In this document: positions 1 through 64,000 of the stretch, piece by piece
How the letters are laid out: every line of letters starts with the position of its first letter
Numbering within the stretch: position 1 is the first letter of the stretch
Source of the DNA: an uncultured Dehalococcoidia bacterium
GTDB lineage: Bacteria > Chloroflexota > Dehalococcoidia > Dehalococcoidales > UBA1222
DNA: 64,000 nt
Assembly: GCA_903844845.1 (NCBI GenBank)
Contig: CAIMVG010000004.1
Location: 30,840-94,839 of the forward strand
Reading direction: 5' to 3'
Program-made: the position numbers and the translations under genes
The notes under the pieces: model-generated
Databases searched by the model: none
Seen by the model: the letters and a program-made list of their open reading frames with translations, nothing else
Told to the model about the DNA's origin: nothing

Positions 1-1148
1 ATGGCAGAAAGCGTGTAGTCCGGCGTGTCGCCGGGAACAGCTATCATATCGAGACCGACAGAGCAGACGCAGGTCATGGCTTCCAGTTTTTCGAGGGAGA
101 GGGCCCCGGCCCTCACCGCGTCCACCATACCGGAATCTTCGCTGACCGGGATGAATGCGCCCGACAGGCCGCCTACGTGGGAACTCGCCATCACTCCGCC
201 TTTTTTCACCGCGTCGTTAAGCAGGGCCAGGGCGGCGGTCGTCCCGTGGGCGCCGCATCGCTCGAGGCCCATAGCTTCCAATATCAGCGCAACGCTGTCG
301 CCGACGACGGGTGTGGGAGCAAGCGAAAGGTCCACTACGCCGAAAGGTATCCCAAGGCGTTTCGAAGCTTCGGTCGCGACCAGTTGCCCCATACGGGTTA
401 TCTTGAAAGCTGTTTTCTTTATCAGTTCCGCCACTTCGCTGAAGTCTGCATCGGGCCCCAGTTTTTTAAGCGCGTTGTAAACCACTCCGGGGCCGCTCAC
501 CCCGACGTTTATGACGCTCTCGGGCTCGCCGATGCCATGAAAAGCCCCCGCCATGAATGGATTGTCTTCGGGGGCATTGGCAAAGACCACCAGCTTGGTG
601 CAGGCGATGCTGTCCCTGTCTGCGGAAAGGGCGGCCGCTTTCTTGATGACCCTTCCCATGTGGGCCACGGCGTCCATGTTGATGCCGGCTTTGGTGGTCG
701 CAACGTTAACCGAAGCGCAAACCCGCTCGGTGGTCGCAAGCGCCTCGGGTATGGATTCTATAAGGCGCGTGTCGCCGGTGGTGTACCCCTTGTGAACGAG
801 TGCGCTGTATCCGCCGATGAAGTTTATCCCGAGTTCTTTAGCTGCGCGATCCAGGGCGCGGGCGACTTTAACGAAATCCCCTTCCGAACTTTCTGCGACC
901 ATGGCGATGGGGGTCACGGAGATACGCTTGTTGATGATGGGGATGCCGTATTCCCGCTCGATGGCCTCGCCGGTGCGTACGAGGTTCCCTCCGACGGTGG
1001 TTATCTTGTCATAGATGAGGGTACATAGAGTGTCCATATCCGGGTGCGCGCAGTCGCGCAGCGATATCCCGAGCGTTATCGTTCGGATATCCAGGTTCTC
1101 GTGGGATATCATGTTGATGGTTTCAAATATCTCATATGGATTGATCAT
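1..1148 (-). CDS. UPF0210 / DUF711 (PFL-like) family protein, C-terminus cut by window edge
   Basis: Absent from the ORF track because it runs off the window. My own minus-strand translation from ATG at 1148 gives [37 protein letters not shown]...[15 protein letters not shown], the conserved UPF0210 N-terminus. It lies directly downstream of its usual ACT-domain partner. Confidence 0.8.
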
Positions 1149-1176
1149 GGCAAGTCTCCAAATGTCCGGGACTTCG

Positions 1177-1446
1177 TTAAATCTCATGCATGGACTTGAA
1201 GATGTCCTCGTGCTGTACCCTTATCTTGAGGCCGAGTTCGTCGCCTTTGGCGCTCAGGCGAGAGGACAAATGCTCGAAATCGATATTGGATTTGCTGATG
1301 TCGACCAGCATTATCATGGTAAACAAGCCCTGCATCGTGGTTTGGGTTATGTCGAGGATGTTAACGTTGGCGTCGGCGAGGATTGCGCTTACTCCGGCTA
1401 TGATGCCTACCCTGTCTGTTCCGATGACGGTGATCACTGCACGCAT
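1177..1446 (-). CDS. ACT-domain protein (UPF0237 family)
   Basis: The 89-aa [39 protein letters not shown]... is a typical stand-alone ACT domain. It is paired with the UPF0210 gene 28 nt downstream. Confidence 0.85.
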
Positions 1447-1562
1447 ATTCTTGCTCCTGTTCTGGAATGAATCAAGCTCATTGATTATATCGTATAAACT
1501 GATTACCGGTTAAACCAGCCACCGCTGGCCTTGACAGCTGAATGTCGTACTCAAGAACGCTA

Positions 1563-1594
1563 TCGTTGTCATTCCCGCGAAGGCGGGAATCCAG
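1563..1594 (+). repeat. Short palindromic intergenic repeat (GTTGTCATTCC...GGAATCCAG family), copy A
   Basis: The sequence cgttgtcattcccgcgaaggcgggaatccagt contains an 8-bp hairpin ATTCCCGC/GCGGGAAT. It shares its termini with the copy at 2549-2589. Confidence 0.7.
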
Positions 1595-1883
1595 TATCAT
1601 TTGGGCAGGTCAAATCAATGGCAAAGTGCCTGCAACATTATGTCAATGGATTCGGTCCTTTTTCAGGAAACGAATAGTTTTCTCACGCATGGGCGAAGTT
1701 GTGTCAGGCATAGTATTCGTTTTTCGTTTAAATGAAACAAAGGCCATTTTTAGAGATTGAATCCGCTATATTTTTCTCGAGATATTGATAACCGTTCGTG
1801 ATCCAACAATTGCGTGTATGTCCTAATATAAATATAGCACATTTGTTCTGTTTTGTCTTGATGGCCGGCAAGTTCGTAACCCT

Positions 1884-2501
1884 TTGCTGACTTCTCCGAA
1901 TCTTGCAGCTATACTTGATACAAATATTATCATCGAGGCTATATTGAAATATCTGCCCGTCCTGCGTGAAATCGGTATCACCTTTTTGTTGGCGCTGATG
2001 ATATTCCTGGGTATCCACTATACCTTGCAAAACACCGAGGTTACCAGCGGCAGTATGCTTCCAACCTTGAGCATAGGTGAGCGGCTGTTCATAAACAAGC
2101 TGGCCTACAAATTTGGCAGTCTCCCTGAAAGGGGCGATATCATCGTGTTTGCACCGCCGCCCGAAGCTGACCCGATTTCGGAGACGGATTATATCAAGCG
2201 CGTCATCGGTCTGCCGGGGGAAGTCGTGGAGATAAAAAACGCTACCGTAAAGATCCACAAAACCGACGGCACGATAATTACGCTGGATGAGCCTTATATC
2301 GCCGCAGAACCTTACTACACCTATACGAGCCCTGTTATCCCGGCAGGCAATTATTTCGTGATGGGTGATAACCGCAACTATTCAGGGGATTCGCATAAGG
2401 GTTGGACTGTGCCTTGCGATAACATCGTCGGCAAAGCCTGGTTCGTGACCTGGCCGTTCAGCAAATCCGGTACCGCTCCAAATTACAATTTGCCATCATA
2501 G
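1884..2501 (+). CDS. lepB: Signal peptidase I
   Basis: Contains the catalytic Ser motif SGSMLPTL, the box YIKRVIGLPGEVVEI and GDNRNYSGDSH. TTG start as given in the ORF track; an N-terminal TM segment is present. Confidence 0.9.
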   Translation: MLTSPNLAAILDTNIIIEAILKYLPVLREIGITFLLALMIFLGIHYTLQNTEVTSGSMLPTLSIGERLFINKLAYKFGSLPERGDIIVFAPPPEADPISETDYIKRVIGLPGEVVEIKNATVKIHKTDGTIITLDEPYIAAEPYYTYTSPVIPAGNYFVMGDNRNYSGDSHKGWTVPCDNIVGKAWFVTWPFSKSGTAPNYNLPS

Positions 2502-2516
2502 AGTGCCCCTTCCCCG

Positions 2517-2640
2517 TTTGTCATCCCGGCCCGCGTCTTGTCCTCCGTCGTTGTCATTCCGGCGTCCGCCTGGGCGGACCGGAATCCAGAGTCGATTTGG
2601 CCCCGTATGTCATCCCTACCCGCAATCTGGGCTCCGGAAT
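2517..2640 (+). repeat. Cluster of three GTCAT(C/T)CC-type palindromic repeat units, copies B1-B3
   Basis: Units start at 2520 (gtcatcccggcccgcg), 2553 (gtcattccggcgtccgcctgggcggaccggaatccag, a long imperfect hairpin) and 2609 (gtcatccctacccgcaatctgggctccggaat). The cluster lies immediately after the lepB stop. Confidence 0.6.
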
Positions 2641-2704
2641 AAACCCGCAACACGGACGCCTCCGACTGATACCTTGGTGCTATAATCCCATCGAGGTAAG
2701 TGCG

Positions 2705-2956
2705 ATGAAAAAAGCGAACGAACTGGTCAGGGTATATTCCGCAAATACTCTCCTTGAAGGGGAAGCGGTTAAAGCGTATTTAACCAGTCAGGGCATACCG
2801 GTTTTTTTGAAATACGATACTCAGAGTAATATTGGCGGTATTGCCTGGGGCCCGCTGGGCGGGGCGCAACTGCTGGTTCCTGCGGAAAAAGCCGCCGAAG
2901 CCGCTGCGCTCATCGCACAAACCGAAAAGAAAACGGCCGGCCAAAAAGAGGATTGA
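2705..2956 (+). CDS. Small DUF2007-like (putative signal-transducing) protein
   Basis: I place the start at ATG 2705, preceded by GAGGT; the 5' part of track ORF 2597..2956 is repeat sequence. The protein MKKANELVRVYSANTLLEGEAVKAYLTSQGIPVF... resembles DUF2007 proteins. Confidence 0.6.
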   Translation: MKKANELVRVYSANTLLEGEAVKAYLTSQGIPVFLKYDTQSNIGGIAWGPLGGAQLLVPAEKAAEAAALIAQTEKKTAGQKED

Positions 2957-3033
2957 AGAGTGTGATATTTCAGATTTTGAATCAGGTTGGATTCACCGGT
3001 CACCAAAGAGTCAAAGTTGTCCATTGATCAAAT

Positions 3034-3055
3034 ATCGGGATATCTGCCATTCCAT
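3034..3055 (+). repeat. 22-nt direct repeat, left copy (atcgggatatctgccattccat)
   Basis: Matches 3567-3588 at 21/22 positions in the same orientation. The two copies bracket ORF 3114..3551. Confidence 0.75.
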
Positions 3056-3113
3056 GCTTGGGTATGTACGGTTTGAATGTATCATTGACAATCAATGATA
3101 AAATTACGCAACG

Positions 3114-3551
3114 ATGATGAAGAAATCAATGGTTGCTAAGATCTCAATTGTTGCTGGATTTACCTCCATACTCGCGGTAGTTTTAGCAATGGTGCTCTCA
3201 TCAGTTAGAATTGATTTGCTAGTCGATAAACGTATCACAACAAACACTAGTGACTTTATTTACCAAATTCAGTTGTTTCTGGAAATCACAACCCCAATTT
3301 TAGCAATTTTAGCCATTGTTTTGGGTTTAAAATCTAACGCACATAAACCAATTACAAATGAAACTTCAGAACTTCCGAAAATCGTACGAAGGATATCGCC
3401 AGGATCGATCGGGGTTACATTTGCCCTGTTCGCGCTAATTATTTTGTGTTTTGATTTTTTCCCCTGGGGAGGGTTCATCGGGTTATTTCTTCTTGTGCCA
3501 ATCCTCATTGTGCGTGGAGCGTTATTTCTCAAAAGGACGTTTTGGCGGTAG
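3114..3551 (+). CDS. Hypothetical integral membrane protein (about 4 TM), AT-rich
   Basis: 145-aa ORF with four hydrophobic segments. It is visibly more AT-rich than its flanks. I recognise no family. Confidence 0.6.
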   Translation: MMKKSMVAKISIVAGFTSILAVVLAMVLSSVRIDLLVDKRITTNTSDFIYQIQLFLEITTPILAILAIVLGLKSNAHKPITNETSELPKIVRRISPGSIGVTFALFALIILCFDFFPWGGFIGLFLLVPILIVRGALFLKRTFWR

Positions 3552-3566
3552 CGTCTTCAAGCCATC

Positions 3567-3588
3567 ATCGGGATGTCTGCCATTCCAT
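3567..3588 (+). repeat. 22-nt direct repeat, right copy (atcgggatgtctgccattccat)
   Basis: See the left copy at 3034-3055. Looser similarity extends outward on both sides (ccat..atc upstream, gc.tg downstream). Confidence 0.75.
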
Positions 3589-3618
3589 TGCCTGCGCTTT
3601 CTATTCAGCGATTCGGCA

Positions 3619-5643
3619 CTAACCGACCGATAGATATTGCGGCATGGTCATGAACGCGAACCTGTACCTGAGTGCGCCGTTCAAACCGCTCAAGGTAATT
3701 ACGGCTTCCGTGTAGGGTCCTGCCCCATCAAGGATTGTAACGGGAAGTGATTCTACCCGAACGCCGTTGACACTGTTGATATTGTCCACTGCCTCCCAAC
3801 CCAAATCTTCCTGCGTCAGGCTGAAGCCGGTCAGCGTTATCACCCAGTATGGCTCGCCAAGGCCCCAACCGGGAGCGCTCCATCCGATTCCAATTTTAAC
3901 TTTCGCCTGGCCGGTTACAAATGCCGGCACGAAGCCGAGGGCCTGTTTGATCGCCTGCTGTTGAGAAACCGGCCATTTTGTTGGCGAAAGTGCAACTGTG
4001 GTCGGGCTATATGAATAAGGTGCATCGACAGTCACGACCGTTTGAGGAACAGCGGTCAGAGGCGGCGGTGTTGCCGTCACGCCCGTTGACGTAACCGCCA
4101 CGGGATGATCAGGCAACAGCGCCCAATTAAATGTGGTCGAACCGTTGCAAGCCGCGAGTTTTCGCTGGCTCGTGCCGTCGGCATTCATGACATACAAACC
4201 GTAGCTGGGGATGCTTGATGAACCGTTCGCTCCCAAGTAGGCGATCTGTGTCCCATCCGGCGACCACTGCGGTATCGTGCACGATATTGAGTTGCCGGTA
4301 AGCCTGGTGGCACCCGAGCCGTCGGATTGCATAACATATATCGCCAAATATCCGTCGCGGTTGGAGTAGAACGCGATTTTAGTCCCATCTGGAGACAGGG
4401 CGGGAGCCATTTCTTCGAATTTATTATCTGTTAATTGAACTAAGCCGGTACCATCAATGTTGACGGCGTATATTTCCCATGTGTCGAACGGATCGGTATT
4501 GACCGGGCCCGTGGCAAAGGTGATGCACCGGGCATCTGGAGACCACGACAGGCGAAAACAGATACCGCCGATACCCTCAGCAATGGTTTTATGGCCCGTG
4601 CCGTCCGTGTTCATCACATCGATGGTGTATTTTCCGTCGCGGTAAGTTGTATACGCGATCTGGCTTCCGTCAGGCGACCACCAGGGCCAGTTTCCGCCCG
4701 ATGACGCCGAAGTCGTCAGCCTTGTTAGCCCTTGGTTCAGGCCGGGGCCTGTGACGGTATAGATGTCATAGCCGACCCCGTTGCTCGCACTGAATGCCAG
4801 CCGGGTTCCGTCGGGAGACCATGCCGGGGCCTTGATGTCGTAAATGGTCCCGGAGTTTCCGATACTGGACACCAGGGGCGCTGGTTGGGAGCCGTCATAG
4901 CCGATAGTGGAAAGGACGTAAGCGCCGTTGGAATCGGAGACCACCGCAAACTGCTGACGCGCTTGCGACCAACCAGGATAGGTATTCTCAGAACTGTTGT
5001 ACAGCAGGGGAGTCGAGGCTGAGCCATCCGTATTTACAACGTTGATACCGTAATGTACTCCGCTTGCTCCATTCATCAGCGATGAAAAGACCAATTGAGG
5101 CTGGCTTGAAGGCAAGCCAACGGTATTTAACAGCCATTGGTTTACCTTTTTGGCGGCCATATCTACGCCGACCATCACCATGGTCCCGCTGTCTCCGCTC
5201 AGGATTACGATCTTCTGGCCATTTTCCCCTGCCATCTCCTGTGTCCCGAGGTGTTGCAGGTCGCTTGCCGTAAAAGTAGCCCGAACACGCAAGTCTGCCA
5301 AAGCAATCTCACTCGCTGATACTGGGATTGAACCATGAGTATCGAATAACGGCGGAACAACAAAAAACAGGCTGAGAACCAGAACGAGGGCGATCGCGGT
5401 AAATACTACCTGTTTTAACACGCTATGCTGATCAAGAACACCCCGCCACGTTTTTAGAGATAGCGAGTGTACTTTTCCCGCCACGGGCCGGCGCCCAAGG
5501 CGAGCATCCTGCCGGGAACCGGTTCCGGCTACAAGCAGGTTTCTGAGCTCCCGCCTGTGAGTAGGCAAATTTATCCCCGAGGGAACTTCGATACCATCGA
5601 AGTATTGGGCCGCAAAATCGTTCAGCGACATTTCATTTTCCAT
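3619..5643 (-). CDS. Putative anti-sigma factor: cytoplasmic N-terminus, one TM, extracytoplasmic TolB-like (PD40) beta-propeller plus unknown C-terminal domain
   Basis: Starts 18 nt downstream of the ECF sigma gene with a GGAGGG SD. A TM segment lies around residues 85-105. PD40-type repeats recur: SPDGTRLAFSASNG, SPDGSQIAYTTYRDG, SPDARCITFA, SPDGTKIAFYSNRDG, SPDGTQIAYLG. Confidence 0.7.
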   Translation of the reverse strand: MENEMSLNDFAAQYFDGIEVPSGINLPTHRRELRNLLVAGTGSRQDARLGRRPVAGKVHSLSLKTWRGVLDQHSVLKQVVFTAIALVLVLSLFFVVPPLFDTHGSIPVSASEIALADLRVRATFTASDLQHLGTQEMAGENGQKIVILSGDSGTMVMVGVDMAAKKVNQWLLNTVGLPSSQPQLVFSSLMNGASGVHYGINVVNTDGSASTPLLYNSSENTYPGWSQARQQFAVVSDSNGAYVLSTIGYDGSQPAPLVSSIGNSGTIYDIKAPAWSPDGTRLAFSASNGVGYDIYTVTGPGLNQGLTRLTTSASSGGNWPWWSPDGSQIAYTTYRDGKYTIDVMNTDGTGHKTIAEGIGGICFRLSWSPDARCITFATGPVNTDPFDTWEIYAVNIDGTGLVQLTDNKFEEMAPALSPDGTKIAFYSNRDGYLAIYVMQSDGSGATRLTGNSISCTIPQWSPDGTQIAYLGANGSSSIPSYGLYVMNADGTSQRKLAACNGSTTFNWALLPDHPVAVTSTGVTATPPPLTAVPQTVVTVDAPYSYSPTTVALSPTKWPVSQQQAIKQALGFVPAFVTGQAKVKIGIGWSAPGWGLGEPYWVITLTGFSLTQEDLGWEAVDNINSVNGVRVESLPVTILDGAGPYTEAVITLSGLNGALRYRFAFMTMPQYLSVG

Positions 5644-5661
5644 TTTCTTCCCTCCAATGGA

Positions 5662-6240
5662 TCAGACAATGGACGCGGAATCGGCAATCATCATTTTCTT
5701 GAGCCTCTCAAGGCCTCGGTAGAAACGCGTTTTGACCGTTTCTTCATGCACCCCGAGGATAGAAGCTATTTCGTTGAGTTGTAACTGTTGAAAGAACCGT
5801 AAAGCGAGGACTTCCTGGTACTTCACGGGAAGCTGGGCAATCCACTGTTGAACATCGAGAAAGCGCTCATAGTTCCGCAGTTTTTCATCGGCGTCGTTCA
5901 TTTCAGCATCGGGCGCAGGGACTTCCAGTGTAATTGATTCGCCTATTTTTTCCGCAAGCACCATCCCGTGGCCGTTTTGCCTGAAATGATTGGCGATTTC
6001 GTTGTTGGCGATCCTGCAAAGCCAGGCTGTGAAAGGAACCCCGGTCCATTTGAAATGTGTGATGTTCTTCAGGGCTTTAAGGAAGACTTCGGATGTGATG
6101 TCCTGTGCGATAACGAGATTGGCCGTTCTCACCAGGACATAGCCGAAGATTTTTTGGTAATTCTCATCATACAATCGCCCAAAAGCCTCGTTGTTGCTCT
6201 TGGCTGATTCGACAAGCTCGCGTTCCTGTTCCTGATTCAT
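5662..6240 (-). CDS. RNA polymerase ECF-type sigma-70 family factor
   Basis: The 192-aa protein has region 2 (FGRLYDENYQKIFGYVLVRT...DITSEVFLKAL) and region 4 (LPVKYQEVLALRFFQQLQLNEIASILGVHEETVKTRFYRGLERL). Confidence 0.9.
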   Translation of the reverse strand: MNQEQERELVESAKSNNEAFGRLYDENYQKIFGYVLVRTANLVIAQDITSEVFLKALKNITHFKWTGVPFTAWLCRIANNEIANHFRQNGHGMVLAEKIGESITLEVPAPDAEMNDADEKLRNYERFLDVQQWIAQLPVKYQEVLALRFFQQLQLNEIASILGVHEETVKTRFYRGLERLKKMMIADSASIV

Positions 6241-6252
6241 GTTGTTAATATA

Positions 6253-6281
6253 TTAACGGATTTGTAACACAAATAGTTTCA
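6253..6281 (-). promoter_or_regulatory. Candidate ECF-type autoregulatory promoter TGAAAC-N17-CGTTAA
   Basis: The minus strand reads tgaaac (6281-6276), a 17-nt spacer, then cgttaa (6258-6253), resembling sigW/sigE-type ECF promoters. It ends only 12 nt from the sigma ATG and no SD is present, so the mRNA would be nearly leaderless. Confidence 0.35.
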
Positions 6282-6634
6282 AAATTACAGAACCAATTAA
6301 TAATTTCGATCAGGTGAACGATGACAGAGAAGAAAATGAGGAGGGGAAACTTCGGTTTAACGTATCAGAGTCTAATTGAGTCTTTTGTCTTAAATAGTTG
6401 AAATAATATGACTGACAAATAACTAATATCGGGATATCTGTTCAAAAAAATGAGAATTTAGAAGATTCAACCAGTTTTAAGTAAAAACAATTAGCTGTTT
6501 CAAAATATCACGTCGCTTTATTTTCCCACCCCCATTTTCCTTGTTTATTTTGCCGTAGATATCCTTGACAGTTCCCCCCTCTATATTTTTATAATTTAAC
6601 TTTGATTTTATTGTTGGGGGAGTGGAGTATTCAG

Positions 6635-7597
6635 ATGGAAAACGATGCAAACTTGATCAGGACTTTAAGCGGGCATACCCAACGAGTCAGTTCAGTCCGC
6701 TTCTGCCCTAACGGGAAACATGCGGTCAGCGGATCGTGGGACAATACTTTGATCCTGTGGGATACAGAAACCGGAGAAGCAATCCGCACTTTCAAAGGCC
6801 ACCAGGACAAGGTCCACGCCATCGATGTGTCCGGCGACGGCAAATTCGCCGTCAGCGGGGCCGGAGATGGGAAAATAATGCTGTGGGACCTGGCAACTGG
6901 GGAAACTATCCGCACTTTTGACGGGTACCTGGCCTGGGTCTGGGCGCTGGGGCTAAGCCCGGACGGAAAATTTGCCTTGAGCGGGGCATTCAACAGGGTC
7001 ATGAATCTCTGGGACGTCGAAACCGGAAAACAAATCAGGACCTTCACAGGCCATTCCCGCGACGTATGGTCGGTAAAGTTCACCCCCGACGGCACGAAAG
7101 CCATAAGCGCTTCCGAAGATAACTCACTGATGCTGTGGGACGTTCAAACGGGCCAAAAGATCCGCACATTCAACGGCCATACGGCGAAAGTCACAAGCGT
7201 GAGTTTGACGGGCGACGGCAAACTGGCCCTCAGCGGGGCCTGGGACAACACCCTCATACTTTGGGACGTCGAAACAGGGAACGCCGTCCGCACCTTTAAA
7301 GCGCATTCCGACAAAGTTGAAGGTGTAGCGATGAACGATACCGATAAATTCGCAGTCAGCGCTTCTTGGGACAAAACGGTGAAATTGTGGAACCTTGAAA
7401 CAGGCGAAACCATGCGCACATTCAATGGTCATTCGGCGGAAGTAACCTCGGTGAGCCTGAGCGGCGATTTCAAACGTGTTCTCAGCGGCTCCGGGGACAA
7501 AACGTTGAACCTGTGGAACCTGGAACCCTTTGTCACCGGGATGCTTGCGGCTGCACCGCCTCAAGTTACAAACGAAACACCGGCTGCAGGGGCTTAA
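6635..7597 (+). CDS. Stand-alone WD40-repeat protein (seven repeats, one predicted beta-propeller)
   Basis: Seven roughly 42-aa units each contain (I/V/M)RTFxGH...SGSxDxTLxLWD. I prefer ATG 6635 (preceded by GGGGGAGTGGAG) to the track start at 6602. Confidence 0.9.
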   Translation: MENDANLIRTLSGHTQRVSSVRFCPNGKHAVSGSWDNTLILWDTETGEAIRTFKGHQDKVHAIDVSGDGKFAVSGAGDGKIMLWDLATGETIRTFDGYLAWVWALGLSPDGKFALSGAFNRVMNLWDVETGKQIRTFTGHSRDVWSVKFTPDGTKAISASEDNSLMLWDVQTGQKIRTFNGHTAKVTSVSLTGDGKLALSGAWDNTLILWDVETGNAVRTFKAHSDKVEGVAMNDTDKFAVSASWDKTVKLWNLETGETMRTFNGHSAEVTSVSLSGDFKRVLSGSGDKTLNLWNLEPFVTGMLAAAPPQVTNETPAAGA

Positions 7598-7615
7598 ACC
7601 CTGCCGAAAACAAAG

Positions 7616-7665
7616 CGCCGGCCCGGGCATTTGCGGATGCATAAGCATGCGCGTCCGGGCCGGCG
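7616..7665. terminator. Large GC-rich hairpin between convergent genes (probable terminator)
   Basis: The arms cgccggcccgg (7616-7626) and ccgggccggcg (7655-7665) form an 11-bp perfect stem. On the minus strand it is followed by CTTTGTTTTC, so it fits an intrinsic terminator for the YHS gene. It may also stop WD40 transcription. Confidence 0.55.
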
Positions 7666-7698
7666 GATTATATGGCCGGGTGAGCCGCGAACGGCTGA

Positions 7699-8283
7699 TT
7701 ATTTGTTGATATATGCCTCGGGATTATTGGCGAAAGACTGGCGGCAGGAAGGTGCGCAAAAATAATAATTTTTGCCGTCGTGCTTGTACTCGAGGGACGA
7801 TTTGGGGTCCACGTTCATAAGGCAAACCGGGTCGATCTCCCAGATGACCGCGCTGCCCTTTTTCACCAGCACTACCAGTGCGACCATAGAAGTAAAGTAC
7901 AAAATCATTATCAAACCGGCGGTGATGGTGACCGCGTTTCCGTTATAAAGATACTGGAGCATGACCCCGAGCATGGCTCCCATCATGCCCCCCATCATCC
8001 CGCCCATGCCGCCGTCCATCATACCCATAAGGCCGCCGACGCGTCCGAATACGATACCGAAAACGAGCCCGACCAGCAGGCCGACCATGTTCCCTACAAA
8101 CATATCGGTGGTTGCCCCGACGAAATAGCCTACGGCAATGCCCGTCATCATGCCCTGGGTCATGCCGATCATCATGCCGTACATCTCGGTTATAGATTTG
8201 TGCCGCGAGATGTATATGCCTTCTGCCGTGCTGAAAAGCAGCACTATAATGCTTCCAACTATTGCTACAACCGGATTCAACAT
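7699..8283 (-). CDS. Met/Gly-rich membrane protein with C-terminal YHS (TRASH-like) metal-binding domain
   Basis: The C-terminus DPVCLMNVDPKSSLEYKHDGKNYYFCAPSCRQSFANNPEAYI matches the YHS domain pattern. TM helices are present, together with the tract GGLMGMMDGGMGGMMGGMMGAMLG. Confidence 0.8.
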   Translation of the reverse strand: MLNPVVAIVGSIIVLLFSTAEGIYISRHKSITEMYGMMIGMTQGMMTGIAVGYFVGATTDMFVGNMVGLLVGLVFGIVFGRVGGLMGMMDGGMGGMMGGMMGAMLGVMLQYLYNGNAVTITAGLIMILYFTSMVALVVLVKKGSAVIWEIDPVCLMNVDPKSSLEYKHDGKNYYFCAPSCRQSFANNPEAYINK

Positions 8284-8319
8284 AGCATTTTCCTTAAATC
8301 AGGGAAATCTCCCAAAAGG

Positions 8320-8859
8320 TCAATATGTGACCGTAAAATCGAAGGCTACGGTGTTTGTTTGACCCCCGTGCACGATGGCGACTGTTACCCTCCAGGGGCC
8401 GGCCATAGAGAACCTGACGGTTTTGTTGTAATGCCCGGGACCCACGAGCGCAGGCTTGGAGACGCTGTTACCCATGTTCATGTTGGTCATATTGAGAGTG
8501 AAAGTAAGCACAGCGTCGTCAACCGCCTGTCCGTTTTCATCAGCTAAGTATGCGTCGAGAACTCCGTTTCCGGGTTTCAGAGGGGCAGGAGTGGTTACCA
8601 TCCAGATCCGCAGTGTCCCGGCCTTTTGAACGCCGGAAGCCGGGATCTGGAGAGAAGTGGTCCCCGTGGAAGTCGCCGAAGTGATTGCAGCTGTTGTCGG
8701 TGCCGCCGACGTCACAGGTGCCGTCGAAGTGGCCGCCGCGGTGGTCGGTACCGCGGAGGGAGCAGACGCCGTCAATGTTCCCGACGGGCTATTTGAACAG
8801 GCTGCCGTCACCATCAATCCGAGCGCCGCGATTACGATCATCCATTTTTTCAACATCAT
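8320..8859 (-). CDS. Lipoprotein with YtkA/FixH-like domain
   Basis: Has a signal peptide plus lipobox (LMVTAAC), a T/A/S-rich linker, and then NMTNMNMGNSVSKPALVGPGHYNKTVRFSMAGPWRVTV, typical of YtkA-like domains. It lies 36 nt upstream of the YHS gene. Confidence 0.65.
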   Translation of the reverse strand: MMLKKWMIVIAALGLMVTAACSNSPSGTLTASAPSAVPTTAAATSTAPVTSAAPTTAAITSATSTGTTSLQIPASGVQKAGTLRIWMVTTPAPLKPGNGVLDAYLADENGQAVDDAVLTFTLNMTNMNMGNSVSKPALVGPGHYNKTVRFSMAGPWRVTVAIVHGGQTNTVAFDFTVTY

Positions 8860-9217
8860 CCCCCCTCTTTATCAGATCAGTTCGTCCAGGGTAAACACCC
8901 CTTATCGCCTAATATAAGTCAATCCCGAGGCTGGCACATGGACGCACCGCTCGGGGACCCGATAGGCTCGCCGGCAAGGTTTCAACTAATACCTTGCCCA
9001 TCCTACCGTCTCAGGCACACCTCGAACATACATTATCCCTCAATCATCGCCTTTCTTCAGTAACCCCGGTCACCTAAAAGCCCTTTTGATTCATTTATAC
9101 TTTATGTTAAGTTAGAACCGGGGTTATAAAACCCGCTTCCCTCGTTTCCTTTTTATAGTGTCGGAATGATATTGGCGAATGTCGCTTTGGCACCTTAAAA
9201 AACGGAGACCGCCATTT

Positions 9218-9913
9218 TTATTTCGCGCCTGATTTATTGTTTGCATGTGTTAGATTCAGTTTCCCTTTGTCCATACTGTATGCCCGCGTACAAAACGGCA
9301 CCAGGCCCAAACTGTGGGTTACCATCACGATGGTGACCCCGCTGTCGTTGATCTGTTTAAGCAGCCCCATTATCTCTCGCTCGGTCTGTTCGTCGAGGTC
9401 ACTGGTGGGTTCGTCGGCCAGCAATATCTTGGGTTCGTTCATCAGCGAACGCGCTATCACGGCCCGCTTCTGCTCTCCCGCCGAGAGGTGCCGCGGGTAA
9501 CAGTCAAGCCGGTCGCCCAAACCGAGCATCCCCAGGAGTTCCTTCGCCCGCTTGCGCCCCCCGTCCTTGCTCTTGTTTATAGCGAACGAAGCGGGAACAG
9601 CGATATTGTCGATGATGGTAAGCGAAGGCAGAAGGCTGGGGAATTGGAACACATATCCCATGTCGCTGCTGCGGAGTTTTGACATGTCCCTGTCCGAGAG
9701 GGTTTGCAGGTCGCGGCCTTCGACGAAAACGGTTCCCGCTGTCGGTTTTATCAGCCCTGCAATCAGGTTCAGGACAGTGCTCTTTCCGGTGCCGGACCGG
9801 CCTATCACCATCACAAAATCCCCCTTGCCGATCTCCAGGCTAACTTCCTTGACTGGCGTGATCACCTGCTGGTCCAGGTTGAATTCTTTGGTGACTTCCT
9901 GAAGTTTTATCAT
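9218..9913 (-). CDS. ABC transporter ATP-binding protein (MacB/LolD-like)
   Basis: Contains Walker A GRSGTGKST, signature LSAGEQKR and Walker B ILLADEPTSDLD. Confidence 0.9.
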   Translation of the reverse strand: MIKLQEVTKEFNLDQQVITPVKEVSLEIGKGDFVMVIGRSGTGKSTVLNLIAGLIKPTAGTVFVEGRDLQTLSDRDMSKLRSSDMGYVFQFPSLLPSLTIIDNIAVPASFAINKSKDGGRKRAKELLGMLGLGDRLDCYPRHLSAGEQKRAVIARSLMNEPKILLADEPTSDLDEQTEREIMGLLKQINDSGVTIVMVTHSLGLVPFCTRAYSMDKGKLNLTHANNKSGAK

Positions 9914-9917
9914 GTTA

Positions 9918-11180
9918 TTATTCCCTCGCCGCGATAGCAGGTTCCATGCGGCTTACCCTGTATGCCGGCCATAGAGCTGCCAAAACGACCGTCAGCAGTA
10001 TGAATGCCGTACCCGCGGCCACCATCCCGATGAATGACCCCCATCCGGGGAAGAGGAACGGCATGCCGAGCGACGATGTAATATAAGTCCGGAAGAGATA
10101 GATGACGAATGTTGCCAGCGTCACCCCGATTACAGCCCCGCTGAAAGCCAGTATCACCGCTTCCGCAAGGATCGATCGGAACACGTAAAACCTGGTCGCC
10201 CCGAGCGCCCTCAGTACAGCTATCTCCCTGCGCCGCTCATTCGCAGCCATAGAAAACACCAGCCCTATCAGCACAGCCGAAAGTATCCAGAAAACCACCA
10301 TGATGGCGACAAAGCCCCACAAAAGGCCTGTCATCTGGTGCCGGAACTGCCCGAACATATTGGGGCTTTCGAGAGGGACTACCCCGAGAACGCCTGAGAG
10401 TATATCGAGTGCAACCTTATGCCGGTCGGCCCCCGGAACTATCTTTACCATAACCTCGGAGATTTGTCCTGACGGAATCAACAGAGGTTGTACGGCAGTG
10501 GTAAGGGAAGACTTCGCCATCGCTTCGGCGGTCGCGGTTGACATGAAAAGTGTCTGGTCGATTCCCGTGCCTGTGGCCTCCAGGTTGCCAACAAGATCAG
10601 TATTGTAACCGTATAGTTTAATGGAAGTTTGTCCCGTCGGCACGAATATGTAACTTCCGCCGATGACCTCCCCGGTGTTCAGCGGACGGCCCAGTTCTTT
10701 TTCCAGCCATGGCTTGATGGTGAAATCTGTGGCAGGGTCGTACACCACCAGGAACATCTCGGAAACGCTGCAGCATGCCGCGCCGTAGAGGCTTTGAAGA
10801 TATATCTGGGGCGAAACCGCTTCCACTCCCGGTATGGCCGCGATTTCGGCAACCTTCGAATCGGGCATCCATACGTTGGTCGGTTTGCCCATCAAAAGGG
10901 CTGTTTCAACCTGTGTCTGGGCCCCTTCAGGGACAACCAGGATATCAGCCCCCAGCCTCTGGATGCCCACGTTGAGGCTGTTCTGGGCCCCGCTGATGAC
11001 CAGTGTCGTACCCAGCAGAAAGCTGGCAACCCCGAGCACGCACATGAAGATGACCATGCTCCTGAAAGCGCTGCCCCGGATATTGTTATAGGCCAGGCGA
11101 AATATGCTCATATAGCTCCTAAAACTCCTTGAATCAAAATTTTGATTCAATTTTGGTTTAGTCCCGGTTATTATAGGCAT
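9918..11180 (-). CDS. ABC transporter permease, FtsX/MacB-type
   Basis: 420 aa with an N-terminal TM, a large external domain and three C-terminal TMs (FtsX fold, ...RRREIAVLRALGATR...). It ends 4 nt upstream of the ATPase gene. Confidence 0.9.
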   Translation of the reverse strand: MPIITGTKPKLNQNFDSRSFRSYMSIFRLAYNNIRGSAFRSMVIFMCVLGVASFLLGTTLVISGAQNSLNVGIQRLGADILVVPEGAQTQVETALLMGKPTNVWMPDSKVAEIAAIPGVEAVSPQIYLQSLYGAACCSVSEMFLVVYDPATDFTIKPWLEKELGRPLNTGEVIGGSYIFVPTGQTSIKLYGYNTDLVGNLEATGTGIDQTLFMSTATAEAMAKSSLTTAVQPLLIPSGQISEVMVKIVPGADRHKVALDILSGVLGVVPLESPNMFGQFRHQMTGLLWGFVAIMVVFWILSAVLIGLVFSMAANERRREIAVLRALGATRFYVFRSILAEAVILAFSGAVIGVTLATFVIYLFRTYITSSLGMPFLFPGWGSFIGMVAAGTAFILLTVVLAALWPAYRVSRMEPAIAARE

Positions 11181-11339
11181 CCTCTCATTAAATAACCATT
11201 ACAATTGAACCCTAAATTGTTAAATTGATATGACATTGTGACGGAGAGATAATCCTGCCAATGTTAAGTCATTCACAAGCCCGTGGATGTAAGTAATAAA
11301 AGTAGAACGAAGTAGGCCGATTTTTACGATTGGTATATA

Positions 11340-11882
11340 ATGTTTCGGTTGAACCCGTTTCATATTAAGACAAAGGACAATCCCAGCAGGTCGCAGGAAG
11401 TTCCCGAAGGAACTTTCCGCTGTGACGTATGCAGGTTTGTTCAACCGCTTGGCGGTCTATGCGGCACAGTAAACGACCAGGCCGACAGTACCCCCAGGGT
11501 TTACACCCTGTGCGGCTCCTGCGCCCTGTGGCTGGGCCTCGGAACGTCTCATTTTCAACCGGGCCTCTTTTTCACGTTTTCGCAGAAACAACGCGCGAAA
11601 ATCCAATCGCTTCATCAGGAATTCGACAGCCTCGGTAATTTTGACGGTATCAGCAAAAAGATCAGTGAACTGGCCGCCGAAAATACCGTTAACCTCCGGG
11701 GTGCCGATAACCCTGACCAGAGTTTTGAGAAAGCGCACAGGTCCATGGAGACCGTCCCCAATTTGAGAAGTCTAACAAAATTTCGCTTTTCGATATTACC
11801 AAACAGTTACAGGGACATCTCCGACCGGCTGACCCGGGGTGAACATGTCGATAAACGCGAGATAAAAAGAACGAACCGATAA
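11340..11882 (+). CDS. Hypothetical protein with CxxC...CxxC zinc-ribbon-like motif (weak call)
   Basis: The 180-aa ORF contains FRCDVCRF...LCGSCALW. Its codon usage resembles neighbouring genes, but there is no SD and the ATG overlaps a TATAAT-like hexamer. Competing minus-strand ORFs exist. Confidence 0.35.
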   Translation: MFRLNPFHIKTKDNPSRSQEVPEGTFRCDVCRFVQPLGGLCGTVNDQADSTPRVYTLCGSCALWLGLGTSHFQPGLFFTFSQKQRAKIQSLHQEFDSLGNFDGISKKISELAAENTVNLRGADNPDQSFEKAHRSMETVPNLRSLTKFRFSILPNSYRDISDRLTRGEHVDKREIKRTNR

Positions 11883-12030
11883 AAGGTCTTTCACCGAAGA
11901 AGAAATGATCCATCTCCAAAGCCCGGACCGGGACCCGATGGCGCTATTTCCAGGTTCCGGGAAAATACAATTCCGGTTTGGGATATAATCACATAAACAA
12001 GGATATTGCTGTCTTAAATGGGAGATTTTG

Positions 12031-12552
12031 ATGGAAGTTATCGTATATTCGAGCCCCACCTGACCCTACTGCCACATGGTGAAAGAGTTTCTTTCACGTA
12101 AAGGCATCAGCTTCACCGAGAAAGATGTTTCCGTTGACCAATCAGCTGCCCGGGAACTGGTGAACAGGACCAAACAAATGGGCGTGCCGGTCACCTTTAT
12201 CGACGGCGAGAGCGTTATTGGATTTAATCGTCCGCGCCTTGAGGAGATTTTGACTCAACATCAGTCCGGAAATCCCAATCCTTTTGGGGCTTCAGTAGCC
12301 GATGCACGTAAAATAGCGGCAGGACAAGGGCCAGATTCTGTCTCCGGAGCATATGTCGGCAAAATCAGCACAGGTTCAGCGGCGGAGAAATTGGGACTGA
12401 CGGTCGGAGATATCATTGTTGAGGTCAATTCACAAAACATTGTAGATGCGGCCGGCCTCGCACTTGCCTTATCTAAAATAAAGCCCGGAAACAGGCTTAA
12501 CATCGTCTTTCTCAGGGGTGATAAAAGATTGACCGCTGAAGGTGTTCTCTAA
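12031..12552 (+). CDS. Glutaredoxin-like / PDZ fusion protein with in-frame TGA (candidate selenocysteine) in a UPYC redox motif
   Basis: The track ORF starts at 12076, but ATG 12031 (GGGAG 6 nt upstream) opens the same frame: MEVIVYSSPT-TGA(12061)-PYCHMVKEFLSRKGISFTEKDV...GVPVTFIDGESVIGF, a Grx/NrdH fold. The C-terminal part GAYVGKISTGSAAEKLGLTVGDIIVEVN... is a PDZ domain. Confidence 0.65.
12079..12097 (+). promoter_or_regulatory. SECIS-like hairpin downstream of the in-frame TGA
   Basis: GTGAAAG-AGTTT-CTTTCAC is a 7-bp perfect stem (an eighth A-U pair is possible) with GU in the loop. It starts 15 nt after the TGA. Confidence 0.45.
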
Positions 12553-12717
12553 CGATCCAGAGATTGAATTACCGGCCATCCGAATAGAGCGCCGCCGGAT
12601 TGCGCCGCATCGGCCACCACTAAGAACGGCACAAACCTCAGTGAGCGAAGGTCAATTTAACAGGGCCGCTTCTTCGGTGCTAGACTGTCTTTTGAGTTAT
12701 TTAGCCTTATTCTTTGG

Positions 12718-14457
12718 GTGCTCATGGAGAATGCACACACTATGTTTCTACCGACAACACGAGAGGAACTGGACCGCCTGGGATGGAATGAGCTTGATGT
12801 CATCCTGGTAACAGGCGACAGCTACATCGATAGCCCGTTCATCGGGACAGCAGTCATCGGGAAGGTATTGCAGCATGCGGGCTACCGAGTAGGCGTCATC
12901 GCTCAGCCTGATATTCACTCCGGCTATGACATCACCCGACTGGGAGAGCCCCGGCTCTTTTGGGGAGTGACCGGCGGCAGCATCGACTCGATGGTAGCCA
13001 ATTACACCTCCTTGAAGAAGAAAAGAAAAAGCGATGACTACACCCCCGGCGGCAGCAATAACCGTCGCCCGGACAGGGCCGTCATAATCTATGCCAATCT
13101 GATCCGACGGTACTTCAAGAAGACTAAGCCAATCGTCCTTGGCGGCATCGAGGCCAGCCTGCGGCGCATCGCACATTACGACTTCTGGTCGGACAGAGTA
13201 CGTGCTCCCATCATCTTCGATGCCAAAGCCGATTATCTGCTTTACGGTATGGCCGAGAAAGCTGTGGTCCAACTTGCGGACGCTCTGAGGGATGACGCCG
13301 ACCCGCGAGGCATACGGGGCCTGTGCTATATCGCCGGCGGACATGATAACGACCCAACACTACTGAATTACACGGAATTACCGTCATACGAAACGGTCGC
13401 TGAAGACAAACGGTCCTTCGCCGATATGTTTCGCACTTTTTATCAGAACAACGATGCTCTCACTGCCAAAGGCCTCTATCAAAAGCATGACACACGCTAT
13501 CTTGTTCACAATCCACCCGCTCTGCCACTGACACAGGAAGAAATGGACGGTGTTTACGCTCTGAATTTCGATCACGTACAGCATCCCTTTTACGAGAGTA
13601 TCGGGAAAGTCAGAGCTTTGGAAACCATCAAGTTCGCCATTCCGACCCATCGCGGCTGTTATGGGGAATGCAACTTTTGCGCTATAACCGTGCACGAAGG
13701 GCGCACCGTCCAATGGCGCAGTGAGGAGTCGGTGCTGACGGAAGCCCGGCAACTCACGAAATATCCCGATTTCAAAGGCTACATCGCGGACTTGAGCGGC
13801 CCGACGGCCAACATGTACGGTTTTGAGTGCAAGCATAAACTCCAGCGCGGGGCTTGCCCGGATAAGCGGTGCCTTTATCCAGAGATATGCCCTTCGTTAC
13901 AGGCGGACCACCGGCAACACCTGGAACTGCTCCGCCAAATCCGGAGTGTCGAGGGCGTCAAGAAGGTGTTCGTGGCTTCGGGGATCCGTTATGACCTTCT
14001 GTTGAACGACAAAGAATGCGGCAAGGATTATCTCCGGGAAGTGGTGGAACATCACGTCTCGGGGCAGATGAAAGTGGCACCCGAGCACACCGAGGATCAT
14101 GTATTAGTCAAAATGGGAAAGCCCGGGACAGCCTCACTTGTGGAATTCAAACAGTTATTCGATCGGATGACTTGTGAAGCGGGTAAGGAACAATTCCTGA
14201 CCTATTATTTGATTGCGGCGTACCCAGGTTGTACGGATGAGGACATGAGGCACCTGAAACGGTTTGCCAGCAGGACTCTTAAGATCAACCCGGAGCAGGT
14301 CCAGATTTTCCTGCCAACGCCGTCCACCTACGCCGCACTAATGTATTACACCGGAATGGACCCGTTCACCGGAAAGCCGCTTTTCGTAGAAAAAGATCCC
14401 GTTAAGAAAGAAAAGCAGAAAAATATCGCAGTAGAGAAACAGAAAATCGTCGAGTAG
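12718..14457 (+). CDS. ygiQ: YgiQ-family radical SAM protein (UPF0313)
   Basis: The segment FLPTTREELDRLGWNELDVILVTGDSYIDSPFIG matches the YgiQ N-terminus, and the radical-SAM motif is CYGECNFCAI. The true start may be ATG 12742. Confidence 0.9.
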   Translation: MLMENAHTMFLPTTREELDRLGWNELDVILVTGDSYIDSPFIGTAVIGKVLQHAGYRVGVIAQPDIHSGYDITRLGEPRLFWGVTGGSIDSMVANYTSLKKKRKSDDYTPGGSNNRRPDRAVIIYANLIRRYFKKTKPIVLGGIEASLRRIAHYDFWSDRVRAPIIFDAKADYLLYGMAEKAVVQLADALRDDADPRGIRGLCYIAGGHDNDPTLLNYTELPSYETVAEDKRSFADMFRTFYQNNDALTAKGLYQKHDTRYLVHNPPALPLTQEEMDGVYALNFDHVQHPFYESIGKVRALETIKFAIPTHRGCYGECNFCAITVHEGRTVQWRSEESVLTEARQLTKYPDFKGYIADLSGPTANMYGFECKHKLQRGACPDKRCLYPEICPSLQADHRQHLELLRQIRSVEGVKKVFVASGIRYDLLLNDKECGKDYLREVVEHHVSGQMKVAPEHTEDHVLVKMGKPGTASLVEFKQLFDRMTCEAGKEQFLTYYLIAAYPGCTDEDMRHLKRFASRTLKINPEQVQIFLPTPSTYAALMYYTGMDPFTGKPLFVEKDPVKKEKQKNIAVEKQKIVE

Positions 14458-14528
14458 CGCACTAGACGCTTGTAGTATTAAACAAATAATTCTGACTGTT
14501 GAAAAGCAAAATTCCGCCCAGGATAATA

Positions 14529-14605
14529 TGGTGGGCGATTGAAGATTCGAACTTCAGACCCCAGTCTTATCAGGACTGTGCTCTAACCAGCTGAGCTAAT
14601 CGCCC
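14529..14605 (-). tRNA. tRNA-Ile (anticodon GAU), CCA encoded
   Basis: The reverse complement GGGCGATTAGCTCAGCTGGTTAGAGCACAGTCCTGATAAGACTGGGGTCTGAAGTTCGAATCTTCAATCGCCCACCA folds into a full cloverleaf with all four stems perfect. Confidence 0.95.
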
Positions 14606-14865
14606 TATTTCGCTTCTGTATTCCTGGCTATTCTGTCCAAGTCCTCTTCAATGTGAATGAAGAGCATCACCATCCTGGATACAGCCAGCACCATGATAAC
14701 AGAAAAAGCAGACATTATAAAGCCGCCAAGTACGAAGCCTATTGTGGCTAAGACCGTGGCGGCCCCGATGCCAACTAATACAGAAATCACCGCGCCCACG
14801 GCCCCGATAACCCATGCCAGAATGCCCAGTAATGAAGATGCAATGCGTAGAGTCTGATGTTTCAT
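14605..14865 (-). CDS. Small hypothetical membrane protein encoded between 16S rRNA and tRNA-Ile
   Basis: The 86-aa ORF has two long hydrophobic segments and a charged tail (IHIEEDLDRIARNTEAK). The SD is weak. Its stop codon abuts the tRNA 5' end. Confidence 0.4.
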   Translation of the reverse strand: MKHQTLRIASSLLGILAWVIGAVGAVISVLVGIGAATVLATIGFVLGGFIMSAFSVIMVLAVSRMVMLFIHIEEDLDRIARNTEAK

Positions 14866-14884
14866 CTTGGTCTCTATACAAATT

Positions 14885-14913
14885 CACCTTAACCCCTGGA
14901 TAGCGGAAGGAAG
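14885..14913 (-). other. 16S precursor processing stem, 3' arm
   Basis: caccttaacccctggatagcggaaggaag is complementary to 16534-16562 at 27 of 29 positions, with a 2-nt internal mismatch. This is the typical RNase III-type stem flanking a 16S gene. Confidence 0.75.
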
Positions 14914-14987
14914 ATTGTGTTCAGTTATCGGTCCACCCGAAGGTGGATTCGACCTGGGATGATGAAGCCGAAGCTTCATTACTCCCT

Positions 14988-16485
<1,498 letters not shown>

Positions 16486-16533
16486 AATTAAAAACGCTTA
16501 GAGCGTTAGATTCTTGCTCTTAGTTTCTAAGTT

Positions 16534-16562
16534 CTTCCTTCCGCTATCCAGTTGTTAAGGTG
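16534..16562 (-). other. 16S precursor processing stem, 5' arm
   Basis: cttccttccgctatccagttgttaaggtg pairs with 14885-14913. Confidence 0.75.
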
Positions 16563-16580
16563 CGCGACAAAGCAAGGTAA

Positions 16581-16609
16581 ATAATATCATAGCAGTATGA
16601 CCTTGTCAA
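16581..16609 (-). promoter_or_regulatory. Probable 16S rRNA promoter (TTGACA-17-TATTAT, with TG extension)
   Basis: The minus strand reads ttgaca (16609-16604), a 17-nt spacer ending in tga, then tattat (16586-16581). It lies about 20 nt upstream of the processing-stem arm. Confidence 0.55.
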
Positions 16610-16990
16610 ATAGGCACGGGGCCATCCACTCTAAGCACAAAACGCGCCTACTTTCCAGTGTCTCCTTCAATATAACTTTCGAATTATTTTGCGATAATTT
16701 CATCGGCAGTTTTATGCCTTCATCATATACAAATCGACGGAACAAAATACCCGGTTCATCACTTCTTAGGTTCAGGACGTAACTCAGGTCTGATGATTCT
16801 AAACGATAATTAGAAAACGGAACCAAAACAATAACTTCAAGAGATGCTTGCCTCACCAGTTGCAATGAAATGGAACTATCTCGAATCGGTTATCGATATT
16901 GAATTGCGGCTACAATATGATTGACAGCAAAAACCAAACCGCCGTAAACTCTGATGTGGCTTAAAGCCTGTCTCGAATGGAGGACATTAT

Positions 16991-18367
16991 TTGCCTAATA
17001 TAGAAGATATCGCGAAAGAATTAGCGTCCAAACTGAAAGAACACAAAGCAGACTATATAGAAGCGCACCTCGAAGACAGCGTCTCGAGTTATATCACTTA
17101 CAGGGGCAAGGTACTTGAATCTATCGGGAAAAGCGCTTCGGTGGGAGGCAATATCCGCGCACTGGTAAACGGCGGGTGGGGATTTGTTAGTTTTAACAGT
17201 CTTGAGAACATAGATGAAAGGATTGAACTTGCTGTTCAGGAAGCCCGGATCGCCGGTAAAGGATCGAGCCACCTGGCTAAAATTCCGGTCGTCGTCGATA
17301 CGGCTTCCATTGGTTCAAAACAGAACCCGGTAAATATCCCACTCGCGCACAAAAAAGAACTACTCGATAGTTACAACGCGCTTATTTGGAAAACCCCCAG
17401 GTTAAAAACTTCCAATATAGGGTACGGTGACGCGTACAAAACAAGCATCTTTCTGAATTCGGAGGGCAGTTTCATCCGCCAGGAACGGTCCGATGTTACT
17501 CTGGGCATGGCTGCAATCGCCTCGGACGGAAACCAGGTTCAACAGGCCAACATGAGCCTAGGGAGTCCGGGCGATTTCACCGCCATGGAAAACCTGGAAG
17601 GAGCAGTAAGGGAGATGGCCGCAAAAGCCGTGGGCCTGCTCGCAGCACCTCAAGCTAAAGGCGGCGAATACACAGTAGTTCTTGATCCTGTACTGGCCGG
17701 TGTTTTTGTTCATGAAGCATTCGGTCACCTTTCAGAAGCCGACTTCGTGTATGAGAATGATAGCATGCGCGAACTGATGGTTCTTGGGAAAAAATTCGGC
17801 CGCCCGGAACTGAACATCATCGACGGTGCCGCAGTGCCGGACCTCAGGGGGAGTTTCAACTATGACGATGAAGGGACCCCTGCAACAAAGACCCACCTTA
17901 TCAAAGAGGGTGTCCTGGTCGGCAGGCTGCATTCACGGGAAACTGCGGAAAAGATGGGGGAAAAGCCCACAGGCAACGCCCGTGCCGTCAACTATCGTCA
18001 CCCCCCGATTGTGCGCATGACCAATACGTATATAGAGCAGGGTGAAACCACTTTCGACGAGATGATATCCAGTATCAAGGAGGGTGTATATGCCCGCAAC
18101 TGGTACGGCGGCACCACCAGTATGGAGATGTTCACTTTTTCCGCCGGAGAAGCTTTCATGATAAGGGACGGTAAAATCGCCGAACTCGTGCGTCCGGTAG
18201 TCCTTACGGGCAACGTTTTCGAAACTCTTCAGAACATCGACGCCATCGGTGATGACCTTGCAATGAATCAGGGCGGAGGATGCGGCAAATCAGGGCAATC
18301 GCCCCTCCCTGTCTCCAACGGAAGCCCGCATATCAGGATACTGAAGTGTCTTGTGGGAGGCAAATAA
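16991..18367 (+). CDS. tldD: TldD-family metalloprotease
   Basis: Contains the HEAFGHLSEAD zinc motif and C-terminal GGCGKSGQ. TTG start after a GGAGG SD. Confidence 0.9.
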   Translation: MPNIEDIAKELASKLKEHKADYIEAHLEDSVSSYITYRGKVLESIGKSASVGGNIRALVNGGWGFVSFNSLENIDERIELAVQEARIAGKGSSHLAKIPVVVDTASIGSKQNPVNIPLAHKKELLDSYNALIWKTPRLKTSNIGYGDAYKTSIFLNSEGSFIRQERSDVTLGMAAIASDGNQVQQANMSLGSPGDFTAMENLEGAVREMAAKAVGLLAAPQAKGGEYTVVLDPVLAGVFVHEAFGHLSEADFVYENDSMRELMVLGKKFGRPELNIIDGAAVPDLRGSFNYDDEGTPATKTHLIKEGVLVGRLHSRETAEKMGEKPTGNARAVNYRHPPIVRMTNTYIEQGETTFDEMISSIKEGVYARNWYGGTTSMEMFTFSAGEAFMIRDGKIAELVRPVVLTGNVFETLQNIDAIGDDLAMNQGGGCGKSGQSPLPVSNGSPHIRILKCLVGGK

Positions 18368-18369
18368 CG

Positions 18370-19680
18370 ATGTTGAATATCATTCAACAGATACTCGATA
18401 AAACAGCTGCTCTGGCCCAGTCGGCCGAAGTATTCATGTTCACTTCCGAAGAGACACCCGTTGTTTTCGAAGCCAACCGCCTGAAGAGCCTTCAGAGCAA
18501 AGAGAGCCGCAGCATCTCGCTTCGGGTTTTCAAGAACGGGCGCATCGGATTTGCCAGCAGCAACAAACCTGAAGATATCGACTTCCTTGTGAAGTCGGCC
18601 ATTGAAACAGCCGAATTCGGTGCCAAAGCAAATTTTCAGCTGCCTTCCCAGACAAACTTTTCTGTAGTCGAAGTTTATGACTCCAACACTGAAAAAGTCA
18701 GCCTGGATGAAATGGTAAACCTCGGGAACGGGATGGTTTCGGCACTTACCGAATATACCCCAGACATCCTCTGTGAGGCATCAATCAGCCGGAATACGCT
18801 ATCCATCGACATCGCCAACTCTTCCGGTTTAGAGGCCGCCTACAAAAAAAGCGGGTTCGCCGTCAGCGTCGAAGGTACAGTCATTCACGGTTCCGACATG
18901 CTTTTCGTCGGTGAAGGTGAAAGTTCATGCCATCCCGTGTTGGACACCACCAGAGTGTTGGACAGCGTTCGCCTCCAGTTGGACAGGGCAAGAAACCAGG
19001 CAAAAATAAATTCCGGCAAATTCCCTGTCATCTTCACCCCGGACGGACTGGCCAGCGCCTTCATCTCGCCGCTAATGGCGGCGTTCAACGGGAAAGTCGT
19101 ACTCGAAGGCGCTTCACCAATGGGGAACAAGTTGGGGCAACAGGTATTCGATTCCAAATTCAGTCTTTATGATGAACCAACGATAGCCTTCCAGCCCGGA
19201 AGCCGGCCGTTCGATGATGAGGGCGTTGCATCCGAAAAGCTCGATCTCGTTGAACATGGTATCCCGAAGAATTTTTATTACGACCTTAAAACCGGAGCTT
19301 TAGCCGGTAAAAAAAGCACAGGGCATGGCGGGCGTGCCGGAGGGTTGCCCTCCCCTTCTCCTACGACGATTATTATCAAAGAAGGAAACACTTCCGTGGA
19401 GGAAATGCTCTCGGATATCAAAGAGGGGCTGTATATCGAGGCTCTGATGGGAGCGACACAGGGGAATGTTCTTGGAGGCGATTTCAGTGGTAATGTTCTA
19501 TTGGGATACAAAATAGAACATGGTAAAATAACCGGAAGGGTTAAGGACACGATGGTATTCGGAAATGTCTACCAACTCCTCAAGGACATAGAGGCGATCG
19601 GAAACGATGCGAAGTGGGTAGGTGCAAGGTTGATGGCGCCCGCGATTTACTGCCCCTCCATATCTGTGGCCAGTAAGTGA
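18370..19680 (+). CDS. pmbA: PmbA/TldE-family protein (TldD partner)
   Basis: I take the start at ATG 18370 (MLNIIQQILDK...), 2 nt after the tldD stop. The track ORF start at 18280 overlaps tldD. The fold is PmbA_TldD family without the HExxxH motif. Confidence 0.85.
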   Translation: MLNIIQQILDKTAALAQSAEVFMFTSEETPVVFEANRLKSLQSKESRSISLRVFKNGRIGFASSNKPEDIDFLVKSAIETAEFGAKANFQLPSQTNFSVVEVYDSNTEKVSLDEMVNLGNGMVSALTEYTPDILCEASISRNTLSIDIANSSGLEAAYKKSGFAVSVEGTVIHGSDMLFVGEGESSCHPVLDTTRVLDSVRLQLDRARNQAKINSGKFPVIFTPDGLASAFISPLMAAFNGKVVLEGASPMGNKLGQQVFDSKFSLYDEPTIAFQPGSRPFDDEGVASEKLDLVEHGIPKNFYYDLKTGALAGKKSTGHGGRAGGLPSPSPTTIIIKEGNTSVEEMLSDIKEGLYIEALMGATQGNVLGGDFSGNVLLGYKIEHGKITGRVKDTMVFGNVYQLLKDIEAIGNDAKWVGARLMAPAIYCPSISVASK

Positions 19681-19779
19681 ACATCCGGAAGATTTAACCT
19701 ATTGGAAGCTTAATTGTTAGGTTTTCCATTGTTTGAAAATAAGCATACAATCCATATCTGATGCTATAATCGATTCGAG

Positions 19780-20577
19780 GTGACTGAAATTAAAGACGCA
19801 ATAAAAATCAGGGCCCGCCCAACGCTCACCGAACCCAATATGCTGGCTGCCTGGCCCGGGATCTCCAATGTTGCGATGATCGCTGCCAGTTATATCGCCC
19901 GAAAGCTGGAATTCAAGGAATTGGCTGAGGTCCGGGCACCCTATTTCTTCGACCCCATCGGAGTCATGGTGCGTAACAACGTAGTTGAAGAACCTCAATT
20001 CCCGCAGAGCCGTTTTTATTATTGGAAGAACCCTGGCGGGAGCGACATCATCCTTTTTATGGGCGACGCTCAACCAAACACTAAAAGTTATGATCTCGCC
20101 AATACGATTGTAGATGCTGCGGTGCGTTTCAAGGTTAAACGTATATATACATGTGCCGCTGCTATCACGCGTATCCATCATACGGAAGAACCGAAAGTCT
20201 GGGGTGTTGGCACCAGTGCTCCAGTGGTAAAAGAACTCGCCAGCCAGAACCTCGTACAGGGGGGAAGCCTCCAGATCGCCGGGATGAACGGCATCCTGCT
20301 CGGCGTCGCGAAGGAACGCAAACTTGAGGGCGCCTGCCTGCTGGGAGAGGTGCCGAATTACACCACCAGACTGCATAATCCAGTGGCAGCCCTTGCGGTT
20401 GTCCGCGTGCTGGCCGGCTTGCTGAACATTAAAATAGATTACGCCGAACTCAAACAGGCGGCTTCCGAAGCCAGCGAACGGATGAAACAGATAGCCGCCG
20501 AAGCCATGGAAGAGTACATAGATTATTTCACCGAACCTATCTGGGAACGTGGAGAAGATGAATCAGAAGAAGGATGA
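19780..20577 (+). CDS. PAC2 (proteasome-assembly-chaperone-2-like) family protein
   Basis: 265 aa, with N-terminal LTEPNMLAAWPGISNVAMIAASYI typical of the PAC2/DUF75 family and an acidic C-terminus. Confidence 0.7.
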   Translation: MTEIKDAIKIRARPTLTEPNMLAAWPGISNVAMIAASYIARKLEFKELAEVRAPYFFDPIGVMVRNNVVEEPQFPQSRFYYWKNPGGSDIILFMGDAQPNTKSYDLANTIVDAAVRFKVKRIYTCAAAITRIHHTEEPKVWGVGTSAPVVKELASQNLVQGGSLQIAGMNGILLGVAKERKLEGACLLGEVPNYTTRLHNPVAALAVVRVLAGLLNIKIDYAELKQAASEASERMKQIAAEAMEEYIDYFTEPIWERGEDESEEG

Positions 20578-21541
20578 GCCGAAAGGTTCCCCCTCACAGT
20601 CGACACTAACGGACATCCTCAACCACCTTGCGGATGGTGCAGAACCCATATCCAACACCGAGCTCGGCAAGTTGTCCGACCTCAGCGTCGATGAGGGGAA
20701 GCAGTTCGAAACTGTGTGGGCGCAGATGGAAACCGGAAGAAAACGTGAGATCCTTTCAAGGCTGGAGGGACTTACAGAAGATAATGTTGAACTCAACTTC
20801 GATCGCATTTATCGAAACGCTATATACGACATCGATGACGACGTTCGTCGCGAGGCTGTCGAAGGCTTCTGGGAGAGTTGCGACCCCACACTTATCAGAC
20901 CTCTATTGAGGCTGATGCAACAAGATCGCGCGAACGAGGTCAGAAGCGCAGCCGCAACCGCCTTAGGAAGGTTCTCGCTTCTTGCGGAACAACAGAAAAT
21001 TTCCCCTGATAATCGTGCACGTATTTCACGGGCCCTTCTGGAGGTGATCCACAACCAGGACGAACCTGTTGTCCTGCGCCGGCGCGCTCTCGAGGCCGTC
21101 GCTCCTTTCAGCTTACCAGAGGTTACCCAGGTAATCTGGGAGGCTTATCGGCGCAAGGAGCCCGGTATAAAAACAAGTTCTATTTACGCCATGGGACGTA
21201 ACTGCGATATGTTATGGATGCCCACCGTCCTCAAAGAAATGGAAAATGATGACCCCGAGATACGTTACGAAGCCGCCACAGCTGCAGGGGAGTTGGGCGA
21301 AGCAGAAGCCGTTTCGAGATTGATTGAACTGACATCTGACGAAGACTTGGAAGTCAAACTCGCCGCTATCAGGGCTCTTGGCAAAATAGGCGGGCAGGAA
21401 GCTAAACAACGATTGAAAGCACTTAAAACGAGTAAGAGCCAGGCCATTCGTGAAGCTTCAGAAGTTTCGATGACGGAAATCGAAGCATACGAAGAGCCGA
21501 CCGAACCTGCGCGTGAATTTGATGAGTCAGACACCGATTAG
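20549..21541 (+). CDS. HEAT-repeat protein (PBS-lyase HEAT-like repeats)
   Basis: Repeats include DPEIRYEAATAAGELGEAEAVSRLIELTSDEDLEVKLAAIRALGKIGG. It overlaps the PAC2 gene end. The alternative start is ATG 20558. Confidence 0.8.
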   Translation: MEKMNQKKDEPKGSPSQSTLTDILNHLADGAEPISNTELGKLSDLSVDEGKQFETVWAQMETGRKREILSRLEGLTEDNVELNFDRIYRNAIYDIDDDVRREAVEGFWESCDPTLIRPLLRLMQQDRANEVRSAAATALGRFSLLAEQQKISPDNRARISRALLEVIHNQDEPVVLRRRALEAVAPFSLPEVTQVIWEAYRRKEPGIKTSSIYAMGRNCDMLWMPTVLKEMENDDPEIRYEAATAAGELGEAEAVSRLIELTSDEDLEVKLAAIRALGKIGGQEAKQRLKALKTSKSQAIREASEVSMTEIEAYEEPTEPAREFDESDTD

Positions 21542-22088
21542 CGGAGAGAGGGTGAGCCTTCACCCTAAATCCCTGTCTGATGCACCGCGTGATTATATCT
21601 GGCGTAAAGACGCCGAATTAGCAGCTCTTAACGGTGAATCCCCTCTAAAGATTTCCTTCATCCGGTATATCACGCAATTCCAGTCGGAGCCGGACGAAGA
21701 CCACCCTTCAAAAGAGATATTCTCGATAAAAACTATCGCCGAAGGCAGGCACATAGGTAACTGCGCCATTTATAACATTCATTGGGACTCTGCTGAAGCC
21801 CAATCTGGCATCGTCATCGGAGACCGACGTTACTGGGGCCATGGATACGGTACCGATGCGTTTAAAGCCCTTATAAGTTACGCTTTCAATTGCATGGGGA
21901 TGCGCCGGCTTAACTTAAAAACACTCGAGAGGAACGCCCGGGCCCGGAAATGCTTCGTCGGTTGCGGTTTCAAGCCATCCGGCAGCCTGCTGGAAAATGG
22001 CGAAACTTATATACTGATGCAGCTTGATTTTGAAGATTATGCCCGTTCAGATAACTTATCCGCAACTGCATATCAAATGAAACGATAA
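21513..22088 (+). CDS. GNAT-family N-acetyltransferase (RimJ/RimL-like)
   Basis: Contains YWGHGYGTDAFKALISYAFNCMGMRRLNLKTLERNARARKCFVGCGFK. It overlaps the HEAT gene end. The alternative start is ATG 21522. Confidence 0.85.
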   Translation: MNLMSQTPISGERVSLHPKSLSDAPRDYIWRKDAELAALNGESPLKISFIRYITQFQSEPDEDHPSKEIFSIKTIAEGRHIGNCAIYNIHWDSAEAQSGIVIGDRRYWGHGYGTDAFKALISYAFNCMGMRRLNLKTLERNARARKCFVGCGFKPSGSLLENGETYILMQLDFEDYARSDNLSATAYQMKR

Positions 22089-22242
22089 GAGATCCACATC
22101 CTTAATAATCGCCAACCGTTTATAAGACACATGACACGTTTACCTGCGAAGCAAATGTTTCAAGGAAGGCGGACTAAAAATCGAACGCTTGACTCCGCGG
22201 ACCAACGGTTACCTAAAATACGGACTGGTAAAAAGTAAGGGA

Positions 22243-22665
22243 TCAGTCCCCGCCGTAAAGTTTTACCGTGGCGGTTCCAGTTACGGTCTTTTCCCCCCGC
22301 TGGTTCTCAACTCGAACATCCAACGATATAAGACCGCCTTCAATTTTCTCGCGTACAACCCCATGACAGATAAGCTTGTCACCAGGGAAGTTCAATCCTT
22401 TATAGCTAACGTTTAACTTTTTCAGAAAGCCCTCATTACCGTACCAGTCCGAAAGCATCTGGCAGATAAATGCGGTCGAAAGCTGTCCATGCACTACTAC
22501 GCCCGGAAGACCCCTGGCTATCGCAAAATCTTTATCGTAATGAATAGGATTGAAATCGCCGGAAACTCCCGCCCACCTTACCAATTGCTGCGTGGAAGGA
22601 TGCTTTTCAAGCGATGGGATCTCATCACCGACCGCAATGTTTTCGAGATCCGATTGATTATTCAC
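22243..22665 (-). CDS. MaoC-like (R)-hydratase/dehydratase, hotdog fold
   Basis: Contains the FNPIHYDKDFAIARGLPGVVVHGQL catalytic motif. Confidence 0.85.
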   Translation of the reverse strand: MNNQSDLENIAVGDEIPSLEKHPSTQQLVRWAGVSGDFNPIHYDKDFAIARGLPGVVVHGQLSTAFICQMLSDWYGNEGFLKKLNVSYKGLNFPGDKLICHGVVREKIEGGLISLDVRVENQRGEKTVTGTATVKLYGGD

Positions 22666-23081
22666 GCTTTACCTCGAAGAATAGCCAACTGCTTGCACCT
22701 GCCAATGAGAACACCTTTTTGGTTGTGCTGTTCGAGTTCCAAGTTAATGAACGTAAGAGGCGCCCGTTCCCTCAAAGCCGCCACCCTGGCAGTAACTGTT
22801 AACAGGTCACCGATTCTTACAGGCTCGAAGCACTCGAGTTCCGTGCTGCCGTGAAGGACGGCTTCCGGCAAACCCAACAACATTGAGATAACGCGTTCAA
22901 AACCAATCGTGAGTAAAAGCGCCGGCGGAACTTCGGCTTTCTTCCCAGGCAGGATAGGGGTGTCGTCGCCGACGGCTTCAACAAACCGCCTGATAAGGCA
23001 GGCTTCGATCGGATAGGTGAGCGTCAACCAAGGTTGGCCAACCAGTCCTTTAAGATCGTCAATCTTCAGTTGTTGAATCAT
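22662..23081 (-). CDS. MaoC N-terminal-like (FAS1-like) dehydratase subunit
   Basis: 139-aa hotdog-type protein lacking the catalytic HxxxxD motif. It overlaps the catalytic subunit gene by 4 nt, a HadA/HadB-like arrangement. Confidence 0.7.
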   Translation of the reverse strand: MIQQLKIDDLKGLVGQPWLTLTYPIEACLIRRFVEAVGDDTPILPGKKAEVPPALLLTIGFERVISMLLGLPEAVLHGSTELECFEPVRIGDLLTVTARVAALRERAPLTFINLELEQHNQKGVLIGRCKQLAILRGKA

Positions 23082-23213
23082 GATTAAGTCGCTTTGTTAC
23101 GAATAAATCAGTCTATATTGGGGCGGTGACCTCTGTCAAGACAATATCCCTGATTTCAACCCCCTTGTGTTATAATTCCAGCGAAACCAATCAAGCCAAA
23201 TGGAGGCGACATC

Positions 23214-24224
23214 ATGATTGTGCCCCTCGAATGGAAGGGCGACAGGCTAAGAGTCCTGGATCAAACAAAGCTTCCTAAAGACGAAGTTTGGATGACCCTG
23301 ACCAACTATCGGGATGTCGCCTATGCCATCAAAACCCTTCAGATACGGGGTGCCCCTGCCATCGGAATTGGGACAGGCTACGGTATCGCACTCGGGGCCA
23401 TTTATTCAAAGGAAACGAAACCCGACAAATTCGCCTCCGAGCTCGGCGAAGTGTTCGCCACGCTCGGAGCCACGAGACCAACTGCCCGCAATCTGTTCAG
23501 CGCTATCGAGAGGATGAAAAAAGCAATTGGGCTTGAGAACGATATCGAACAACTTAAAAGAATACTCGTCTCCGAAGCGGTTGCGATACACGCTGAACAG
23601 ATACAAGCTGACCGCACCCTTTCGATACTCGGAGCCAGCCTCATTGAACCCGGCGCAACGATCCTTACGCACTGTAATACGGGTCCCCTCGCGACCGCAG
23701 GTTACGGGACTGCTCTTGGTGTCGTCATATGCGCTTTCGCACAGGGCAAAGTAGAGAAGGTTATACCCACTGAAACCCGTCCCCTGTGCCAGGGCTCCCG
23801 GTTAACGACATGGGAACTGAAACAAGCCGGGATTCCTTTCAGGCTGATAACGGATTCGATGGCGGGTTATGTGATGAGCCGTGGCATAGTGGACGCAGTG
23901 ATTGTCGGGGCGGACCGGATAGCGGGCAACGGGGACACCGCCAACAAGATCGGGACCTACACTCTGGCGGTCCTGGCCAAGGAAAACTCTATACCATTTT
24001 ATGTTGCCGCTCCGACTACCACCATCGACAAATCTATCGCTACAGGAACCGAAATCGTTATAGAAGAACGAGCACCGGACGAGGTTACGTGCATCGCCGG
24101 AGTTCGAATTGCATCAGATGGCACTGAAGTGTTTAATCCTTCTTTCGACGTAACACCCGCCAGGTATATCACAGCAATAATCACCGAGGAGGCGATTGCC
24201 CGACCTCCTTACAACTTTATCTAG
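23214..24224 (+). CDS. mtnA: S-methyl-5-thioribose-1-phosphate isomerase (eIF-2B alpha/beta/delta family)
   Basis: Contains LRVLDQTKLP...IRGAPAIGIGTGYG...GADRIAGNGDTANKIGTY. An extended -10 element TGTTATAAT lies at 23168-23176. Confidence 0.9.
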   Translation: MIVPLEWKGDRLRVLDQTKLPKDEVWMTLTNYRDVAYAIKTLQIRGAPAIGIGTGYGIALGAIYSKETKPDKFASELGEVFATLGATRPTARNLFSAIERMKKAIGLENDIEQLKRILVSEAVAIHAEQIQADRTLSILGASLIEPGATILTHCNTGPLATAGYGTALGVVICAFAQGKVEKVIPTETRPLCQGSRLTTWELKQAGIPFRLITDSMAGYVMSRGIVDAVIVGADRIAGNGDTANKIGTYTLAVLAKENSIPFYVAAPTTTIDKSIATGTEIVIEERAPDEVTCIAGVRIASDGTEVFNPSFDVTPARYITAIITEEAIARPPYNFI

Positions 24225-24229
24225 ATTAT

Positions 24230-25420
24230 GTGGCTGGACTGGAGGCTTTATTGCAATACTTTGTAGGTTTCATAATCGGCCTGGCGGCAGGCGGGTTGAT
24301 GGTGTTCATCACGACGCGTTTCAACCGCAAGGACATAGAACAATCATTCTCCGCTCTATCATTGAACGCTTTAAGTAAGAACTCGGAAGAATTTCTCAAA
24401 CTCGCGAGCGTTTCCCTAAACTCACAGTCCCAGGCAGGAACAGGTGAACTCGAAAGTAAAAAGAAACTGATAGACCAGACGTTGGAAACCATGAGAACAG
24501 AACTACTCAAGGTTGAGACATCCCTCAAAGACTTTGACAGTAAACGGCAGGAATCGTTTGGCAAGGTCAGCGAGCAACTGAAGAATACGGCTGAAAAAAC
24601 AAAGGAATTGGAGACGACCACGAACAAACTCCAAAATGCGCTTTCGAATACCAAGGTACGCGGCCAATGGGGCGAGCGAATGGCTGAAGATGTCCTGACA
24701 CTCGCGGGCTTCGGTGAAGGCATCAATTATCTGAAACAAAAAACCCAGGGTTCGTTGGAATCACGGCCGGATTTTACTTTTCTGTTGCCTCAGGGCCTTC
24801 GCCTGAATATGGACGTGAAGTTCCCGCACAATAATTACGACAGGTACGTCAACGAAGAAAACGACGCAGTAAAAGAGACACTCAAACTGCAGTTCCTTAA
24901 AGACGTCCGGCAACGGATCAAGGAAGTTACCACGAGGGAATATATCGATCCACAGGGAAAAACTCTTGACTATGTCCTGGTTTTCGTACCAAATGAACAG
25001 ATCTATTGTTTTATCAACGAGAACGATTCCACGATACTGGATTCAGCGATGCGGGACAAGGTCATCATCTGTTCCCCTTTAACACTCTACGCCATACTCG
25101 CCGTTATCCGGCAGGCGGTCGACAGTTTTAATTTGAGCAGATCCAACTCCCAGATGATCAGTCTACTCGGCGAATTCTCCAAACAATGGCAAGAATTTAA
25201 AAAATCCATGGACAGCGTCGGGAAAAAAATCGAAAGTGCGGCGGATGAATTCCAAAAGTTAAAATCAACGCGAACGAATATGCTTGAGAAACCTCTCAAG
25301 GGCATCGAGAAACTGCGTTCTCAACAGGCCGAAGGAGATTCACTGATCGCCGGGATTTTACCTTTTATCGAAAGCCAGGGGCTTGAGGAACAACACGGTG
25401 TCGAGTTTTTGGATGAATAG
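24230..25420 (+). CDS. rmuC: DNA recombination protein RmuC
   Basis: Has an N-terminal TM, a coiled coil, and the RmuC nuclease-like domain (VRGQWGERMAEDVL...DYVLVFVPNEQIY). Confidence 0.9.
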   Translation: MAGLEALLQYFVGFIIGLAAGGLMVFITTRFNRKDIEQSFSALSLNALSKNSEEFLKLASVSLNSQSQAGTGELESKKKLIDQTLETMRTELLKVETSLKDFDSKRQESFGKVSEQLKNTAEKTKELETTTNKLQNALSNTKVRGQWGERMAEDVLTLAGFGEGINYLKQKTQGSLESRPDFTFLLPQGLRLNMDVKFPHNNYDRYVNEENDAVKETLKLQFLKDVRQRIKEVTTREYIDPQGKTLDYVLVFVPNEQIYCFINENDSTILDSAMRDKVIICSPLTLYAILAVIRQAVDSFNLSRSNSQMISLLGEFSKQWQEFKKSMDSVGKKIESAADEFQKLKSTRTNMLEKPLKGIEKLRSQQAEGDSLIAGILPFIESQGLEEQHGVEFLDE

Positions 25421-25462
25421 AACCTCCTTCAACACAATATAATTTCTAAATGGAGCAGAAAC

Positions 25463-26332
25463 ATGGTTAACGCAAAAGCCAAGATAGCAGTTATCGGCGG
25501 CTCGGGGCTATACGAAATGGTAGGCCTTGCCGGGATAGAGGAAATAAAGATGGTGACTCCATTCGGGACACCGAGTGATACTATCGTAGTTGGCTCTCTA
25601 TGCGGAGTACGGGTAGCCTTCCTGCCACGCCATGGCCGCGGGCACCGTATCATGCCAACCGAGGTACCTTCTCGAGCGAATATCTACGCCCTCAAGATGC
25701 TCGGGGTCGAAGATATCATTGCCATTAATTCAGTGGGCAGTTTCAAGCCTGAAATTAAACCGGGGGACCTGCTAATCCCCGACCAGTTCATCGACCGAAC
25801 CAGTCAGCGAGCGAATACATTTTTTGGAGAGGGCATCGTCGCGCACATCCAGTTCGCCGAACCGGTCTGCCCTGCGCTCAGTCGTATCCTCTGCGAGTCA
25901 GCATCAGAAGCAGGAGCATGCGTTCACACGGGAGGAACCTACGTTGTCATGGAGGGGCCTGCCTTTTCAACGAGGGCCGAATCCCGACTGCACCGCTCAT
26001 GGGGCGCGGATGTGATAGGTATGACCGCCCTCCCGGAAGCCAAACTCGCCCGTGAAGCGGAGATATGCTACGCGGTCATTGCTTGCGCCACGGACTACGA
26101 CAGCTGGCATGAAACCAAAGAACCCGTTTCCGTCGAAGCCATATTCCGGATATTGAAGCAGAATATGAACCTCTCAAAACGGATCATCGAAATATCAGTA
26201 ACCAAATTGAGAGAGAAAAGAACATGCGAATGCACGGGGGCTCTCGAGCATGCCATCGTTACCGATGCCGCGCTCATACCGGCAGAACGAAAACGAGACC
26301 TCGCGCCGATAATCGGAAAATACCTCAAATAA
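25463..26332 (+). CDS. mtnP: S-methyl-5'-thioadenosine phosphorylase
   Basis: Contains KIAVIGGSGLYE...FLPRHGRGH...GMTALPEAKLAREAEICYA. Confidence 0.9.
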   Translation: MVNAKAKIAVIGGSGLYEMVGLAGIEEIKMVTPFGTPSDTIVVGSLCGVRVAFLPRHGRGHRIMPTEVPSRANIYALKMLGVEDIIAINSVGSFKPEIKPGDLLIPDQFIDRTSQRANTFFGEGIVAHIQFAEPVCPALSRILCESASEAGACVHTGGTYVVMEGPAFSTRAESRLHRSWGADVIGMTALPEAKLAREAEICYAVIACATDYDSWHETKEPVSVEAIFRILKQNMNLSKRIIEISVTKLREKRTCECTGALEHAIVTDAALIPAERKRDLAPIIGKYLK

Positions 26333-26526
26333 TGCCCTCCTGACAATTTAAGTCATGAGGACGACGAAACCAGCGAATATCGAGGCGACATCGGTCAATA
26401 TCATCCCGACACTATTAAAAGAAAAATAGCGGGCGATTAAAAGTGCTTCCACCGATTGAAACATTTAATGCCTCAAAAATCACATATGATCAAATGGCAT
26501 GACACCATCTACTTTTTGTGCTTTAA

Positions 26527-27558
26527 TTGGTAATTATGATAGACACAAAATTCAACCTGGCCCCCACCATGATCGGCAGCATGCCTCATAAGGACCCGGT
26601 CGCCGCCTGCGCCCTATTGAACAGGTATCTTCCCGAGTTCCCGGCATGGCCGCAACTCCCGAATCTTGCGTTCGCGGAAGACATGACCGTGCAATTCAGT
26701 GAAGGCTTCCCCGGGATGACGGTACAAGGGGAAAATGCGCGGGTGAATCACGGGCCTTCGTTCGACGCCCAGATGGAGCGCCTTTATACGGCATACCTAG
26801 CGAATAACCCGGATGCCTTCCCTATCAGCCCGGACCACGCAGCCGGACTTTTTGCGTTGCTCGATTTGAAAAAGATGAGCCCATCTGGAGTCAAGGGGCA
26901 GGTCACCGGGCCGCTGTCATTCGGTGTAATGCTCAAAGATGAAAAAAAACAGTCGATATTACACGACGACGTACTTTCCGATGCCGCCGCCAAGCTGCTG
27001 CGGCTCAAAGCGACCTGGGAAGAAAAACAACTCAGGAGAGTCAGCAAAAACACTATCATCTTCGTAGATGAACCAGTCATGACTTCGTACGGGTCTGCTT
27101 TTTTTACGATTTCCCGCGAGAAGGTAAAGTCCCTCCTCGATGAGGTCCTGGGCGGCATCACCGGGGTCAAGGGCATCCATTGCTGCGGAAATACCGACTG
27201 GTCGGTGCTGCTCGACACCAGCGCCCAGGTTATCAGCTTCGACACATATAATTTCGCCGGATCGCTTGCCCTTTATCCGGCAGAGGTCAGGCGGCTGCTG
27301 GGCGCGGGCGGGGCTATCGCCTGGGGAGTCGTCCCAAACACCGAGGACGCATTGCTCAAAGAAACTACATCGAGCCTCAAGGACAGGCTGGAAGAAGCGA
27401 TGGCACCTTTCACACGACAGGGGATCAGTTTCAAACAGCTTAAAGAACAAGCACTACTGACTCCGAGCTGCGGCTTGGCGGGCCTCTCTGAGGACGCATC
27501 CGAACGGGTGCTCGAATTGTTGGCTGACCTCTCGGCGCGCATGCGGGGCAGGTCGTAA
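26527..27558 (+). CDS. Short MetE-like (cobalamin-independent methionine synthase catalytic-domain family) protein
   Basis: A 343-aa single domain with MetE-type zinc-ligand pattern GIHCCGN (H-x-C) and TPSCGLAG. It sits within the SAM-cycle cluster. The start is uncertain (TTG 26527 or ATG 26536). Confidence 0.65.
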   Translation: MVIMIDTKFNLAPTMIGSMPHKDPVAACALLNRYLPEFPAWPQLPNLAFAEDMTVQFSEGFPGMTVQGENARVNHGPSFDAQMERLYTAYLANNPDAFPISPDHAAGLFALLDLKKMSPSGVKGQVTGPLSFGVMLKDEKKQSILHDDVLSDAAAKLLRLKATWEEKQLRRVSKNTIIFVDEPVMTSYGSAFFTISREKVKSLLDEVLGGITGVKGIHCCGNTDWSVLLDTSAQVISFDTYNFAGSLALYPAEVRRLLGAGGAIAWGVVPNTEDALLKETTSSLKDRLEEAMAPFTRQGISFKQLKEQALLTPSCGLAGLSEDASERVLELLADLSARMRGRS

Positions 27559-27701
27559 GGCCATTCAAAGTCCCGTTGAACTCATTACTTCGAGGCTAAC
27601 GCAAGTGCTCGTCACAGGCGGGGTGAACGCATGCGCAACCAGGTCAATTAGTTTATACTATGGCTAGTTTTGTTACATGAATAACCCGAGGAGAAATTGT
27701 C

Positions 27702-28349
27702 ATGACGCCTGATGTTGAAAACAGTAACGGCCAGCTTTTCGAAGATGTCTGGCAGAAAGCCATTTCCAAAGTAGATACGCTTACCGAAGACGCCGATGAC
27801 CGACGCTTTTTGAAATCCCTGGTAATGGGGGGAACGGTGGCAGCCGAATCAGCTATCTCCCACTGCCAGTCTATCGCGGGGTACTGGGGCGAGGGCAACC
27901 CTGACCAGGCTACCGAACTCAGCCAGTTATTTTCGCTCCTGATGCTGAGCCAGATTTACAGGTGGGTCAAGGAGCAACCGCCTGCAGACATGACCGCGAT
28001 GGTCCCACAAGAAGTAAGCGCGACACGCATAATCTATGTGTTCGGGGGAGAACCCGAACAGGCCATGGACGACTTCATCCACTTTGACCAGCAGTTCGCT
28101 TACGACCTCGCGAAACATCCCCACATGATCCACGTTTCCAGCCTCCTGCTGGCCAAAACCAGCGAGATTTGCGGACACAAGAGCATCGACTGGAGCAAGG
28201 TCAAGTTTCCCGTGGTCGAAATGACCCATCTGATCAAAGGTGCAATCATTGACGGAACCCCAATCCGCGGTAAACAGGATATCGATAACATGCTGGAAAG
28301 CGTGAACACCGGTGTGCGAGCCATGATGAGTTATTACAGCGGAACCTGA
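27702..28349 (+). CDS. Hypothetical protein (no family recognised)
   Basis: The 215-aa ORF has gene-like composition and GAGGAG upstream. It stops 1 nt before the next gene. Confidence 0.6.
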   Translation: MTPDVENSNGQLFEDVWQKAISKVDTLTEDADDRRFLKSLVMGGTVAAESAISHCQSIAGYWGEGNPDQATELSQLFSLLMLSQIYRWVKEQPPADMTAMVPQEVSATRIIYVFGGEPEQAMDDFIHFDQQFAYDLAKHPHMIHVSSLLLAKTSEICGHKSIDWSKVKFPVVEMTHLIKGAIIDGTPIRGKQDIDNMLESVNTGVRAMMSYYSGT

Positions 28350-28350
28350 T

Positions 28351-31171
<2,821 letters not shown>

Positions 31172-31181
31172 AGGAGGCCTC

Positions 31182-32414
31182 ATGTCTCAGAGTTTTTGTG
31201 ACGCAGCAAAATACTTTTTTACATCAGAGTCTGTCACCGAGGGGCACCCCGACAAGATATGCGACCAGATATCGGACGCAGTCCTCGATGCCATACTTGA
31301 ACATGACCCGGAAGCCCATGTCGCTTGCGAAACGGCCGTCACCAACGGCCTCGTGATGGTGCTAGGCGAGATTACAACCAACACTTACGTGGAAATCCCC
31401 GAGATAGCACGTAAAGTGATACGGGATATCGGCTACACAAATCCCGACTACGGTTTCGAAGCCCGCAGCTGCGGCGTTATGACCTCCATCAGCAAGCAAT
31501 CACCGGATATCGCCATGGGAGTCAACAAATCACTCGAACAGAAAACGGGAGAAAACAAAGATAAGCTCTCCCTGCTTGGCGCCGGAGACCAGGGCATGAT
31601 GGTGGGCTTCGCATGCAATGAAACTCCGGAGTCGATGCCACTTCCAATATCCCTGGCACACAGGCTTACCCGCAGACTGGCACTCCTGCGCAAAGACGGC
31701 ACACTGCCCTATCTTCGCCCGGACGGCAAATCCCAGGTGACAGTGGAATACCACACGGGCAAGGTCGCCCGGATCGACAGCATCGTCATCGGAGCCCAGC
31801 ACGACCCTGAAGCCACCCAGGAAAAAATCCGAAAAGACGTGATCGAATACATCGTAAAACCCGTGATATCAGATTGCGAAAAAACAATTGAACACCAGCT
31901 CCTCGATGGCAGAACACAATATTATGTCAACGCGACAGGCCGTTTCGTCCAGGGCGGCCCGGTGTCAGACACCGGATTTACGGGACGCAAAATACTGGTC
32001 GATACATACGGCGGCATGGCGCGGCACGGCGGCGGCGCGTTCTCGGGCAAAGACCCCACAAAGGTAGACCGCTCGGCGGCGTATATGGCCCGTTACATAG
32101 CAAAAAACATGGTGGCTGCCGGCCTCGCCGAGAGGCTCGAAATACAGGTTTCATATGTGATAGGCGTGGCCCATCCACTTTCCATTTCACTCGAAACTTT
32201 CGGGACCGAGAAGGTTTGCCTTGAAAAACTCGATGAGCTTGTAGCCAGGCATTTCGACCTGCGCCCCGCGGCCATAATTAAAACACTGGACCTGAGAAGG
32301 CCGATTTATCGCCAGACGGCGGCATACGGGCATTTCGGGCGCACAGATATCGACCTGCCCTGGGAAAAAACAGATAAAGCGGAAATTTTGAAGAAAGAGG
32401 GCTTCGCTAAATAG
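31182..32414 (+). CDS. metK: S-adenosylmethionine synthase
   Basis: Start at ATG 31182 after an AAGGAGG SD. Contains [25 protein letters not shown] and [19 protein letters not shown]. Confidence 0.95.
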
Positions 32415-32558
32415 GGCACAGCATTTCGGCGAGTCTTTAGTAATTTTTCATGGCCCAAAAAGTGATATCCTGCCGTAACGAGAGTAAGACTCCGCCTGGG
32501 ACCGAGTTCCCGCCGAAACGAAGAATTGGATTAATGACCCGGTGAATACGGAGTAAAC

Positions 32559-34001
32559 TTGGAAAATAAAACCAATATCAAGTTTGGCACGGACGGCTGG
32601 AGAGCAGTGATTGCAGACGAATTTACTTTCACAAATGTCCGCATCTGCACACAGGGTGTAGCCCTTTACCTGAAAGAGGCACTATTAGAGGGCGCCGGCA
32701 TGGTGATAGGGTATGACACCCGTTTCCAATCGGCCGAATTTGCCCGCACCGCCGCCGAAGTTCTGGCCGGAAATGGCATAAAGGTTTACCTGAGCGACCG
32801 AGCGGTTCCGACACCTGTCGTCAGCTTTGCGGTAAAAAACCTTAGTGCCTGCGGGGGTATCGTAATCACAGCCAGCCACAACCCGGCGGGATGGAACGGA
32901 TTTAAACTAAAGTCGGCCGACGGCGCCAGTGCACCAGGCGAAACGGTAGCCCGTGTCGAAAAACTCATTTCAGCGTTAAACCACAATTCGGTTAAAACCA
33001 TACCTCTCCAACAGGGGTTGGAGAATGGAATAATAAAAAGTATGGATTTTGCGCCCGCTTACAACGCGCAAATCAACCGCCTGCTCGATCTTTCCGCCAT
33101 CCGTCATTCCGGGCTTAAAATCGCAGTAGATTCCATGCACGGCGCGGGAGGGGGGTATTTGAAATCCCTTCTCAGCAATAGCATGTGCCGAACAACAGAA
33201 ATCAAATCTGAACCCAACCCTGCTTTCCCCGGCATGAAACAGCCTGAGCCCATCAGCGCCAATCTGTTCCAATTGTCAGAAACCGTAATCAGGGAACAAG
33301 CCGACGTGGGTCTGGCAACTGACGGAGACGCAGACCGCCTCGGCATTATTAACGAACACGGGGATTTTATGACCCAACTCCAGGTCTACGCCCTGCTGGC
33401 GTACTATTTCCTGGAAGTCCGCAGAGAACGCGGCGCCTTAGTCAAGACTCTCACTTCGACGAGCATGATAAACAGGCTTGGAGAGATTTATAACGTTCCG
33501 GTTTTTGAGACCCAGGTCGGATTTAAATATGTAGCACCCGTGATGATACGCGAGAATGCACTTATGGGCGGGGAAGAAAGCGGCGGATACGGTTTCCACG
33601 GACACGTACCCGAACGAGACGGACTCCTGGCCGGGCTTTATTTTCTGGATTTCATGGCGAGGACAGGCAAGACACCCTCCGAGCTGCTGGAGCGGCTTTA
33701 TGGCCTGGTGGGACCGCATTACTATGATCGGCGTGATATTGTTTTTAACGAGGCAGATCGAAAAGAAATAGTGGGCCGCATGGGCTCTGCCTTGCCGGGT
33801 TCAATTTCGGGGATAAAAGTCCTTCGAAAAGAAAGTACCGATGGCTTCCGTTTTATCCTGCAAAACGGTTCCTGGCTGCTCGTGCGTTTCTCAGGCACAG
33901 AACCTCTGCTCCGGGTTTATGCAGAAAGCGGTAATCTAGATGAAGTGAGGCTGCTTCTCGATAACGGTGTCCATATGGCGGGGGTGCAAGACACAATTTA
34001 A
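32559..34001 (+). CDS. Phosphoglucomutase/phosphomannomutase family protein
   Basis: Contains the active-site loop TASHNPAGWNGFK and the Mg site DGDADRLG. Confidence 0.9.
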   Translation: MENKTNIKFGTDGWRAVIADEFTFTNVRICTQGVALYLKEALLEGAGMVIGYDTRFQSAEFARTAAEVLAGNGIKVYLSDRAVPTPVVSFAVKNLSACGGIVITASHNPAGWNGFKLKSADGASAPGETVARVEKLISALNHNSVKTIPLQQGLENGIIKSMDFAPAYNAQINRLLDLSAIRHSGLKIAVDSMHGAGGGYLKSLLSNSMCRTTEIKSEPNPAFPGMKQPEPISANLFQLSETVIREQADVGLATDGDADRLGIINEHGDFMTQLQVYALLAYYFLEVRRERGALVKTLTSTSMINRLGEIYNVPVFETQVGFKYVAPVMIRENALMGGEESGGYGFHGHVPERDGLLAGLYFLDFMARTGKTPSELLERLYGLVGPHYYDRRDIVFNEADRKEIVGRMGSALPGSISGIKVLRKESTDGFRFILQNGSWLLVRFSGTEPLLRVYAESGNLDEVRLLLDNGVHMAGVQDTI

Positions 34002-34151
34002 TAATTATCAACCTGTACGACATTTCTTGATACCGCGAGCCCGTTCCTCTAAGTGCAAAACGGCCAGCATCATTAATCCCATTCCTGAACAGCCATCACC
34101 CTTTTTACGGCAAGTATTTATGGATAGCACCCAATTAATCGTCTTGTGTTA

Positions 34152-34565
34152 CTACGCCCTTCCATAGTCATCCTGCAGTCTCTGGACATCATCCAATTCG
34201 GATGTCGAAACCTCTAAAAGCGTAGAGTCCTCAAGCGCTTCCATTCTATGCCTGGTCAATGGTTTGATTCTTACCGAATCCCCGGGTTCAAGTACTTGCT
34301 CAACCAATTCGTTACCCGGATCTCCGAAATGAAGGCGTATTTTACCCTTATAGATGTAGATCGTTTCGTCTTTAAATTGATGGAATTGCAAGCTAAATCT
34401 GTGCCCTTCATTGATAAATAAAATCTTCCCGGCGTAATGCTCAGTATGCGCAAATATAAGTTCATAACCCCAGGGTTTTTCAATTTTTTTGGCTTTACTA
34501 ATATTCTTAATCGGCACTCGTTCATCCCTTTTAGATTTACTCGCCATTATAGATATCAGAAACAT
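34152..34565 (-). CDS. Cupin-domain protein (mannose-6-phosphate isomerase type II-like)
   Basis: Contains EKPWGYELIFAHTEHYAGKILFINEGHRFSLQFH. The start may be ATG 34547. Confidence 0.75.
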   Translation of the reverse strand: MFLISIMASKSKRDERVPIKNISKAKKIEKPWGYELIFAHTEHYAGKILFINEGHRFSLQFHQFKDETIYIYKGKIRLHFGDPGNELVEQVLEPGDSVRIKPLTRHRMEALEDSTLLEVSTSELDDVQRLQDDYGRA

Positions 34566-34622
34566 TTATTTCAATCCGATTACGGCAAGAAGACTGTTAT
34601 TGTCTCATGGGATCCAATGGCC

Positions 34623-34662
34623 ACAAAAACAAGGAGCCGCGGGATTTCTCCCACAGCTCCTT
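34623..34662 (-). terminator. Intrinsic terminator after rpsI
   Basis: Minus-strand AAGGAGCUGUGGGA-GAAA-UCCCGCGGCUCCUU forms a 14-bp stem with two G-U pairs, followed by GUUUUUG. It lies 26 nt after the rpsI stop. Confidence 0.8.
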
Positions 34663-34687
34663 AGTTTCCATATTTGTCCCGGTATGA

Positions 34688-35083
34688 TTAACGCTTGGTG
34701 TACTGCGATGCTTTCCGGGCGCGCTTGAGTCCCGGCTTCTTTCTTTCCTTCGCCCTCGGGTCGCGAGTAAGCAACCCTTCTTTGCGTAATATTGCCTTGT
34801 GCTTCTCGTCTTCTTTAAGAAGTGCTCGAGAGATGCCCATGGCGATGGAATCGGCCTGGCCAGTTATGCCGCCTCCGGATACTTTGACAACTATGTCATA
34901 CTTAGTACCAGCCTCAGTCACAACTAACGGTTTCAGAATTGACTGCCGGTGGTCAAAGCGAGTGAAGCGTTCTTCATAGTTTGCGCCGTCAACCGTAATA
35001 TTGCCCGTGCCGGGGCTCAATCGCACCTGAGCCACAGAGGTCTTGCGTCTTCCGGTTCCACCGGTATAAGTCTTTTTAACCAC
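34688..35083 (-). CDS. rpsI: 30S ribosomal protein S9
   Basis: Contains GRRKTSVAQV...GGGITGQADSI and a C-terminal KR. Confidence 0.97.
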   Translation of the reverse strand: MVKKTYTGGTGRRKTSVAQVRLSPGTGNITVDGANYEERFTRFDHRQSILKPLVVTEAGTKYDIVVKVSGGGITGQADSIAMGISRALLKEDEKHKAILRKEGLLTRDPRAKERKKPGLKRARKASQYTKR

Positions 35084-35094
35084 TATATCCCCCT

Positions 35095-35526
35095 TTAAGC
35101 CTCAACCTTTTTAGCGGCTGCAGTTAAGGTGTGCGGATGTTCCGCTCCGGCATAGACTTTTAGTTTTTTAATCATGGCATCACCAAGTTTATTCTGGGGA
35201 AGCATGCCCTTCACTGCGTGCTCGATAACCATTTCCGGTTTATCCTTAAGCATATCGCCAAGAGGGACAGCCCTGAAGCCCCCGGGGTAGCCTGAATGCC
35301 GGTAGTACATCTTCTGTTCCAGTTTCTTGCCGGTTACCCTGATTTTTGTTGCGTTGATAATGACAACATAATCACCGGTATCCATGTTGCGCGTAAACAT
35401 AGTCTTGTTTTTGCCCATTAAGAGCTCAGCCGCCTCGGTGGCGACCTTGCCGAGCACTTTGTCGGCGGCGTCGATAAGATGCCACTCGCGTACAATTTCT
35501 CTGGCCTTGACACTGTAGGTTTTCAT
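35095..35526 (-). CDS. rplM: 50S ribosomal protein L13
   Basis: Contains [17 protein letters not shown]... Confidence 0.97.
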
Positions 35527-36359
35527 TAAATGCCTTCCTCTAAACTGTTGCTGTAATACACTTTATTCAAATAAAGGCCGCAAGCGGGCGCTGAAGGGCC
35601 CGCCAGACCGAACTCACGAACGCTAATTATAGCTTGAAATTCTTCTTGTGTCATCTTGCCCTGTCCTACTCTTATAAGGGCGCCAACTGTGTTGCGAACC
35701 TGATGGGCTAAAAAGGCGCTTGCCACGAGCTTTACAACGACCATGTTTCCAGCCCGTCTGGTACCCGCATCATACATATGCCGTACGGTCGTCTTCTCTA
35801 TATCGTCTAAAGCCGGTGTAAAGGATGCAAAATCATGCTCCCCAAGTAAGAGCTTGCAAGCCCTGTCCATGGCGCAAGCATCGATATGCCCGGACACCTG
35901 GTAAGCCCGCCCTTTCCAAAGGGCGGAACGAGTATTAGAATTCAAAATACAATACTCATATTCCCTTTTGGAAGCATGCCTGCGGGGGTCGAAACTTTCT
36001 TCCACCGCTTTAGCGGACTTCACGGAAATATCATCCGGAAGAAAGTGGTTCATTCCGCTTATGAAAGTATGTATGGGAAGAGACGAAGATGTTATAAAGC
36101 TTGCGACCTGCCCGTAGGCATGTACACCTGCATCGGTTCGCCCCGCCATGCTGACCCTGATATCTTCTCCCGTCAGGGCGAGAAGCGCATCTTGAAGCTC
36201 GGACTGCACCGTAGCGACATCGCTCTGCATCTGCGAGCCGGCGTAGCGCCGGCCGTTGTATTCAATCACCAGCGCTATGCGGCTGATCCCTGCTGACGAT
36301 TTTTCAGTCTCGATACACGCACCACCGTCAACCTCTTGCTGAGACAGAGCCAGAACCAT
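35526..36359 (-). CDS. truA: tRNA pseudouridine(38-40) synthase
   Basis: Contains the GRTDAGVHA catalytic motif. It lies between rplQ and rplM. Confidence 0.9.
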
Positions 36360-36360
36360 G

Positions 36361-36714
36361 CTACTTTACCAACTCCAACTGAGCCATTGCAGCACCATCG
36401 CCCAAACGTCTTGCGAGTTTAGTGATGCGGGTATACCCGCCTTTCCGTTCTGCATACCGTTTTGAAATATCGTCGAATACCTTCCGAACGACGGCTTCAT
36501 CATAGATAAAAGCCAGAGCGCGGCGGCGAGCGCTCAAATCACCTTTTTTACCAAGCGTAATCATCTTCTCCGCCATGTTGCGGATCTCTTTTGCTTTCGC
36601 CTCGGTGGTAACAATCTTTTCGTTGTCCATCAGGCTCAAAACAAGATTACGGTACATGGCCGTACGGTGCGCCGTAGGCCGATCGAATTTTCTGCCAGAA
36701 ATATTATGACTCAT
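36361..36714 (-). CDS. rplQ: 50S ribosomal protein L17
   Basis: Contains [18 protein letters not shown]. Confidence 0.97.
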
Positions 36715-36760
36715 ATATCCTCACCTTGACTAGAATCGATTATTAAACCTGATTGAATCG

Positions 36761-37774
36761 TTATTCCGAGGTCTTCTTTTTGCGCGCGGGCTTCTTGGGT
36801 TCTTCTTCCTCTTCTTCAGAAACCTCTTCCGAGCCGGTGTCGCTTATCTTCGGGAAAGCCAAGCCAAGGCTTGTAAGCTTTTCCTCGACTTCCTGCCGTG
36901 ATTTCTGCCCGAAATTCCTAAGGGACAGAAGCTCCTTCTCACCCAAGCTTACGAGCTCACCGACCGTGTTGATCCCGCTACGGCGAAGGCAATTCATTGC
37001 CCGCACAGAAAGGTCCAGTTTCTCAACCGGCATGTTATACAGGTCCTCGGGGATAGAGGCCCGGATAGCTTTCTTTTCATCGTCTATCTCTGAAGCCCGC
37101 CCGTAATCCACCATCGGTTTCAGCTGTTCGACAAGCAAGCTGGCGCCGCGGCTGATAGCCCGCGACGGAGCAAGCGTACCGTCGGTCCATATCTCCAGGG
37201 TCAGCTTCTCAAGACTGGTCTCGCGCCCAAGGTGCAGGGGTTCGGTCGTAAAATTGACCTTTCGGACAGGTGTAAATATGGCATCCACCGGAATGGTGCC
37301 GATAGGAAGATTGTCACTGCCTCCGGCGGTCTGAAAACCCATGCCCATCTCCACGTCCATCTCGACAGACAGCCTGGCATTCTTGCCGCTGAGAGTGGCC
37401 AGGTAGAGGTCGGGATTAACCACCTCAAAATCCATTGAAGAGGTGATATCGGACGCATGCACTTCCCCCTCACCGTCTTTTTCGAGATAAAGCTTCCCTG
37501 CCTGACCTGTAATGGATTTCAGTTTCAACGATTTGATGTTCAAAACGAAATCCAGTACGTCTTCTTTTACGTTAGGGATAGGTGAAAACTCATGCTGAAT
37601 GCCTTCAATGCGCACCCTGGTAACGGCGGCGCCGGGAAGATAACGGAGCAACACACGGCGTAAAGCATTACCCAGTGTCGTGCCGAAGCCTTTCTCCAGC
37701 GGTTCTGCCACAAAGCGTCCGTACTTTTCACCGGACTCCACGTTCTCAATTTTGGGTAAAGATAGGTTTGCCAA
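36761..37774 (-). CDS. rpoA: DNA-directed RNA polymerase subunit alpha
   Basis: Has the N-terminal assembly domain and a C-terminal domain reading [22 protein letters not shown]. Confidence 0.97.
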
Positions 37775-37791
37775 AGAGGCCTCCCAAGCTT

Positions 37792-38415
37792 CTAGCGCGA
37801 GTAATACTCGACAACAGAAGCCATATCGTACTTAGTCTCTATATCGCCGGCTTTAGGCAGGCTTGTGACGCGCCCGACCATCGGCGTTTTATCCAGGCTG
37901 AGCCACGGAGCCACGACCTTGCTGCCAATGCTCTCCGCCACCAGCTTGAAATATGCATTCTTTTTGCTGGTCTCATGCCATCCGATAATGTCACCTTCCT
38001 TAACGATGAAAGAAGGAATATCGGTCCTTTTTCCGTTAACAATGAAATGCCCATGCTGAACAAGCTGACGCGCCTGGCAACGTGAATCAGCAAAACCAAG
38101 CCGATAAATCACATTGTCCAATCTCTTCTCAAGCAGAATCATAAGGTTCTCGCCAGTGATGCCGCTCTGTCGTTCGGCCTCGGCGAAAAAGCGCCTGAAC
38201 TGACGTTCAAGAACGCCATAACTGAAACGCACTTTCTGTTTTTCGCGCAACTGGGCGCCACGATCAGACAGCCTGCGGCGACGGGACAGCTGAGGGCCAG
38301 GAGGTTTAGGCCGCTTGTCATAGGTGCATTTTGTGACGCACTTGTCGCCTTTGAGAAACAGCTTTTCTCCGCTACGGCGGCAAAGCCGACATTTTGCTTC
38401 AGTATATCTAGCCAT
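37792..38415 (-). CDS. rpsD: 30S ribosomal protein S4 (Cys4 zinc-finger form)
   Basis: Contains [22 protein letters not shown] and [15 protein letters not shown]. Confidence 0.97.
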
Positions 38416-38418
38416 AGG

Positions 38419-38808
38419 TTACACACGCCTCCTTTTGGGCGGACGGCAGCCGTTATGCGGCACAGGGGTAACGTCGCGGATACTGCTGATGTGCAAACCA
38501 GAGGCTTGCAGTGAGCGGATCGCAGCCTCACGCCCGCTTCCGGGACCTTTAACGAATACCTCGATCTGTTTAAGCCCGACTTCCATCGCTTTGCGCGCGG
38601 CGGTAGTGGCGGCCATCTGGGCGGCATAGGGTGTGCTTTTGCGAGAGCCTTTAAACCCGGACGCGCCGGCACTGGAGGATGAAATGACGTTCCCCTGCAG
38701 GTCGGTCAACGTGACTATCGTATTATTAAAGGTTGCCTGAACATACGCCCTGCCGGAAGGTATGACCTTCTTTTCACGTTTTTTAGTTGCCTTCTTAGTT
38801 TGTGCCAT
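38419..38808 (-). CDS. rpsK: 30S ribosomal protein S11
   Basis: Contains [18 protein letters not shown]. Confidence 0.97.
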
Positions 38809-38841
38809 GTACTACTCCTAGTTGTCTTTTAATTAAACCGT

Positions 38842-39228
38842 TTATTTCTTGCCGCCGCGTTTCTGACCGCGTCCTGCAACAGTCTTCGGTTTGCCTTTGC
38901 GAGTGCGTGCATTGGTACGGGTGCGCTGCCCACGAACCGGCAAACCTCTCCTGTGGCGCAATCCACGGTAAGAACCTATATCAATAAGACGCTTGATGTT
39001 GAGGTTGATTTCTTTGCGTAACTCTCCCTCGACGCGAAATTCACGATCGATGTATTCGCGGATTCGGTTGAGTTCTGCTTCGGAAAGTTCATCCATCTTG
39101 GATTCCGGTTTAACTTTCGTAGCTTCCAGAATCTGGAAAGCCCTAGCCGGCCCCACGCCGTAAAGATACTGCAATGATACCCAGGCCTGTTTTTCCTTGG
39201 GGAGATCTACCCCGGCTATACGTGCCAT
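38842..39228 (-). CDS. rpsM: 30S ribosomal protein S13
   Basis: Contains [13 protein letters not shown]... Confidence 0.97.
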
Positions 39229-39249
39229 CTAATCCTCCTCTAGACCAAC

Positions 39250-39363
39250 CTAACCCTGACGCTGCTTGTGTTTAGGGTTAGTGCAGATATTCCGAACTAC
39301 GCCTTTACGTTTGATTATCTTGCATTTTTCACATTGTACTTTGACCGATGCTCTGACTTTCAT
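39250..39363 (-). CDS. rpmJ: 50S ribosomal protein L36 (zinc-binding form)
   Basis: Below the ORF-track size cut-off. My own translation is [37 protein letters not shown] followed by a stop (TAG). It occupies the canonical position between infA and rpsM. Confidence 0.95.
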
Positions 39364-39387
39364 GTTATTACCTCTCCTGAGTGCCGT

Positions 39388-39606
39388 TTATTTAAAGCGG
39401 TATGTGATTCGCCCGCGGGACAGGTCATAAGGCGACAGCTCAACCAAAACCTTGTCACCAGGTAAAACTCTTATGTAATGTACCCTAATCTTACCGGAGA
39501 TATGCGCCAGCACCGAGTGTCCGTTAGCCAGCTTCACCTGAAATGTGGCATTGGGCAGAGCTTCAGTTACGGTGCCTTCAACCTCGATCGCTTCTTTCTT
39601 CGTCAT
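39388..39606 (-). CDS. infA: Translation initiation factor IF-1
   Basis: Contains [24 protein letters not shown]. Confidence 0.97.
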
Positions 39607-39617
39607 AATATCCCTTA

Positions 39618-40367
39618 TTATACCCTGGTCAGGATCTCTGCCCCGCTGGCGGTCACAGCCACGGTGTGCTCAAAATGAGCCGCCATGCTGCCGTCGGCGG
39701 TCGAGACTACCCAGTTATCGCGGCCTACTTTCGTACGCCAGCCGCCTGTGGTCAACATTGGCTCCAATGCCAGAGTCATGCCTTTTTTCAATTCCGGCCC
39801 GGTGCCGGGTTCACCGAAATTAGGCACCAACGGATCTTCGTGCATCTCTCGCCCGATACCGTGCCCGGTATATTCGCGGATCACTGAAAATCCGCGGGCC
39901 TCTGCATAACGCTGTATGGCAGAGGAAACATCCCCCAAGCGTCCGCCGGCTTTTGCGGCTGCGATACCAGCTGCCAATGATTCCTGGGTGGCACTTAAAA
40001 GACTCCGGGCCAATAACCCACCCTCCCCAACAATCACGGTTATCGCCGAATCACCCTGATATCCATCTACGATAGCACCGAAATCGAGGGAAACGATATC
40101 TCCTTCTTTTATTACACGGTCACCCGGGATGCCATGAACAATCTCATCGTTGACAGAAACGCAAACACTGGCCGGATAGCCGCGGTAACCCTTAAACGAA
40201 GACCTCCCACCCAGTTTGCGAAGTTCACGTTCAGCTATCTCATTCAGTTCCCTGGTTTTAATACCGGCCTGAATGCTGTCCCTGAGCGTTTCGAGTACCA
40301 GGGCTGTCACGCGTCCGGCTTTTCGCATCAAGTCGATTTCACGTTCATTTTTAATACCGATTGCCAT
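39618..40367 (-). CDS. map: Type I methionine aminopeptidase
   Basis: Start taken at ATG 40367 ([18 protein letters not shown]), just after the adk stop. Contains HGIGREMHE. Confidence 0.92.
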
Positions 40368-40368
40368 T

Positions 40369-41034
40369 CTAAGCCCGCCCGCCGACGGCACTTACTATGC
40401 GATCGGTAACAATATTTACGGCACCCTCGCCTTCTACCTCAGCCAGCTTTCCCTTGCGCAGGTAGTAATCTATCAAAGGTGTGGTATCGTTAAAGTATAC
40501 CTCAAGACGCTTCTTCACCGTTTCCGGAGAATCGTCTGCCCTCTGGTAAAGTTCCCCGCCACATTTCTGACATACGGACGGTTGTCCGCCGGCGGCTTCC
40601 CTGGTATGGGGAGCCTGACATTTACGGCACAACCACCGAGTCGAGAGGCGACGTATAAGTTCCGGCTGTTCTACCCGGATATAAATTACGCGCCAAACAG
40701 CTTCCTCCTGAGCACTCAAAGCTCTGTCCAGGCTCTCCGCCTGTGCCAGGTTCCGAGGAAAACCGTCAAGTATTATACCCTTTTGCGATGAGGGTTGAGC
40801 GAGCCTGTTAAGAACCATCTGGATGGTAATCTCGTCAGGAACCAGGGTCCCTTTTTCCATGTACGCCTTGACCTTGAGCCCCAACTCGTCACCTCTCTCG
40901 ACAGCTTGCCGGAAGAGGTCCCCCGAGGAGATATGCGCCATGTTCAATTCCCGGGCCACACCCGCTGCCTGGGTCCCTTTACCAGCCCCAGGCGCACCGA
41001 GAAAAATGATTATTATAGGTTGATCTTTAACCAA
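40369..41034 (-). CDS. adk: Adenylate kinase (zinc-lid form)
   Basis: Contains the GAPGAGKGTQ P-loop and the lid CRKC...CQKCGG. Confidence 0.97.
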   Translation of the reverse strand: MVKDQPIIIIFLGAPGAGKGTQAAGVARELNMAHISSGDLFRQAVERGDELGLKVKAYMEKGTLVPDEITIQMVLNRLAQPSSQKGIILDGFPRNLAQAESLDRALSAQEEAVWRVIYIRVEQPELIRRLSTRWLCRKCQAPHTREAAGGQPSVCQKCGGELYQRADDSPETVKKRLEVYFNDTTPLIDYYLRKGKLAEVEGEGAVNIVTDRIVSAVGGRA

Positions 41035-41042
41035 TGCTCTCT

Positions 41043-42371
41043 CTATTTGATAAACCCTTCATATCGACGCATCGCCAGCTGTGCCTCCATCTGTTTCATG
41101 GTATCAAGCACAACTCCAACGACGATCAGCATGCCTGAACTGGACAACGTCAGCGTCTGTGAAGGAATATTTGTAAGATAGCGTGCGAGAAAAGGAACGA
41201 TGGCCACCAGGGCCAGGAAAAGCGCTCCCGCCCAAGTAATGCGCATGATAACGTTATTCAGGTAGGTTGATGTCTGTTTCCCGGGGCGGATACCAGGAAC
41301 AAACCCGCCCTGGCGTTGAAGCACACCGGGTAAATCCTGCTGCTGGAAAATAACCGTTGTATAAAAGAAGGAGAAACCTACAACTAACAGGAAATACAGA
41401 CCCCAGTAGATAAGCCCTTCAGGGACTGAAGTGCTCGAACTGAACACCCTTGTTACCTGGCTGGCGAAATTTGTACCAGAGGTCGTACCGCCGAACCACT
41501 GGGCTATAATGCCCGGAAACGTAACCATCGCCATCGCGAAAATCAGCGGAATCATACCGGCGGTATTGACTCGCATCGGGATGTAACTGGAACCGGATTG
41601 ACGGTACATGCGCCCGCCTTTATAGACACTCTTCGCATATTGAACAGGAATGCGCCTGTGCGCTTCGGTGAAAATAACAATCAGATAAGCGGTAATGACC
41701 GTTATGACGATGAAGGCGATCAGCCCCGCTATTTGTCCAGCCTGGCCCGCCAGGAACCCGGCTCCAATCTGCTGAGGAAGTTGGGCCATGATACCCGCGA
41801 AAATGATGATAGATACTCCATTGCCGATGCCGTACTGAGTGATCTGCTCGCCCAGCCAGACGCAAAACATGCTCCCCGCAATGAGCGAGAGGATAATCGC
41901 AACGGTCGCCAGTGTACCGGTGTCAGCCACAACCCCTTGATTGCGCATAAGTATCAACTGTGCATAGCCTGAAAGACCGGCCAGGGGCACCATGAGCCAG
42001 TGAGTGATGGTATTAATTTTATCACGCCCGCTCTCGCCCTCTTCTGCAAGGCGTTGAAGAGCGGGGATAATAGGAGTCATCAAAGTGATGACGATACTGG
42101 CTGTAATGTAGGGATAAACACCCATGGCAGCGATACTGAAGTTCTTTAGGGCCCCACCGCTGAACATATCCAGCATGCCAAGCAAGGCGCTGTTGTCGAA
42201 TATGTTCTTGAGACCTGAAGCATCAACTCCGGGAACGGGAACGTGCGCAATCGCACGGAACGCCACCAGGATGCCGAAGGTAATCAGAAGCCTGCGCCTC
42301 AGATCCGGCAGGTTAAACGCGTCAATCATCGCCTGGATGAGACGCGGCCTGGACGACGCTTTTTGCGCCAT
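41043..42371 (-). CDS. secY: Preprotein translocase subunit SecY
   Basis: 442 aa with 10 TM segments, including GGALKNFSIAAMGVYPYITASI. Confidence 0.97.
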   Translation of the reverse strand: MAQKASSRPRLIQAMIDAFNLPDLRRRLLITFGILVAFRAIAHVPVPGVDASGLKNIFDNSALLGMLDMFSGGALKNFSIAAMGVYPYITASIVITLMTPIIPALQRLAEEGESGRDKINTITHWLMVPLAGLSGYAQLILMRNQGVVADTGTLATVAIILSLIAGSMFCVWLGEQITQYGIGNGVSIIIFAGIMAQLPQQIGAGFLAGQAGQIAGLIAFIVITVITAYLIVIFTEAHRRIPVQYAKSVYKGGRMYRQSGSSYIPMRVNTAGMIPLIFAMAMVTFPGIIAQWFGGTTSGTNFASQVTRVFSSSTSVPEGLIYWGLYFLLVVGFSFFYTTVIFQQQDLPGVLQRQGGFVPGIRPGKQTSTYLNNVIMRITWAGALFLALVAIVPFLARYLTNIPSQTLTLSSSGMLIVVGVVLDTMKQMEAQLAMRRYEGFIK

Positions 42372-42817
42372 TAGGCGACCTCCTCCGCAGTACCACCGGC
42401 GGCTTCTATCTTGGCTTTGGCGGCCGCCGAAAAGCTGCTCACTTTTACATTGAGCGCCCGGTCAATCTCTCCGCCGGCAAGTATTTTCACCGGAAAAGCA
42501 GTGGTTTTGATAAGACCGCGAGCCACCATTTCGGAGGGAGTGACTTCACTACCGGATTCGAAACAGTTGAGAGCGGAAACGTTGATAACGTTTATATCCC
42601 TTTTGAAAATGTTGGTGAAGCCGCGTTTCTCAGGAAGGCGCTTGATAATAGGGAGCTGCCCGCCTTCAAACCCTGGGCGTACTTCAAAACCTGCGCGAGC
42701 CTTATTGCCTTTGCAACCACGACCTGAAAAGGTCCCGTGGCCGCTTCCGGCACCGCGTCCTACGCGCTTCTTTGATTTGTGAGAACCCTCAGCGGGAGAT
42801 AGTTCATTTTGCTTCAT
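42371..42817 (-). CDS. rplO: 50S ribosomal protein L15
   Basis: Contains RVGRGAGSGHGTFSGRG. Confidence 0.97.
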   Translation of the reverse strand: MKQNELSPAEGSHKSKKRVGRGAGSGHGTFSGRGCKGNKARAGFEVRPGFEGGQLPIIKRLPEKRGFTNIFKRDINVINVSALNCFESGSEVTPSEMVARGLIKTTAFPVKILAGGEIDRALNVKVSSFSAAAKAKIEAAGGTAEEVA

Positions 42818-42999
42818 CAGGACGCCTCCTCGACTTTGACCAGGTGTCGGACCTTGACCACCATGCCGCGCAGGGAGACAGAATCCTCATGAATCACGCT
42901 CTGATTCAACTTTCGCAATCCCAGAGACTGGATAGTGCGCTTCTGGTCCTCGGCATAACCGATATCACTTTTAATCCATGTAACTTTCAGTTTAGCCAC
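42817..42999 (-). CDS. rpmD: 50S ribosomal protein L30
   Basis: 60 aa, reading [24 protein letters not shown]. Confidence 0.95.
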
Positions 43000-43522
43000 C
43001 GGTAGCCTCCTGCGGCTTTTCGCTCCCCATGCGTTTGGCCATCTCTTTTTTAGGGTCTTTCAAGCTGGACAGGGCGAGCATAACAGCCTTGGCTACGTTA
43101 GTCTTGTTGGAGCTCCCCAGCGATTTGGTTAAAATATCTTTGATACCAGCGGCCTCGACGACCGCACGTACGCTACCGCCGGCTATAATGCCGATACCGG
43201 GGGCAGCCGGTTTGAGCAATACCTGAGCGGCGCCGAATTTGGCGGTAACCTGATAAGGGATGGTATTGCCAGCCATCTGCACTGCGATAAGGTGTTTGTG
43301 CGCAACAGCATTGGCCTTATTTATGGCTTCCGGGACTTCGTTAGACTTGCCTACCCCAATACCAACATGGCCTGCGCCATCGCCGCTCACTACAAGCGCG
43401 GCGAAACTGAGGCGTTTGCCGCCTTTCAGCACTTTAGAGACCCGGTTGATATATACCAGCTTATCGTTTAAAGCCAACTCGGACGCGTCGATCTTACTTC
43501 TGCTAATGCTTTCCTTTGCCAC
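42992..43522 (-). CDS. rpsE: 30S ribosomal protein S5
   Basis: Contains [22 protein letters not shown]. Confidence 0.97.
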
Positions 43523-43536
43523 TTCGTTCCGTCCTT

Positions 43537-43902
43537 TTAGAATTCCAACCCGGCTTTGCGGGCGGCTTCGGCGAGGCTTTTGACCCGGCCATGATATTTA
43601 TAACCACCACGGTCAAACACCACCTGCTTGATGCCGGCTTTAAGGGTTCTCTCGGCGACCATGGTTCCAATGACCCCAGCCTGATCCGCTTTCTTTTTGC
43701 CGTCTACTTTTTTGGCGATATCTGGTTCCAGTGTCGAAGCCGAGGTCAAGGTGTGCCCCTGTTCGTCATCTATAACCTGAACGTATATGTGTTCCAAACT
43801 ACGAAAGACGCACAACCTCGGGCGAGCCGCCGTGCCCTTGAGTGTGGCTCGAATGCGGTCGTGCCGAGTCTGGCGAGCCTTCCTAGTACTAACCTTAGCC
43901 AT
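43537..43902 (-). CDS. rplR: 50S ribosomal protein L18
   Basis: Contains [15 protein letters not shown]...[12 protein letters not shown]. Confidence 0.97.
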
Positions 43903-44465
43903 TATTTTGTCTTACCTCCACCTACAGCCTTACCGGCCTTGCCAGGTTTCAGTTTCACTGCTTCCCCGGCATACCTAATCCCTTTGCCCTTATAGGCATC
44001 GGGCGGGCGGATGCGCCGAATCTCGGCGGCGGTCTGGCCGACTGTTTCTTTATCTATACCAGTGACTTTAACATTCAAATTTTTAGCATCGACGTCAAGA
44101 GTAATACCTGCACGTGGTTTAATATTTACCATATGCGTAAACCCGACGCGCAAATTGACATTTGCACCATCTTTTTCGGCCTTAAACCCGACGCCTACAA
44201 TTTCAAGATTTTTCTCATATCCCTTGGTGACGCCTTCGACCATGTTAGCCAGAAGGCTTCGAGTCAGACCGTGCAGGGCACGGTGTGTTTTATCATCAGA
44301 AGGACGGGCCACCATGAGTTTACCGCCTTCCAGCGTAAGCTTCATGTCAGGGCTAATAACGCGCTTCAATTCGCCCTTGGGGCCTTTGATGCTTATCTCG
44401 TTTTCGTTAATGTGGACCACCACACCGGGTGGCACTGTTATGGGCATACGACCTATTCTGGACAT
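43902..44465 (-). CDS. rplF: 50S ribosomal protein L6
   Basis: Contains MSRIGRMPITVPPGV. Confidence 0.97.
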   Translation of the reverse strand: MSRIGRMPITVPPGVVVHINENEISIKGPKGELKRVISPDMKLTLEGGKLMVARPSDDKTHRALHGLTRSLLANMVEGVTKGYEKNLEIVGVGFKAEKDGANVNLRVGFTHMVNIKPRAGITLDVDAKNLNVKVTGIDKETVGQTAAEIRRIRPPDAYKGKGIRYAGEAVKLKPGKAGKAVGGGKTK

Positions 44466-44486
44466 AATTCAGACCTCAAATTCTAT

Positions 44487-44885
44487 TTACCAGATATAAC
44501 AAAGGAGCTCGCCGCCGAGGCCCTGCTTCCAAGCCTTATAGCTGGGCACCACCCCGTGAGAGGTAGAGAGAATGGCTATGCCCATTCCGCCATAAACTCG
44601 CGGAATCTCGTTGCGCTGTACGTACAGGCGCAGTCCAGGCTTGCTCATGCGCTTCAGTCCGTTGATCATCGGCTTGTTGCGCTCCTGGTACCTGAGCGCA
44701 ATCTTCATCTGCCGTTCAACACCTGTTCCGGTTACTTCATATCCGGTGATATACCCTTCCTGCTTTAAGATCTTGGCGATATTGAGTTTCATCTTAGATG
44801 CAGGCATGGTCACGCTGTCGTGACGCGCCATGGCTCCATTGCGAATCCGGGTTAACATGTCAGCTATTGGATCACTTATTGCCAT
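44487..44885 (-). CDS. rpsH: 30S ribosomal protein S8
   Basis: Contains [13 protein letters not shown]. Confidence 0.97.
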
Positions 44886-44910
44886 CCGCTTCTTCCTCCG
44901 TTTCTATGGA

Positions 44911-45096
44911 TTACCAGCTGGATTTGCGTACGCCTGGGATCTGTCCGGAAAGTGCCATCCTGCGGAAACAGATGCGGCATAAACCAAACAAGCGCATGTA
45001 ACCCCGCGAACGCCCGCACAGGTGGCAGCGGTTATGCTGCTGCACTCGGTATTTGGTCGGGCGCCTTGCTTTTACGATTTCAGATGTTTTAGCCAT
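44911..45096 (-). CDS. rpsN: 30S ribosomal protein S14 type Z (zinc-binding, 61 aa)
   Basis: Start at ATG 45096: [45 protein letters not shown]. The track ORF extends further upstream spuriously. Confidence 0.95.
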
Positions 45097-45109
45097 TTTT
45101 CCTCGTCCT

Positions 45110-45649
45110 TTATTCCTTGGTGAAGGGCATCCCCATGAGTTCAAGAAGTTTGTGGCCTTCTTCGTCGGTCTTTGCAGTAGTCACGATGGAGACTTCCAGG
45201 CCACGCAGTTTATCCACTTTCTCGAATTCAATCTCAGGGAATACAGTTTGTTCTTTAAAACCCAGGGTATAATTGCCGCGTCCGTCCCAGTTATTCGGCA
45301 CGCCCGAGAACTCCCGGATGCGGGGTAGAACAATGCTTACCAGTTTGTCGAGGAACTCGTACATGCGCTCGCCCCGCAGCGTAACTTTAACTCCAACCGG
45401 CATGCCAACCCTGAGTTTGAAAGCAGCGATGGATTTAGTCGAATGCCGAACGATGGCATGCTGTCCCGATATCGCCGCAAGATCAGCTTGCGCCGCTTCG
45501 ATAGCCTTGGCGTTAGTCGTGGCTTCGCCAGCACCGATATTGAGAACGACTTTCTCGATATGGGGCACCTGCATCACGTTAGAATAGCCATTCACCTTGA
45601 TGAGGGCCGGAACTACTTCTTTGCGGTATTTATCATGCAGTCTTGACAT
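45110..45649 (-). CDS. rplE: 50S ribosomal protein L5
   Basis: Start at ATG 45649 ([17 protein letters not shown]), 1 nt after the rplX stop. Confidence 0.95.
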
Positions 45650-45650
45650 T

Positions 45651-45962
45651 TTAGTCCAACACCTCTTGACAGACCTTGCAGTAACGGACGCGTTTCCCAT
45701 CGTCCAGCACCTTCTTGCCGATGCGAGCCGGTTTATTGCATTTCGGACACAGAAGCATGACATTGGAAGAATTTAAAGGTGCTTCGCGTTCGATAATGCC
45801 CGCCTGCCTCACCTCGCCTCGCGGCTTGGTGTGCTTTTTAATAAAATTAACGCCTTCTACCAGAACCTTGTCTTCTCGTGGATAAGCAAAGTGAACTTTG
45901 CCTTTCTTTCCTTTGTCCTTGCCGGCAATCACCAGCACAGTGTCGTTTTTTTTGATATTCAT
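45651..45962 (-). CDS. rplX: 50S ribosomal protein L24 (with CPKC...CKVC motif)
   Basis: Contains the [23 protein letters not shown] motif. The C-terminal part carries four Cys. Confidence 0.95.
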
Positions 45963-45975
45963 ATTACTAAACCAC

Positions 45976-46344
45976 CTAAAGTACTTCGGGCGCGAGTGAA
46001 ATTATCTTGGTGAAGTTCTTTTCCCTGAGTTCCCTGGCCACCGGGCCAAAAATACGGGTCCCTTTTGGATTATTTTTATCGGTCAAAATGACTCCTGCAT
46101 TGTCGTCAAACCGGATGTAAGACCCGTCAGGACGGCGGTATGGCTGAGAAACACGAACTATTACAGCCTGGACCACCTCTCCCTTTTTCACGATTGCATC
46201 AGGCGTCGATTTCTTTACTGCACAGGATATAACATCTCCAACGTGCGCGTCCTTGCGTCCGGTTCCGCCCGGGATATTGATACACATAATCTGGCGGGCA
46301 CCTGTGTTATCCGCCACTCTCAATCTGGTATAAGGTTTAATCAC
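45976..46344 (-). CDS. rplN: 50S ribosomal protein L14
   Basis: Contains [17 protein letters not shown]. Confidence 0.97.
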
Positions 46345-46357
46345 GGTTTTATCCTTT

Positions 46358-46636
46358 TTATTTGACTTCCTCGGGTTTGACTTCAGGAACCTCGCCGCGG
46401 GTGAGTATCTCAGCCACGCGCCAGCGCTTCAACTTCGACAGGGGCCGAGTCTCAATAATAAGTACCTTGTCCTCCGGCTTGCATTCACTCTTTTCGTCGT
46501 GAACGAGATACTTTACCAAAATACGGTAAGTCTTATGGTAAAGCGGATGATGTTTCTGTTTCTCAACAGCCACGACTACAGTTTTATTCATTTTGGTGCT
46601 TACCACCACGCCAACCATTTTCTTAACAATCGCCAT
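46358..46636 (-). CDS. rpsQ: 30S ribosomal protein S17
   Basis: Contains [17 protein letters not shown]...[13 protein letters not shown]. Confidence 0.95.
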
Positions 46637-46640
46637 ACGA

Positions 46641-46844
46641 CTATCCCTGCCTTATTCCGAGTTCTCGTTCCCGTTTCTCGGTCTTGATGCGAGCGATGTC
46701 GCGCCGGGCCTGGGGAATCTCACGATGATTTTTAATCTGCTTGGTCGCTGCTTTGAATCTAAGGTCGAGCAACTGACGATGGGTATCATCAAGCTTTTTT
46801 ACCATCTCCTCGGTTTTGAGAAGACGAATATCTTTAATCTTCAA
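46641..46844 (-). CDS. rpmC: 50S ribosomal protein L29
   Basis: Contains [15 protein letters not shown]. Confidence 0.93.
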
Positions 46845-47292
46845 CGGCGCTCAACTCCTTTCCCTTAGATCCGGTTCCTGCTGCGGCTTCCCTGGCAATA
46901 AACCGTGTATCGAAGGGCAATTTGTAGGATGCCAGCCTCATGGCTTCTTTTGCCGTATCATGGTCGACGCCGCCCAATTCAAACAATATGCGACCAGCCT
47001 TAACTACCGCTACCCAATGGTCGGGAGCACCTTTGCCCCCTCCCATGCGCGTTTCCGCCGGCTTCGAAGTGACCGATTTGTCAGGAAATACACGTATCCA
47101 AACCTTACCGCCACGGCGTACGCTGCGCACTATAGCGCGGCGAGCCGCTTCTATCTGGCGGGCGCTCATCCACGCAGAGCCCATGGCTTGTAAGGCGTAA
47201 TCCCCGAACGCCAGAGTCGCTCCGGCGTGAGCCGAACCGCTGCGGCGGCCTTTATGCGTTTTTCTAAATTTAACACGTTTTGGTTGTAACAT
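46834..47292 (-). CDS. rplP: 50S ribosomal protein L16
   Basis: Contains [16 protein letters not shown]. Confidence 0.97.
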
Positions 47293-47327
47293 CTGGTTCC
47301 CTCTAACTCACAGAGTCTGAGACCCCG

Positions 47328-48377
47328 CTATTCTTCTTTTTGAGTCTTGGCCTTGGTTTCTTTGCCGCCCTCGGCTTTAGCTTTGGCGACCTTGGCTTTT
47401 ACCGGTTTTCCTTCAACTTTTTCCTCAACCTTTACGGCCGGGGCTTCGGTCTTCTTCACGCGAGGTTTGGCTTTTTTCTCTTCTTCTTTCAAGACTTCGG
47501 CTTTTACAGCGATTTCATGAGCCTGCTCTTTAACTTCGGGAGCGGTGGGCTCAATCTTCTTCCTGGCCCTGGGTTTTTTGACCTCCGCTGGCGTTTCGGT
47601 GGTATCTTTAATAGGGGCTTCAGTCATGCGGGCTACTGCTTCAGCCATGGTGGTATCCTTGGCAGGTACCGCCGGTACCGCGGCTACAGGAATCGTGGTC
47701 GTAATGACCGGAGCTTCAACAACGGTCAATTCTTCAGCCACTTCAGCCGCAGGGAAAACATCTCCCTTATATATCCATACTTTGACGCCGATACGCCCCA
47801 GCGTTGTGTGCGCCTCAGTGAATCCATAATCTATGTCAGCGCGAAGTGTCTGCAAGGGAACGCGACCCTGGTGCATCAGCTGCCGGCGTGCGATTTCCAC
47901 ACCGCCCAGACGGCCGGAGCAAAGAATCCTCATACCCTTGGCGCCAGCCTGAAGAGTACGAAAGATGCTCTGTTTCATCGCGCGGCGATATGCCACGCGC
48001 CGTTCCATCTGCTCAGCCACCGAACGGGCTACCAGATATGCATCCATCTCGGGCTGGCGGATCTCCCGGATATCGAGCTGTATCTTTTTTCCACCGAGAA
48101 CACCCTCGAGGAACTGTCGCATCTCTTCAACTCTTTGCCCGCCGCGGCCAATCACAATGCCCGGGCGCGAGGTATGAATAGTTACAGATACCTTATTAGC
48201 CTGGCGCTCGATTTCAACCAGTGAAATACCTGCATCAGTGTATTTGGCCTGTACGGCCCGCCTGAGTTTAACGTCCTCTAAAATGAACTCGGCATAATGC
48301 TTGTCGTCATACCACTTGGACTGCCAGTCCCGGATAACGCCAAGACGAAACCCCATAGGATGAACTTTGCGCCCCAT
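47328..48377 (-). CDS. rpsC: 30S ribosomal protein S3 with a roughly 130-aa low-complexity C-terminal extension
   Basis: The N-terminal 215 aa or so are canonical S3 (GRKVHPMGFRLGVIRDWQSKWY...). The tail is rich in A/V/P/T/K/E. Confidence 0.95.
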   Translation of the reverse strand: MGRKVHPMGFRLGVIRDWQSKWYDDKHYAEFILEDVKLRRAVQAKYTDAGISLVEIERQANKVSVTIHTSRPGIVIGRGGQRVEEMRQFLEGVLGGKKIQLDIREIRQPEMDAYLVARSVAEQMERRVAYRRAMKQSIFRTLQAGAKGMRILCSGRLGGVEIARRQLMHQGRVPLQTLRADIDYGFTEAHTTLGRIGVKVWIYKGDVFPAAEVAEELTVVEAPVITTTIPVAAVPAVPAKDTTMAEAVARMTEAPIKDTTETPAEVKKPRARKKIEPTAPEVKEQAHEIAVKAEVLKEEEKKAKPRVKKTEAPAVKVEEKVEGKPVKAKVAKAKAEGGKETKAKTQKEE

Positions 48378-48715
48378 TAAACCTCCTGCTCCGCCACAAC
48401 GACGGTGATATGGCTGGAACGTTTCAAGACCTTATCAGCCCGCCCGCGAGCCCTCGGCATAAATCTCTTAAGCATAGGGGCGTCGTCGGCATAAATCTTA
48501 ACAATCTTCAAATCTGTCGGCGTAAGGTGGAAATTATTCTCGGCATCAGCGGCTGCAGTTTTTACCACTTTGGCCACCATCTTAGCAGAGGGAGAAGCGG
48601 CGAACTGCAACATGACGAGAGCCTTGTCAACTCTTTTGCCACGAATCAAATCGAGCAAGAGCCTTACCTTGCGCGAAGATACCCCAGTGTCTTTTGCTAC
48701 CGATTTAACTTCCAT
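48377..48715 (-). CDS. rplV: 50S ribosomal protein L22
   Basis: Contains KVRLLLDLIRGKRV. Confidence 0.96.
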   Translation of the reverse strand: MEVKSVAKDTGVSSRKVRLLLDLIRGKRVDKALVMLQFAASPSAKMVAKVVKTAAADAENNFHLTPTDLKIVKIYADDAPMLKRFMPRARGRADKVLKRSSHITVVVAEQEV

Positions 48716-48725
48716 GATTTATTCC

Positions 48726-49013
48726 TTAGCTCTGTACCTGAGTCGTTTTTTCCACCTTGGAGGAATGCCCGCGGAAAGTGCGTGTTGCCGCAAACTCACC
48801 CAGTTTATGTCCAACCATGTTTTCAGTGATGAAGATCGGAACATGGCGTCTGCCATCGTGCACCCCAACGTTCAGACCCACCATCTGCGGAAGAATGGTA
48901 GACCAGCGCGCCCAGGTCTTGATAACAACTTTCTTCCCCGAGCGGTTGACGTCTTCCACTTTCTTCATAAGCTTGACGTCGATTGCAGGTCCCTTTTTAA
49001 CTGACCTTGACAT
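48726..49013 (-). CDS. rpsS: 30S ribosomal protein S19
   Basis: Contains [14 protein letters not shown]...GHKLGEFA. Confidence 0.97.
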
Positions 49014-49841
49014 TTATTTTCCTCGCCGTTTTACAATCAATTTATCTGAATGCTTGGGTTTACGAGTCTTGTAACCCAGGGCCGGTTTGCCCCAGGGGGT
49101 CTTTGGCCCGGGCATACCTATCGGAGTACGCCCTTCACCGCCGCCATGTGGATGGTCACGTGGCGACATGGCCGAACCGCGAACCGCGGGGCGCCAGCCC
49201 TTCAGCCTGTTTCGTCCTGCCTTGCCAAGTTTGACGTTGGAATGTTCCTGATTTCCAACTTGCCCAACGGTAGCCCTGCATTCGGCCCTAACACGCCGCA
49301 TCTCTCCTGAAGGGAGGCGGATAAGGACATAATCGCCCTCTTTTGCCATAAGCTGAGCGGCAGTGCCTGCGCTACGAACCAGTTTGCCGCCGCGCCCTAC
49401 CTCGGTTTCAATGTTGTGGATCAGAGTGCCGGTAGGCATATTCTTTAGCGGAAGTGTATTGCCCGGCTTAAGTTCCGCATCGTCTGCGACTTTTATGACA
49501 TCATCGACGTTCATCCCGGTGGGTGAAACTATATAACGCTTGTCGCCGTCGGCATAAAATACAAGTGCGATATTGGCAGAACGGTTAGGATCATATTCGA
49601 TCGCAGCTACGCGTCCGGGAACGCCCGTTTTGTCGCGTTTGAAATCTATGATGCGGAGCATACGCTTAACGCCTGATCCACGATGACGTACAGTCACTTT
49701 ACCCTGCGCATTGCGGCCGCCACGCTGTTTTTGAGGTACGCTCAACGCCTTTTCAGGAGTTTTCTTTGTAATCTCTTCGTACGTAAGCCCTGTCATTCCC
49801 CGCCGCCCGGGGGAGGTCGGGCGATAAATTCTGATGCCCAT
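49014..49841 (-). CDS. rplB: 50S ribosomal protein L2
   Basis: Contains [18 protein letters not shown]. Confidence 0.97.
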
Positions 49842-49855
49842 TCTTATATTACTCC

Positions 49856-50149
49856 TTAGACGCCTTCAAAAAGCTCAATTTTGTCGCCAGGCTTCAGCGT
49901 GACGATAGCCTTTTTAGCAGGCGAGGTTTTCATAGTACGCCGCCCGGCTCGGCGAGTTTTTCCGTGAACAGAGATAACGTTCACGCCTGTGACCGTAACC
50001 TTGAAGGCCTTTTCGACGGCCTGTTTTACCTGGGCTTTATTGGCGCCGATCGCAACTTCAAAAGCATACTTGCCCTGACTTTGCAGCATTGCATTTTTTT
50101 CGGTAATCAGGGGCTTGCGTAATACTTCGTAAACCTGAATCTCTTTCAT
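49856..50149 (-). CDS. rplW: 50S ribosomal protein L23
   Basis: Contains [12 protein letters not shown]. Confidence 0.95.
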
Positions 50150-50776
50150 TTAGGCTACCCCTCCCCACAGTTCTTCAATCTGCCGCAGGGCAGCTTCCGT
50201 TATAAGCAGTTTGTCGTAAGCGAGCATATCGGCGACATTAAGCTGACGCGCAGGCATTGTTTTTACTTTGGGCAAATTGCGGGCGCTCTTGATAATTATG
50301 TCATCCACTTCGGGAAGAGCCAATATAGCGCTCGTCACGTTCAAAGCCGTCATGAGCTTCACAATCTCTTTAGTCTTGGGTTCACCAAGTGTTAACGAAT
50401 CCAAAACCAGCAAACCCTGTTCAGATGCCTTGGAAGAAAGAACGCACCTGATAGCGAGTCGCCGCATTTTCTTGGGCATAACAACTGAGAGGTCACGAGG
50501 ATGCGGGCCAAATATGATGCCGCCTCCGCGCCTTAGACCACTTTTAATTGAACCTGCGCGAGCACGTCCGGTATGCTTCTGAGCATACAGCTTTTTAGTG
50601 CTGCCGGCCACTTCGCTGCGGGTTTTCGTATCGGATGTTCCCTGTCTCGCATTGGCCCGCTGAGTTATCAGGGCCTGATGAACCAGGGCGTCATTGGCAC
50701 CTTGCGCGAAGACTGCGTCGCTTATATCTATATTGCGAACCACTTCGCCGGCCATGTTATATACCGGAATGTTCAC
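50150..50776 (-). CDS. rplD: 50S ribosomal protein L4
   Basis: Contains KQKHTGRARAGSIKSGLRRGGGIIFGP. Confidence 0.96.
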   Translation of the reverse strand: MNIPVYNMAGEVVRNIDISDAVFAQGANDALVHQALITQRANARQGTSDTKTRSEVAGSTKKLYAQKHTGRARAGSIKSGLRRGGGIIFGPHPRDLSVVMPKKMRRLAIRCVLSSKASEQGLLVLDSLTLGEPKTKEIVKLMTALNVTSAILALPEVDDIIIKSARNLPKVKTMPARQLNVADMLAYDKLLITEAALRQIEELWGGVA

Positions 50777-51399
50777 TATTTTCTCCCACTGGACATACCG
50801 ATTAAAAGTAGTCCGTTCTTGGCTCCGGGTACGGGGCCTTTTACCAGAAGAAGATTCTTCTCGACGTCCGCTTTCAGTACTTCCATGTTGCGTACGGTCA
50901 CCCTATCGTCACCCATATGCCCGGCCATGCGTGTGCCCTTGTAAACGCGTCCGGGTGTAGTCGTCGAACCTATGGAACCGGGTGCCCGGTTGCGGTCTGA
51001 TTGGCCGTGCGTCTTGGGACCGCCGTGGAAATGATAGCGCTTTACACCTCCGGCGAACCCCCGTCCCTTGGAAATACCGGTTACGGTAATCTTGTCGCCA
51101 GGTTTAAAAAGACTGACATCCAGTTTGTCACCGACCTTGACGCCCTCGGCGGTTTCCATCCGAAACTCCCTGAGGAATTTGAATTCGCCCAAGCCTTTGC
51201 TCTGGCCTTTGAGTACAGCTCCGAGTTTTTTAGCAACGCCAAAGCCCAGTTTTGCAGCTATATAACCATCATTTTCTGAAGTCTTGACCTGGACAACAGT
51301 GCAAGGACCGGCCTCTATCATAGTCGCCGCTTCGGCATTTCCCTTTTCGCCGAAGAATTGTGTTGTTCCTATTTTGCGCCCAATCATACCTTGTATCAT
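50776..51399 (-). CDS. rplC: 50S ribosomal protein L3
   Basis: Contains GISKGRGFAGGVKRYHF. Confidence 0.97.
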   Translation of the reverse strand: MIQGMIGRKIGTTQFFGEKGNAEAATMIEAGPCTVVQVKTSENDGYIAAKLGFGVAKKLGAVLKGQSKGLGEFKFLREFRMETAEGVKVGDKLDVSLFKPGDKITVTGISKGRGFAGGVKRYHFHGGPKTHGQSDRNRAPGSIGSTTTPGRVYKGTRMAGHMGDDRVTVRNMEVLKADVEKNLLLVKGPVPGAKNGLLLIGMSSGRK

Positions 51400-51408
51400 A
51401 GTCGTACC

Positions 51409-51723
51409 TTATTGCGATTTAATATCGATACCCACGCCCGAGGGCAGATTTAAATTCGTGAGGGCGTCAATCGTCTTTGAGGTGGTCTCCACAATATCTA
51501 TAATTCTCTTATGAGTCCGGACCTCAAATTGTTCCTGGGAGTCCTTGTCAATGAACGAACTGCGGATCACGCTGAATTTCTTGATCCTGGTAGGCAGCGG
51601 TACAGGCCCCGTGACAACGGCACCTGTTTTCTCCAGCGCTTCCACGATCTGCCGGGCAGCCTGATCCAGAATCCGATGATCGAACCCCTTGAGCTTGATG
51701 CGTATTTTCTGCTTGGTAGTCAT
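51409..51723 (-). CDS. rpsJ: 30S ribosomal protein S10
   Basis: Contains [16 protein letters not shown]. Confidence 0.97.
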
Positions 51724-51741
51724 TTAAGCCTGCCTCACTAA

Positions 51742-53829
51742 TTAACTTTTGCCTGCCAACTCGGCCTTGAGTTCCTCAGCCAGAGATGCCGGCACCTGTT
51801 GATATTGAAAAAATTCGAGAGAGAACGTTGCGCGCCCCTGTGTCATGGACCGCAGATCAGTGGTATAACCGAACGTCTTGGATAAAGGGACGATACCGTG
51901 AATGGTCGTGGTGTCCCCCGTGGTGTCAATCGACTCAACGCGACCGCGGCGGGAGTTGAGGTCACCGATAATCTCCCCCATATACTGTTCAGGGGTAACT
52001 AAATCGACTTTCATGATAGGCTCAAGAATAACGGCATTGCATTTATGTAAAGCGTTTTTAAGTGCCAAAGAACCCGCCATCTTAAAGGCCATATCGTTGG
52101 AGTCGACATCGTGGAAACTACCGTCTACTACAGTGGCTTTTACATCGATTACAGGGTAACCCGCCAAACCGCCGTTCTCCAGAGAATCCTTGATGCCTTC
52201 CCCTGCGGCTTTGATGAACTCCCGAGGCAGAGTGCCGCCGCGCACCTTATCGATATATTCGAAACCTTTTCCGGTATTGGGTTCAAATTCCACCCAAACG
52301 TGGCCGTACTGTCCCCGACCACCGGACTGCCTGACAAATCTGCCTTCTACCTTGCACTTGGCAGTAATCGTCTCTTTGTAAGCCACCTTGGGCGCACCCA
52401 CATTGGCACCCACCCTGAACTCACTGAGGAGGCGGCTGACCAAAACGTCCAAATGCAACTCGCCCATGCCAGCTATGACTGTTTGCCCGGTCTCATCGTT
52501 GAAAGCCACTTTAAACGTGGGATCTTCCTCAGCCAGCTTCGTCAACCCGTCGATCATTTTGTCGCGGTCGGCGCGGGTTTTGGGCTCGACTGCCACGGAA
52601 ATAACAGGAGTGGGAAAACTGATGTTTTCCAGGAATAGCTGATGCGCAGGATCGCACAGGGTATCGCCAGTAAACGTATTCTTGCTTCCCATGGTGGCGA
52701 CGATGGAGCCGGCGTTGGCCGATTGTATCTCCTCGTGATGATTGGCATGCATCAAAAGAAGACGCCCGACGCGTTCTTTATCGCCCCGGGTTGCATTCAG
52801 CACAGTAGTGCCGGCAGTTATAGTACCTGAATAAACACGGAGATACACCAGGCGGCCCACAAACGGATCGGAGACGATTTTGAAGGCCAGTGCCGCCAGA
52901 GGAGCGTCGTCGGTCGGAGGGCAAGTCACCTTGTTGCCGGTTTTAATATCAGTGCCTTCCGTAACAGGTTTGTCCAGAGGAGACGGCAGATAGTCTATAA
53001 CAGCATCCAATAAAGGCTGAACCCCCTTATTTTTAAGGGATGAACCGCATAGCACCGGAATAGCCTTGCCGCTAATGGCCACCCTGCGTAGAGCCGCTTT
53101 AATCTCAAGGGTACTAACTTCAGTACCTTCAAGGTATGCATTCATGATATGGTCGTCGGCTTCAGCCAACCGTTCAATCATTTTCTGGCGATGTTCGATA
53201 AAATTAGCCTGTTGGTCGGAGGAAATCTCTGATACCGTCGGAGGGTCTTCAGGCTTGACGCCATACACTATGGACTTCCCTTCAACCAAATCCAACATAC
53301 CAACAAAATTGGTTTCTTTACCCAAAGGAAATTGTATTACAACTGGCTTAGCCTTAAGGCGGGTTTCTATCATGCCGACGCAACGAAAGAAATCAGCCCC
53401 AGTGCGGTCCAGTTTGTTGACGAAACATATCCGCGGCACTCCATAACGGTCAGCCTGACGCCACACCGTTTCGGATTGGGCTTCCACCCCGGCCACGCCG
53501 TCAAAAACGACCACGCCGCCATCCAATACACGAAGGCTTCGCTCAACTTCAACAGTAAAGTCCACATGTCCTGGGGTATCTATAAGATTGAAGCGGTACC
53601 CCTTCCACTCGCAGGTGGTGGCAGCCGAGCAAATCGTAATGCCTCGAGCACGCTCCTGTTCCATCCAGTCCATGACTGTGGTGCCTTCGTCAATATTGCC
53701 TATCTTGTAGGTACGCCCAGTATAGTAAAGGATACGCTCGGTAGTAGTGGTCTTCCCAGCATCGATATGAGCGATAATGCCGATATTGCGTATCTTATCT
53801 TTTGCGATATTTTCAGAGTTGTCTGCCAT
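51742..53829 (-). CDS. fusA: Elongation factor G
   Basis: Contains [19 protein letters not shown] and DTPGHVDF. 695 aa. Confidence 0.97.
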
Positions 53830-53887
53830 ATTTTTGGAGCCTGTATCCTTATATAACCGTGTTTATCAGTTTAAAGTCTATCCGAAC

Positions 53888-54358
53888 CTACCATTTATAA
53901 TGCGCAAAAGCACGGTTGGCTTCGGCCATCTTGTGGGTTTCCTCACGCTTCTTAACCGCAGCCCCCTGGCCTTTAGAGGCGTCCAAAAGCTCAGAAGAAA
54001 GCTTCTCTGCCATTGATTTACCGCTTCGTTCCCGGCTGGCTTTGATGATCCAGCGAAGAGCGAGAGCTACGTCACGCCCTTTGCGGACTTCAACCGGCAC
54101 CTGATAGTTGGCGCCGCCGACGCGGCGGGGCCGGACTTCCAATAGAGGAGTGGCGTTGGTGACGGCTTGCTGGAGAATTGCGAGAGGTTCCTTGCCTTCT
54201 TTCTCCTGCATGATGTCCATAGCATCGTAGAAAACGGTCTGAGCGGTGCTTTTCTTGCCTCCCAGCATGATCTTCCTGATGAACACTGTAACCAGTTCGC
54301 TATTGAACTTTGGGTCAACTTCAATTTTTCTCTTTTTAACGAATGCACGACGAGGCAT
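53888..54358 (-). CDS. rpsG: 30S ribosomal protein S7
   Basis: Contains MPRRAFVKKRKIEVDPKF. Confidence 0.97.
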   Translation of the reverse strand: MPRRAFVKKRKIEVDPKFNSELVTVFIRKIMLGGKKSTAQTVFYDAMDIMQEKEGKEPLAILQQAVTNATPLLEVRPRRVGGANYQVPVEVRKGRDVALALRWIIKASRERSGKSMAEKLSSELLDASKGQGAAVKKREETHKMAEANRAFAHYKW

Positions 54359-54366
54359 GTTTCCTC

Positions 54367-54810
54367 CTAGGCCTTGGCTTTAGCTGCTTCAGCGCCCTTA
54401 GTCTTCTTGGCACCGTACTTGCTGCGGCCTTGTTTACGATTTGAGACACCGGTAGTGTCGAGGGTACCACGGATGATGTGATACCGTACACCCGGTAGGT
54501 CCGGCACGCGCCCGCCGCGTATAAGAACAACAGAGTGTTCCTGCAGTTCATGGCCTTCGCCTGGTATATAGGCGGTGACCTCGATGCCGTTAGTTAACCT
54601 GACGCGGGCGATCTTTCGAAGGGCCGAGTTAGGTTTCTTAGGCGTCATTGTTTTGACCTGCACGCAAACGCCGCGCTTCTGCGGAGCGCTCTTCTTGCGA
54701 CGCACCAGCTTGTTTTTTAACGCATTAAGGGTGAACCTCAATGCTGGCGTCTTGGTCTTCTTTGAGACCGAGTGGCGCCCTTTCCTGACCAGTTGATTAA
54801 TAGTGGGCAA
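54367..54810 (-). CDS. rpsL: 30S ribosomal protein S12
   Basis: I prefer TTG 54810, which gives the canonical (M)[12 protein letters not shown]-terminus with AAGGGG 9 nt upstream. The track start is GTG 54834. Confidence 0.93.
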
Positions 54811-54839
54811 TGCTTTTTTCCCCTTTACTCCCACAATTC

Positions 54840-54865
54840 AAAGGATGAGCCCTGGCTCATCCTTT
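54840..54865 (-). promoter_or_regulatory. Perfect 11-bp hairpin in the rpsL 5' leader
   Basis: aaaggatgagc-cctg-gctcatccttt lies immediately upstream of the rpsL start region. Confidence 0.5.
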
Positions 54866-54938
54866 GTAAAACTCCACGGCCGGCAGGTCTAAATACCCTG
54901 CTACAACCTTAAATGGTGTCTGACAAACGCAATTGGAG

Positions 54939-54968
54939 AGTGTAACACAGGATTGCGGGGATTGTCAA
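54939..54968 (-). promoter_or_regulatory. Candidate promoter of the str/ribosomal super-operon
   Basis: The minus strand reads ttgaca (54968-54963), an 18-nt spacer ending in tgt, then tacact (54944-54939). Confidence 0.4.
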
Positions 54969-55249
54969 GCTCGAAAGCCTTAGACCCCCCCATTCCGTTG
55001 CACTATTTTTCAGGCACGATTCACGCCTGAGTATTTGCGGGTTAATGTTTTTCGTTAACCGAAATGCAAAACGTATTATACAGCATTCGGTGACACATGT
55101 CACTTACGCATCCCGAAAAATCCAATATACTGGCAAAATAAAGGACGATTCTGAGTTGCGATCTGTAGATCTGGTCTGCATACAAATAAGTATGTCAATT
55201 AGATGATACCCTTTAATGAAGGGTTCAATAATAAATGCTTACGCTTACG

Positions 55250-55277
55250 TTGACAATATGTCCCATTGTAGTATAAT
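55250..55277 (+). promoter_or_regulatory. Candidate sigma70 promoter TTGACA-16-TATAAT
   Basis: ttgaca lies at 55250-55255 and tataat at 55272-55277, about 50 nt upstream of ATG 55329. Confidence 0.55.
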
Positions 55278-55328
55278 TATTTATTAATGGATGCATAAGC
55301 ATCTCTAATAATTGATAAAGGAGAAAAA

Positions 55329-56624
55329 ATGGCCGCTGATTACCGCCCAATGTGGACCGAACTAGGAATGGATCTCAAAGCCCATGATGCCCTGCTGGAC
55401 GCACTTGGCAAAGCATATCAAGATGTCTTCCTCTCTCAGAAGGTACGCCCCGAAGGAATGAGTTACCTCGACTTCGTCATGAGCGAGGTTCACGGACTGC
55501 GCATAAAAGAGTTAAACGATGCCCGTGCCACCGGACGTAAAGTTGTTGGGACCTTCTGCGTCTTCGTTCCCGAAGAAATCGTTTTGGCAGCCGACGCCAT
55601 CTGCGTCGGACTGTGCGCCGGCGCCGAATTCGGCTTCGAAGAAGCAGAGAAACTCCTTCCGCGTAATACCTGCGGCCTTATCAAGAGCGCCTTTGGTTTC
55701 AAGCTCACGAAGGTATGCCCTTATACTCAAAGCTCCGACATGGTCGTCGGCGAAACAACTTGCGATGGAAAGAAAAAGGCCTATGAGATTTTTAAGGATA
55801 TTCAACCAAACGTATATATAATGGAAATCCCTCAAATGAAGAACACAGCCGATCGCCAGCTTTTCGCCTCTGAATACTGGCGCTTCAAAGAGGCTGTGGA
55901 AAAGCTCACCGGGGTCACCATCACGGCCGAACGACTCAAGAAAGCCATCATTACGGTCAACAACAAGCGCAAAGCATTACATCGCCTGGCCCTTTTACGC
56001 GCAACTGATCCCGCCCCCATCTCCGGCCTCGACTCACTGCTCATCAACCAGGTTGCTTTCTACGACGACCCAGTGCGCTTCACCGGAGCCATCAACAAGA
56101 TCTGCGACGAACTGGAAGGTCGCATTAAACAGAACTCGGGCGTGGCGCCCAAGCACACACCACGTGTGCTCATCTCAGGATGCCCCATGTCGGTGCCAAA
56201 CTGGAAACTGCCGCTGGTCATCGAAACCTCGGGCGCAGTCATTGTAGGCGAGGAGTCCTGTGTCGGCGAACGAGGGCAGCGCAACCTTGTCGATGAGAAG
56301 CCCCATACCATCGAGGGCGAGATGGAAGCACTCATCGATCGCTATTTCAAAATAGACTGCGCGGTCTTCACACCCAATCAGGACAGAACCGACCACATCA
56401 TATCAATGGCCAAGGAATACAAAGCCGACGGCGTCATCCATTATGCACTACAATTCTGCTCGCCCTACACTGTCGAGTCTTACCTCGTAGAGAAGGAATT
56501 GGCCAAACACGGCATCCCGATGCTCAAGATTGAGACAGACTACAGCATGGAAGACGTGGGCCAACTCAAAACCCGCATCGAAGCTTTCATAGAAACATTC
56601 AGGCAACCAGCATGGTCTCACTAG
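55329..56624 (+). CDS. 2-hydroxyacyl-CoA dehydratase / benzoyl-CoA reductase BcrC-BadD-HgdB family protein (single-subunit, double-cubane-cluster-protein-like)
   Basis: 431 aa with conserved Cys spread along the protein (FCVF, CVGLC, NTCG, TTCDG, SGCP, SCVG, QFCSP). AAAGGAG SD. It is followed by an overlapping activase gene. Confidence 0.8.
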   Translation: MAADYRPMWTELGMDLKAHDALLDALGKAYQDVFLSQKVRPEGMSYLDFVMSEVHGLRIKELNDARATGRKVVGTFCVFVPEEIVLAADAICVGLCAGAEFGFEEAEKLLPRNTCGLIKSAFGFKLTKVCPYTQSSDMVVGETTCDGKKKAYEIFKDIQPNVYIMEIPQMKNTADRQLFASEYWRFKEAVEKLTGVTITAERLKKAIITVNNKRKALHRLALLRATDPAPISGLDSLLINQVAFYDDPVRFTGAINKICDELEGRIKQNSGVAPKHTPRVLISGCPMSVPNWKLPLVIETSGAVIVGEESCVGERGQRNLVDEKPHTIEGEMEALIDRYFKIDCAVFTPNQDRTDHIISMAKEYKADGVIHYALQFCSPYTVESYLVEKELAKHGIPMLKIETDYSMEDVGQLKTRIEAFIETFRQPAWSH

Positions 56625-57367
56625 GTATAGATATAGGTTCTCGTACAATCAAGGTGGCCGTCCTCGAGGACGGCCACCTTAAGTTCAGTCATGTTTCCGA
56701 CAGTTCTTACGATCCCATGGCCATAGCCCACAAACTGCTGGAAGGGCTGGAATACGATAGCATAACGGCCACCGGTTATGGCCGTCACAACTTCAAGGCA
56801 CACTTTGACTGTCCAGTCATCAGCGAAATAAAGGCCTTCGGGCAGGGGGCACTCTTCTTCTTCCCCGAAACCGCCGCTATCCTCGACATCGGAGGACAAG
56901 ACACCAAGACCATCTTACTCGACGCCAGCGGTCGAGTTTCTAAGTTCGAAATGAACGACCGCTGCGCCGCGGGTACAGGGCGTTTCATGGAAATCATGGC
57001 TAACGCGCTGCATTACACAATGACCGAGTTCGGCAAAGTGGCTCGTACGGCAAAATCGGCTGAGAAGATCAGCAGCATGTGTACAGTATTCGCCGAGAGC
57101 GAGGTAGTGTCCCTAATAAACAGTGGAGCGGACCGCGAGGGGGTGGCGCTGGGAATTCATGAAGCCATCGCTTCCAGAGCTTTGACCATGCTCGGCAAGC
57201 TTGGCGATTTCAAGAACCTGGTATTCGCCGGAGGTGTTGCCTACAACCCCTGCATGCGACAGATACTCGCCGAGCGCCTGGGCATTCCGATACTCGTCCC
57301 AGTGGACCCGCAGATAGTGGGAGCAGTCGGCGCAGCACTCGAGGGGGTCGGTCGTCTAGCGAGTTGA
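56612..57367 (+). CDS. Acyl-CoA dehydratase activase / BcrAD-BadFG-HgdC-type ATPase
   Basis: Contains GIDIGSRTIKVAVL and the NDRCAAGTGRFMEIMA cluster-bridging Cys motif. 251 aa; overlaps the upstream gene by 13 nt. Confidence 0.88.
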   Translation: MVSLGIDIGSRTIKVAVLEDGHLKFSHVSDSSYDPMAIAHKLLEGLEYDSITATGYGRHNFKAHFDCPVISEIKAFGQGALFFFPETAAILDIGGQDTKTILLDASGRVSKFEMNDRCAAGTGRFMEIMANALHYTMTEFGKVARTAKSAEKISSMCTVFAESEVVSLINSGADREGVALGIHEAIASRALTMLGKLGDFKNLVFAGGVAYNPCMRQILAERLGIPILVPVDPQIVGAVGAALEGVGRLAS

Positions 57368-57495
57368 CGGGCCATTCATAAACCTCCGCTGTCGGTAATA
57401 GAAAACAAGAATAGGAAGAGAACGCCCTATATGTTTCTTTGTTTTTGAACAAGCACCATAGTTGCCATTGTGAAGACAAATCGCTGTGGCACCTA

Positions 57496-57524
57496 TTGAC
57501 ACCCCCAAGACAGGATGGTATAGT
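57496..57524 (+). promoter_or_regulatory. Candidate sigma70 promoter TTGACA-17-TATAGT of the shikimate-operon leader
   Basis: ttgaca lies at 57496-57501 and tatagt at 57519-57524. The predicted start falls within a few nt of ATG 57534. Confidence 0.55.
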
Positions 57525-57533
57525 CATAAAACG

Positions 57534-57599
57534 ATGTTGTCTAATATTTCGAGCAGCTATTACGCATATTATTACTTTACCAACGCCTCATGGCGCTAG
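57534..57599 (+). CDS. Putative aromatic-amino-acid leader peptide MLSNISSSYYAYYYFTNASWR
   Basis: My own translation gives 21 codons then TAG, including 5 Tyr, 1 Phe and 1 Trp (YYAYYYF at 57558-57578). It lies between a promoter and an intrinsic terminator upstream of the aro operon. No SD is present. Confidence 0.5.
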   Translation: MLSNISSSYYAYYYFTNASWR

Positions 57600-57643
57600 G
57601 GAGAATGACGGTTTTTAAATCGTAGAACACAACAAGCATTATT

Positions 57644-57669
57644 AATCCTCCCGGTCGGGAGGATTTTTT
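57644..57669 (+). terminator. Intrinsic terminator / attenuator upstream of the DAHP synthase gene
   Basis: AATCCTCCC-GGTC-GGGAGGATT is a 9-bp stem followed by TTTTTTAGTTT. It lies 42 nt upstream of ATG 57712. Confidence 0.75.
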
Positions 57670-57711
57670 AGTTTAAGGGGAATTATTAAAATATAAAGGG
57701 AGGCAACGACA

Positions 57712-58791
57712 ATGATCATCATGAAAGCCGACGCAACCAAACAGGAAATCGACAACGTGATCGCGGAGGTCAATAAACTCGGCCTGAGGGCCGATGTTTC
57801 TCGCGGCGAATCACTGACCATCATAGGGCTGGTAGGCGATGAACGGAAGATCCCTTTTTCTTACCTTTCAGTCCTTCCAGGGGTGCGCGATGCACACATG
57901 ATCGAAACTCCCTATAAACTCATCAGCCGCGAATACAGCAAAGCCTTTCAGGAACCTTCTGAAAACAGGGTCATCCACGTGGGCAATGTCGAAATAGGAG
58001 GCGAGACCCCAACGTACATCGCTGGTCCCTGCGCAATCGAAAGCCGCACACAACTCTTCCGCATCGCAGAAGAAGTAAAAAAAGCAGGGGCACATATCCT
58101 GCGCGGCGGTATATTCAAACCACGGAGTTCAGCGCATTCTTTCCAGGGACTGGGGGCTAAAGGGGACGAGGAAGCGCGGGAAGCCCTCACGTGGTTGCGC
58201 GACGCCGGGCGGGCATTTGAAATGCCTGTGCTCACGGAAGTTCGCGGCGAGAATCAAGTAGATCTTATCGCTGAATACGTCGATATCCTCCAGGTGGGGG
58301 CGCGAAACATGTACGACCAGGACCTACTCGGAGTTCTCGCCAGAAAAAGCAAACCGGTATTCTACAAACGCCACTTCGGGGCCAGTGTCGAAGAGTTCCT
58401 CTCATTTTCCGAATACATCGCCGTCGAGGGAAACAAAGACATCATCCTGTGCGAACGAGGCGAGCTGCCTATCGGCAAAGGCAAAAATTTCACACGCTAC
58501 ACGCTCGACCTGGCCGCTATCCCGGTCATCCAGAAGGAAACTTACCTTCCCGTCATGGCCGACCCCAGCCACGCCACCGGTCGCCGAGACCTGATCTATC
58601 CGATGAGCTGTGCAGCCATGGCAGCGGGTGCAAGCGGACTGGCAATTGAGGTACACTATAATCCAGCAGAATCGTGGGTGGACGCGGCCCAGGCGATAAC
58701 AGCCGATGAGCTGAAAAAAATCATCGACGATTGCAACCGCATCCACGGCCTCACAGCAGGACAAAACAAGAAGGTCAAGGCAGGGAAATAA
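57712..58791 (+). CDS. aroF: 3-deoxy-7-phosphoheptulonate (DAHP) synthase, type I-beta with N-terminal ferredoxin-like/ACT-like regulatory domain
   Basis: Contains GPCAIESRTQLFRIAEEVKKAGAHILRGGIFKPRSS and roughly 70 extra N-terminal residues, as in Thermotoga-type DAHPS. GGGAGG SD. Confidence 0.9.
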   Translation: MIIMKADATKQEIDNVIAEVNKLGLRADVSRGESLTIIGLVGDERKIPFSYLSVLPGVRDAHMIETPYKLISREYSKAFQEPSENRVIHVGNVEIGGETPTYIAGPCAIESRTQLFRIAEEVKKAGAHILRGGIFKPRSSAHSFQGLGAKGDEEAREALTWLRDAGRAFEMPVLTEVRGENQVDLIAEYVDILQVGARNMYDQDLLGVLARKSKPVFYKRHFGASVEEFLSFSEYIAVEGNKDIILCERGELPIGKGKNFTRYTLDLAAIPVIQKETYLPVMADPSHATGRRDLIYPMSCAAMAAGASGLAIEVHYNPAESWVDAAQAITADELKKIIDDCNRIHGLTAGQNKKVKAGK

Positions 58792-58795
58792 GCCG

Positions 58796-59875
58796 ATGCA
58801 CGTCCTAAAGGTTTCACCCGGTTCATCAAATTATAATGTTTATATAGGACCGGGTGTCCTTGGCGAAATACCGGTCCGGTTGAAACGATCCATTGCGGGT
58901 AAACGCCTGTTCGTGGTCACAAATCCCGCTATTTTTGAATTACACGGATTCAACTTGAAAGAGGAACTGCAAAGAGAGGGATTCGAGGTCGGGATTCTTA
59001 TGGTACCCGAAGGCGAGGAATTTAAATCCCTCGAAACAGCGGGCAGACTTTACACTGAGCTGGCCTCCCAAAATGCGGAACGCAGTACACCAATCCTTGC
59101 GCTTGGCGGCGGCGTCATAGGGGACCTGGCAGGTTTTGTTGCCGCAACTTACATGCGCGGAATGCCGCTCATACAGATTCCCACAACCTTGCTGGCCCAG
59201 GTGGATAGCTCCATCGGTGGGAAGACCGCAGTCAACCATGACCAGTTAAAAAACCAGATCGGCGCTTTTCACCAGCCATCGGCGGTTTTCAGCGACACTT
59301 TTGTGCTCAAGACGCTCCCCCCGGGGCAGATATCCAATGGTCTGGCAGAGGTAATCAAAAGCGCCATAATAAGCGATCCACAGCTTTTCTCGTTATTGGA
59401 ACACAGGATGGGTAATATGCTCGCGCTGGAACAGAAAACGATGGATGCCGTCATTATACGTGCAGCCGGTGTCAAAGCACGGATAGTCAACAATGACGAA
59501 CGTGACAAGAGGCGTCGCAATATCCTCAACCTAGGGCACACCACAGGGCATGCCCTCGAAACCGTCACGCGCTACAAGATAAACCATGGCACGGCCGTGG
59601 CGATTGGAATGATTATAGCGGCCCGCATCTCTCTTAAGATGGGGTTATTCTCACAGAGAGACCTCGGGCGCATTACCAGTGTAATTACGGCTGCCGGTCT
59701 TCCGACAAGCATACCCGACGCCAGTGTCGCTGACATTCTGGCAGCCGTAAGACATGATAAAAAAATATCAGCTGGACGTTTAAAATTCATCCTTCCCGTC
59801 GGAATAGGAAAGGTAATTATTTCGGACAGGGTCAGTCTCGAAATGGTCGCCCAAGCGCTGGAAGAACAGGCGTGA
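58796..59875 (+). CDS. aroB: 3-dehydroquinate synthase
   Basis: Contains GGGVIGDLAGFVAATYMRGMPLIQIPTTLLAQVDSSIGGKTAVN. Confidence 0.95.
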   Translation: MHVLKVSPGSSNYNVYIGPGVLGEIPVRLKRSIAGKRLFVVTNPAIFELHGFNLKEELQREGFEVGILMVPEGEEFKSLETAGRLYTELASQNAERSTPILALGGGVIGDLAGFVAATYMRGMPLIQIPTTLLAQVDSSIGGKTAVNHDQLKNQIGAFHQPSAVFSDTFVLKTLPPGQISNGLAEVIKSAIISDPQLFSLLEHRMGNMLALEQKTMDAVIIRAAGVKARIVNNDERDKRRRNILNLGHTTGHALETVTRYKINHGTAVAIGMIIAARISLKMGLFSQRDLGRITSVITAAGLPTSIPDASVADILAAVRHDKKISAGRLKFILPVGIGKVIISDRVSLEMVAQALEEQA

Positions 59876-60528
59876 ACCCTCAGCGTATCTGTGCTGTAAT
59901 TACGACCCATGAAGCTGCCGCCACCCCTGAGCTGTGGGCCGGTGCGGACCTGGTTGAAATCAGGATAGACTTGATAGGCCATGGGTGGGATAAATCGATT
60001 CGCTCCCTGAAAAAACCGTGGATAGCCACCAACCGCTTGAAGGCTGAGGGCGGACTTTGGGAGGGAACCGAAGAAGCCAGGCGAACAGAACTCCTAAAAG
60101 CGCTTTCAATGGGAGCAGACATCATTGATATTGAACTAGCCGCCCCGGACCTCGAAGAAATAATACCCCAGATCAAGAAGAAAGCCCGTTGCATGATATC
60201 CCATCATGATACGAAACGAACACCCCCACGGTCAGAACTCCGCCGTATTATTAACGATGAGCTGGCGGCCGGGGCTGATATCTGCAAACTCGTGACCACC
60301 GCACGCGCATTCGACGATAATGCCGTTATGCTTGGAATAATAAACGAATTCAAACCCGCGGACGTTGTGGCTTTCTGCATGGGGCCCCTGGGACAATTAA
60401 GCCGTATCCTCTCCCCGCTCAGCGGAGGTATTTTCACATACGCCGCACTCACCGAACACGATACATCGGCGCCCGGGCAATTGACCATTTCACAGGTGAA
60501 AGGCGTATTCGGAACATTGAGCCCATGA
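59872..60528 (+). CDS. aroD: 3-dehydroquinate dehydratase, type I
   Basis: 218 aa of the type I family (…ISHHD…CMGPLGQLSRIL). Overlaps aroB by 4 nt. Confidence 0.88.
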   Translation: MNPQRICAVITTHEAAATPELWAGADLVEIRIDLIGHGWDKSIRSLKKPWIATNRLKAEGGLWEGTEEARRTELLKALSMGADIIDIELAAPDLEEIIPQIKKKARCMISHHDTKRTPPRSELRRIINDELAAGADICKLVTTARAFDDNAVMLGIINEFKPADVVAFCMGPLGQLSRILSPLSGGIFTYAALTEHDTSAPGQLTISQVKGVFGTLSP

Positions 60529-61943
60529 TAAACGCCGGTACAAAACTCTGTGGGGTGATTGGAGACCCCGTCAAGCATACCCTCTCGCCTGTCATGCATA
60601 ATAGGGCCATTGCAGAGCTTGGAATCGATTATGCTTACCTGGCATTTAATGTCAAAACCACCAACCTCGGGGCTTCAATCGAGGGTATGCGGGCACTGGG
60701 GATAAGGGGGCTGAACGTCACTATCCCCCACAAGGTCGCGGTCGTGCAGTTTCTCGATGAACTTGACCCGCTGGCGCGTGATATAGGCGCCGTTAATACG
60801 ATAGTAAACGACGAAGGGAAGTTGAAAGGGTATAACACAGACGCCGCAGGGTTCCTCCAATCGCTCGATGCAGCAGGGTTCGAACCAATGGGTAAAAAAG
60901 TGGTGCTGCTCGGCGCGGGCGGCGCTGCCAGGGCGATGGGATTCGCCCTGGCACAAGCTGGCTCCCTGATCACTATACTGAACCGCAAACCCACACTTCC
61001 ACAGGCTGTCATTTTATCGAACAACCTCGAACGCACATGCGGTTCGAAGGTGACGGTAATGGAACTCAACGCGACGAACCTGAAAACCGTCATGGCCGAA
61101 GCCGAGTTGCTGGTCAATGCTACAAGTGCCGGCATGGAGCCTGCCGTGGATGAAACGGCCGTTCCGACTGACCTATTAAAACCCGGGATCACGGTCTTCG
61201 ACGTAGTTTACACCCCATATGAAACCAGGTTGTTGAAAGAGGCGGCCGCACGGGGATGCCAGGTAATAAGCGGTCTCGAAATGCTGGTGAGCCAGGCTGC
61301 ACTCGCGCTGGAACTCTGGACAGGGATGCAAGCCCCTCTTGGCGTGATGCGAGAGGCCGCGATTTCAGCCGTGTATCCAGGGACCGGTGGAACAAGTGTA
61401 AAAACACCGGAAATCGAAAAAACGGAAAAAACAAACGTGGCCCTAGTCGGCTTCATGGGTGCAGGCAAAACAGCAGTCGGTAAAGCACTTGCCAGAAAAA
61501 TGGGAAAACCATTCGCTGACCTGGATGCGCTTGTAGAAAAAAAAGCCGGTAAAAGTGTTGCACGCATCTTCAAAGAGGATGGGGAACCCGTCTTCCGGAA
61601 GCTGGAAAAAGCCTCAACAACTGATATTGCCTGTAAATCAGGCCGGGTAATCGCCTGCGGCGGGGGTGTCCCGCTCGACCCCGCCAATATAACCGCTTTG
61701 AAACAGAGTTCGGTCGTAGTTTATTTGAAGACCTCGAACACGGAGATTATCAAACGGGTCTCCTCCGGCCCCGTGCGACCCCTTCTGGCTGACGGCAAAG
61801 ACATTACAACGTTAATCGCCGCACGCACACCGTTTTACGAGCAATCGGCGGACATCACAATCGACACTACGAGAATCACTATAGAATGCGTTGCCGAGAA
61901 GATTATCGAAAGATTGGGTAAATATGAAAGTTTCCGTTTCTAA
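60525..61943 (+). CDS. aroE: Bifunctional shikimate dehydrogenase / shikimate kinase (AroE-AroK fusion)
   Basis: The N-terminal part is AroE (VIGDPVKHTLSPVMHN...GAGGAARA). The C-terminal 170 aa or so carry the P-loop GFMGAGKTAVGKALA and AroK motifs. Confidence 0.9.
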   Translation: MINAGTKLCGVIGDPVKHTLSPVMHNRAIAELGIDYAYLAFNVKTTNLGASIEGMRALGIRGLNVTIPHKVAVVQFLDELDPLARDIGAVNTIVNDEGKLKGYNTDAAGFLQSLDAAGFEPMGKKVVLLGAGGAARAMGFALAQAGSLITILNRKPTLPQAVILSNNLERTCGSKVTVMELNATNLKTVMAEAELLVNATSAGMEPAVDETAVPTDLLKPGITVFDVVYTPYETRLLKEAAARGCQVISGLEMLVSQAALALELWTGMQAPLGVMREAAISAVYPGTGGTSVKTPEIEKTEKTNVALVGFMGAGKTAVGKALARKMGKPFADLDALVEKKAGKSVARIFKEDGEPVFRKLEKASTTDIACKSGRVIACGGGVPLDPANITALKQSSVVVYLKTSNTEIIKRVSSGPVRPLLADGKDITTLIAARTPFYEQSADITIDTTRITIECVAEKIIERLGKYESFRF

Positions 61944-63183
61944 AAGCCAGGTACACGGCATCATCGATGCCCCATCATCAAAGAGCTACACCATTCGATC
62001 TGTGATGTGCGCGGCCCTTGCCAAAGGGGAGAGCTATATCCGACGCCCACTTACGTCAGACGATACACTGGCGGCAACCGATGTGTTGCGTAAAATAGGG
62101 GCGGAAATCCACCAGAGCGCTTTCGGATGGCGGGTAACCGGGGGTGCCATTAAAACTCCCGAATCAGAGCTTTTCTGCCGAGAATCCGCTGCCACCTTCC
62201 GCTTCATGGTCGCCCTTTCAGCAGGTGTACCGGGCACCGTACGCCTGGTGCCGGGACAGACCCTTGCCAGACGCCCCATACTTCCACTGATAGATGCCAT
62301 GGCTCAACTCGGAGTCAAATGCCGGCTAGACGGCTCAGTGGTCGTTGTCGAGGGAGGAAGTTTCCCGGGCGGGACAGCCGTGCTGGAAGGAGACGTTAGC
62401 TCGCAATTCGTGTCTGCCATCATGATGACCGGGCCTCTGGCACAGCAGGGCATCCATATCGAATTGAAATCACAACCAACTTCGAAACCTTATCTCGATA
62501 TGACAATCGAATGCCTGAGAAAATTCGGCATACGCGTAACCGCCTCTCCTGGGATGACCGATTTCAAAGTGGATAAACAGGATTACAGGCCGACCGAATA
62601 CACGGTAGAGGGCGATTGGTCGCAGGCATCCTACCTGCTCGCGCTGGGAGCCATTTCGGGAGACGTGGTGGTCAGCAACCTCAACGCAGAAAGCCTGCAA
62701 GGCGACCGTGTCGTACTCAACCTGATACAAAAAATGGGAGCTCGCCTTTCGGTTCGGCGAAGTTCGGTCATGGTGCAGAGGTCTTTGCTGCATGGTATCA
62801 ACGCCGACCTGAGTGACTGTATCGACCTTCTGCCCACGCTTGGAGTGCTGGCTTCCTTAGCCGACGGCGAAAGCCATTTCAGCGGCATCAAAGGTGCCCG
62901 GCTCAAAGAATCCAACAGAGTAGAGGCGCTTTCACAGGAATTACAAAAGATGGGCATCCGGGTACGCGAGGACGAAAATTCAATCACAATTTTCGGTGGG
63001 CATCCGCATGGCGCCAATATCGACAGTCATTCAGACCACCGCATGGCGATGGCTTTCGGAGTACTCGGAACGGCGATAGGCGACACCTCGATAACCGGTG
63101 CCGAAAGCGTCGAAAAGACTTATCCCGATTTCTGGAAAGCGCTGGGTTCTCTCGGCGCAAAGGTAGCCTTCCATGTCAAATAG
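61924..63183 (+). CDS. aroA: 3-phosphoshikimate 1-carboxyvinyltransferase (EPSP synthase)
   Basis: Start at ATG 61924 (MKVSVSKSQVHGIIDAPSSKSYTIR). Contains the C-terminal HSDHRMAMAF. Confidence 0.93.
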   Translation: MKVSVSKSQVHGIIDAPSSKSYTIRSVMCAALAKGESYIRRPLTSDDTLAATDVLRKIGAEIHQSAFGWRVTGGAIKTPESELFCRESAATFRFMVALSAGVPGTVRLVPGQTLARRPILPLIDAMAQLGVKCRLDGSVVVVEGGSFPGGTAVLEGDVSSQFVSAIMMTGPLAQQGIHIELKSQPTSKPYLDMTIECLRKFGIRVTASPGMTDFKVDKQDYRPTEYTVEGDWSQASYLLALGAISGDVVVSNLNAESLQGDRVVLNLIQKMGARLSVRRSSVMVQRSLLHGINADLSDCIDLLPTLGVLASLADGESHFSGIKGARLKESNRVEALSQELQKMGIRVREDENSITIFGGHPHGANIDSHSDHRMAMAFGVLGTAIGDTSITGAESVEKTYPDFWKALGSLGAKVAFHVK

Positions 63184-64000
63184 CCTGGGCAAGGTTTTCA
63201 CCGTGACCAGTTTTGGCGAAAGCCACGGCGAGATGGTTGGGATTATCGTTGACGGCTGCCCCGCCGGACTTCCGCTTTGTGAAGCAGACCTTCAACCCGA
63301 CCTCGAACGGCGCAGACCAGGGAAAAGCTCCATTTCTTCGCCACGTAAAGAATTGGATAGGGGCATTATTTTATCAGGCGTTTTTAACGGTAAAACAACC
63401 GGGGCGCCTTTATGCATGATCGTCCGAAACGAGGACGCACACCCTGAAGCCTATGAGAAAACAAGCAGTGTTCCCCGCCCGGGACATGCCGATTACACCG
63501 CTTATGTGAAATATGGCGGGTACGCCGATTACCGCGGTGGCGGGCGGTTTTCCGGACGGGTCACAGCAGGATTGGTGATGGCTGGCGCGGTCGCTAAAAA
63601 GCTGCTAGCACTGTTGAATGTGGAAATACTCGGACATACGTCCGAGATAGGCGGCATCAAAGCGATCGCCCGAGATTACGACGAAGTACGTAAAAATGCG
63701 CCCGCCAACCCAGTTCACTGTTGCAACCCGCAGACCGCCGAAATCATGATCCGAGCCATCGAAACGGCCCTCAAGGAAGGTGACAGTCTGGGGGGCATCG
63801 TCGAAATCATAGCCCTCGGTGTCCCAGCCGGGCTTGGCGAGCCAGTATTCGACACGCTGGAGGGAGAGATGTCGAAAGCTTTCTTTTCCATACCGGGAGT
63901 GAAGGGCGTGGAATTCGGCGCAGGGTTTTCGGTGGCACACCTCAAAGGTTCAGAAAACAACGATCCGTTCATCCTGAAGGACGGGGGTATCGCGACCACA
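63173..64000 (+). CDS. aroC: Chorismate synthase, C-terminus beyond window
   Basis: Absent from the ORF track because there is no stop in the window. My own translation from ATG 63173 reads [33 protein letters not shown]...[15 protein letters not shown]... Confidence 0.9.
   Translation, partial: [276 protein letters not shown]

Follow-up and report, generated by a model that had tools for sequence, protein, structure and literature searches.

A predicted selenocysteine-containing glutaredoxin fused to a PDZ domain in an uncultured Dehalococcoidia bacterium

NrdH-type redoxins accept electrons from thioredoxin reductase and not from glutathione, and the first PDZ domain (PDZ1) of HtrA-family proteases binds the C-terminal peptides of client proteins. 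Among the prokaryotic selenoprotein families on record as experimentally verified are glutaredoxins that carry selenocysteine (Sec) in a UxxC motif, and Sec-glutaredoxins have also been predicted in Geobacter, Moorella and Alkaliphilus. The nearest characterised relative of the protein described below is Grx1 of Clostridium oremlandii (cGrx1; PDB 7C10). In its native form cGrx1 contains Sec within a U(C)PXC motif, and the selenoprotein MsrA has been proposed as its substrate. The known Sec-glutaredoxins are single-domain proteins of about 75-85 residues, in which the SECIS element is situated inside the coding sequence, just downstream. A Sec-bearing thioredoxin-fold domain fused to PDZ is represented by the Trx7/PDZ family NF041199, whose redox domain is Thioredoxin_7, whose motif is CxxU and whose model spans 390 positions. 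The Uxx-star glutaredoxin-like selenoproteins carry Sec three residues from the C-terminus. The YruB (TIGR02196) and NrdH-redoxin (TIGR02194) families comprise short, single-domain, Cys-based CxxC redoxins with a GF(D/R) motif.

The locus considered here lies in a 64-kb stretch of DNA, which is referred to as the window. We predict, with a probability of about 0.9, that positions 12031-12552 encode a Sec-containing glutaredoxin fused to a PDZ domain. The features are as follows.

12020 to 12024, plus strand: Shine-Dalgarno sequence GGGAG, read from the sequence, with a spacer of 6 nt to the ATG.
12031 to 12552, plus strand: coding sequence of the predicted Sec-glutaredoxin-PDZ protein, 173 codons including one UGA (Sec) plus the TAA stop, from translation.
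12031 to 12033, plus strand: start codon ATG, read from the sequence.
12061 to 12063, plus strand: in-frame UGA, predicted Sec residue 11 and first position of the U-P-Y-C motif (12061-12072), placed by the codon column in homologues and by alignment with C. oremlandii Grx1.
12076 to 12078, plus strand: Met16 codon, internal to helix 1 and miscalled as the start, from the ORF list, public gene calls and Cys forms.
12079 to 12097, plus strand: candidate bacterial SECIS hairpin, from folding, published bSECIS constraints and conservation in the family.
12031 to 12270, plus strand: glutaredoxin (thioredoxin-fold) domain, residues 1-80, from Pfam PF00462, an AlphaFold2 model and PDB 7C10.
12304 to 12543, plus strand: HtrA-type PDZ domain, residues 92-171, from Pfam PDZ_2, PDZ_6 and PDZ and from its DegQ/DegP/DegS PDZ1 relatives.

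The frame that opens at ATG 12031 is closed by TAA at 12550-12552, and the TGA at 12061-12063 is the only stop between them. Translation from 12031 gives ten codons ahead of the TGA (MEVIVYSSPT) and continues as PYCHMVKEFL, and full-length 173-residue Cys homologues cover 100% of the window protein. The positions that a sequence-only reading of this DNA had proposed for the Shine-Dalgarno sequence, the ATG, the TGA and the hairpin all prove exact when the sequence is reread; the ORF list places the gene start at ATG 12076, as that reading had remarked, and gives a product of 158 residues.

With U written as C, Pfam assigns Glutaredoxin to residues 3-62 (69.1 bits against a cutoff of 22.9, with the whole model covered) and PDZ_2 (PF13180) to residues 92-170 (39.6 bits against 27). 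Both domains thus exceed their gathering thresholds, and the fusion that had been claimed from the letters alone, with PDZ as its C-terminal half, is borne out. U11-P-Y-C14 is situated at the N-terminus of helix 1 (residues 12-23), after strand β1 (residues 3-7), and the cis-Pro loop V52-P53-V54 is invariant. The AlphaFold2 model was made on P0003, a Cys homologue 61% identical to the window protein. It has a mean pLDDT of 88 with both domains confident and a pLDDT above 90 over residues 1-70, and reveals a thioredoxin/glutaredoxin fold (1-80), a less confident linker and a PDZ β-sandwich (87-172), whose mutual orientation in the model is uncertain (pTM 0.54). Because the protein starts directly at β1, it is presumably cytoplasmic.

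cGrx1 (PDB 7C10/7C12) is the closest solved relative of the glutaredoxin domain (E = 1e-19, rmsd 0.8 Å), with about 50% identity over 74 residues. The two share the fold, Sec as the first residue of U-P-x-C after β1, and, towards the C-terminal end of the glutaredoxin domain (residues 63-67 here), a VGFDR motif. The Sec11 column aligns with the catalytic Sec/Cys of cGrx1, and UPYC stands opposite CPHC. The position of the candidate SECIS element inside the coding sequence is also as in known Sec-glutaredoxins. The difference lies in the C-terminal HtrA-type PDZ domain, which the single-domain proteins lack, and in the setting: cGrx1 is proposed to act on a Sec-MsrA, and the window protein belongs to a mostly Sec-containing family that is, in these scans, almost wholly from Chloroflexota. 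By sequence and by structure, the C-terminal half is nearest to the PDZ1 domains of DegQ, DegP and DegS; in those proteins PDZ accompanies a protease domain, whereas here it is joined to a redox domain and the protease domain is absent. Among the solved structures compared, no chain contains both a glutaredoxin and a PDZ domain.

In sequence, the glutaredoxin domain is as near to the YruB/NrdH-like redoxins as to classical glutaredoxins. None of the NCBIfam models reaches its cutoff on the window protein. The best match to the glutaredoxin domain, the YruB model TIGR02196, scores 80.3 bits, below its curated cutoff of 88.55, and membership of that family was rejected. The Uxx-star families were rejected likewise (NF041212, 53.4 against 66 bits; NF041211, 37.9 against 100; NF041114, 26.3 against 72), and in the window protein Sec is residue 11 of 173. 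NF041199 scores 27.3 bits against a cutoff of 300 with the PDZ part alone matched; it was rejected as well, and the window protein differs from it in carrying a glutaredoxin domain and UxxC.

The 561 relatives found by protein search fall into two length classes. Relatives of 170-173 residues are Cys forms with the N-terminus MxVIVYTSPTCPYCxMVKEFL, whereas the public gene calls of 155-158 residues all start at MVKEFL; the shorter class is what a gene caller yields on meeting the in-frame TGA. One such entry is the truncated 155-residue protein that NCBI names 'glutaredoxin domain-containing protein'. On this reading hundreds of public gene calls are in error: beginning at Met16, they omit the active site and comprise 155-158 residues instead of 170-173. 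Since no NCBIfam model matches at its cutoff, annotation pipelines keep shortening the gene. Homologous DNA was taken from species-representative genomes and metagenomes, which gave 103 loci of the glutaredoxin-PDZ fusion in Chloroflexota genomes and in metagenomes. The codon that matches 12061 is TGA at 78 of the 103 loci and TGC or TGT at the other 25. The 31 loci from named genomes include 28 TGA forms, and MAGs of Chloroflexota/Dehalococcoidia account for nearly all of these. The column therefore pairs Sec with Cys, and the codons on either side of it are conserved as protein, as described further below. The best match among GTDB species representatives, a set from which the window's species is absent, is 63% identical.

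The hairpin begins 15 nt past the TGA and is a perfect inverted repeat of 7 bp, in which GTGAAAG (12079-12085) and CTTTCAC (12091-12097) enclose the loop AGTTT (12086-12090). In the RNAfold structure a further A-U pair lengthens the stem to 8 bp, GUGAAAG(A)/(U)CUUUCAC, and leaves the apical loop GUU (12087-12089). The bSECIS model, as set out in a 2026 review (PMC13188914), comprises an apical loop of 3-9 nt, with G within its first two positions and usually then G or U, an upper stem of 4-16 bp, a UGA-to-loop distance of 16-37 nt and a minimum free energy of at most -7.5 kcal/mol. The window hairpin has a loop of GUU (or AGUUU), a stem of 7-8 bp, a distance of 23 nt and an energy of -8.7 kcal/mol, in agreement with all four features of the model. 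What had been called a SECIS-like hairpin thus fits the published consensus, and it is kept preferentially in Sec forms. A permissive Rfam search of 11950-12250 returned no match of SECIS type; Rfam is uninformative on bacterial SECIS elements either way.

A hairpin within a coding sequence could be a mere by-product of the peptide V-K-E-F-L-S, in which case Sec insertion, if any, would depend on another signal. The stem does encode a motif that is also conserved in Cys forms, and genuine double-sided covariation is rare, with double changes at two stem pairs. The covariation is sparse because the stem also encodes the conserved peptide MVKEFLS, and a comparison of Sec with Cys forms at synonymous sites is therefore the informative test. 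When the window's codon usage was applied to MVKEFLSRK, 205 of 20000 synonymous re-encodings (~1%) reached the stability of the natural sequence (-8.7 kcal/mol), and the 65-nt stretch from the UGA has a z of -2.15 against dinucleotide shuffles. The comparison covered 64 Sec forms and 22 Cys forms. Paired stem cells amount to 91% in Sec forms and 73% in Cys forms. With related sequences counted as independent, which makes the p-values optimistic, codon 19 ends in the G that forms the loop G in 64/64 Sec forms but in 9/22 Cys forms (Fisher p = 6e-10), Leu21 is CTT in 54/64 against 6/22 (Fisher p = 2e-6), and for an identical peptide the hairpin of Sec forms is lower in energy than that of Cys forms (p = 0.002). 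Despite this optimism, it is clear which way the effect runs and how large it is.

Other details agree with selection on the RNA. Glu19 in Sec forms is GAG in 60 of 60 cases, though the window as a whole uses GAA for Glu more often. Where Leu21 is not CTT, nine Sec loci carry the synonymous triple AAG+TTC+CTA, in which two changes compensate for CTA and the hairpin is re-formed with a bulged A. One locus (L043) shows a compensatory change of a G-C to a U-A pair at the cost of a Ser to Asn replacement. The hairpins of Cys forms are weaker, at about -6.5 kcal/mol, and the presence of such a weaker hairpin in many of them indicates that the protein sequence by itself accounts for part of the structure. 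Three Cys forms (L097, L107 and L112) retain a perfect hairpin, a pattern that would fit recent conversion of Sec to Cys. We therefore regard a hairpin that arises from the peptide and nothing else as improbable, although of the alternatives to a Sec-directing element it is the one that survives best.

The UGA might instead be read through without Sec, either by a near-cognate or suppressor tRNA that inserts Cys, Trp or Gly, or by a lineage-specific reassignment of TGA to sense. UGA followed by C is a leaky context for termination, and C follows the UGA here. The Sec machinery, moreover, was not found in the sequence searched, which comprises about 84 kb (the 64-kb window and ~10 kb beyond each end) and related loci. 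No selA, selB, selD or tRNA-Sec was detected in the 84 kb. ARAGORN, run on the window and 44 related loci, returned tRNA-Ile and tRNA-Val only and no tRNA-Sec; a Pfam scan of 30 window ORFs did not find SelA, SelB or SelD; and tblastn with SelA, SelB and SelD of E. coli found nothing in 1.49 Mb of related loci beyond weak matches to the GTPase domain. The window carries a 16S rRNA gene and a cluster of ribosomal-protein and EF-G genes, and its EF-G is 82-86% identical to proteins of MAGs labelled 'Dehalococcoidia bacterium'.

Against reassignment stands the ordinary use of TGA as a stop elsewhere in the window, which the sequence-only reading had pointed out and which holds at 2954, 20575 and 59873. 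TGA terminates 8 of the 50 window ORFs of at least 150 residues, and the ribosomal-protein and other conserved genes are uninterrupted under the standard code. A scan of the window for TGA in a redox context (Cys, Ser, Thr or Gly beside the TGA) revealed no convincing selenoprotein gene other than that at 12061. Against insertion of another amino acid stand the hairpin with a G-U loop, which is kept at SECIS distance specifically in TGA forms, and the Sec residue of cGrx1 at the same position. The class is rich in selenoproteins: the ten bacteria with the most selenoprotein genes in BSepDB include Dehalococcoidia MAGs with 46 and 49 of them. One contig with a glutaredoxin-PDZ gene (L032) carries a TGA-containing rhodanese-related (seleno)protein that scores above the NF041203 cutoff, and another (L123) has, at a distance of 1.4 kb from a glutaredoxin-PDZ gene of Sec type, a TGA-containing gene for a VhuA-like hydrogenase subunit. 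The selenoprotein-rich class and these neighbouring genes provide indirect support for a capacity to insert Sec, and decoding of UGA as another residue appears distinctly improbable.

A further possibility is that the 158-residue product from Met 12076 is real and consists of a redox-dead remnant of a glutaredoxin and a PDZ domain, the upstream sequence being a leader or a decayed N-terminus with a pseudogenised active site. Gene callers and the NCBI annotation do give 155-158 residues, and the Met16 ATG is highly conserved; in Cys forms, however, in which Met16 is an internal residue, it is conserved to the same degree. As had been argued from the sequence, a product that starts at 12076 would be without strand β1 and the redox motif, and in the model both β1 and the start of helix 1 are missing from it. 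The ten codons ahead of the TGA are conserved as protein while synonymous change is free, in orthologues whose pairwise identity among Sec forms reaches down to 37% (median 58%). Among the 67 distinct TGA forms, Tyr6 never changes and Pro9 and Thr10 hardly do, whereas the synonymous choice varies, with Tyr6 written TAT in 37 and TAC in 30 and all four Pro codons in use. ATG occupies the matching start position in 57 of these 67, and a GGAG-like Shine-Dalgarno sequence is found in the same place ahead of it in nearly all Sec-form orthologues. The homologues thus extend upstream of the Met16 equivalent, with the ten codons, the ATG and the Shine-Dalgarno sequence kept in frame. The TGA forms of the fusion contain no frameshift and no additional stop; the TGA is the sole disruption, present again at the same codon in 67-68 distinct orthologues. 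A true start at Met16 is on these grounds still less probable than decoding as another amino acid.

An error of sequencing or assembly, which by one base would have turned the TGC or TGT of an ordinary Cys-glutaredoxin gene into TGA, is negligibly probable, as TGA occurs in 67 distinct orthologous sequences and the identical TGA is present on 12 contigs of several independent metagenome assemblies of the same population (including L001-L005 and L086), which encode the window's exact product with the same upstream reading. The recurrent TGA, the conserved upstream codons and the 12 contigs together leave sequencing error, a pseudogene and a true Met16 start effectively excluded.

The reading of the gene as a Sec-glutaredoxin-PDZ fusion places it in a family that is nearly confined, in these scans, to MAGs of Chloroflexota (Dehalococcoidia, Dehalococcoidales, Anaerolineae and 'Chloroflexia'). 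Fitch parsimony assigns Sec to the root of a rough neighbour-joining tree of 90 distinct members, with at least nine changes between Sec and Cys: one Cys clade of 14 members and eight scattered Cys forms. Sec is the majority state and, to judge from these sequences, probably also the ancestral state of the family. The family forms a clean natural data set for the exchange of Sec and Cys, with a ratio of about 3:1 and at least nine inferred switches, to which the 'fossil' SECIS hairpins of recently converted Cys forms may be added, and from it a SECIS consensus, compact and well defined, can be drawn for a phylum that has received little study.

The sequence-only reading had been unable to name a described counterpart of the fusion. 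In this respect it stands: no description of a fusion of glutaredoxin with PDZ in organisms of Dehalococcoidia type was found in the literature, and the fusion is absent from the two published selenoprotein review tables that were searched. Sec-glutaredoxins as such are known, as that reading had also held, and experimentally verified, and the gene is not a one-off but belongs to a large natural family. Current understanding is not overturned, Sec-glutaredoxins and selenoprotein-rich Dehalococcoidia being already on record; the new part is the glutaredoxin and PDZ architecture within a known kind of Sec-glutaredoxin, which is useful to the specialist rather than surprising.

The following mode of action may be proposed. 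Translation would start at ATG 12031, and SelB with Sec-tRNA(Sec) would act on the hairpin at 12079-12097, such that the UGA at 12061 is decoded as selenocysteine and a cytoplasmic selenoprotein of 173 residues results. The product would present U-P-Y-C on a glutaredoxin fold (1-80), followed by a linker of ~20 residues and an HtrA-type PDZ domain (~87-172). The selenolate of Sec11 would attack a client disulfide or a sulfenic or selenenic intermediate, Cys14 would resolve the mixed selenenylsulfide, and an upstream reductant, which could be thioredoxin reductase or a low-molecular-weight thiol, would recycle the enzyme. The likeliest ligand of the PDZ domain is a C-terminal or β-strand peptide of a client or partner subunit, and the domain may thereby hold the redox site near particular substrates.

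A wider proposal is tentative, and we consider it rather less probable than otherwise. The glutaredoxin-PDZ proteins might constitute a distinct, ancestrally Sec-containing and almost wholly Chloroflexota family in which PDZ docks the C-termini of clients, such as oxidised Msr, peroxidase-type enzymes or damaged proteins, on the selenol site, and in which the repeated replacement of Sec by Cys tracks more oxidising habitats. If true, such a substrate-targeted selenoreductase would be a design not described for glutaredoxins. A glutaredoxin tethered to PDZ suggests a route for steering a highly reactive selenol to chosen clients.

No conserved operon partner was found, and the neighbours of the gene in the window do not accompany it in other lineages. 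Some genes recur beside it in subsets of the 97 loci compared, namely nitroreductase (10/97), KatG (8), FMN reductase (6), Usp (5) and MsrB (5), a pattern that points, if weakly, to a role in oxidative stress. We also note that six of the eight glutaredoxin-PDZ genes adjacent to KatG are Cys forms, five of them within the large Cys clade.

Three Grx-PDZ genes (encoding the glutaredoxin-PDZ fusion) have TGC, the Cys codon, in place of the TGA of the Sec forms and carry a perfect SECIS-like hairpin, the element that directs bacterial Sec insertion:

L097, 743-802: Cys-type (TGC) Grx-PDZ with perfect SECIS-like hairpin
L107, 1971-2030: Cys-type (TGC) Grx-PDZ with perfect SECIS-like hairpin
L112, 3031-3090: Cys-type (TGC) Grx-PDZ with perfect SECIS-like hairpin

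The hairpin sequence in these loci is GUGAAGGAGUUUCUUUCAC or similar, and in the neighbour-joining tree all three genes are placed among the Sec forms. They look like recent Sec-to-Cys conversions that bear a "fossil" SECIS.

Contig CAYTZI010000020.1 (L032), from a Dehalococcoidaceae MAG, has a Grx-PDZ gene at 10001-10510, which is a Cys form (TCGYC). A rhodanese-related (seleno)protein gene is located on the minus strand ~8 kb from it; the product scores 116.3 bits against NF041203 (cutoff 115), and the TGA in the gene corresponds to the active-site position, TYCI-U. Both genes occur on one contig, so a Sec-decoding genome can nonetheless hold the Cys version of Grx-PDZ.

A KatG-like catalase-peroxidase gene (Pfam peroxidase, 734 aa) adjoins Grx-PDZ in eight loci:

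L017, L108, L118, L121, L124, L126, L134, L143: KatG-like gene no more than ~0.3 kb downstream of Grx-PDZ

Six of the eight Grx-PDZ genes are Cys forms, five of which belong to the large Cys clade of the tree. From this adjacency, Cys replacement in Grx-PDZ may be tied to more oxidising habitats.

Two Grx-PDZ genes are found in MAGs labelled outside Chloroflexota, a placement that may reflect horizontal transfer or binning contamination:

L010: MAG label Phycisphaerae, Grx-PDZ Cys form; contig identical to that of metagenome locus L104
L038: MAG label Nitrospinota, Grx-PDZ Sec form

On metagenome contig Ga0315277_10173880 (L123), a Sec-type Grx-PDZ gene is followed 1.4 kb further downstream by another gene with an in-frame TGA (2161-2163, plus strand). 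Its 132-aa fragment matches NF041785 (E = 3.5e-51) and represents the N-terminal part of a VhuA/[NiFeSe]-like hydrogenase large subunit, only this part being visible because the contig stops at 2367. The TGA lies within the N-terminal nickel-binding motif, RICGV-U-PGAH, and ~19 nt downstream there is a hairpin whose loop reads CGUGUA. The usual Sec site in [NiFeSe] hydrogenases is in the C-terminal motif.

Other features of the window include the following:

14990-16485, minus strand: complete 16S rRNA gene
14529-14605, minus strand: tRNA-Ile(GAT), next after the 16S rRNA gene
6602-7597, plus strand: WD40 beta-propeller protein, 331 aa (Pfam WD40, 6 repeats, 239 bits)

Since neither 23S nor 5S rRNA was found across the 64 kb, the rRNA genes appear to be unlinked. 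The WD40 gene is flanked by a gene pair encoding an ECF-type sigma factor and a PD40/tricorn-like protein on one side and YHS/YtkA genes on the other; at the corresponding position (765-1760), related contig L170 has an IS-type integrase (HTH_38 + rve) in its place. The shikimate-pathway operon of the window, which spans DAHP synthase to EPSP synthase, is present twice and inverted in the gene list of the 23 kb contig cm4EVaK1 (ENA ERZ1426855), an arrangement that appears to be a palindromic mis-assembly and not a biological feature.

Follow-up and report, generated by a model that had tools for sequence, protein, structure and literature searches.

A putative leader-peptide transcription attenuator with a tyrosine-dominated leader ahead of the shikimate operon of Dehalococcoidia

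How the common aromatic amino acid pathway is controlled in an uncultured Dehalococcoidia bacterium is the question raised by a spacer between an activase gene (stop at 57367) and the DAHP synthase gene at the head of a shikimate operon. The locus lies in a 64,000-nucleotide (64-kb) stretch of DNA, the whole of which is referred to as the window. From the letters of this stretch it had been proposed that the spacer encodes an attenuator following the leader-peptide logic of trp, pheA and his. The proposal is supported by the conserved codons, the terminator and the covarying antiterminator found in the sequence comparison described below, and the element very probably attenuates transcription of the common aromatic amino acid pathway by way of a ribosome translating a leader peptide.

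The comparison set consisted of the 80 Dehalococcoidia GTDB species genomes with the closest DAHP synthase (enzymes 66-97% identical). The conserved promoter, the in-frame aromatic codons, the terminator, the covarying antiterminator, the stop placement and the association with aromatic-pathway genes were computed here, using 77 loci for promoter, leader and duplex statistics and 68 for upstream-neighbour families. Two alignments of the family RNA, A1 and A2, were scored for antiterminator pairing. The covariance model R1 was built from 85 family members, its scaffold being the 1:2 hairpin, the linker and the terminator. A nascent-RNA model, in which only the RNA up to the terminator loop is folded, took the place of equilibrium folds with ribosome masks. 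The features of the regulatory region, in window positions, are listed below.

57496-57501, plus strand: -35 hexamer TTGACA of the leader promoter (promoter 11/12 to consensus)
57516-57524, plus strand: extended -10 element TGgTATAGT (TG at 57516-57517, TATAGT at 57519-57524), with a 17-nt spacer to the -35 hexamer
57534-57599, plus strand: leader ORF MLSNISSSYYAYYYFTNASWR, 21 codons plus TAG (ATG at 57534, TAG at 57597-57599)
57558-57578, plus strand: regulatory codon run YYAYYYF (Tyr-Tyr-Ala-Tyr-Tyr-Tyr-Phe), from per-codon conservation
57570-57607, plus strand: hairpin 1:2, candidate anti-antiterminator or pause hairpin, from the MFE fold
57576-57675, plus strand: match to R1 (46.5 bits, E = 1.9e-7)
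57594-57604, plus strand: segment 2, CGCUAGGGAGA, the putative antiterminator 5' strand, from the duplex search; it includes the leader stop TAG
57608-57623, plus strand: small linker hairpin ACGGUU-UUUA-AAUCGU, common only to the window and its closest relative (L001)
57644-57665, plus strand: predicted intrinsic terminator stem-loop, 9 bp, 5 GC, -14.2 kcal/mol
57644-57652 with loop 57653-57656, plus strand: segment 3 of the terminator
57657-57665, plus strand: segment 4 of the terminator
57666-57673, plus strand: terminator U tract (TTTTTTAG TT), directly 3' of the stem

The near-consensus promoter TTGACA-17 nt-TATAGT, the 21-codon ORF with seven aromatic codons (five Tyr, one Phe, one Trp) and its YYAYYYF run, and the 9-bp GC-rich hairpin with a T tract (AATCCTCCC-GGTC-GGGAGGATT, then TTTTTTAGTT) are all present where the original prediction had placed them. 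Among 635 small ORFs in the 64 kb, the leader alone has at least five aromatics in any 8 codons (best 8-codon count 6, against 4 for the runner-up), and the scan of the window returned no other leader-like ORF. A promoter scan of 2 kb of the window gave two sites against 1.7 expected; five terminator-like sites were found in 2 kb against 2.0 expected, and the single-sequence fold of the region was unremarkable (z = -0.9). In this sequence by itself, neither promoter, hairpin nor fold reaches significance. The single-sequence statistics being mixed, significance rests on the comparative data.

Weak promoter, hairpin and fold statistics in the single sequence would fit a hairpin that does no more than terminate, constitutively, the 2-hydroxyacyl-CoA dehydratase/activase genes upstream of it, with the aromatic ORF a chance frame in an AT-rich spacer. 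No other terminator-like site was found on the plus strand from the activase stop to the hairpin, so that read-through from upstream would end there. However, all 80 genomes have an R1 match 5' of the DAHP synthase gene, whereas the neighbours on the upstream side belong to 36 families over 68 loci, are divergent at 41 of these and include no activase. Because the neighbours vary in this way, the hairpin is not just the terminator of the previous operon, an alternative that the original prediction had itself named; it follows the DAHP synthase gene, and the role of upstream terminator was rejected on synteny. The ORF is moreover conserved with its aromatic codons in frame, and a near-perfect promoter stands between the activase gene and the leader ORF. 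A constitutive terminator with a chance ORF is accordingly held to be exceedingly improbable.

The promoter and the terminator of the putative attenuator are both conserved. Every locus has the predicted GC-rich stem and U run, with 85% pairing and covariation at 7 of 9 pairs. In 71 of the 77 orthologous loci the promoter has a perfect TTGACA spaced 16-18 nt from the -10 element, and the TG-extended -10 is kept in most of these relatives. The window transcript is predicted to start at about 57530-57532, some 2-4 nt 5' of the leader ATG. No SD precedes the leader ORF of the window, and its translation hinges on that predicted start; an SD-like 4-mer occurs before the leader ORF in just 26 of 77 relatives. 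The absence of an SD and the near-leaderless transcript, as proposed earlier and predicted for the window locus, are not a family trait, since the gap from the -10 element to the ATG is mostly 26-30 nt. A gap of 6-10 nt was seen in about 8 of the 77 loci, the window included, and the near-leaderless start is, to judge from these promoters, a minority, lineage-specific state. In this the window would resemble actinobacteria, whose leader peptides are often encoded on leaderless transcripts.

The original prediction looked to relatives for conservation of the small ORF with its aromatic codons and for compensatory changes in the stems, and alignment of the relatives' upstream regions yielded both. 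In 78 of 80 relatives the short ORF is complete and has a Tyr/Phe/Trp run in frame; the remaining two (L016 and L045) are cut by contig ends. Per-codon conservation of the run reads Y Y (Y/A) Y (F/Y) (Y/T) F, and TAT and TAC both occur. Leaders contain on average 8.1 aromatic codons in frame versus 2.1 and 3.2 in the other two frames, and the aromatic share of codons is 29% versus 6% in neighbouring proteins. Codon counts over the leaders are TAT 212 versus TAC 137 and TTT 139 versus TTC 49, and Y, F and W swap freely at the same positions. Over 77 leaders, Tyr dominates (Y 349, F 188, W 88). Given the in-frame aromatic excess, the use of both Tyr and both Phe codons and the interchange of Y, F and W, selection on the leader evidently acts at the codons and not on a nucleotide motif.

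These patterns bear on two further readings of the ORF. Attenuation might be real and yet be governed by a trans-acting factor, TRAP-like or a tRNA, that recognizes the UAY/UUY repeat or the scaffold, the ORF being incidental; contiguous UAU/UAC triplets could act as a repeat binding site, and the scarcity of SD-like sequences described above, including their absence from the window leader, is in line with this. The pattern nevertheless follows amino acid class, with interchange of Y, F and W and use of both Tyr codons, and the reading frame is uninterrupted between the start codon and a stop located at segment 2. Phe codons alone replace the repeat on the scaffold preceding pheST, and no T-box or other Rfam family was matched (see below). 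TRAP-like and T-box sensing were rejected on the codon-level patterns and the pheST leaders, and a trans-acting sensor is regarded as very unlikely. The short conserved ORF, in which an ML(V/I)NI(A/T)S-like N-terminus recurs in many relatives, could alternatively encode a functional aromatic-rich micropeptide unrelated to the RNA structures. Leader length, however, ranges from 19 to 35 residues with a stop position that varies among relatives, peptide composition shifts with the regulated gene, and the conserved C-terminal "peptide" WR..CAWGALV coincides with covarying RNA helices, which leaves a micropeptide with hardly any probability.

Those helices include the putative antiterminator. Across the family, the 3'-terminal part of the leader ORF, CGCUUGGGAGG, has its complement in the 5' arm and loop of the terminator, CCUCCCAAGCG. 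The duplex between segment 2 and this arm and loop has a mean energy of -20.4 kcal/mol versus -10.8 kcal/mol for shuffled upstream regions, the native duplex being the better in 77 of 77 loci. In a terminator swap test, own terminators gave -20.35 and swapped ones -16.93 kcal/mol, and none of 2000 permutations was as low. The helix comprises 11 bp, with 87-88% of cells paired (87.1% on A1, with the same result on A2) versus 39-62% when slid. On A1, compensatory change is seen in 8 of 11 pairs, and in 63 cells both partners differ, versus 21.5 +/- 3.7 in shuffles (0 of 500). A single pair column is found as UA (34), GC (15) and CG (14), and three-way variation is seen in GCUUGAGAGG with CCCUCUCAAGCAGAGGG, GCGCUGGGGAGGG with CCCUCCCCAG, and GCGCUCGGGGGA with CCUCCCCGAGCGG. 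RNAalifold, run without a hint, arrived at precisely this helix for its consensus. The stop codon is located within segment 2 or shortly after it, the median distance between their ends being 6 nt, with segment 2 ending first. The antiterminator is mutually exclusive with the terminator and, on this covariation, is maintained by evolution across the family.

Segment 2 of the window is homologous to family columns 94-104 of A1, and GGGAG (57599-57603) pairs there with CTCCC (57648-57652). The original prediction had singled out this pairing as the antiterminator; it does lie at the site of the covarying 11-bp helix of the family, but most relatives have a much longer one (mean -20 kcal/mol). 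The window antiterminator (5+3 bp, -10.8 kcal/mol) is the weakest of 77, and its GGGAG:CUCCC duplex is equalled by 9% of shuffles of its own upstream region.

Such figures could be those of a decayed copy, in which the leader stops prematurely at a TAG in segment 2, the 5' UTR is shortened and the antiterminator is down to 5+3 bp, leaving a leaky, mostly constitutive terminator that would hardly respond to amino acids. The R1 score of 46.5 bits is among the lowest of the family, the window leader is the shortest, and the closest relative, L001, with a 97% identical enzyme, retains a longer ORF and a duplex of -18.5 kcal/mol. Decay is nonetheless considered unlikely. None of the aromatic run, the promoter, the terminator and the GGGAG:CUCCC core is disrupted, and four independent metagenome contigs have the same leader ORF, promoter and terminator stem, the sole differences being in leader codon 20 and the terminator loop. 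A stop inside segment 2 would, in the model, provide efficient masking by the terminating ribosome, and the E. coli trp leader likewise has an antiterminator of lower stability than its terminator.

Hairpin 1:2 was missing from the original prediction. The last aromatic codons of the leader form its 5' strand, a likeness to the trp leader. In the window, UAUU.CUUU (57570-57578) pairs with GGAGAAUG (57600-57607), and an inner CGCC (57584-57587) with GGCG (57592-57595). The family helix is 80.8% paired, and 8 of 12 pairs change on one side only (G-U); its strength is uneven, with 13 bp in one relative (L040) and a weak helix in the window. Owing to this weakness, untranslated RNA of the window is predicted to form the antiterminator and not the terminator.

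Folding had been suggested as a check for exclusive structures, and the outcome depended on the model. With equilibrium folds under ribosome masks, the change from terminator to antiterminator occurred in just 44 of the 77 loci. The window was not among them; its terminator (-14.2 kcal/mol) is kept at every stall position, so that the switch would have to be kinetic. In the nascent-RNA model the structures do switch with ribosome position: GGGAG:CUCCC of the window forms at every Tyr/Phe stall position and not with a ribosome at the stop codon. By this modelled geometry, a stall at the regulatory codons would free segment 2 and a ribosome at the stop would mask it.

The preferred reading, attenuation by a translating ribosome, would operate as follows. 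A strong sigma-70-type promoter would drive a transcript whose first ~140 nt comprise the 21-codon leader, in which Tyr occurs five times and Phe and Trp once each, and the terminator. With charged Tyr-, Phe- and Trp-tRNAs plentiful, the ribosome would reach the stop inside segment 2 and cover this segment, the terminator at 57644-57665 with its U tract would form, and transcription would not reach the DAHP synthase gene. A shortage of aromatic aminoacyl-tRNAs would stall the ribosome in YYAYYYF, where it would occupy the 5' strand of hairpin 1:2 and leave segment 2 free to pair with the emerging 5' arm and loop of the terminator. The antiterminator so formed would allow RNA polymerase to read through into aroF(G)-aroB-aroD-aroEK-aroA-aroC. 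Leader translation, ribosome stalling, transcription-translation coupling and the size of the response are what we infer for this scheme; to our knowledge, neither intrinsic termination nor transcription-translation coupling has been characterised in Dehalococcoidia. The genes concerned, assigned by Pfam from aroB onward, are the following.

57698-57703, plus strand: SD GGGAGG of the DAHP synthase gene, 8 nt before the ATG at 57712
57712-58791, plus strand: DAHP synthase, type I-beta, with an N-terminal ferredoxin-like (FXD) regulatory domain; first regulated gene
58796-59875, plus strand: aroB
59872-60528, plus strand: aroD
60525-61943, plus strand: aroE-aroK fusion
61891-63183, plus strand: aroA
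63173 to the window end (64000), plus strand: aroC

The SD and the tight aroF-aroB-aroD-aroE/K-aroA-aroC operon, whose gene ends abut or overlap, agree with the earlier description, aroE-aroK being one fusion gene. Since the SD is outside the terminator, control would be transcriptional and not by RBS masking. The N-terminal regulatory domain expected of the DAHP synthase was identified as PF18152 (6e-17), together with PF00793 (2e-62), and the enzyme may be under two-level control by the attenuator and by this domain, which binds Tyr in Thermotoga-type enzymes. The matches listed in a protein homology search aimed at cultured Dehalococcoides or Dehalogenimonas were only close MAG relatives (at least 76% identity).

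The R1 match is the sole copy of the scaffold in the 64-kb window. The same scaffold precedes pheS-pheT, with the Phe-only leaders MSLCEVSRHFKVNFIFKER and MSNTASQPFNVNFIFLKR, and is also found 5' of a Liv-type transporter, an aminotransferase and CoA-transferase/2-hydroxyacyl-CoA dehydratase clusters. Tentatively, the window element may be one member of a modular, duplicating family of attenuators, which together would make up a Dehalococcoidia aromatic regulon, with specificity set by the codons and with Fld-like clusters taking part in Phe/Tyr salvage or synthesis. In such a regulon a conserved segment 2 and terminator would be reused, while the leader codons differ by target: Tyr/Phe/Trp ahead of the shikimate operon, Phe alone ahead of pheST, and a leader rich in Phe or in Tyr where single genes of the family-III CoA-transferase and 2-hydroxyacyl-CoA dehydratase (Fld-like) kind are controlled. 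As attenuators turn genes on in starvation, the Fld-like clusters and the HGD-D/activase pair beside the aro operon would, if this is true, serve Phe/Tyr salvage or synthesis from aryl acids, not fermentation.

The element is a well-supported candidate cis-regulatory RNA for amino acid biosynthesis in a mostly uncultured, environmentally important class. R1 is searchable and marks a wider aromatic regulon, and can thus be used for gene function assignment in metagenome-assembled genomes. The natural codon swap on one scaffold (Tyr/Phe/Trp versus Phe only) offers a ready test of codon-specific sensing. On the comparative evidence this is, by all appearances, a new attenuator family with a textbook mechanism of the trp/pheA type, so that its value lies in cataloguing and annotation and not in a new concept.

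Rfam matches to the window were below threshold and aligned to the terminator only: RF01859 Phe_leader (22.2 bits, gathering 55), RF00512 Leu_leader (20.9 bits, gathering 50) and ncr1575. With the T-box covariance model, 56500-58500 gave no match at E <= 10; 20 relatives gave none at gathering level, either to the T-box or to any other of the 4227 Rfam families. Dominance of tyrosine codons is not known to us from any other leader-peptide attenuator. We found no such cis-regulatory RNA described for Dehalococcoidia in the searchable literature or in Rfam, and literature searches on attenuators and leader peptides in Dehalococcoidia or Chloroflexi, and on Tyr-codon leaders, returned nothing relevant beyond aroR of Corynebacterium glutamicum.

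That aroR-aroF system is the closest relative in function, as a mixed-aromatic leader-peptide attenuator on a DAHP synthase operon, the likeness being functional. A leader peptide with Phe-Tyr-Phe codons precedes aroF (DAHP synthase) and acts by attenuation, with a reported response to Phe and not to Tyr (PMC4046766, PMC11802643). It belongs to another phylum and has three regulatory codons, against seven in the window and about eight on average in the family; the Dehalococcoidia family is Tyr-dominated whereas aroR is Phe-responsive, and no scaffold common to several operons is described for C. glutamicum, whereas that of Dehalococcoidia is reused. In Firmicutes, T-box and TRAP systems give the same output, a choice of terminator or antiterminator in the 5' leader of aromatic genes according to the supply of charged tRNA or amino acid, but their sensor is uncharged tRNA or a protein, in contrast to the codons of a conserved ORF, with a ribosome as the proposed reader, in Dehalococcoidia. 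The logic is identical to that of the enterobacterial pheA (pheL), pheST and trp leaders (RF01859 Phe_leader, RF00513 Trp_leader), with which the element has in common an ORF of cognate codons, a 2:3 antiterminator as alternative to a 3:4 terminator, and a stop where a ribosome would mask segment 2, besides a candidate 1:2 hairpin; the scaffold on pheST with Phe-only leaders mirrors E. coli pheST. By sequence and structure the element is no member of those Rfam families. The common aromatic pathway of E. coli is under the TyrR and TrpR repressors. Unlike the enterobacterial leaders, those of Dehalococcoidia place Tyr > Phe > Trp codons on the common pathway and use one homologous scaffold across the regulon.

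The promoter, leader ORF, hairpin and SD of the putative aromatic attenuator were all located as originally predicted, and the promoter matches 11 of 12 consensus positions.

Elements of the attenuator and the operon behind it (window coordinates)
57496-57501, + strand: -35 hexamer TTGACA, 17-nt spacer to the -10 hexamer
57519-57524, + strand: -10 hexamer TATAGT, with TG at 57516-57517
57534 (ATG) to 57597-57599 (TAG), + strand: leader ORF, peptide MLSNISSSYYAYYYFTNASWR
57644-57665, + strand: terminator hairpin AATCCTCCC-GGTC-GGGAGGATT, followed by a T tract
57698-57703, + strand: SD GGGAGG
57712 (ATG) onwards, + strand: DAHP synthase with N-terminal FXD domain (PF18152 and PF00793)
downstream of DAHP synthase: aroB, aroD, aroE-aroK fusion, aroA
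63173 to window end: aroC

Detection of PF18152 bears out the N-terminal regulatory domain claimed for the DAHP synthase, as do the genes behind it the claimed aromatic-pathway operon. Shikimate dehydrogenase and shikimate kinase share one 472-aa ORF (60525-61943). An HGD-D gene and its activase (55329-57367), with their own promoter and without a leader, lie immediately upstream of the operon. The opposite (-) strand carries rpsL, rpsG, fusA, rplC, rplD, rplB and rpsC at 47328-54834, so that the aromatic locus adjoins the str/S10 region.

Taken singly, the elements in the window are mostly without significance, the leader ORF excepted. Promoter-like and terminator-like sites occur in the region about as often as in shuffled sequence, the fold of the window leader is not significant (z-score -0.9), and the GGGAG:CUCCC duplex is equalled by 9% of shuffles. 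The leader ORF is the sole one among 635 small ORFs of the window with at least 5 aromatic residues in 8 codons.

Relatives were collected by a DAHP synthase scan in which a single genome represented each GTDB species; it gave 80 loci, all from Dehalococcoidia/Chloroflexota MAGs, with enzymes 66-97% identical. The conserved small ORF and aromatic codons anticipated for relatives are present in nearly all of them, as a short ORF with a Tyr/Phe/Trp run 90-300 nt ahead of the enzyme gene (for example MLVNIGFQGLYYMYYFTWRTRCAWGALV and MISQKFNAYYYFYYFFWRQSAGEGFV). The ORF heuristic missed four loci, two with ordinary aromatic leaders (L018, L048) and two in which the contig end truncates the ORF (L016, L045); R1, a covariance model of the 1:2 hairpin (upstream of the terminator), linker and terminator from 85 family members, matches upstream of the gene in 80/80 loci. 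Aromatic codons make up 29% of the leaders versus 6% of neighbouring proteins, with a mean of 8.1 per leader in frame versus 2.1 and 3.2 in the two alternative frames. Totals are 349 Tyr, 188 Phe and 88 Trp; synonymous codons are both in use (TAT 212, TAC 137; TTT 139, TTC 49), and Y, F and W interchange at the same positions (logo Y Y (Y/A) Y (F/Y) (Y/T) F). These codon statistics point to translation of the leader. A perfect TTGACA at 16-18 nt spacing is found in 71/77 loci (57496-57524 in the window and orthologous positions in the relatives), and a TG-extended -10 in most of the 77. The conservation of this promoter is unusually striking, though the enzymes are as little as 66% identical.

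A GC-rich hairpin with a U run (consensus GAACCCUCCC-AAGC-GGAGGGUUC) is present in every locus, 110-165 nt 3' of the leader ATG; its helix is 85% paired, with covariation at 7/9 pairs. At its 3' end the leader ORF contains a small hairpin (GGCGCA..UGCGCU), and segment 2, the antiterminator 5' strand (UUGGGAGG), comes next. Segment 2 and its 5' flank together (CGCUUGGGAGG) form the reverse complement of the terminator 5' arm and loop (CCUCCCAAGCG). The mutually exclusive structures envisaged in the original prediction are thus found, since the terminator 5' arm pairs with segment 2 and the pairing covaries across the family. The antiterminator is evolutionarily maintained. Its duplex averages -20.4 kcal/mol versus -10.8 in shuffled upstream regions, the native one being better in 77/77 loci, and when terminators were swapped among loci the mean went from -20.35 (own) to -16.93, with 0/2000 permutations as low as the former. 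In alignment A1 the paired cells amount to 87.1%, versus 39-62% with the partner slid, compensatory changes occur at 8/11 pairs, and 63 cells are altered on both sides versus 21.5 +/- 3.7 in shuffles (0/500). One pair, which includes a terminator-loop base, occurs as UA 34, GC 15 and CG 14 times. Alignment A2 gives the same covariation, and RNAalifold without a supplied structure returned exactly this long-range helix as consensus. Three-way changes in subgroups preserve antiterminator and terminator alike: GCUUGAGAGG with CCCUCUCAAGC and with AGAGGG, GCGCUGGGGAGGG with CCCUCCCCAG, and GCGCUCGGGGGA with CCUCCCCGAGCG. The 1:2 helix, whose 5' strand consists of the final aromatic codons (UAC UUU ..C UGG CGC), is 81% paired, with mostly one-sided variation.

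The stop codon lies in or directly after segment 2, which ends a median 6 nt before the stop-codon end. A ribosome at the stop codon would therefore cover segment 2 and let the terminator form, while one stalled on the aromatic run would sit on the 5' strand of the 1:2 hairpin and leave segment 2 free to capture the emerging terminator 5' arm. The predicted masking of GGGAG at the stop and its release on a Tyr stall agree with nascent-RNA modelling of the window, where GGGAG:CUCCC and GCU:GGU form at every Tyr/Phe stall position and GGGAG:CUCCC is absent with the ribosome at the stop codon. At equilibrium the window terminator (-14.2 kcal/mol) is favoured over the antiterminator (-10.8), so the switch would have to be kinetic, as in the E. 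coli trp leader, where the same equilibrium holds. Control would be transcriptional, since the DAHP synthase SD lies outside the hairpin.

That the hairpin is merely the terminator of the previous operon was ruled out by the varied upstream neighbours, which belong to 36 families over 68 loci, are divergent in 41 and are never the activase. In the window, transcripts reading through from the activase gene would end at the hairpin as well.

The near-leaderless start without SD, noted in the original prediction, holds for the window, where a 9-nt gap from -10 to ATG predicts a 5' UTR of 2-4 nt; it fails as a family trait. Most relatives have a gap of 26-30 nt followed by a weak purine-rich or GGU-type SD-like sequence, and 6-10 nt is found in only about 8/77 loci, which makes this state lineage-specific. 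The window leader is the shortest, with its TAG within segment 2, and the window antiterminator is the weakest of 77. A linker hairpin between segment 2 and terminator (ACGGUU-UUUA-AAUCGU, 57608-57623) is common only to the window and L001. Four independent metagenome contigs share the leader ORF, promoter and terminator stem, differing only in leader codon 20 and the terminator loop, which is population-level variation within the attenuator. With identical DAHP synthase, the window, L081 and L082 on one side and L083 and L084 on the other differ in codon 20 (TGG Trp versus CGG Arg) and loop (GGTC versus GACC).

A metagenome scan with GCTTGGGAGG-N30-60-CCCTCCCAAGCGGAGGG yielded 31 loci, 22 with an FXD-type DAHP synthase downstream; the 64-kb window holds one copy only.

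Scaffold copies in front of other genes
L086:8540-8657(-), leader MSLCEVSRHFKVNFIFKER, and L105:2551-2667(+), leader MSNTASQPFNVNFIFLKR: pheS-pheT, Phe the only aromatic
L099:3293-3398, leader MLSKTSITFTYHYAYTFPERDNRLG: Liv-type periplasmic binding protein (PF13458), then putative permeases (by sequence)
L109:30-149, leader cut by contig end: class I/II aminotransferase (hisC-like), then likely hisB (by sequence only)
L100, L110, L112, leaders Phe-rich or Tyr-rich: family-III CoA-transferases, MBL-fold protein, HGD-D 2-hydroxyacyl-CoA dehydratase
L110, 1551-1665 and 3025-3145, - strand: two attenuator copies
L112, 517-636 and 3237-3347, - strand: two attenuator copies
L097:1746-1864, downstream to ~3870: HMGL-like aldolase (DRE-TIM, PF00682), then likely aroB (by sequence only)
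L106: contig ends 36 nt past terminator

The pheST leaders amount to a natural exchange of codon specificity with the scaffold unchanged, and leader codons follow the regulated function across the family. A protein or tRNA binding the repeat is an unlikely sensor, because the substitution pattern follows amino acid class and the pheST copies have Phe-only leaders on the same scaffold; an Rfam search of the region and of 20 relatives gave no family match, T-box included. The leaders of L110 and L112 are Phe-rich (MINKTVSLFFANFIFTGAL) or Tyr-rich (MKTYSASQVYFYTYTYFTYAR), which suggests a starvation-induced role of the CoA-transferase/HGD-D enzymes in aromatic amino acid metabolism. The genes of L100, L110 and L112 resemble phenyllactate dehydratase clusters. 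In L097 the DAHP synthase gene behind a normal aromatic attenuator has shrunk to 20 codons of its FXD N-terminus (MIIITETDATPEQIIARRGG), and the HMGL-like gene comes next; non-orthologous replacement may have taken place at the first step of the shikimate pathway. The occurrence of the scaffold before pheST, transporter, aminotransferase and CoA-transferase clusters makes the window element one member of a scaffold family marking an aromatic regulon.

Conservation, codon usage and the covarying antiterminator thus support reading the region upstream of the shikimate operon as a probable aromatic attenuator. In the literature search, neither a description of an attenuator from Dehalococcoidia or Chloroflexi nor a Tyr-codon leader came to light. 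For an uncultured class, the main value lies in annotation and in delineating an aromatic regulon. The kind of regulator is well known; the family is new and shares its logic with the trp, pheA, pheST and his attenuators. Functionally, its nearest precedent is aroR-aroF of C. glutamicum, where the aroR leader (Phe-Tyr-Phe) sits upstream of aroF (PMC4046766, PMC11802643).
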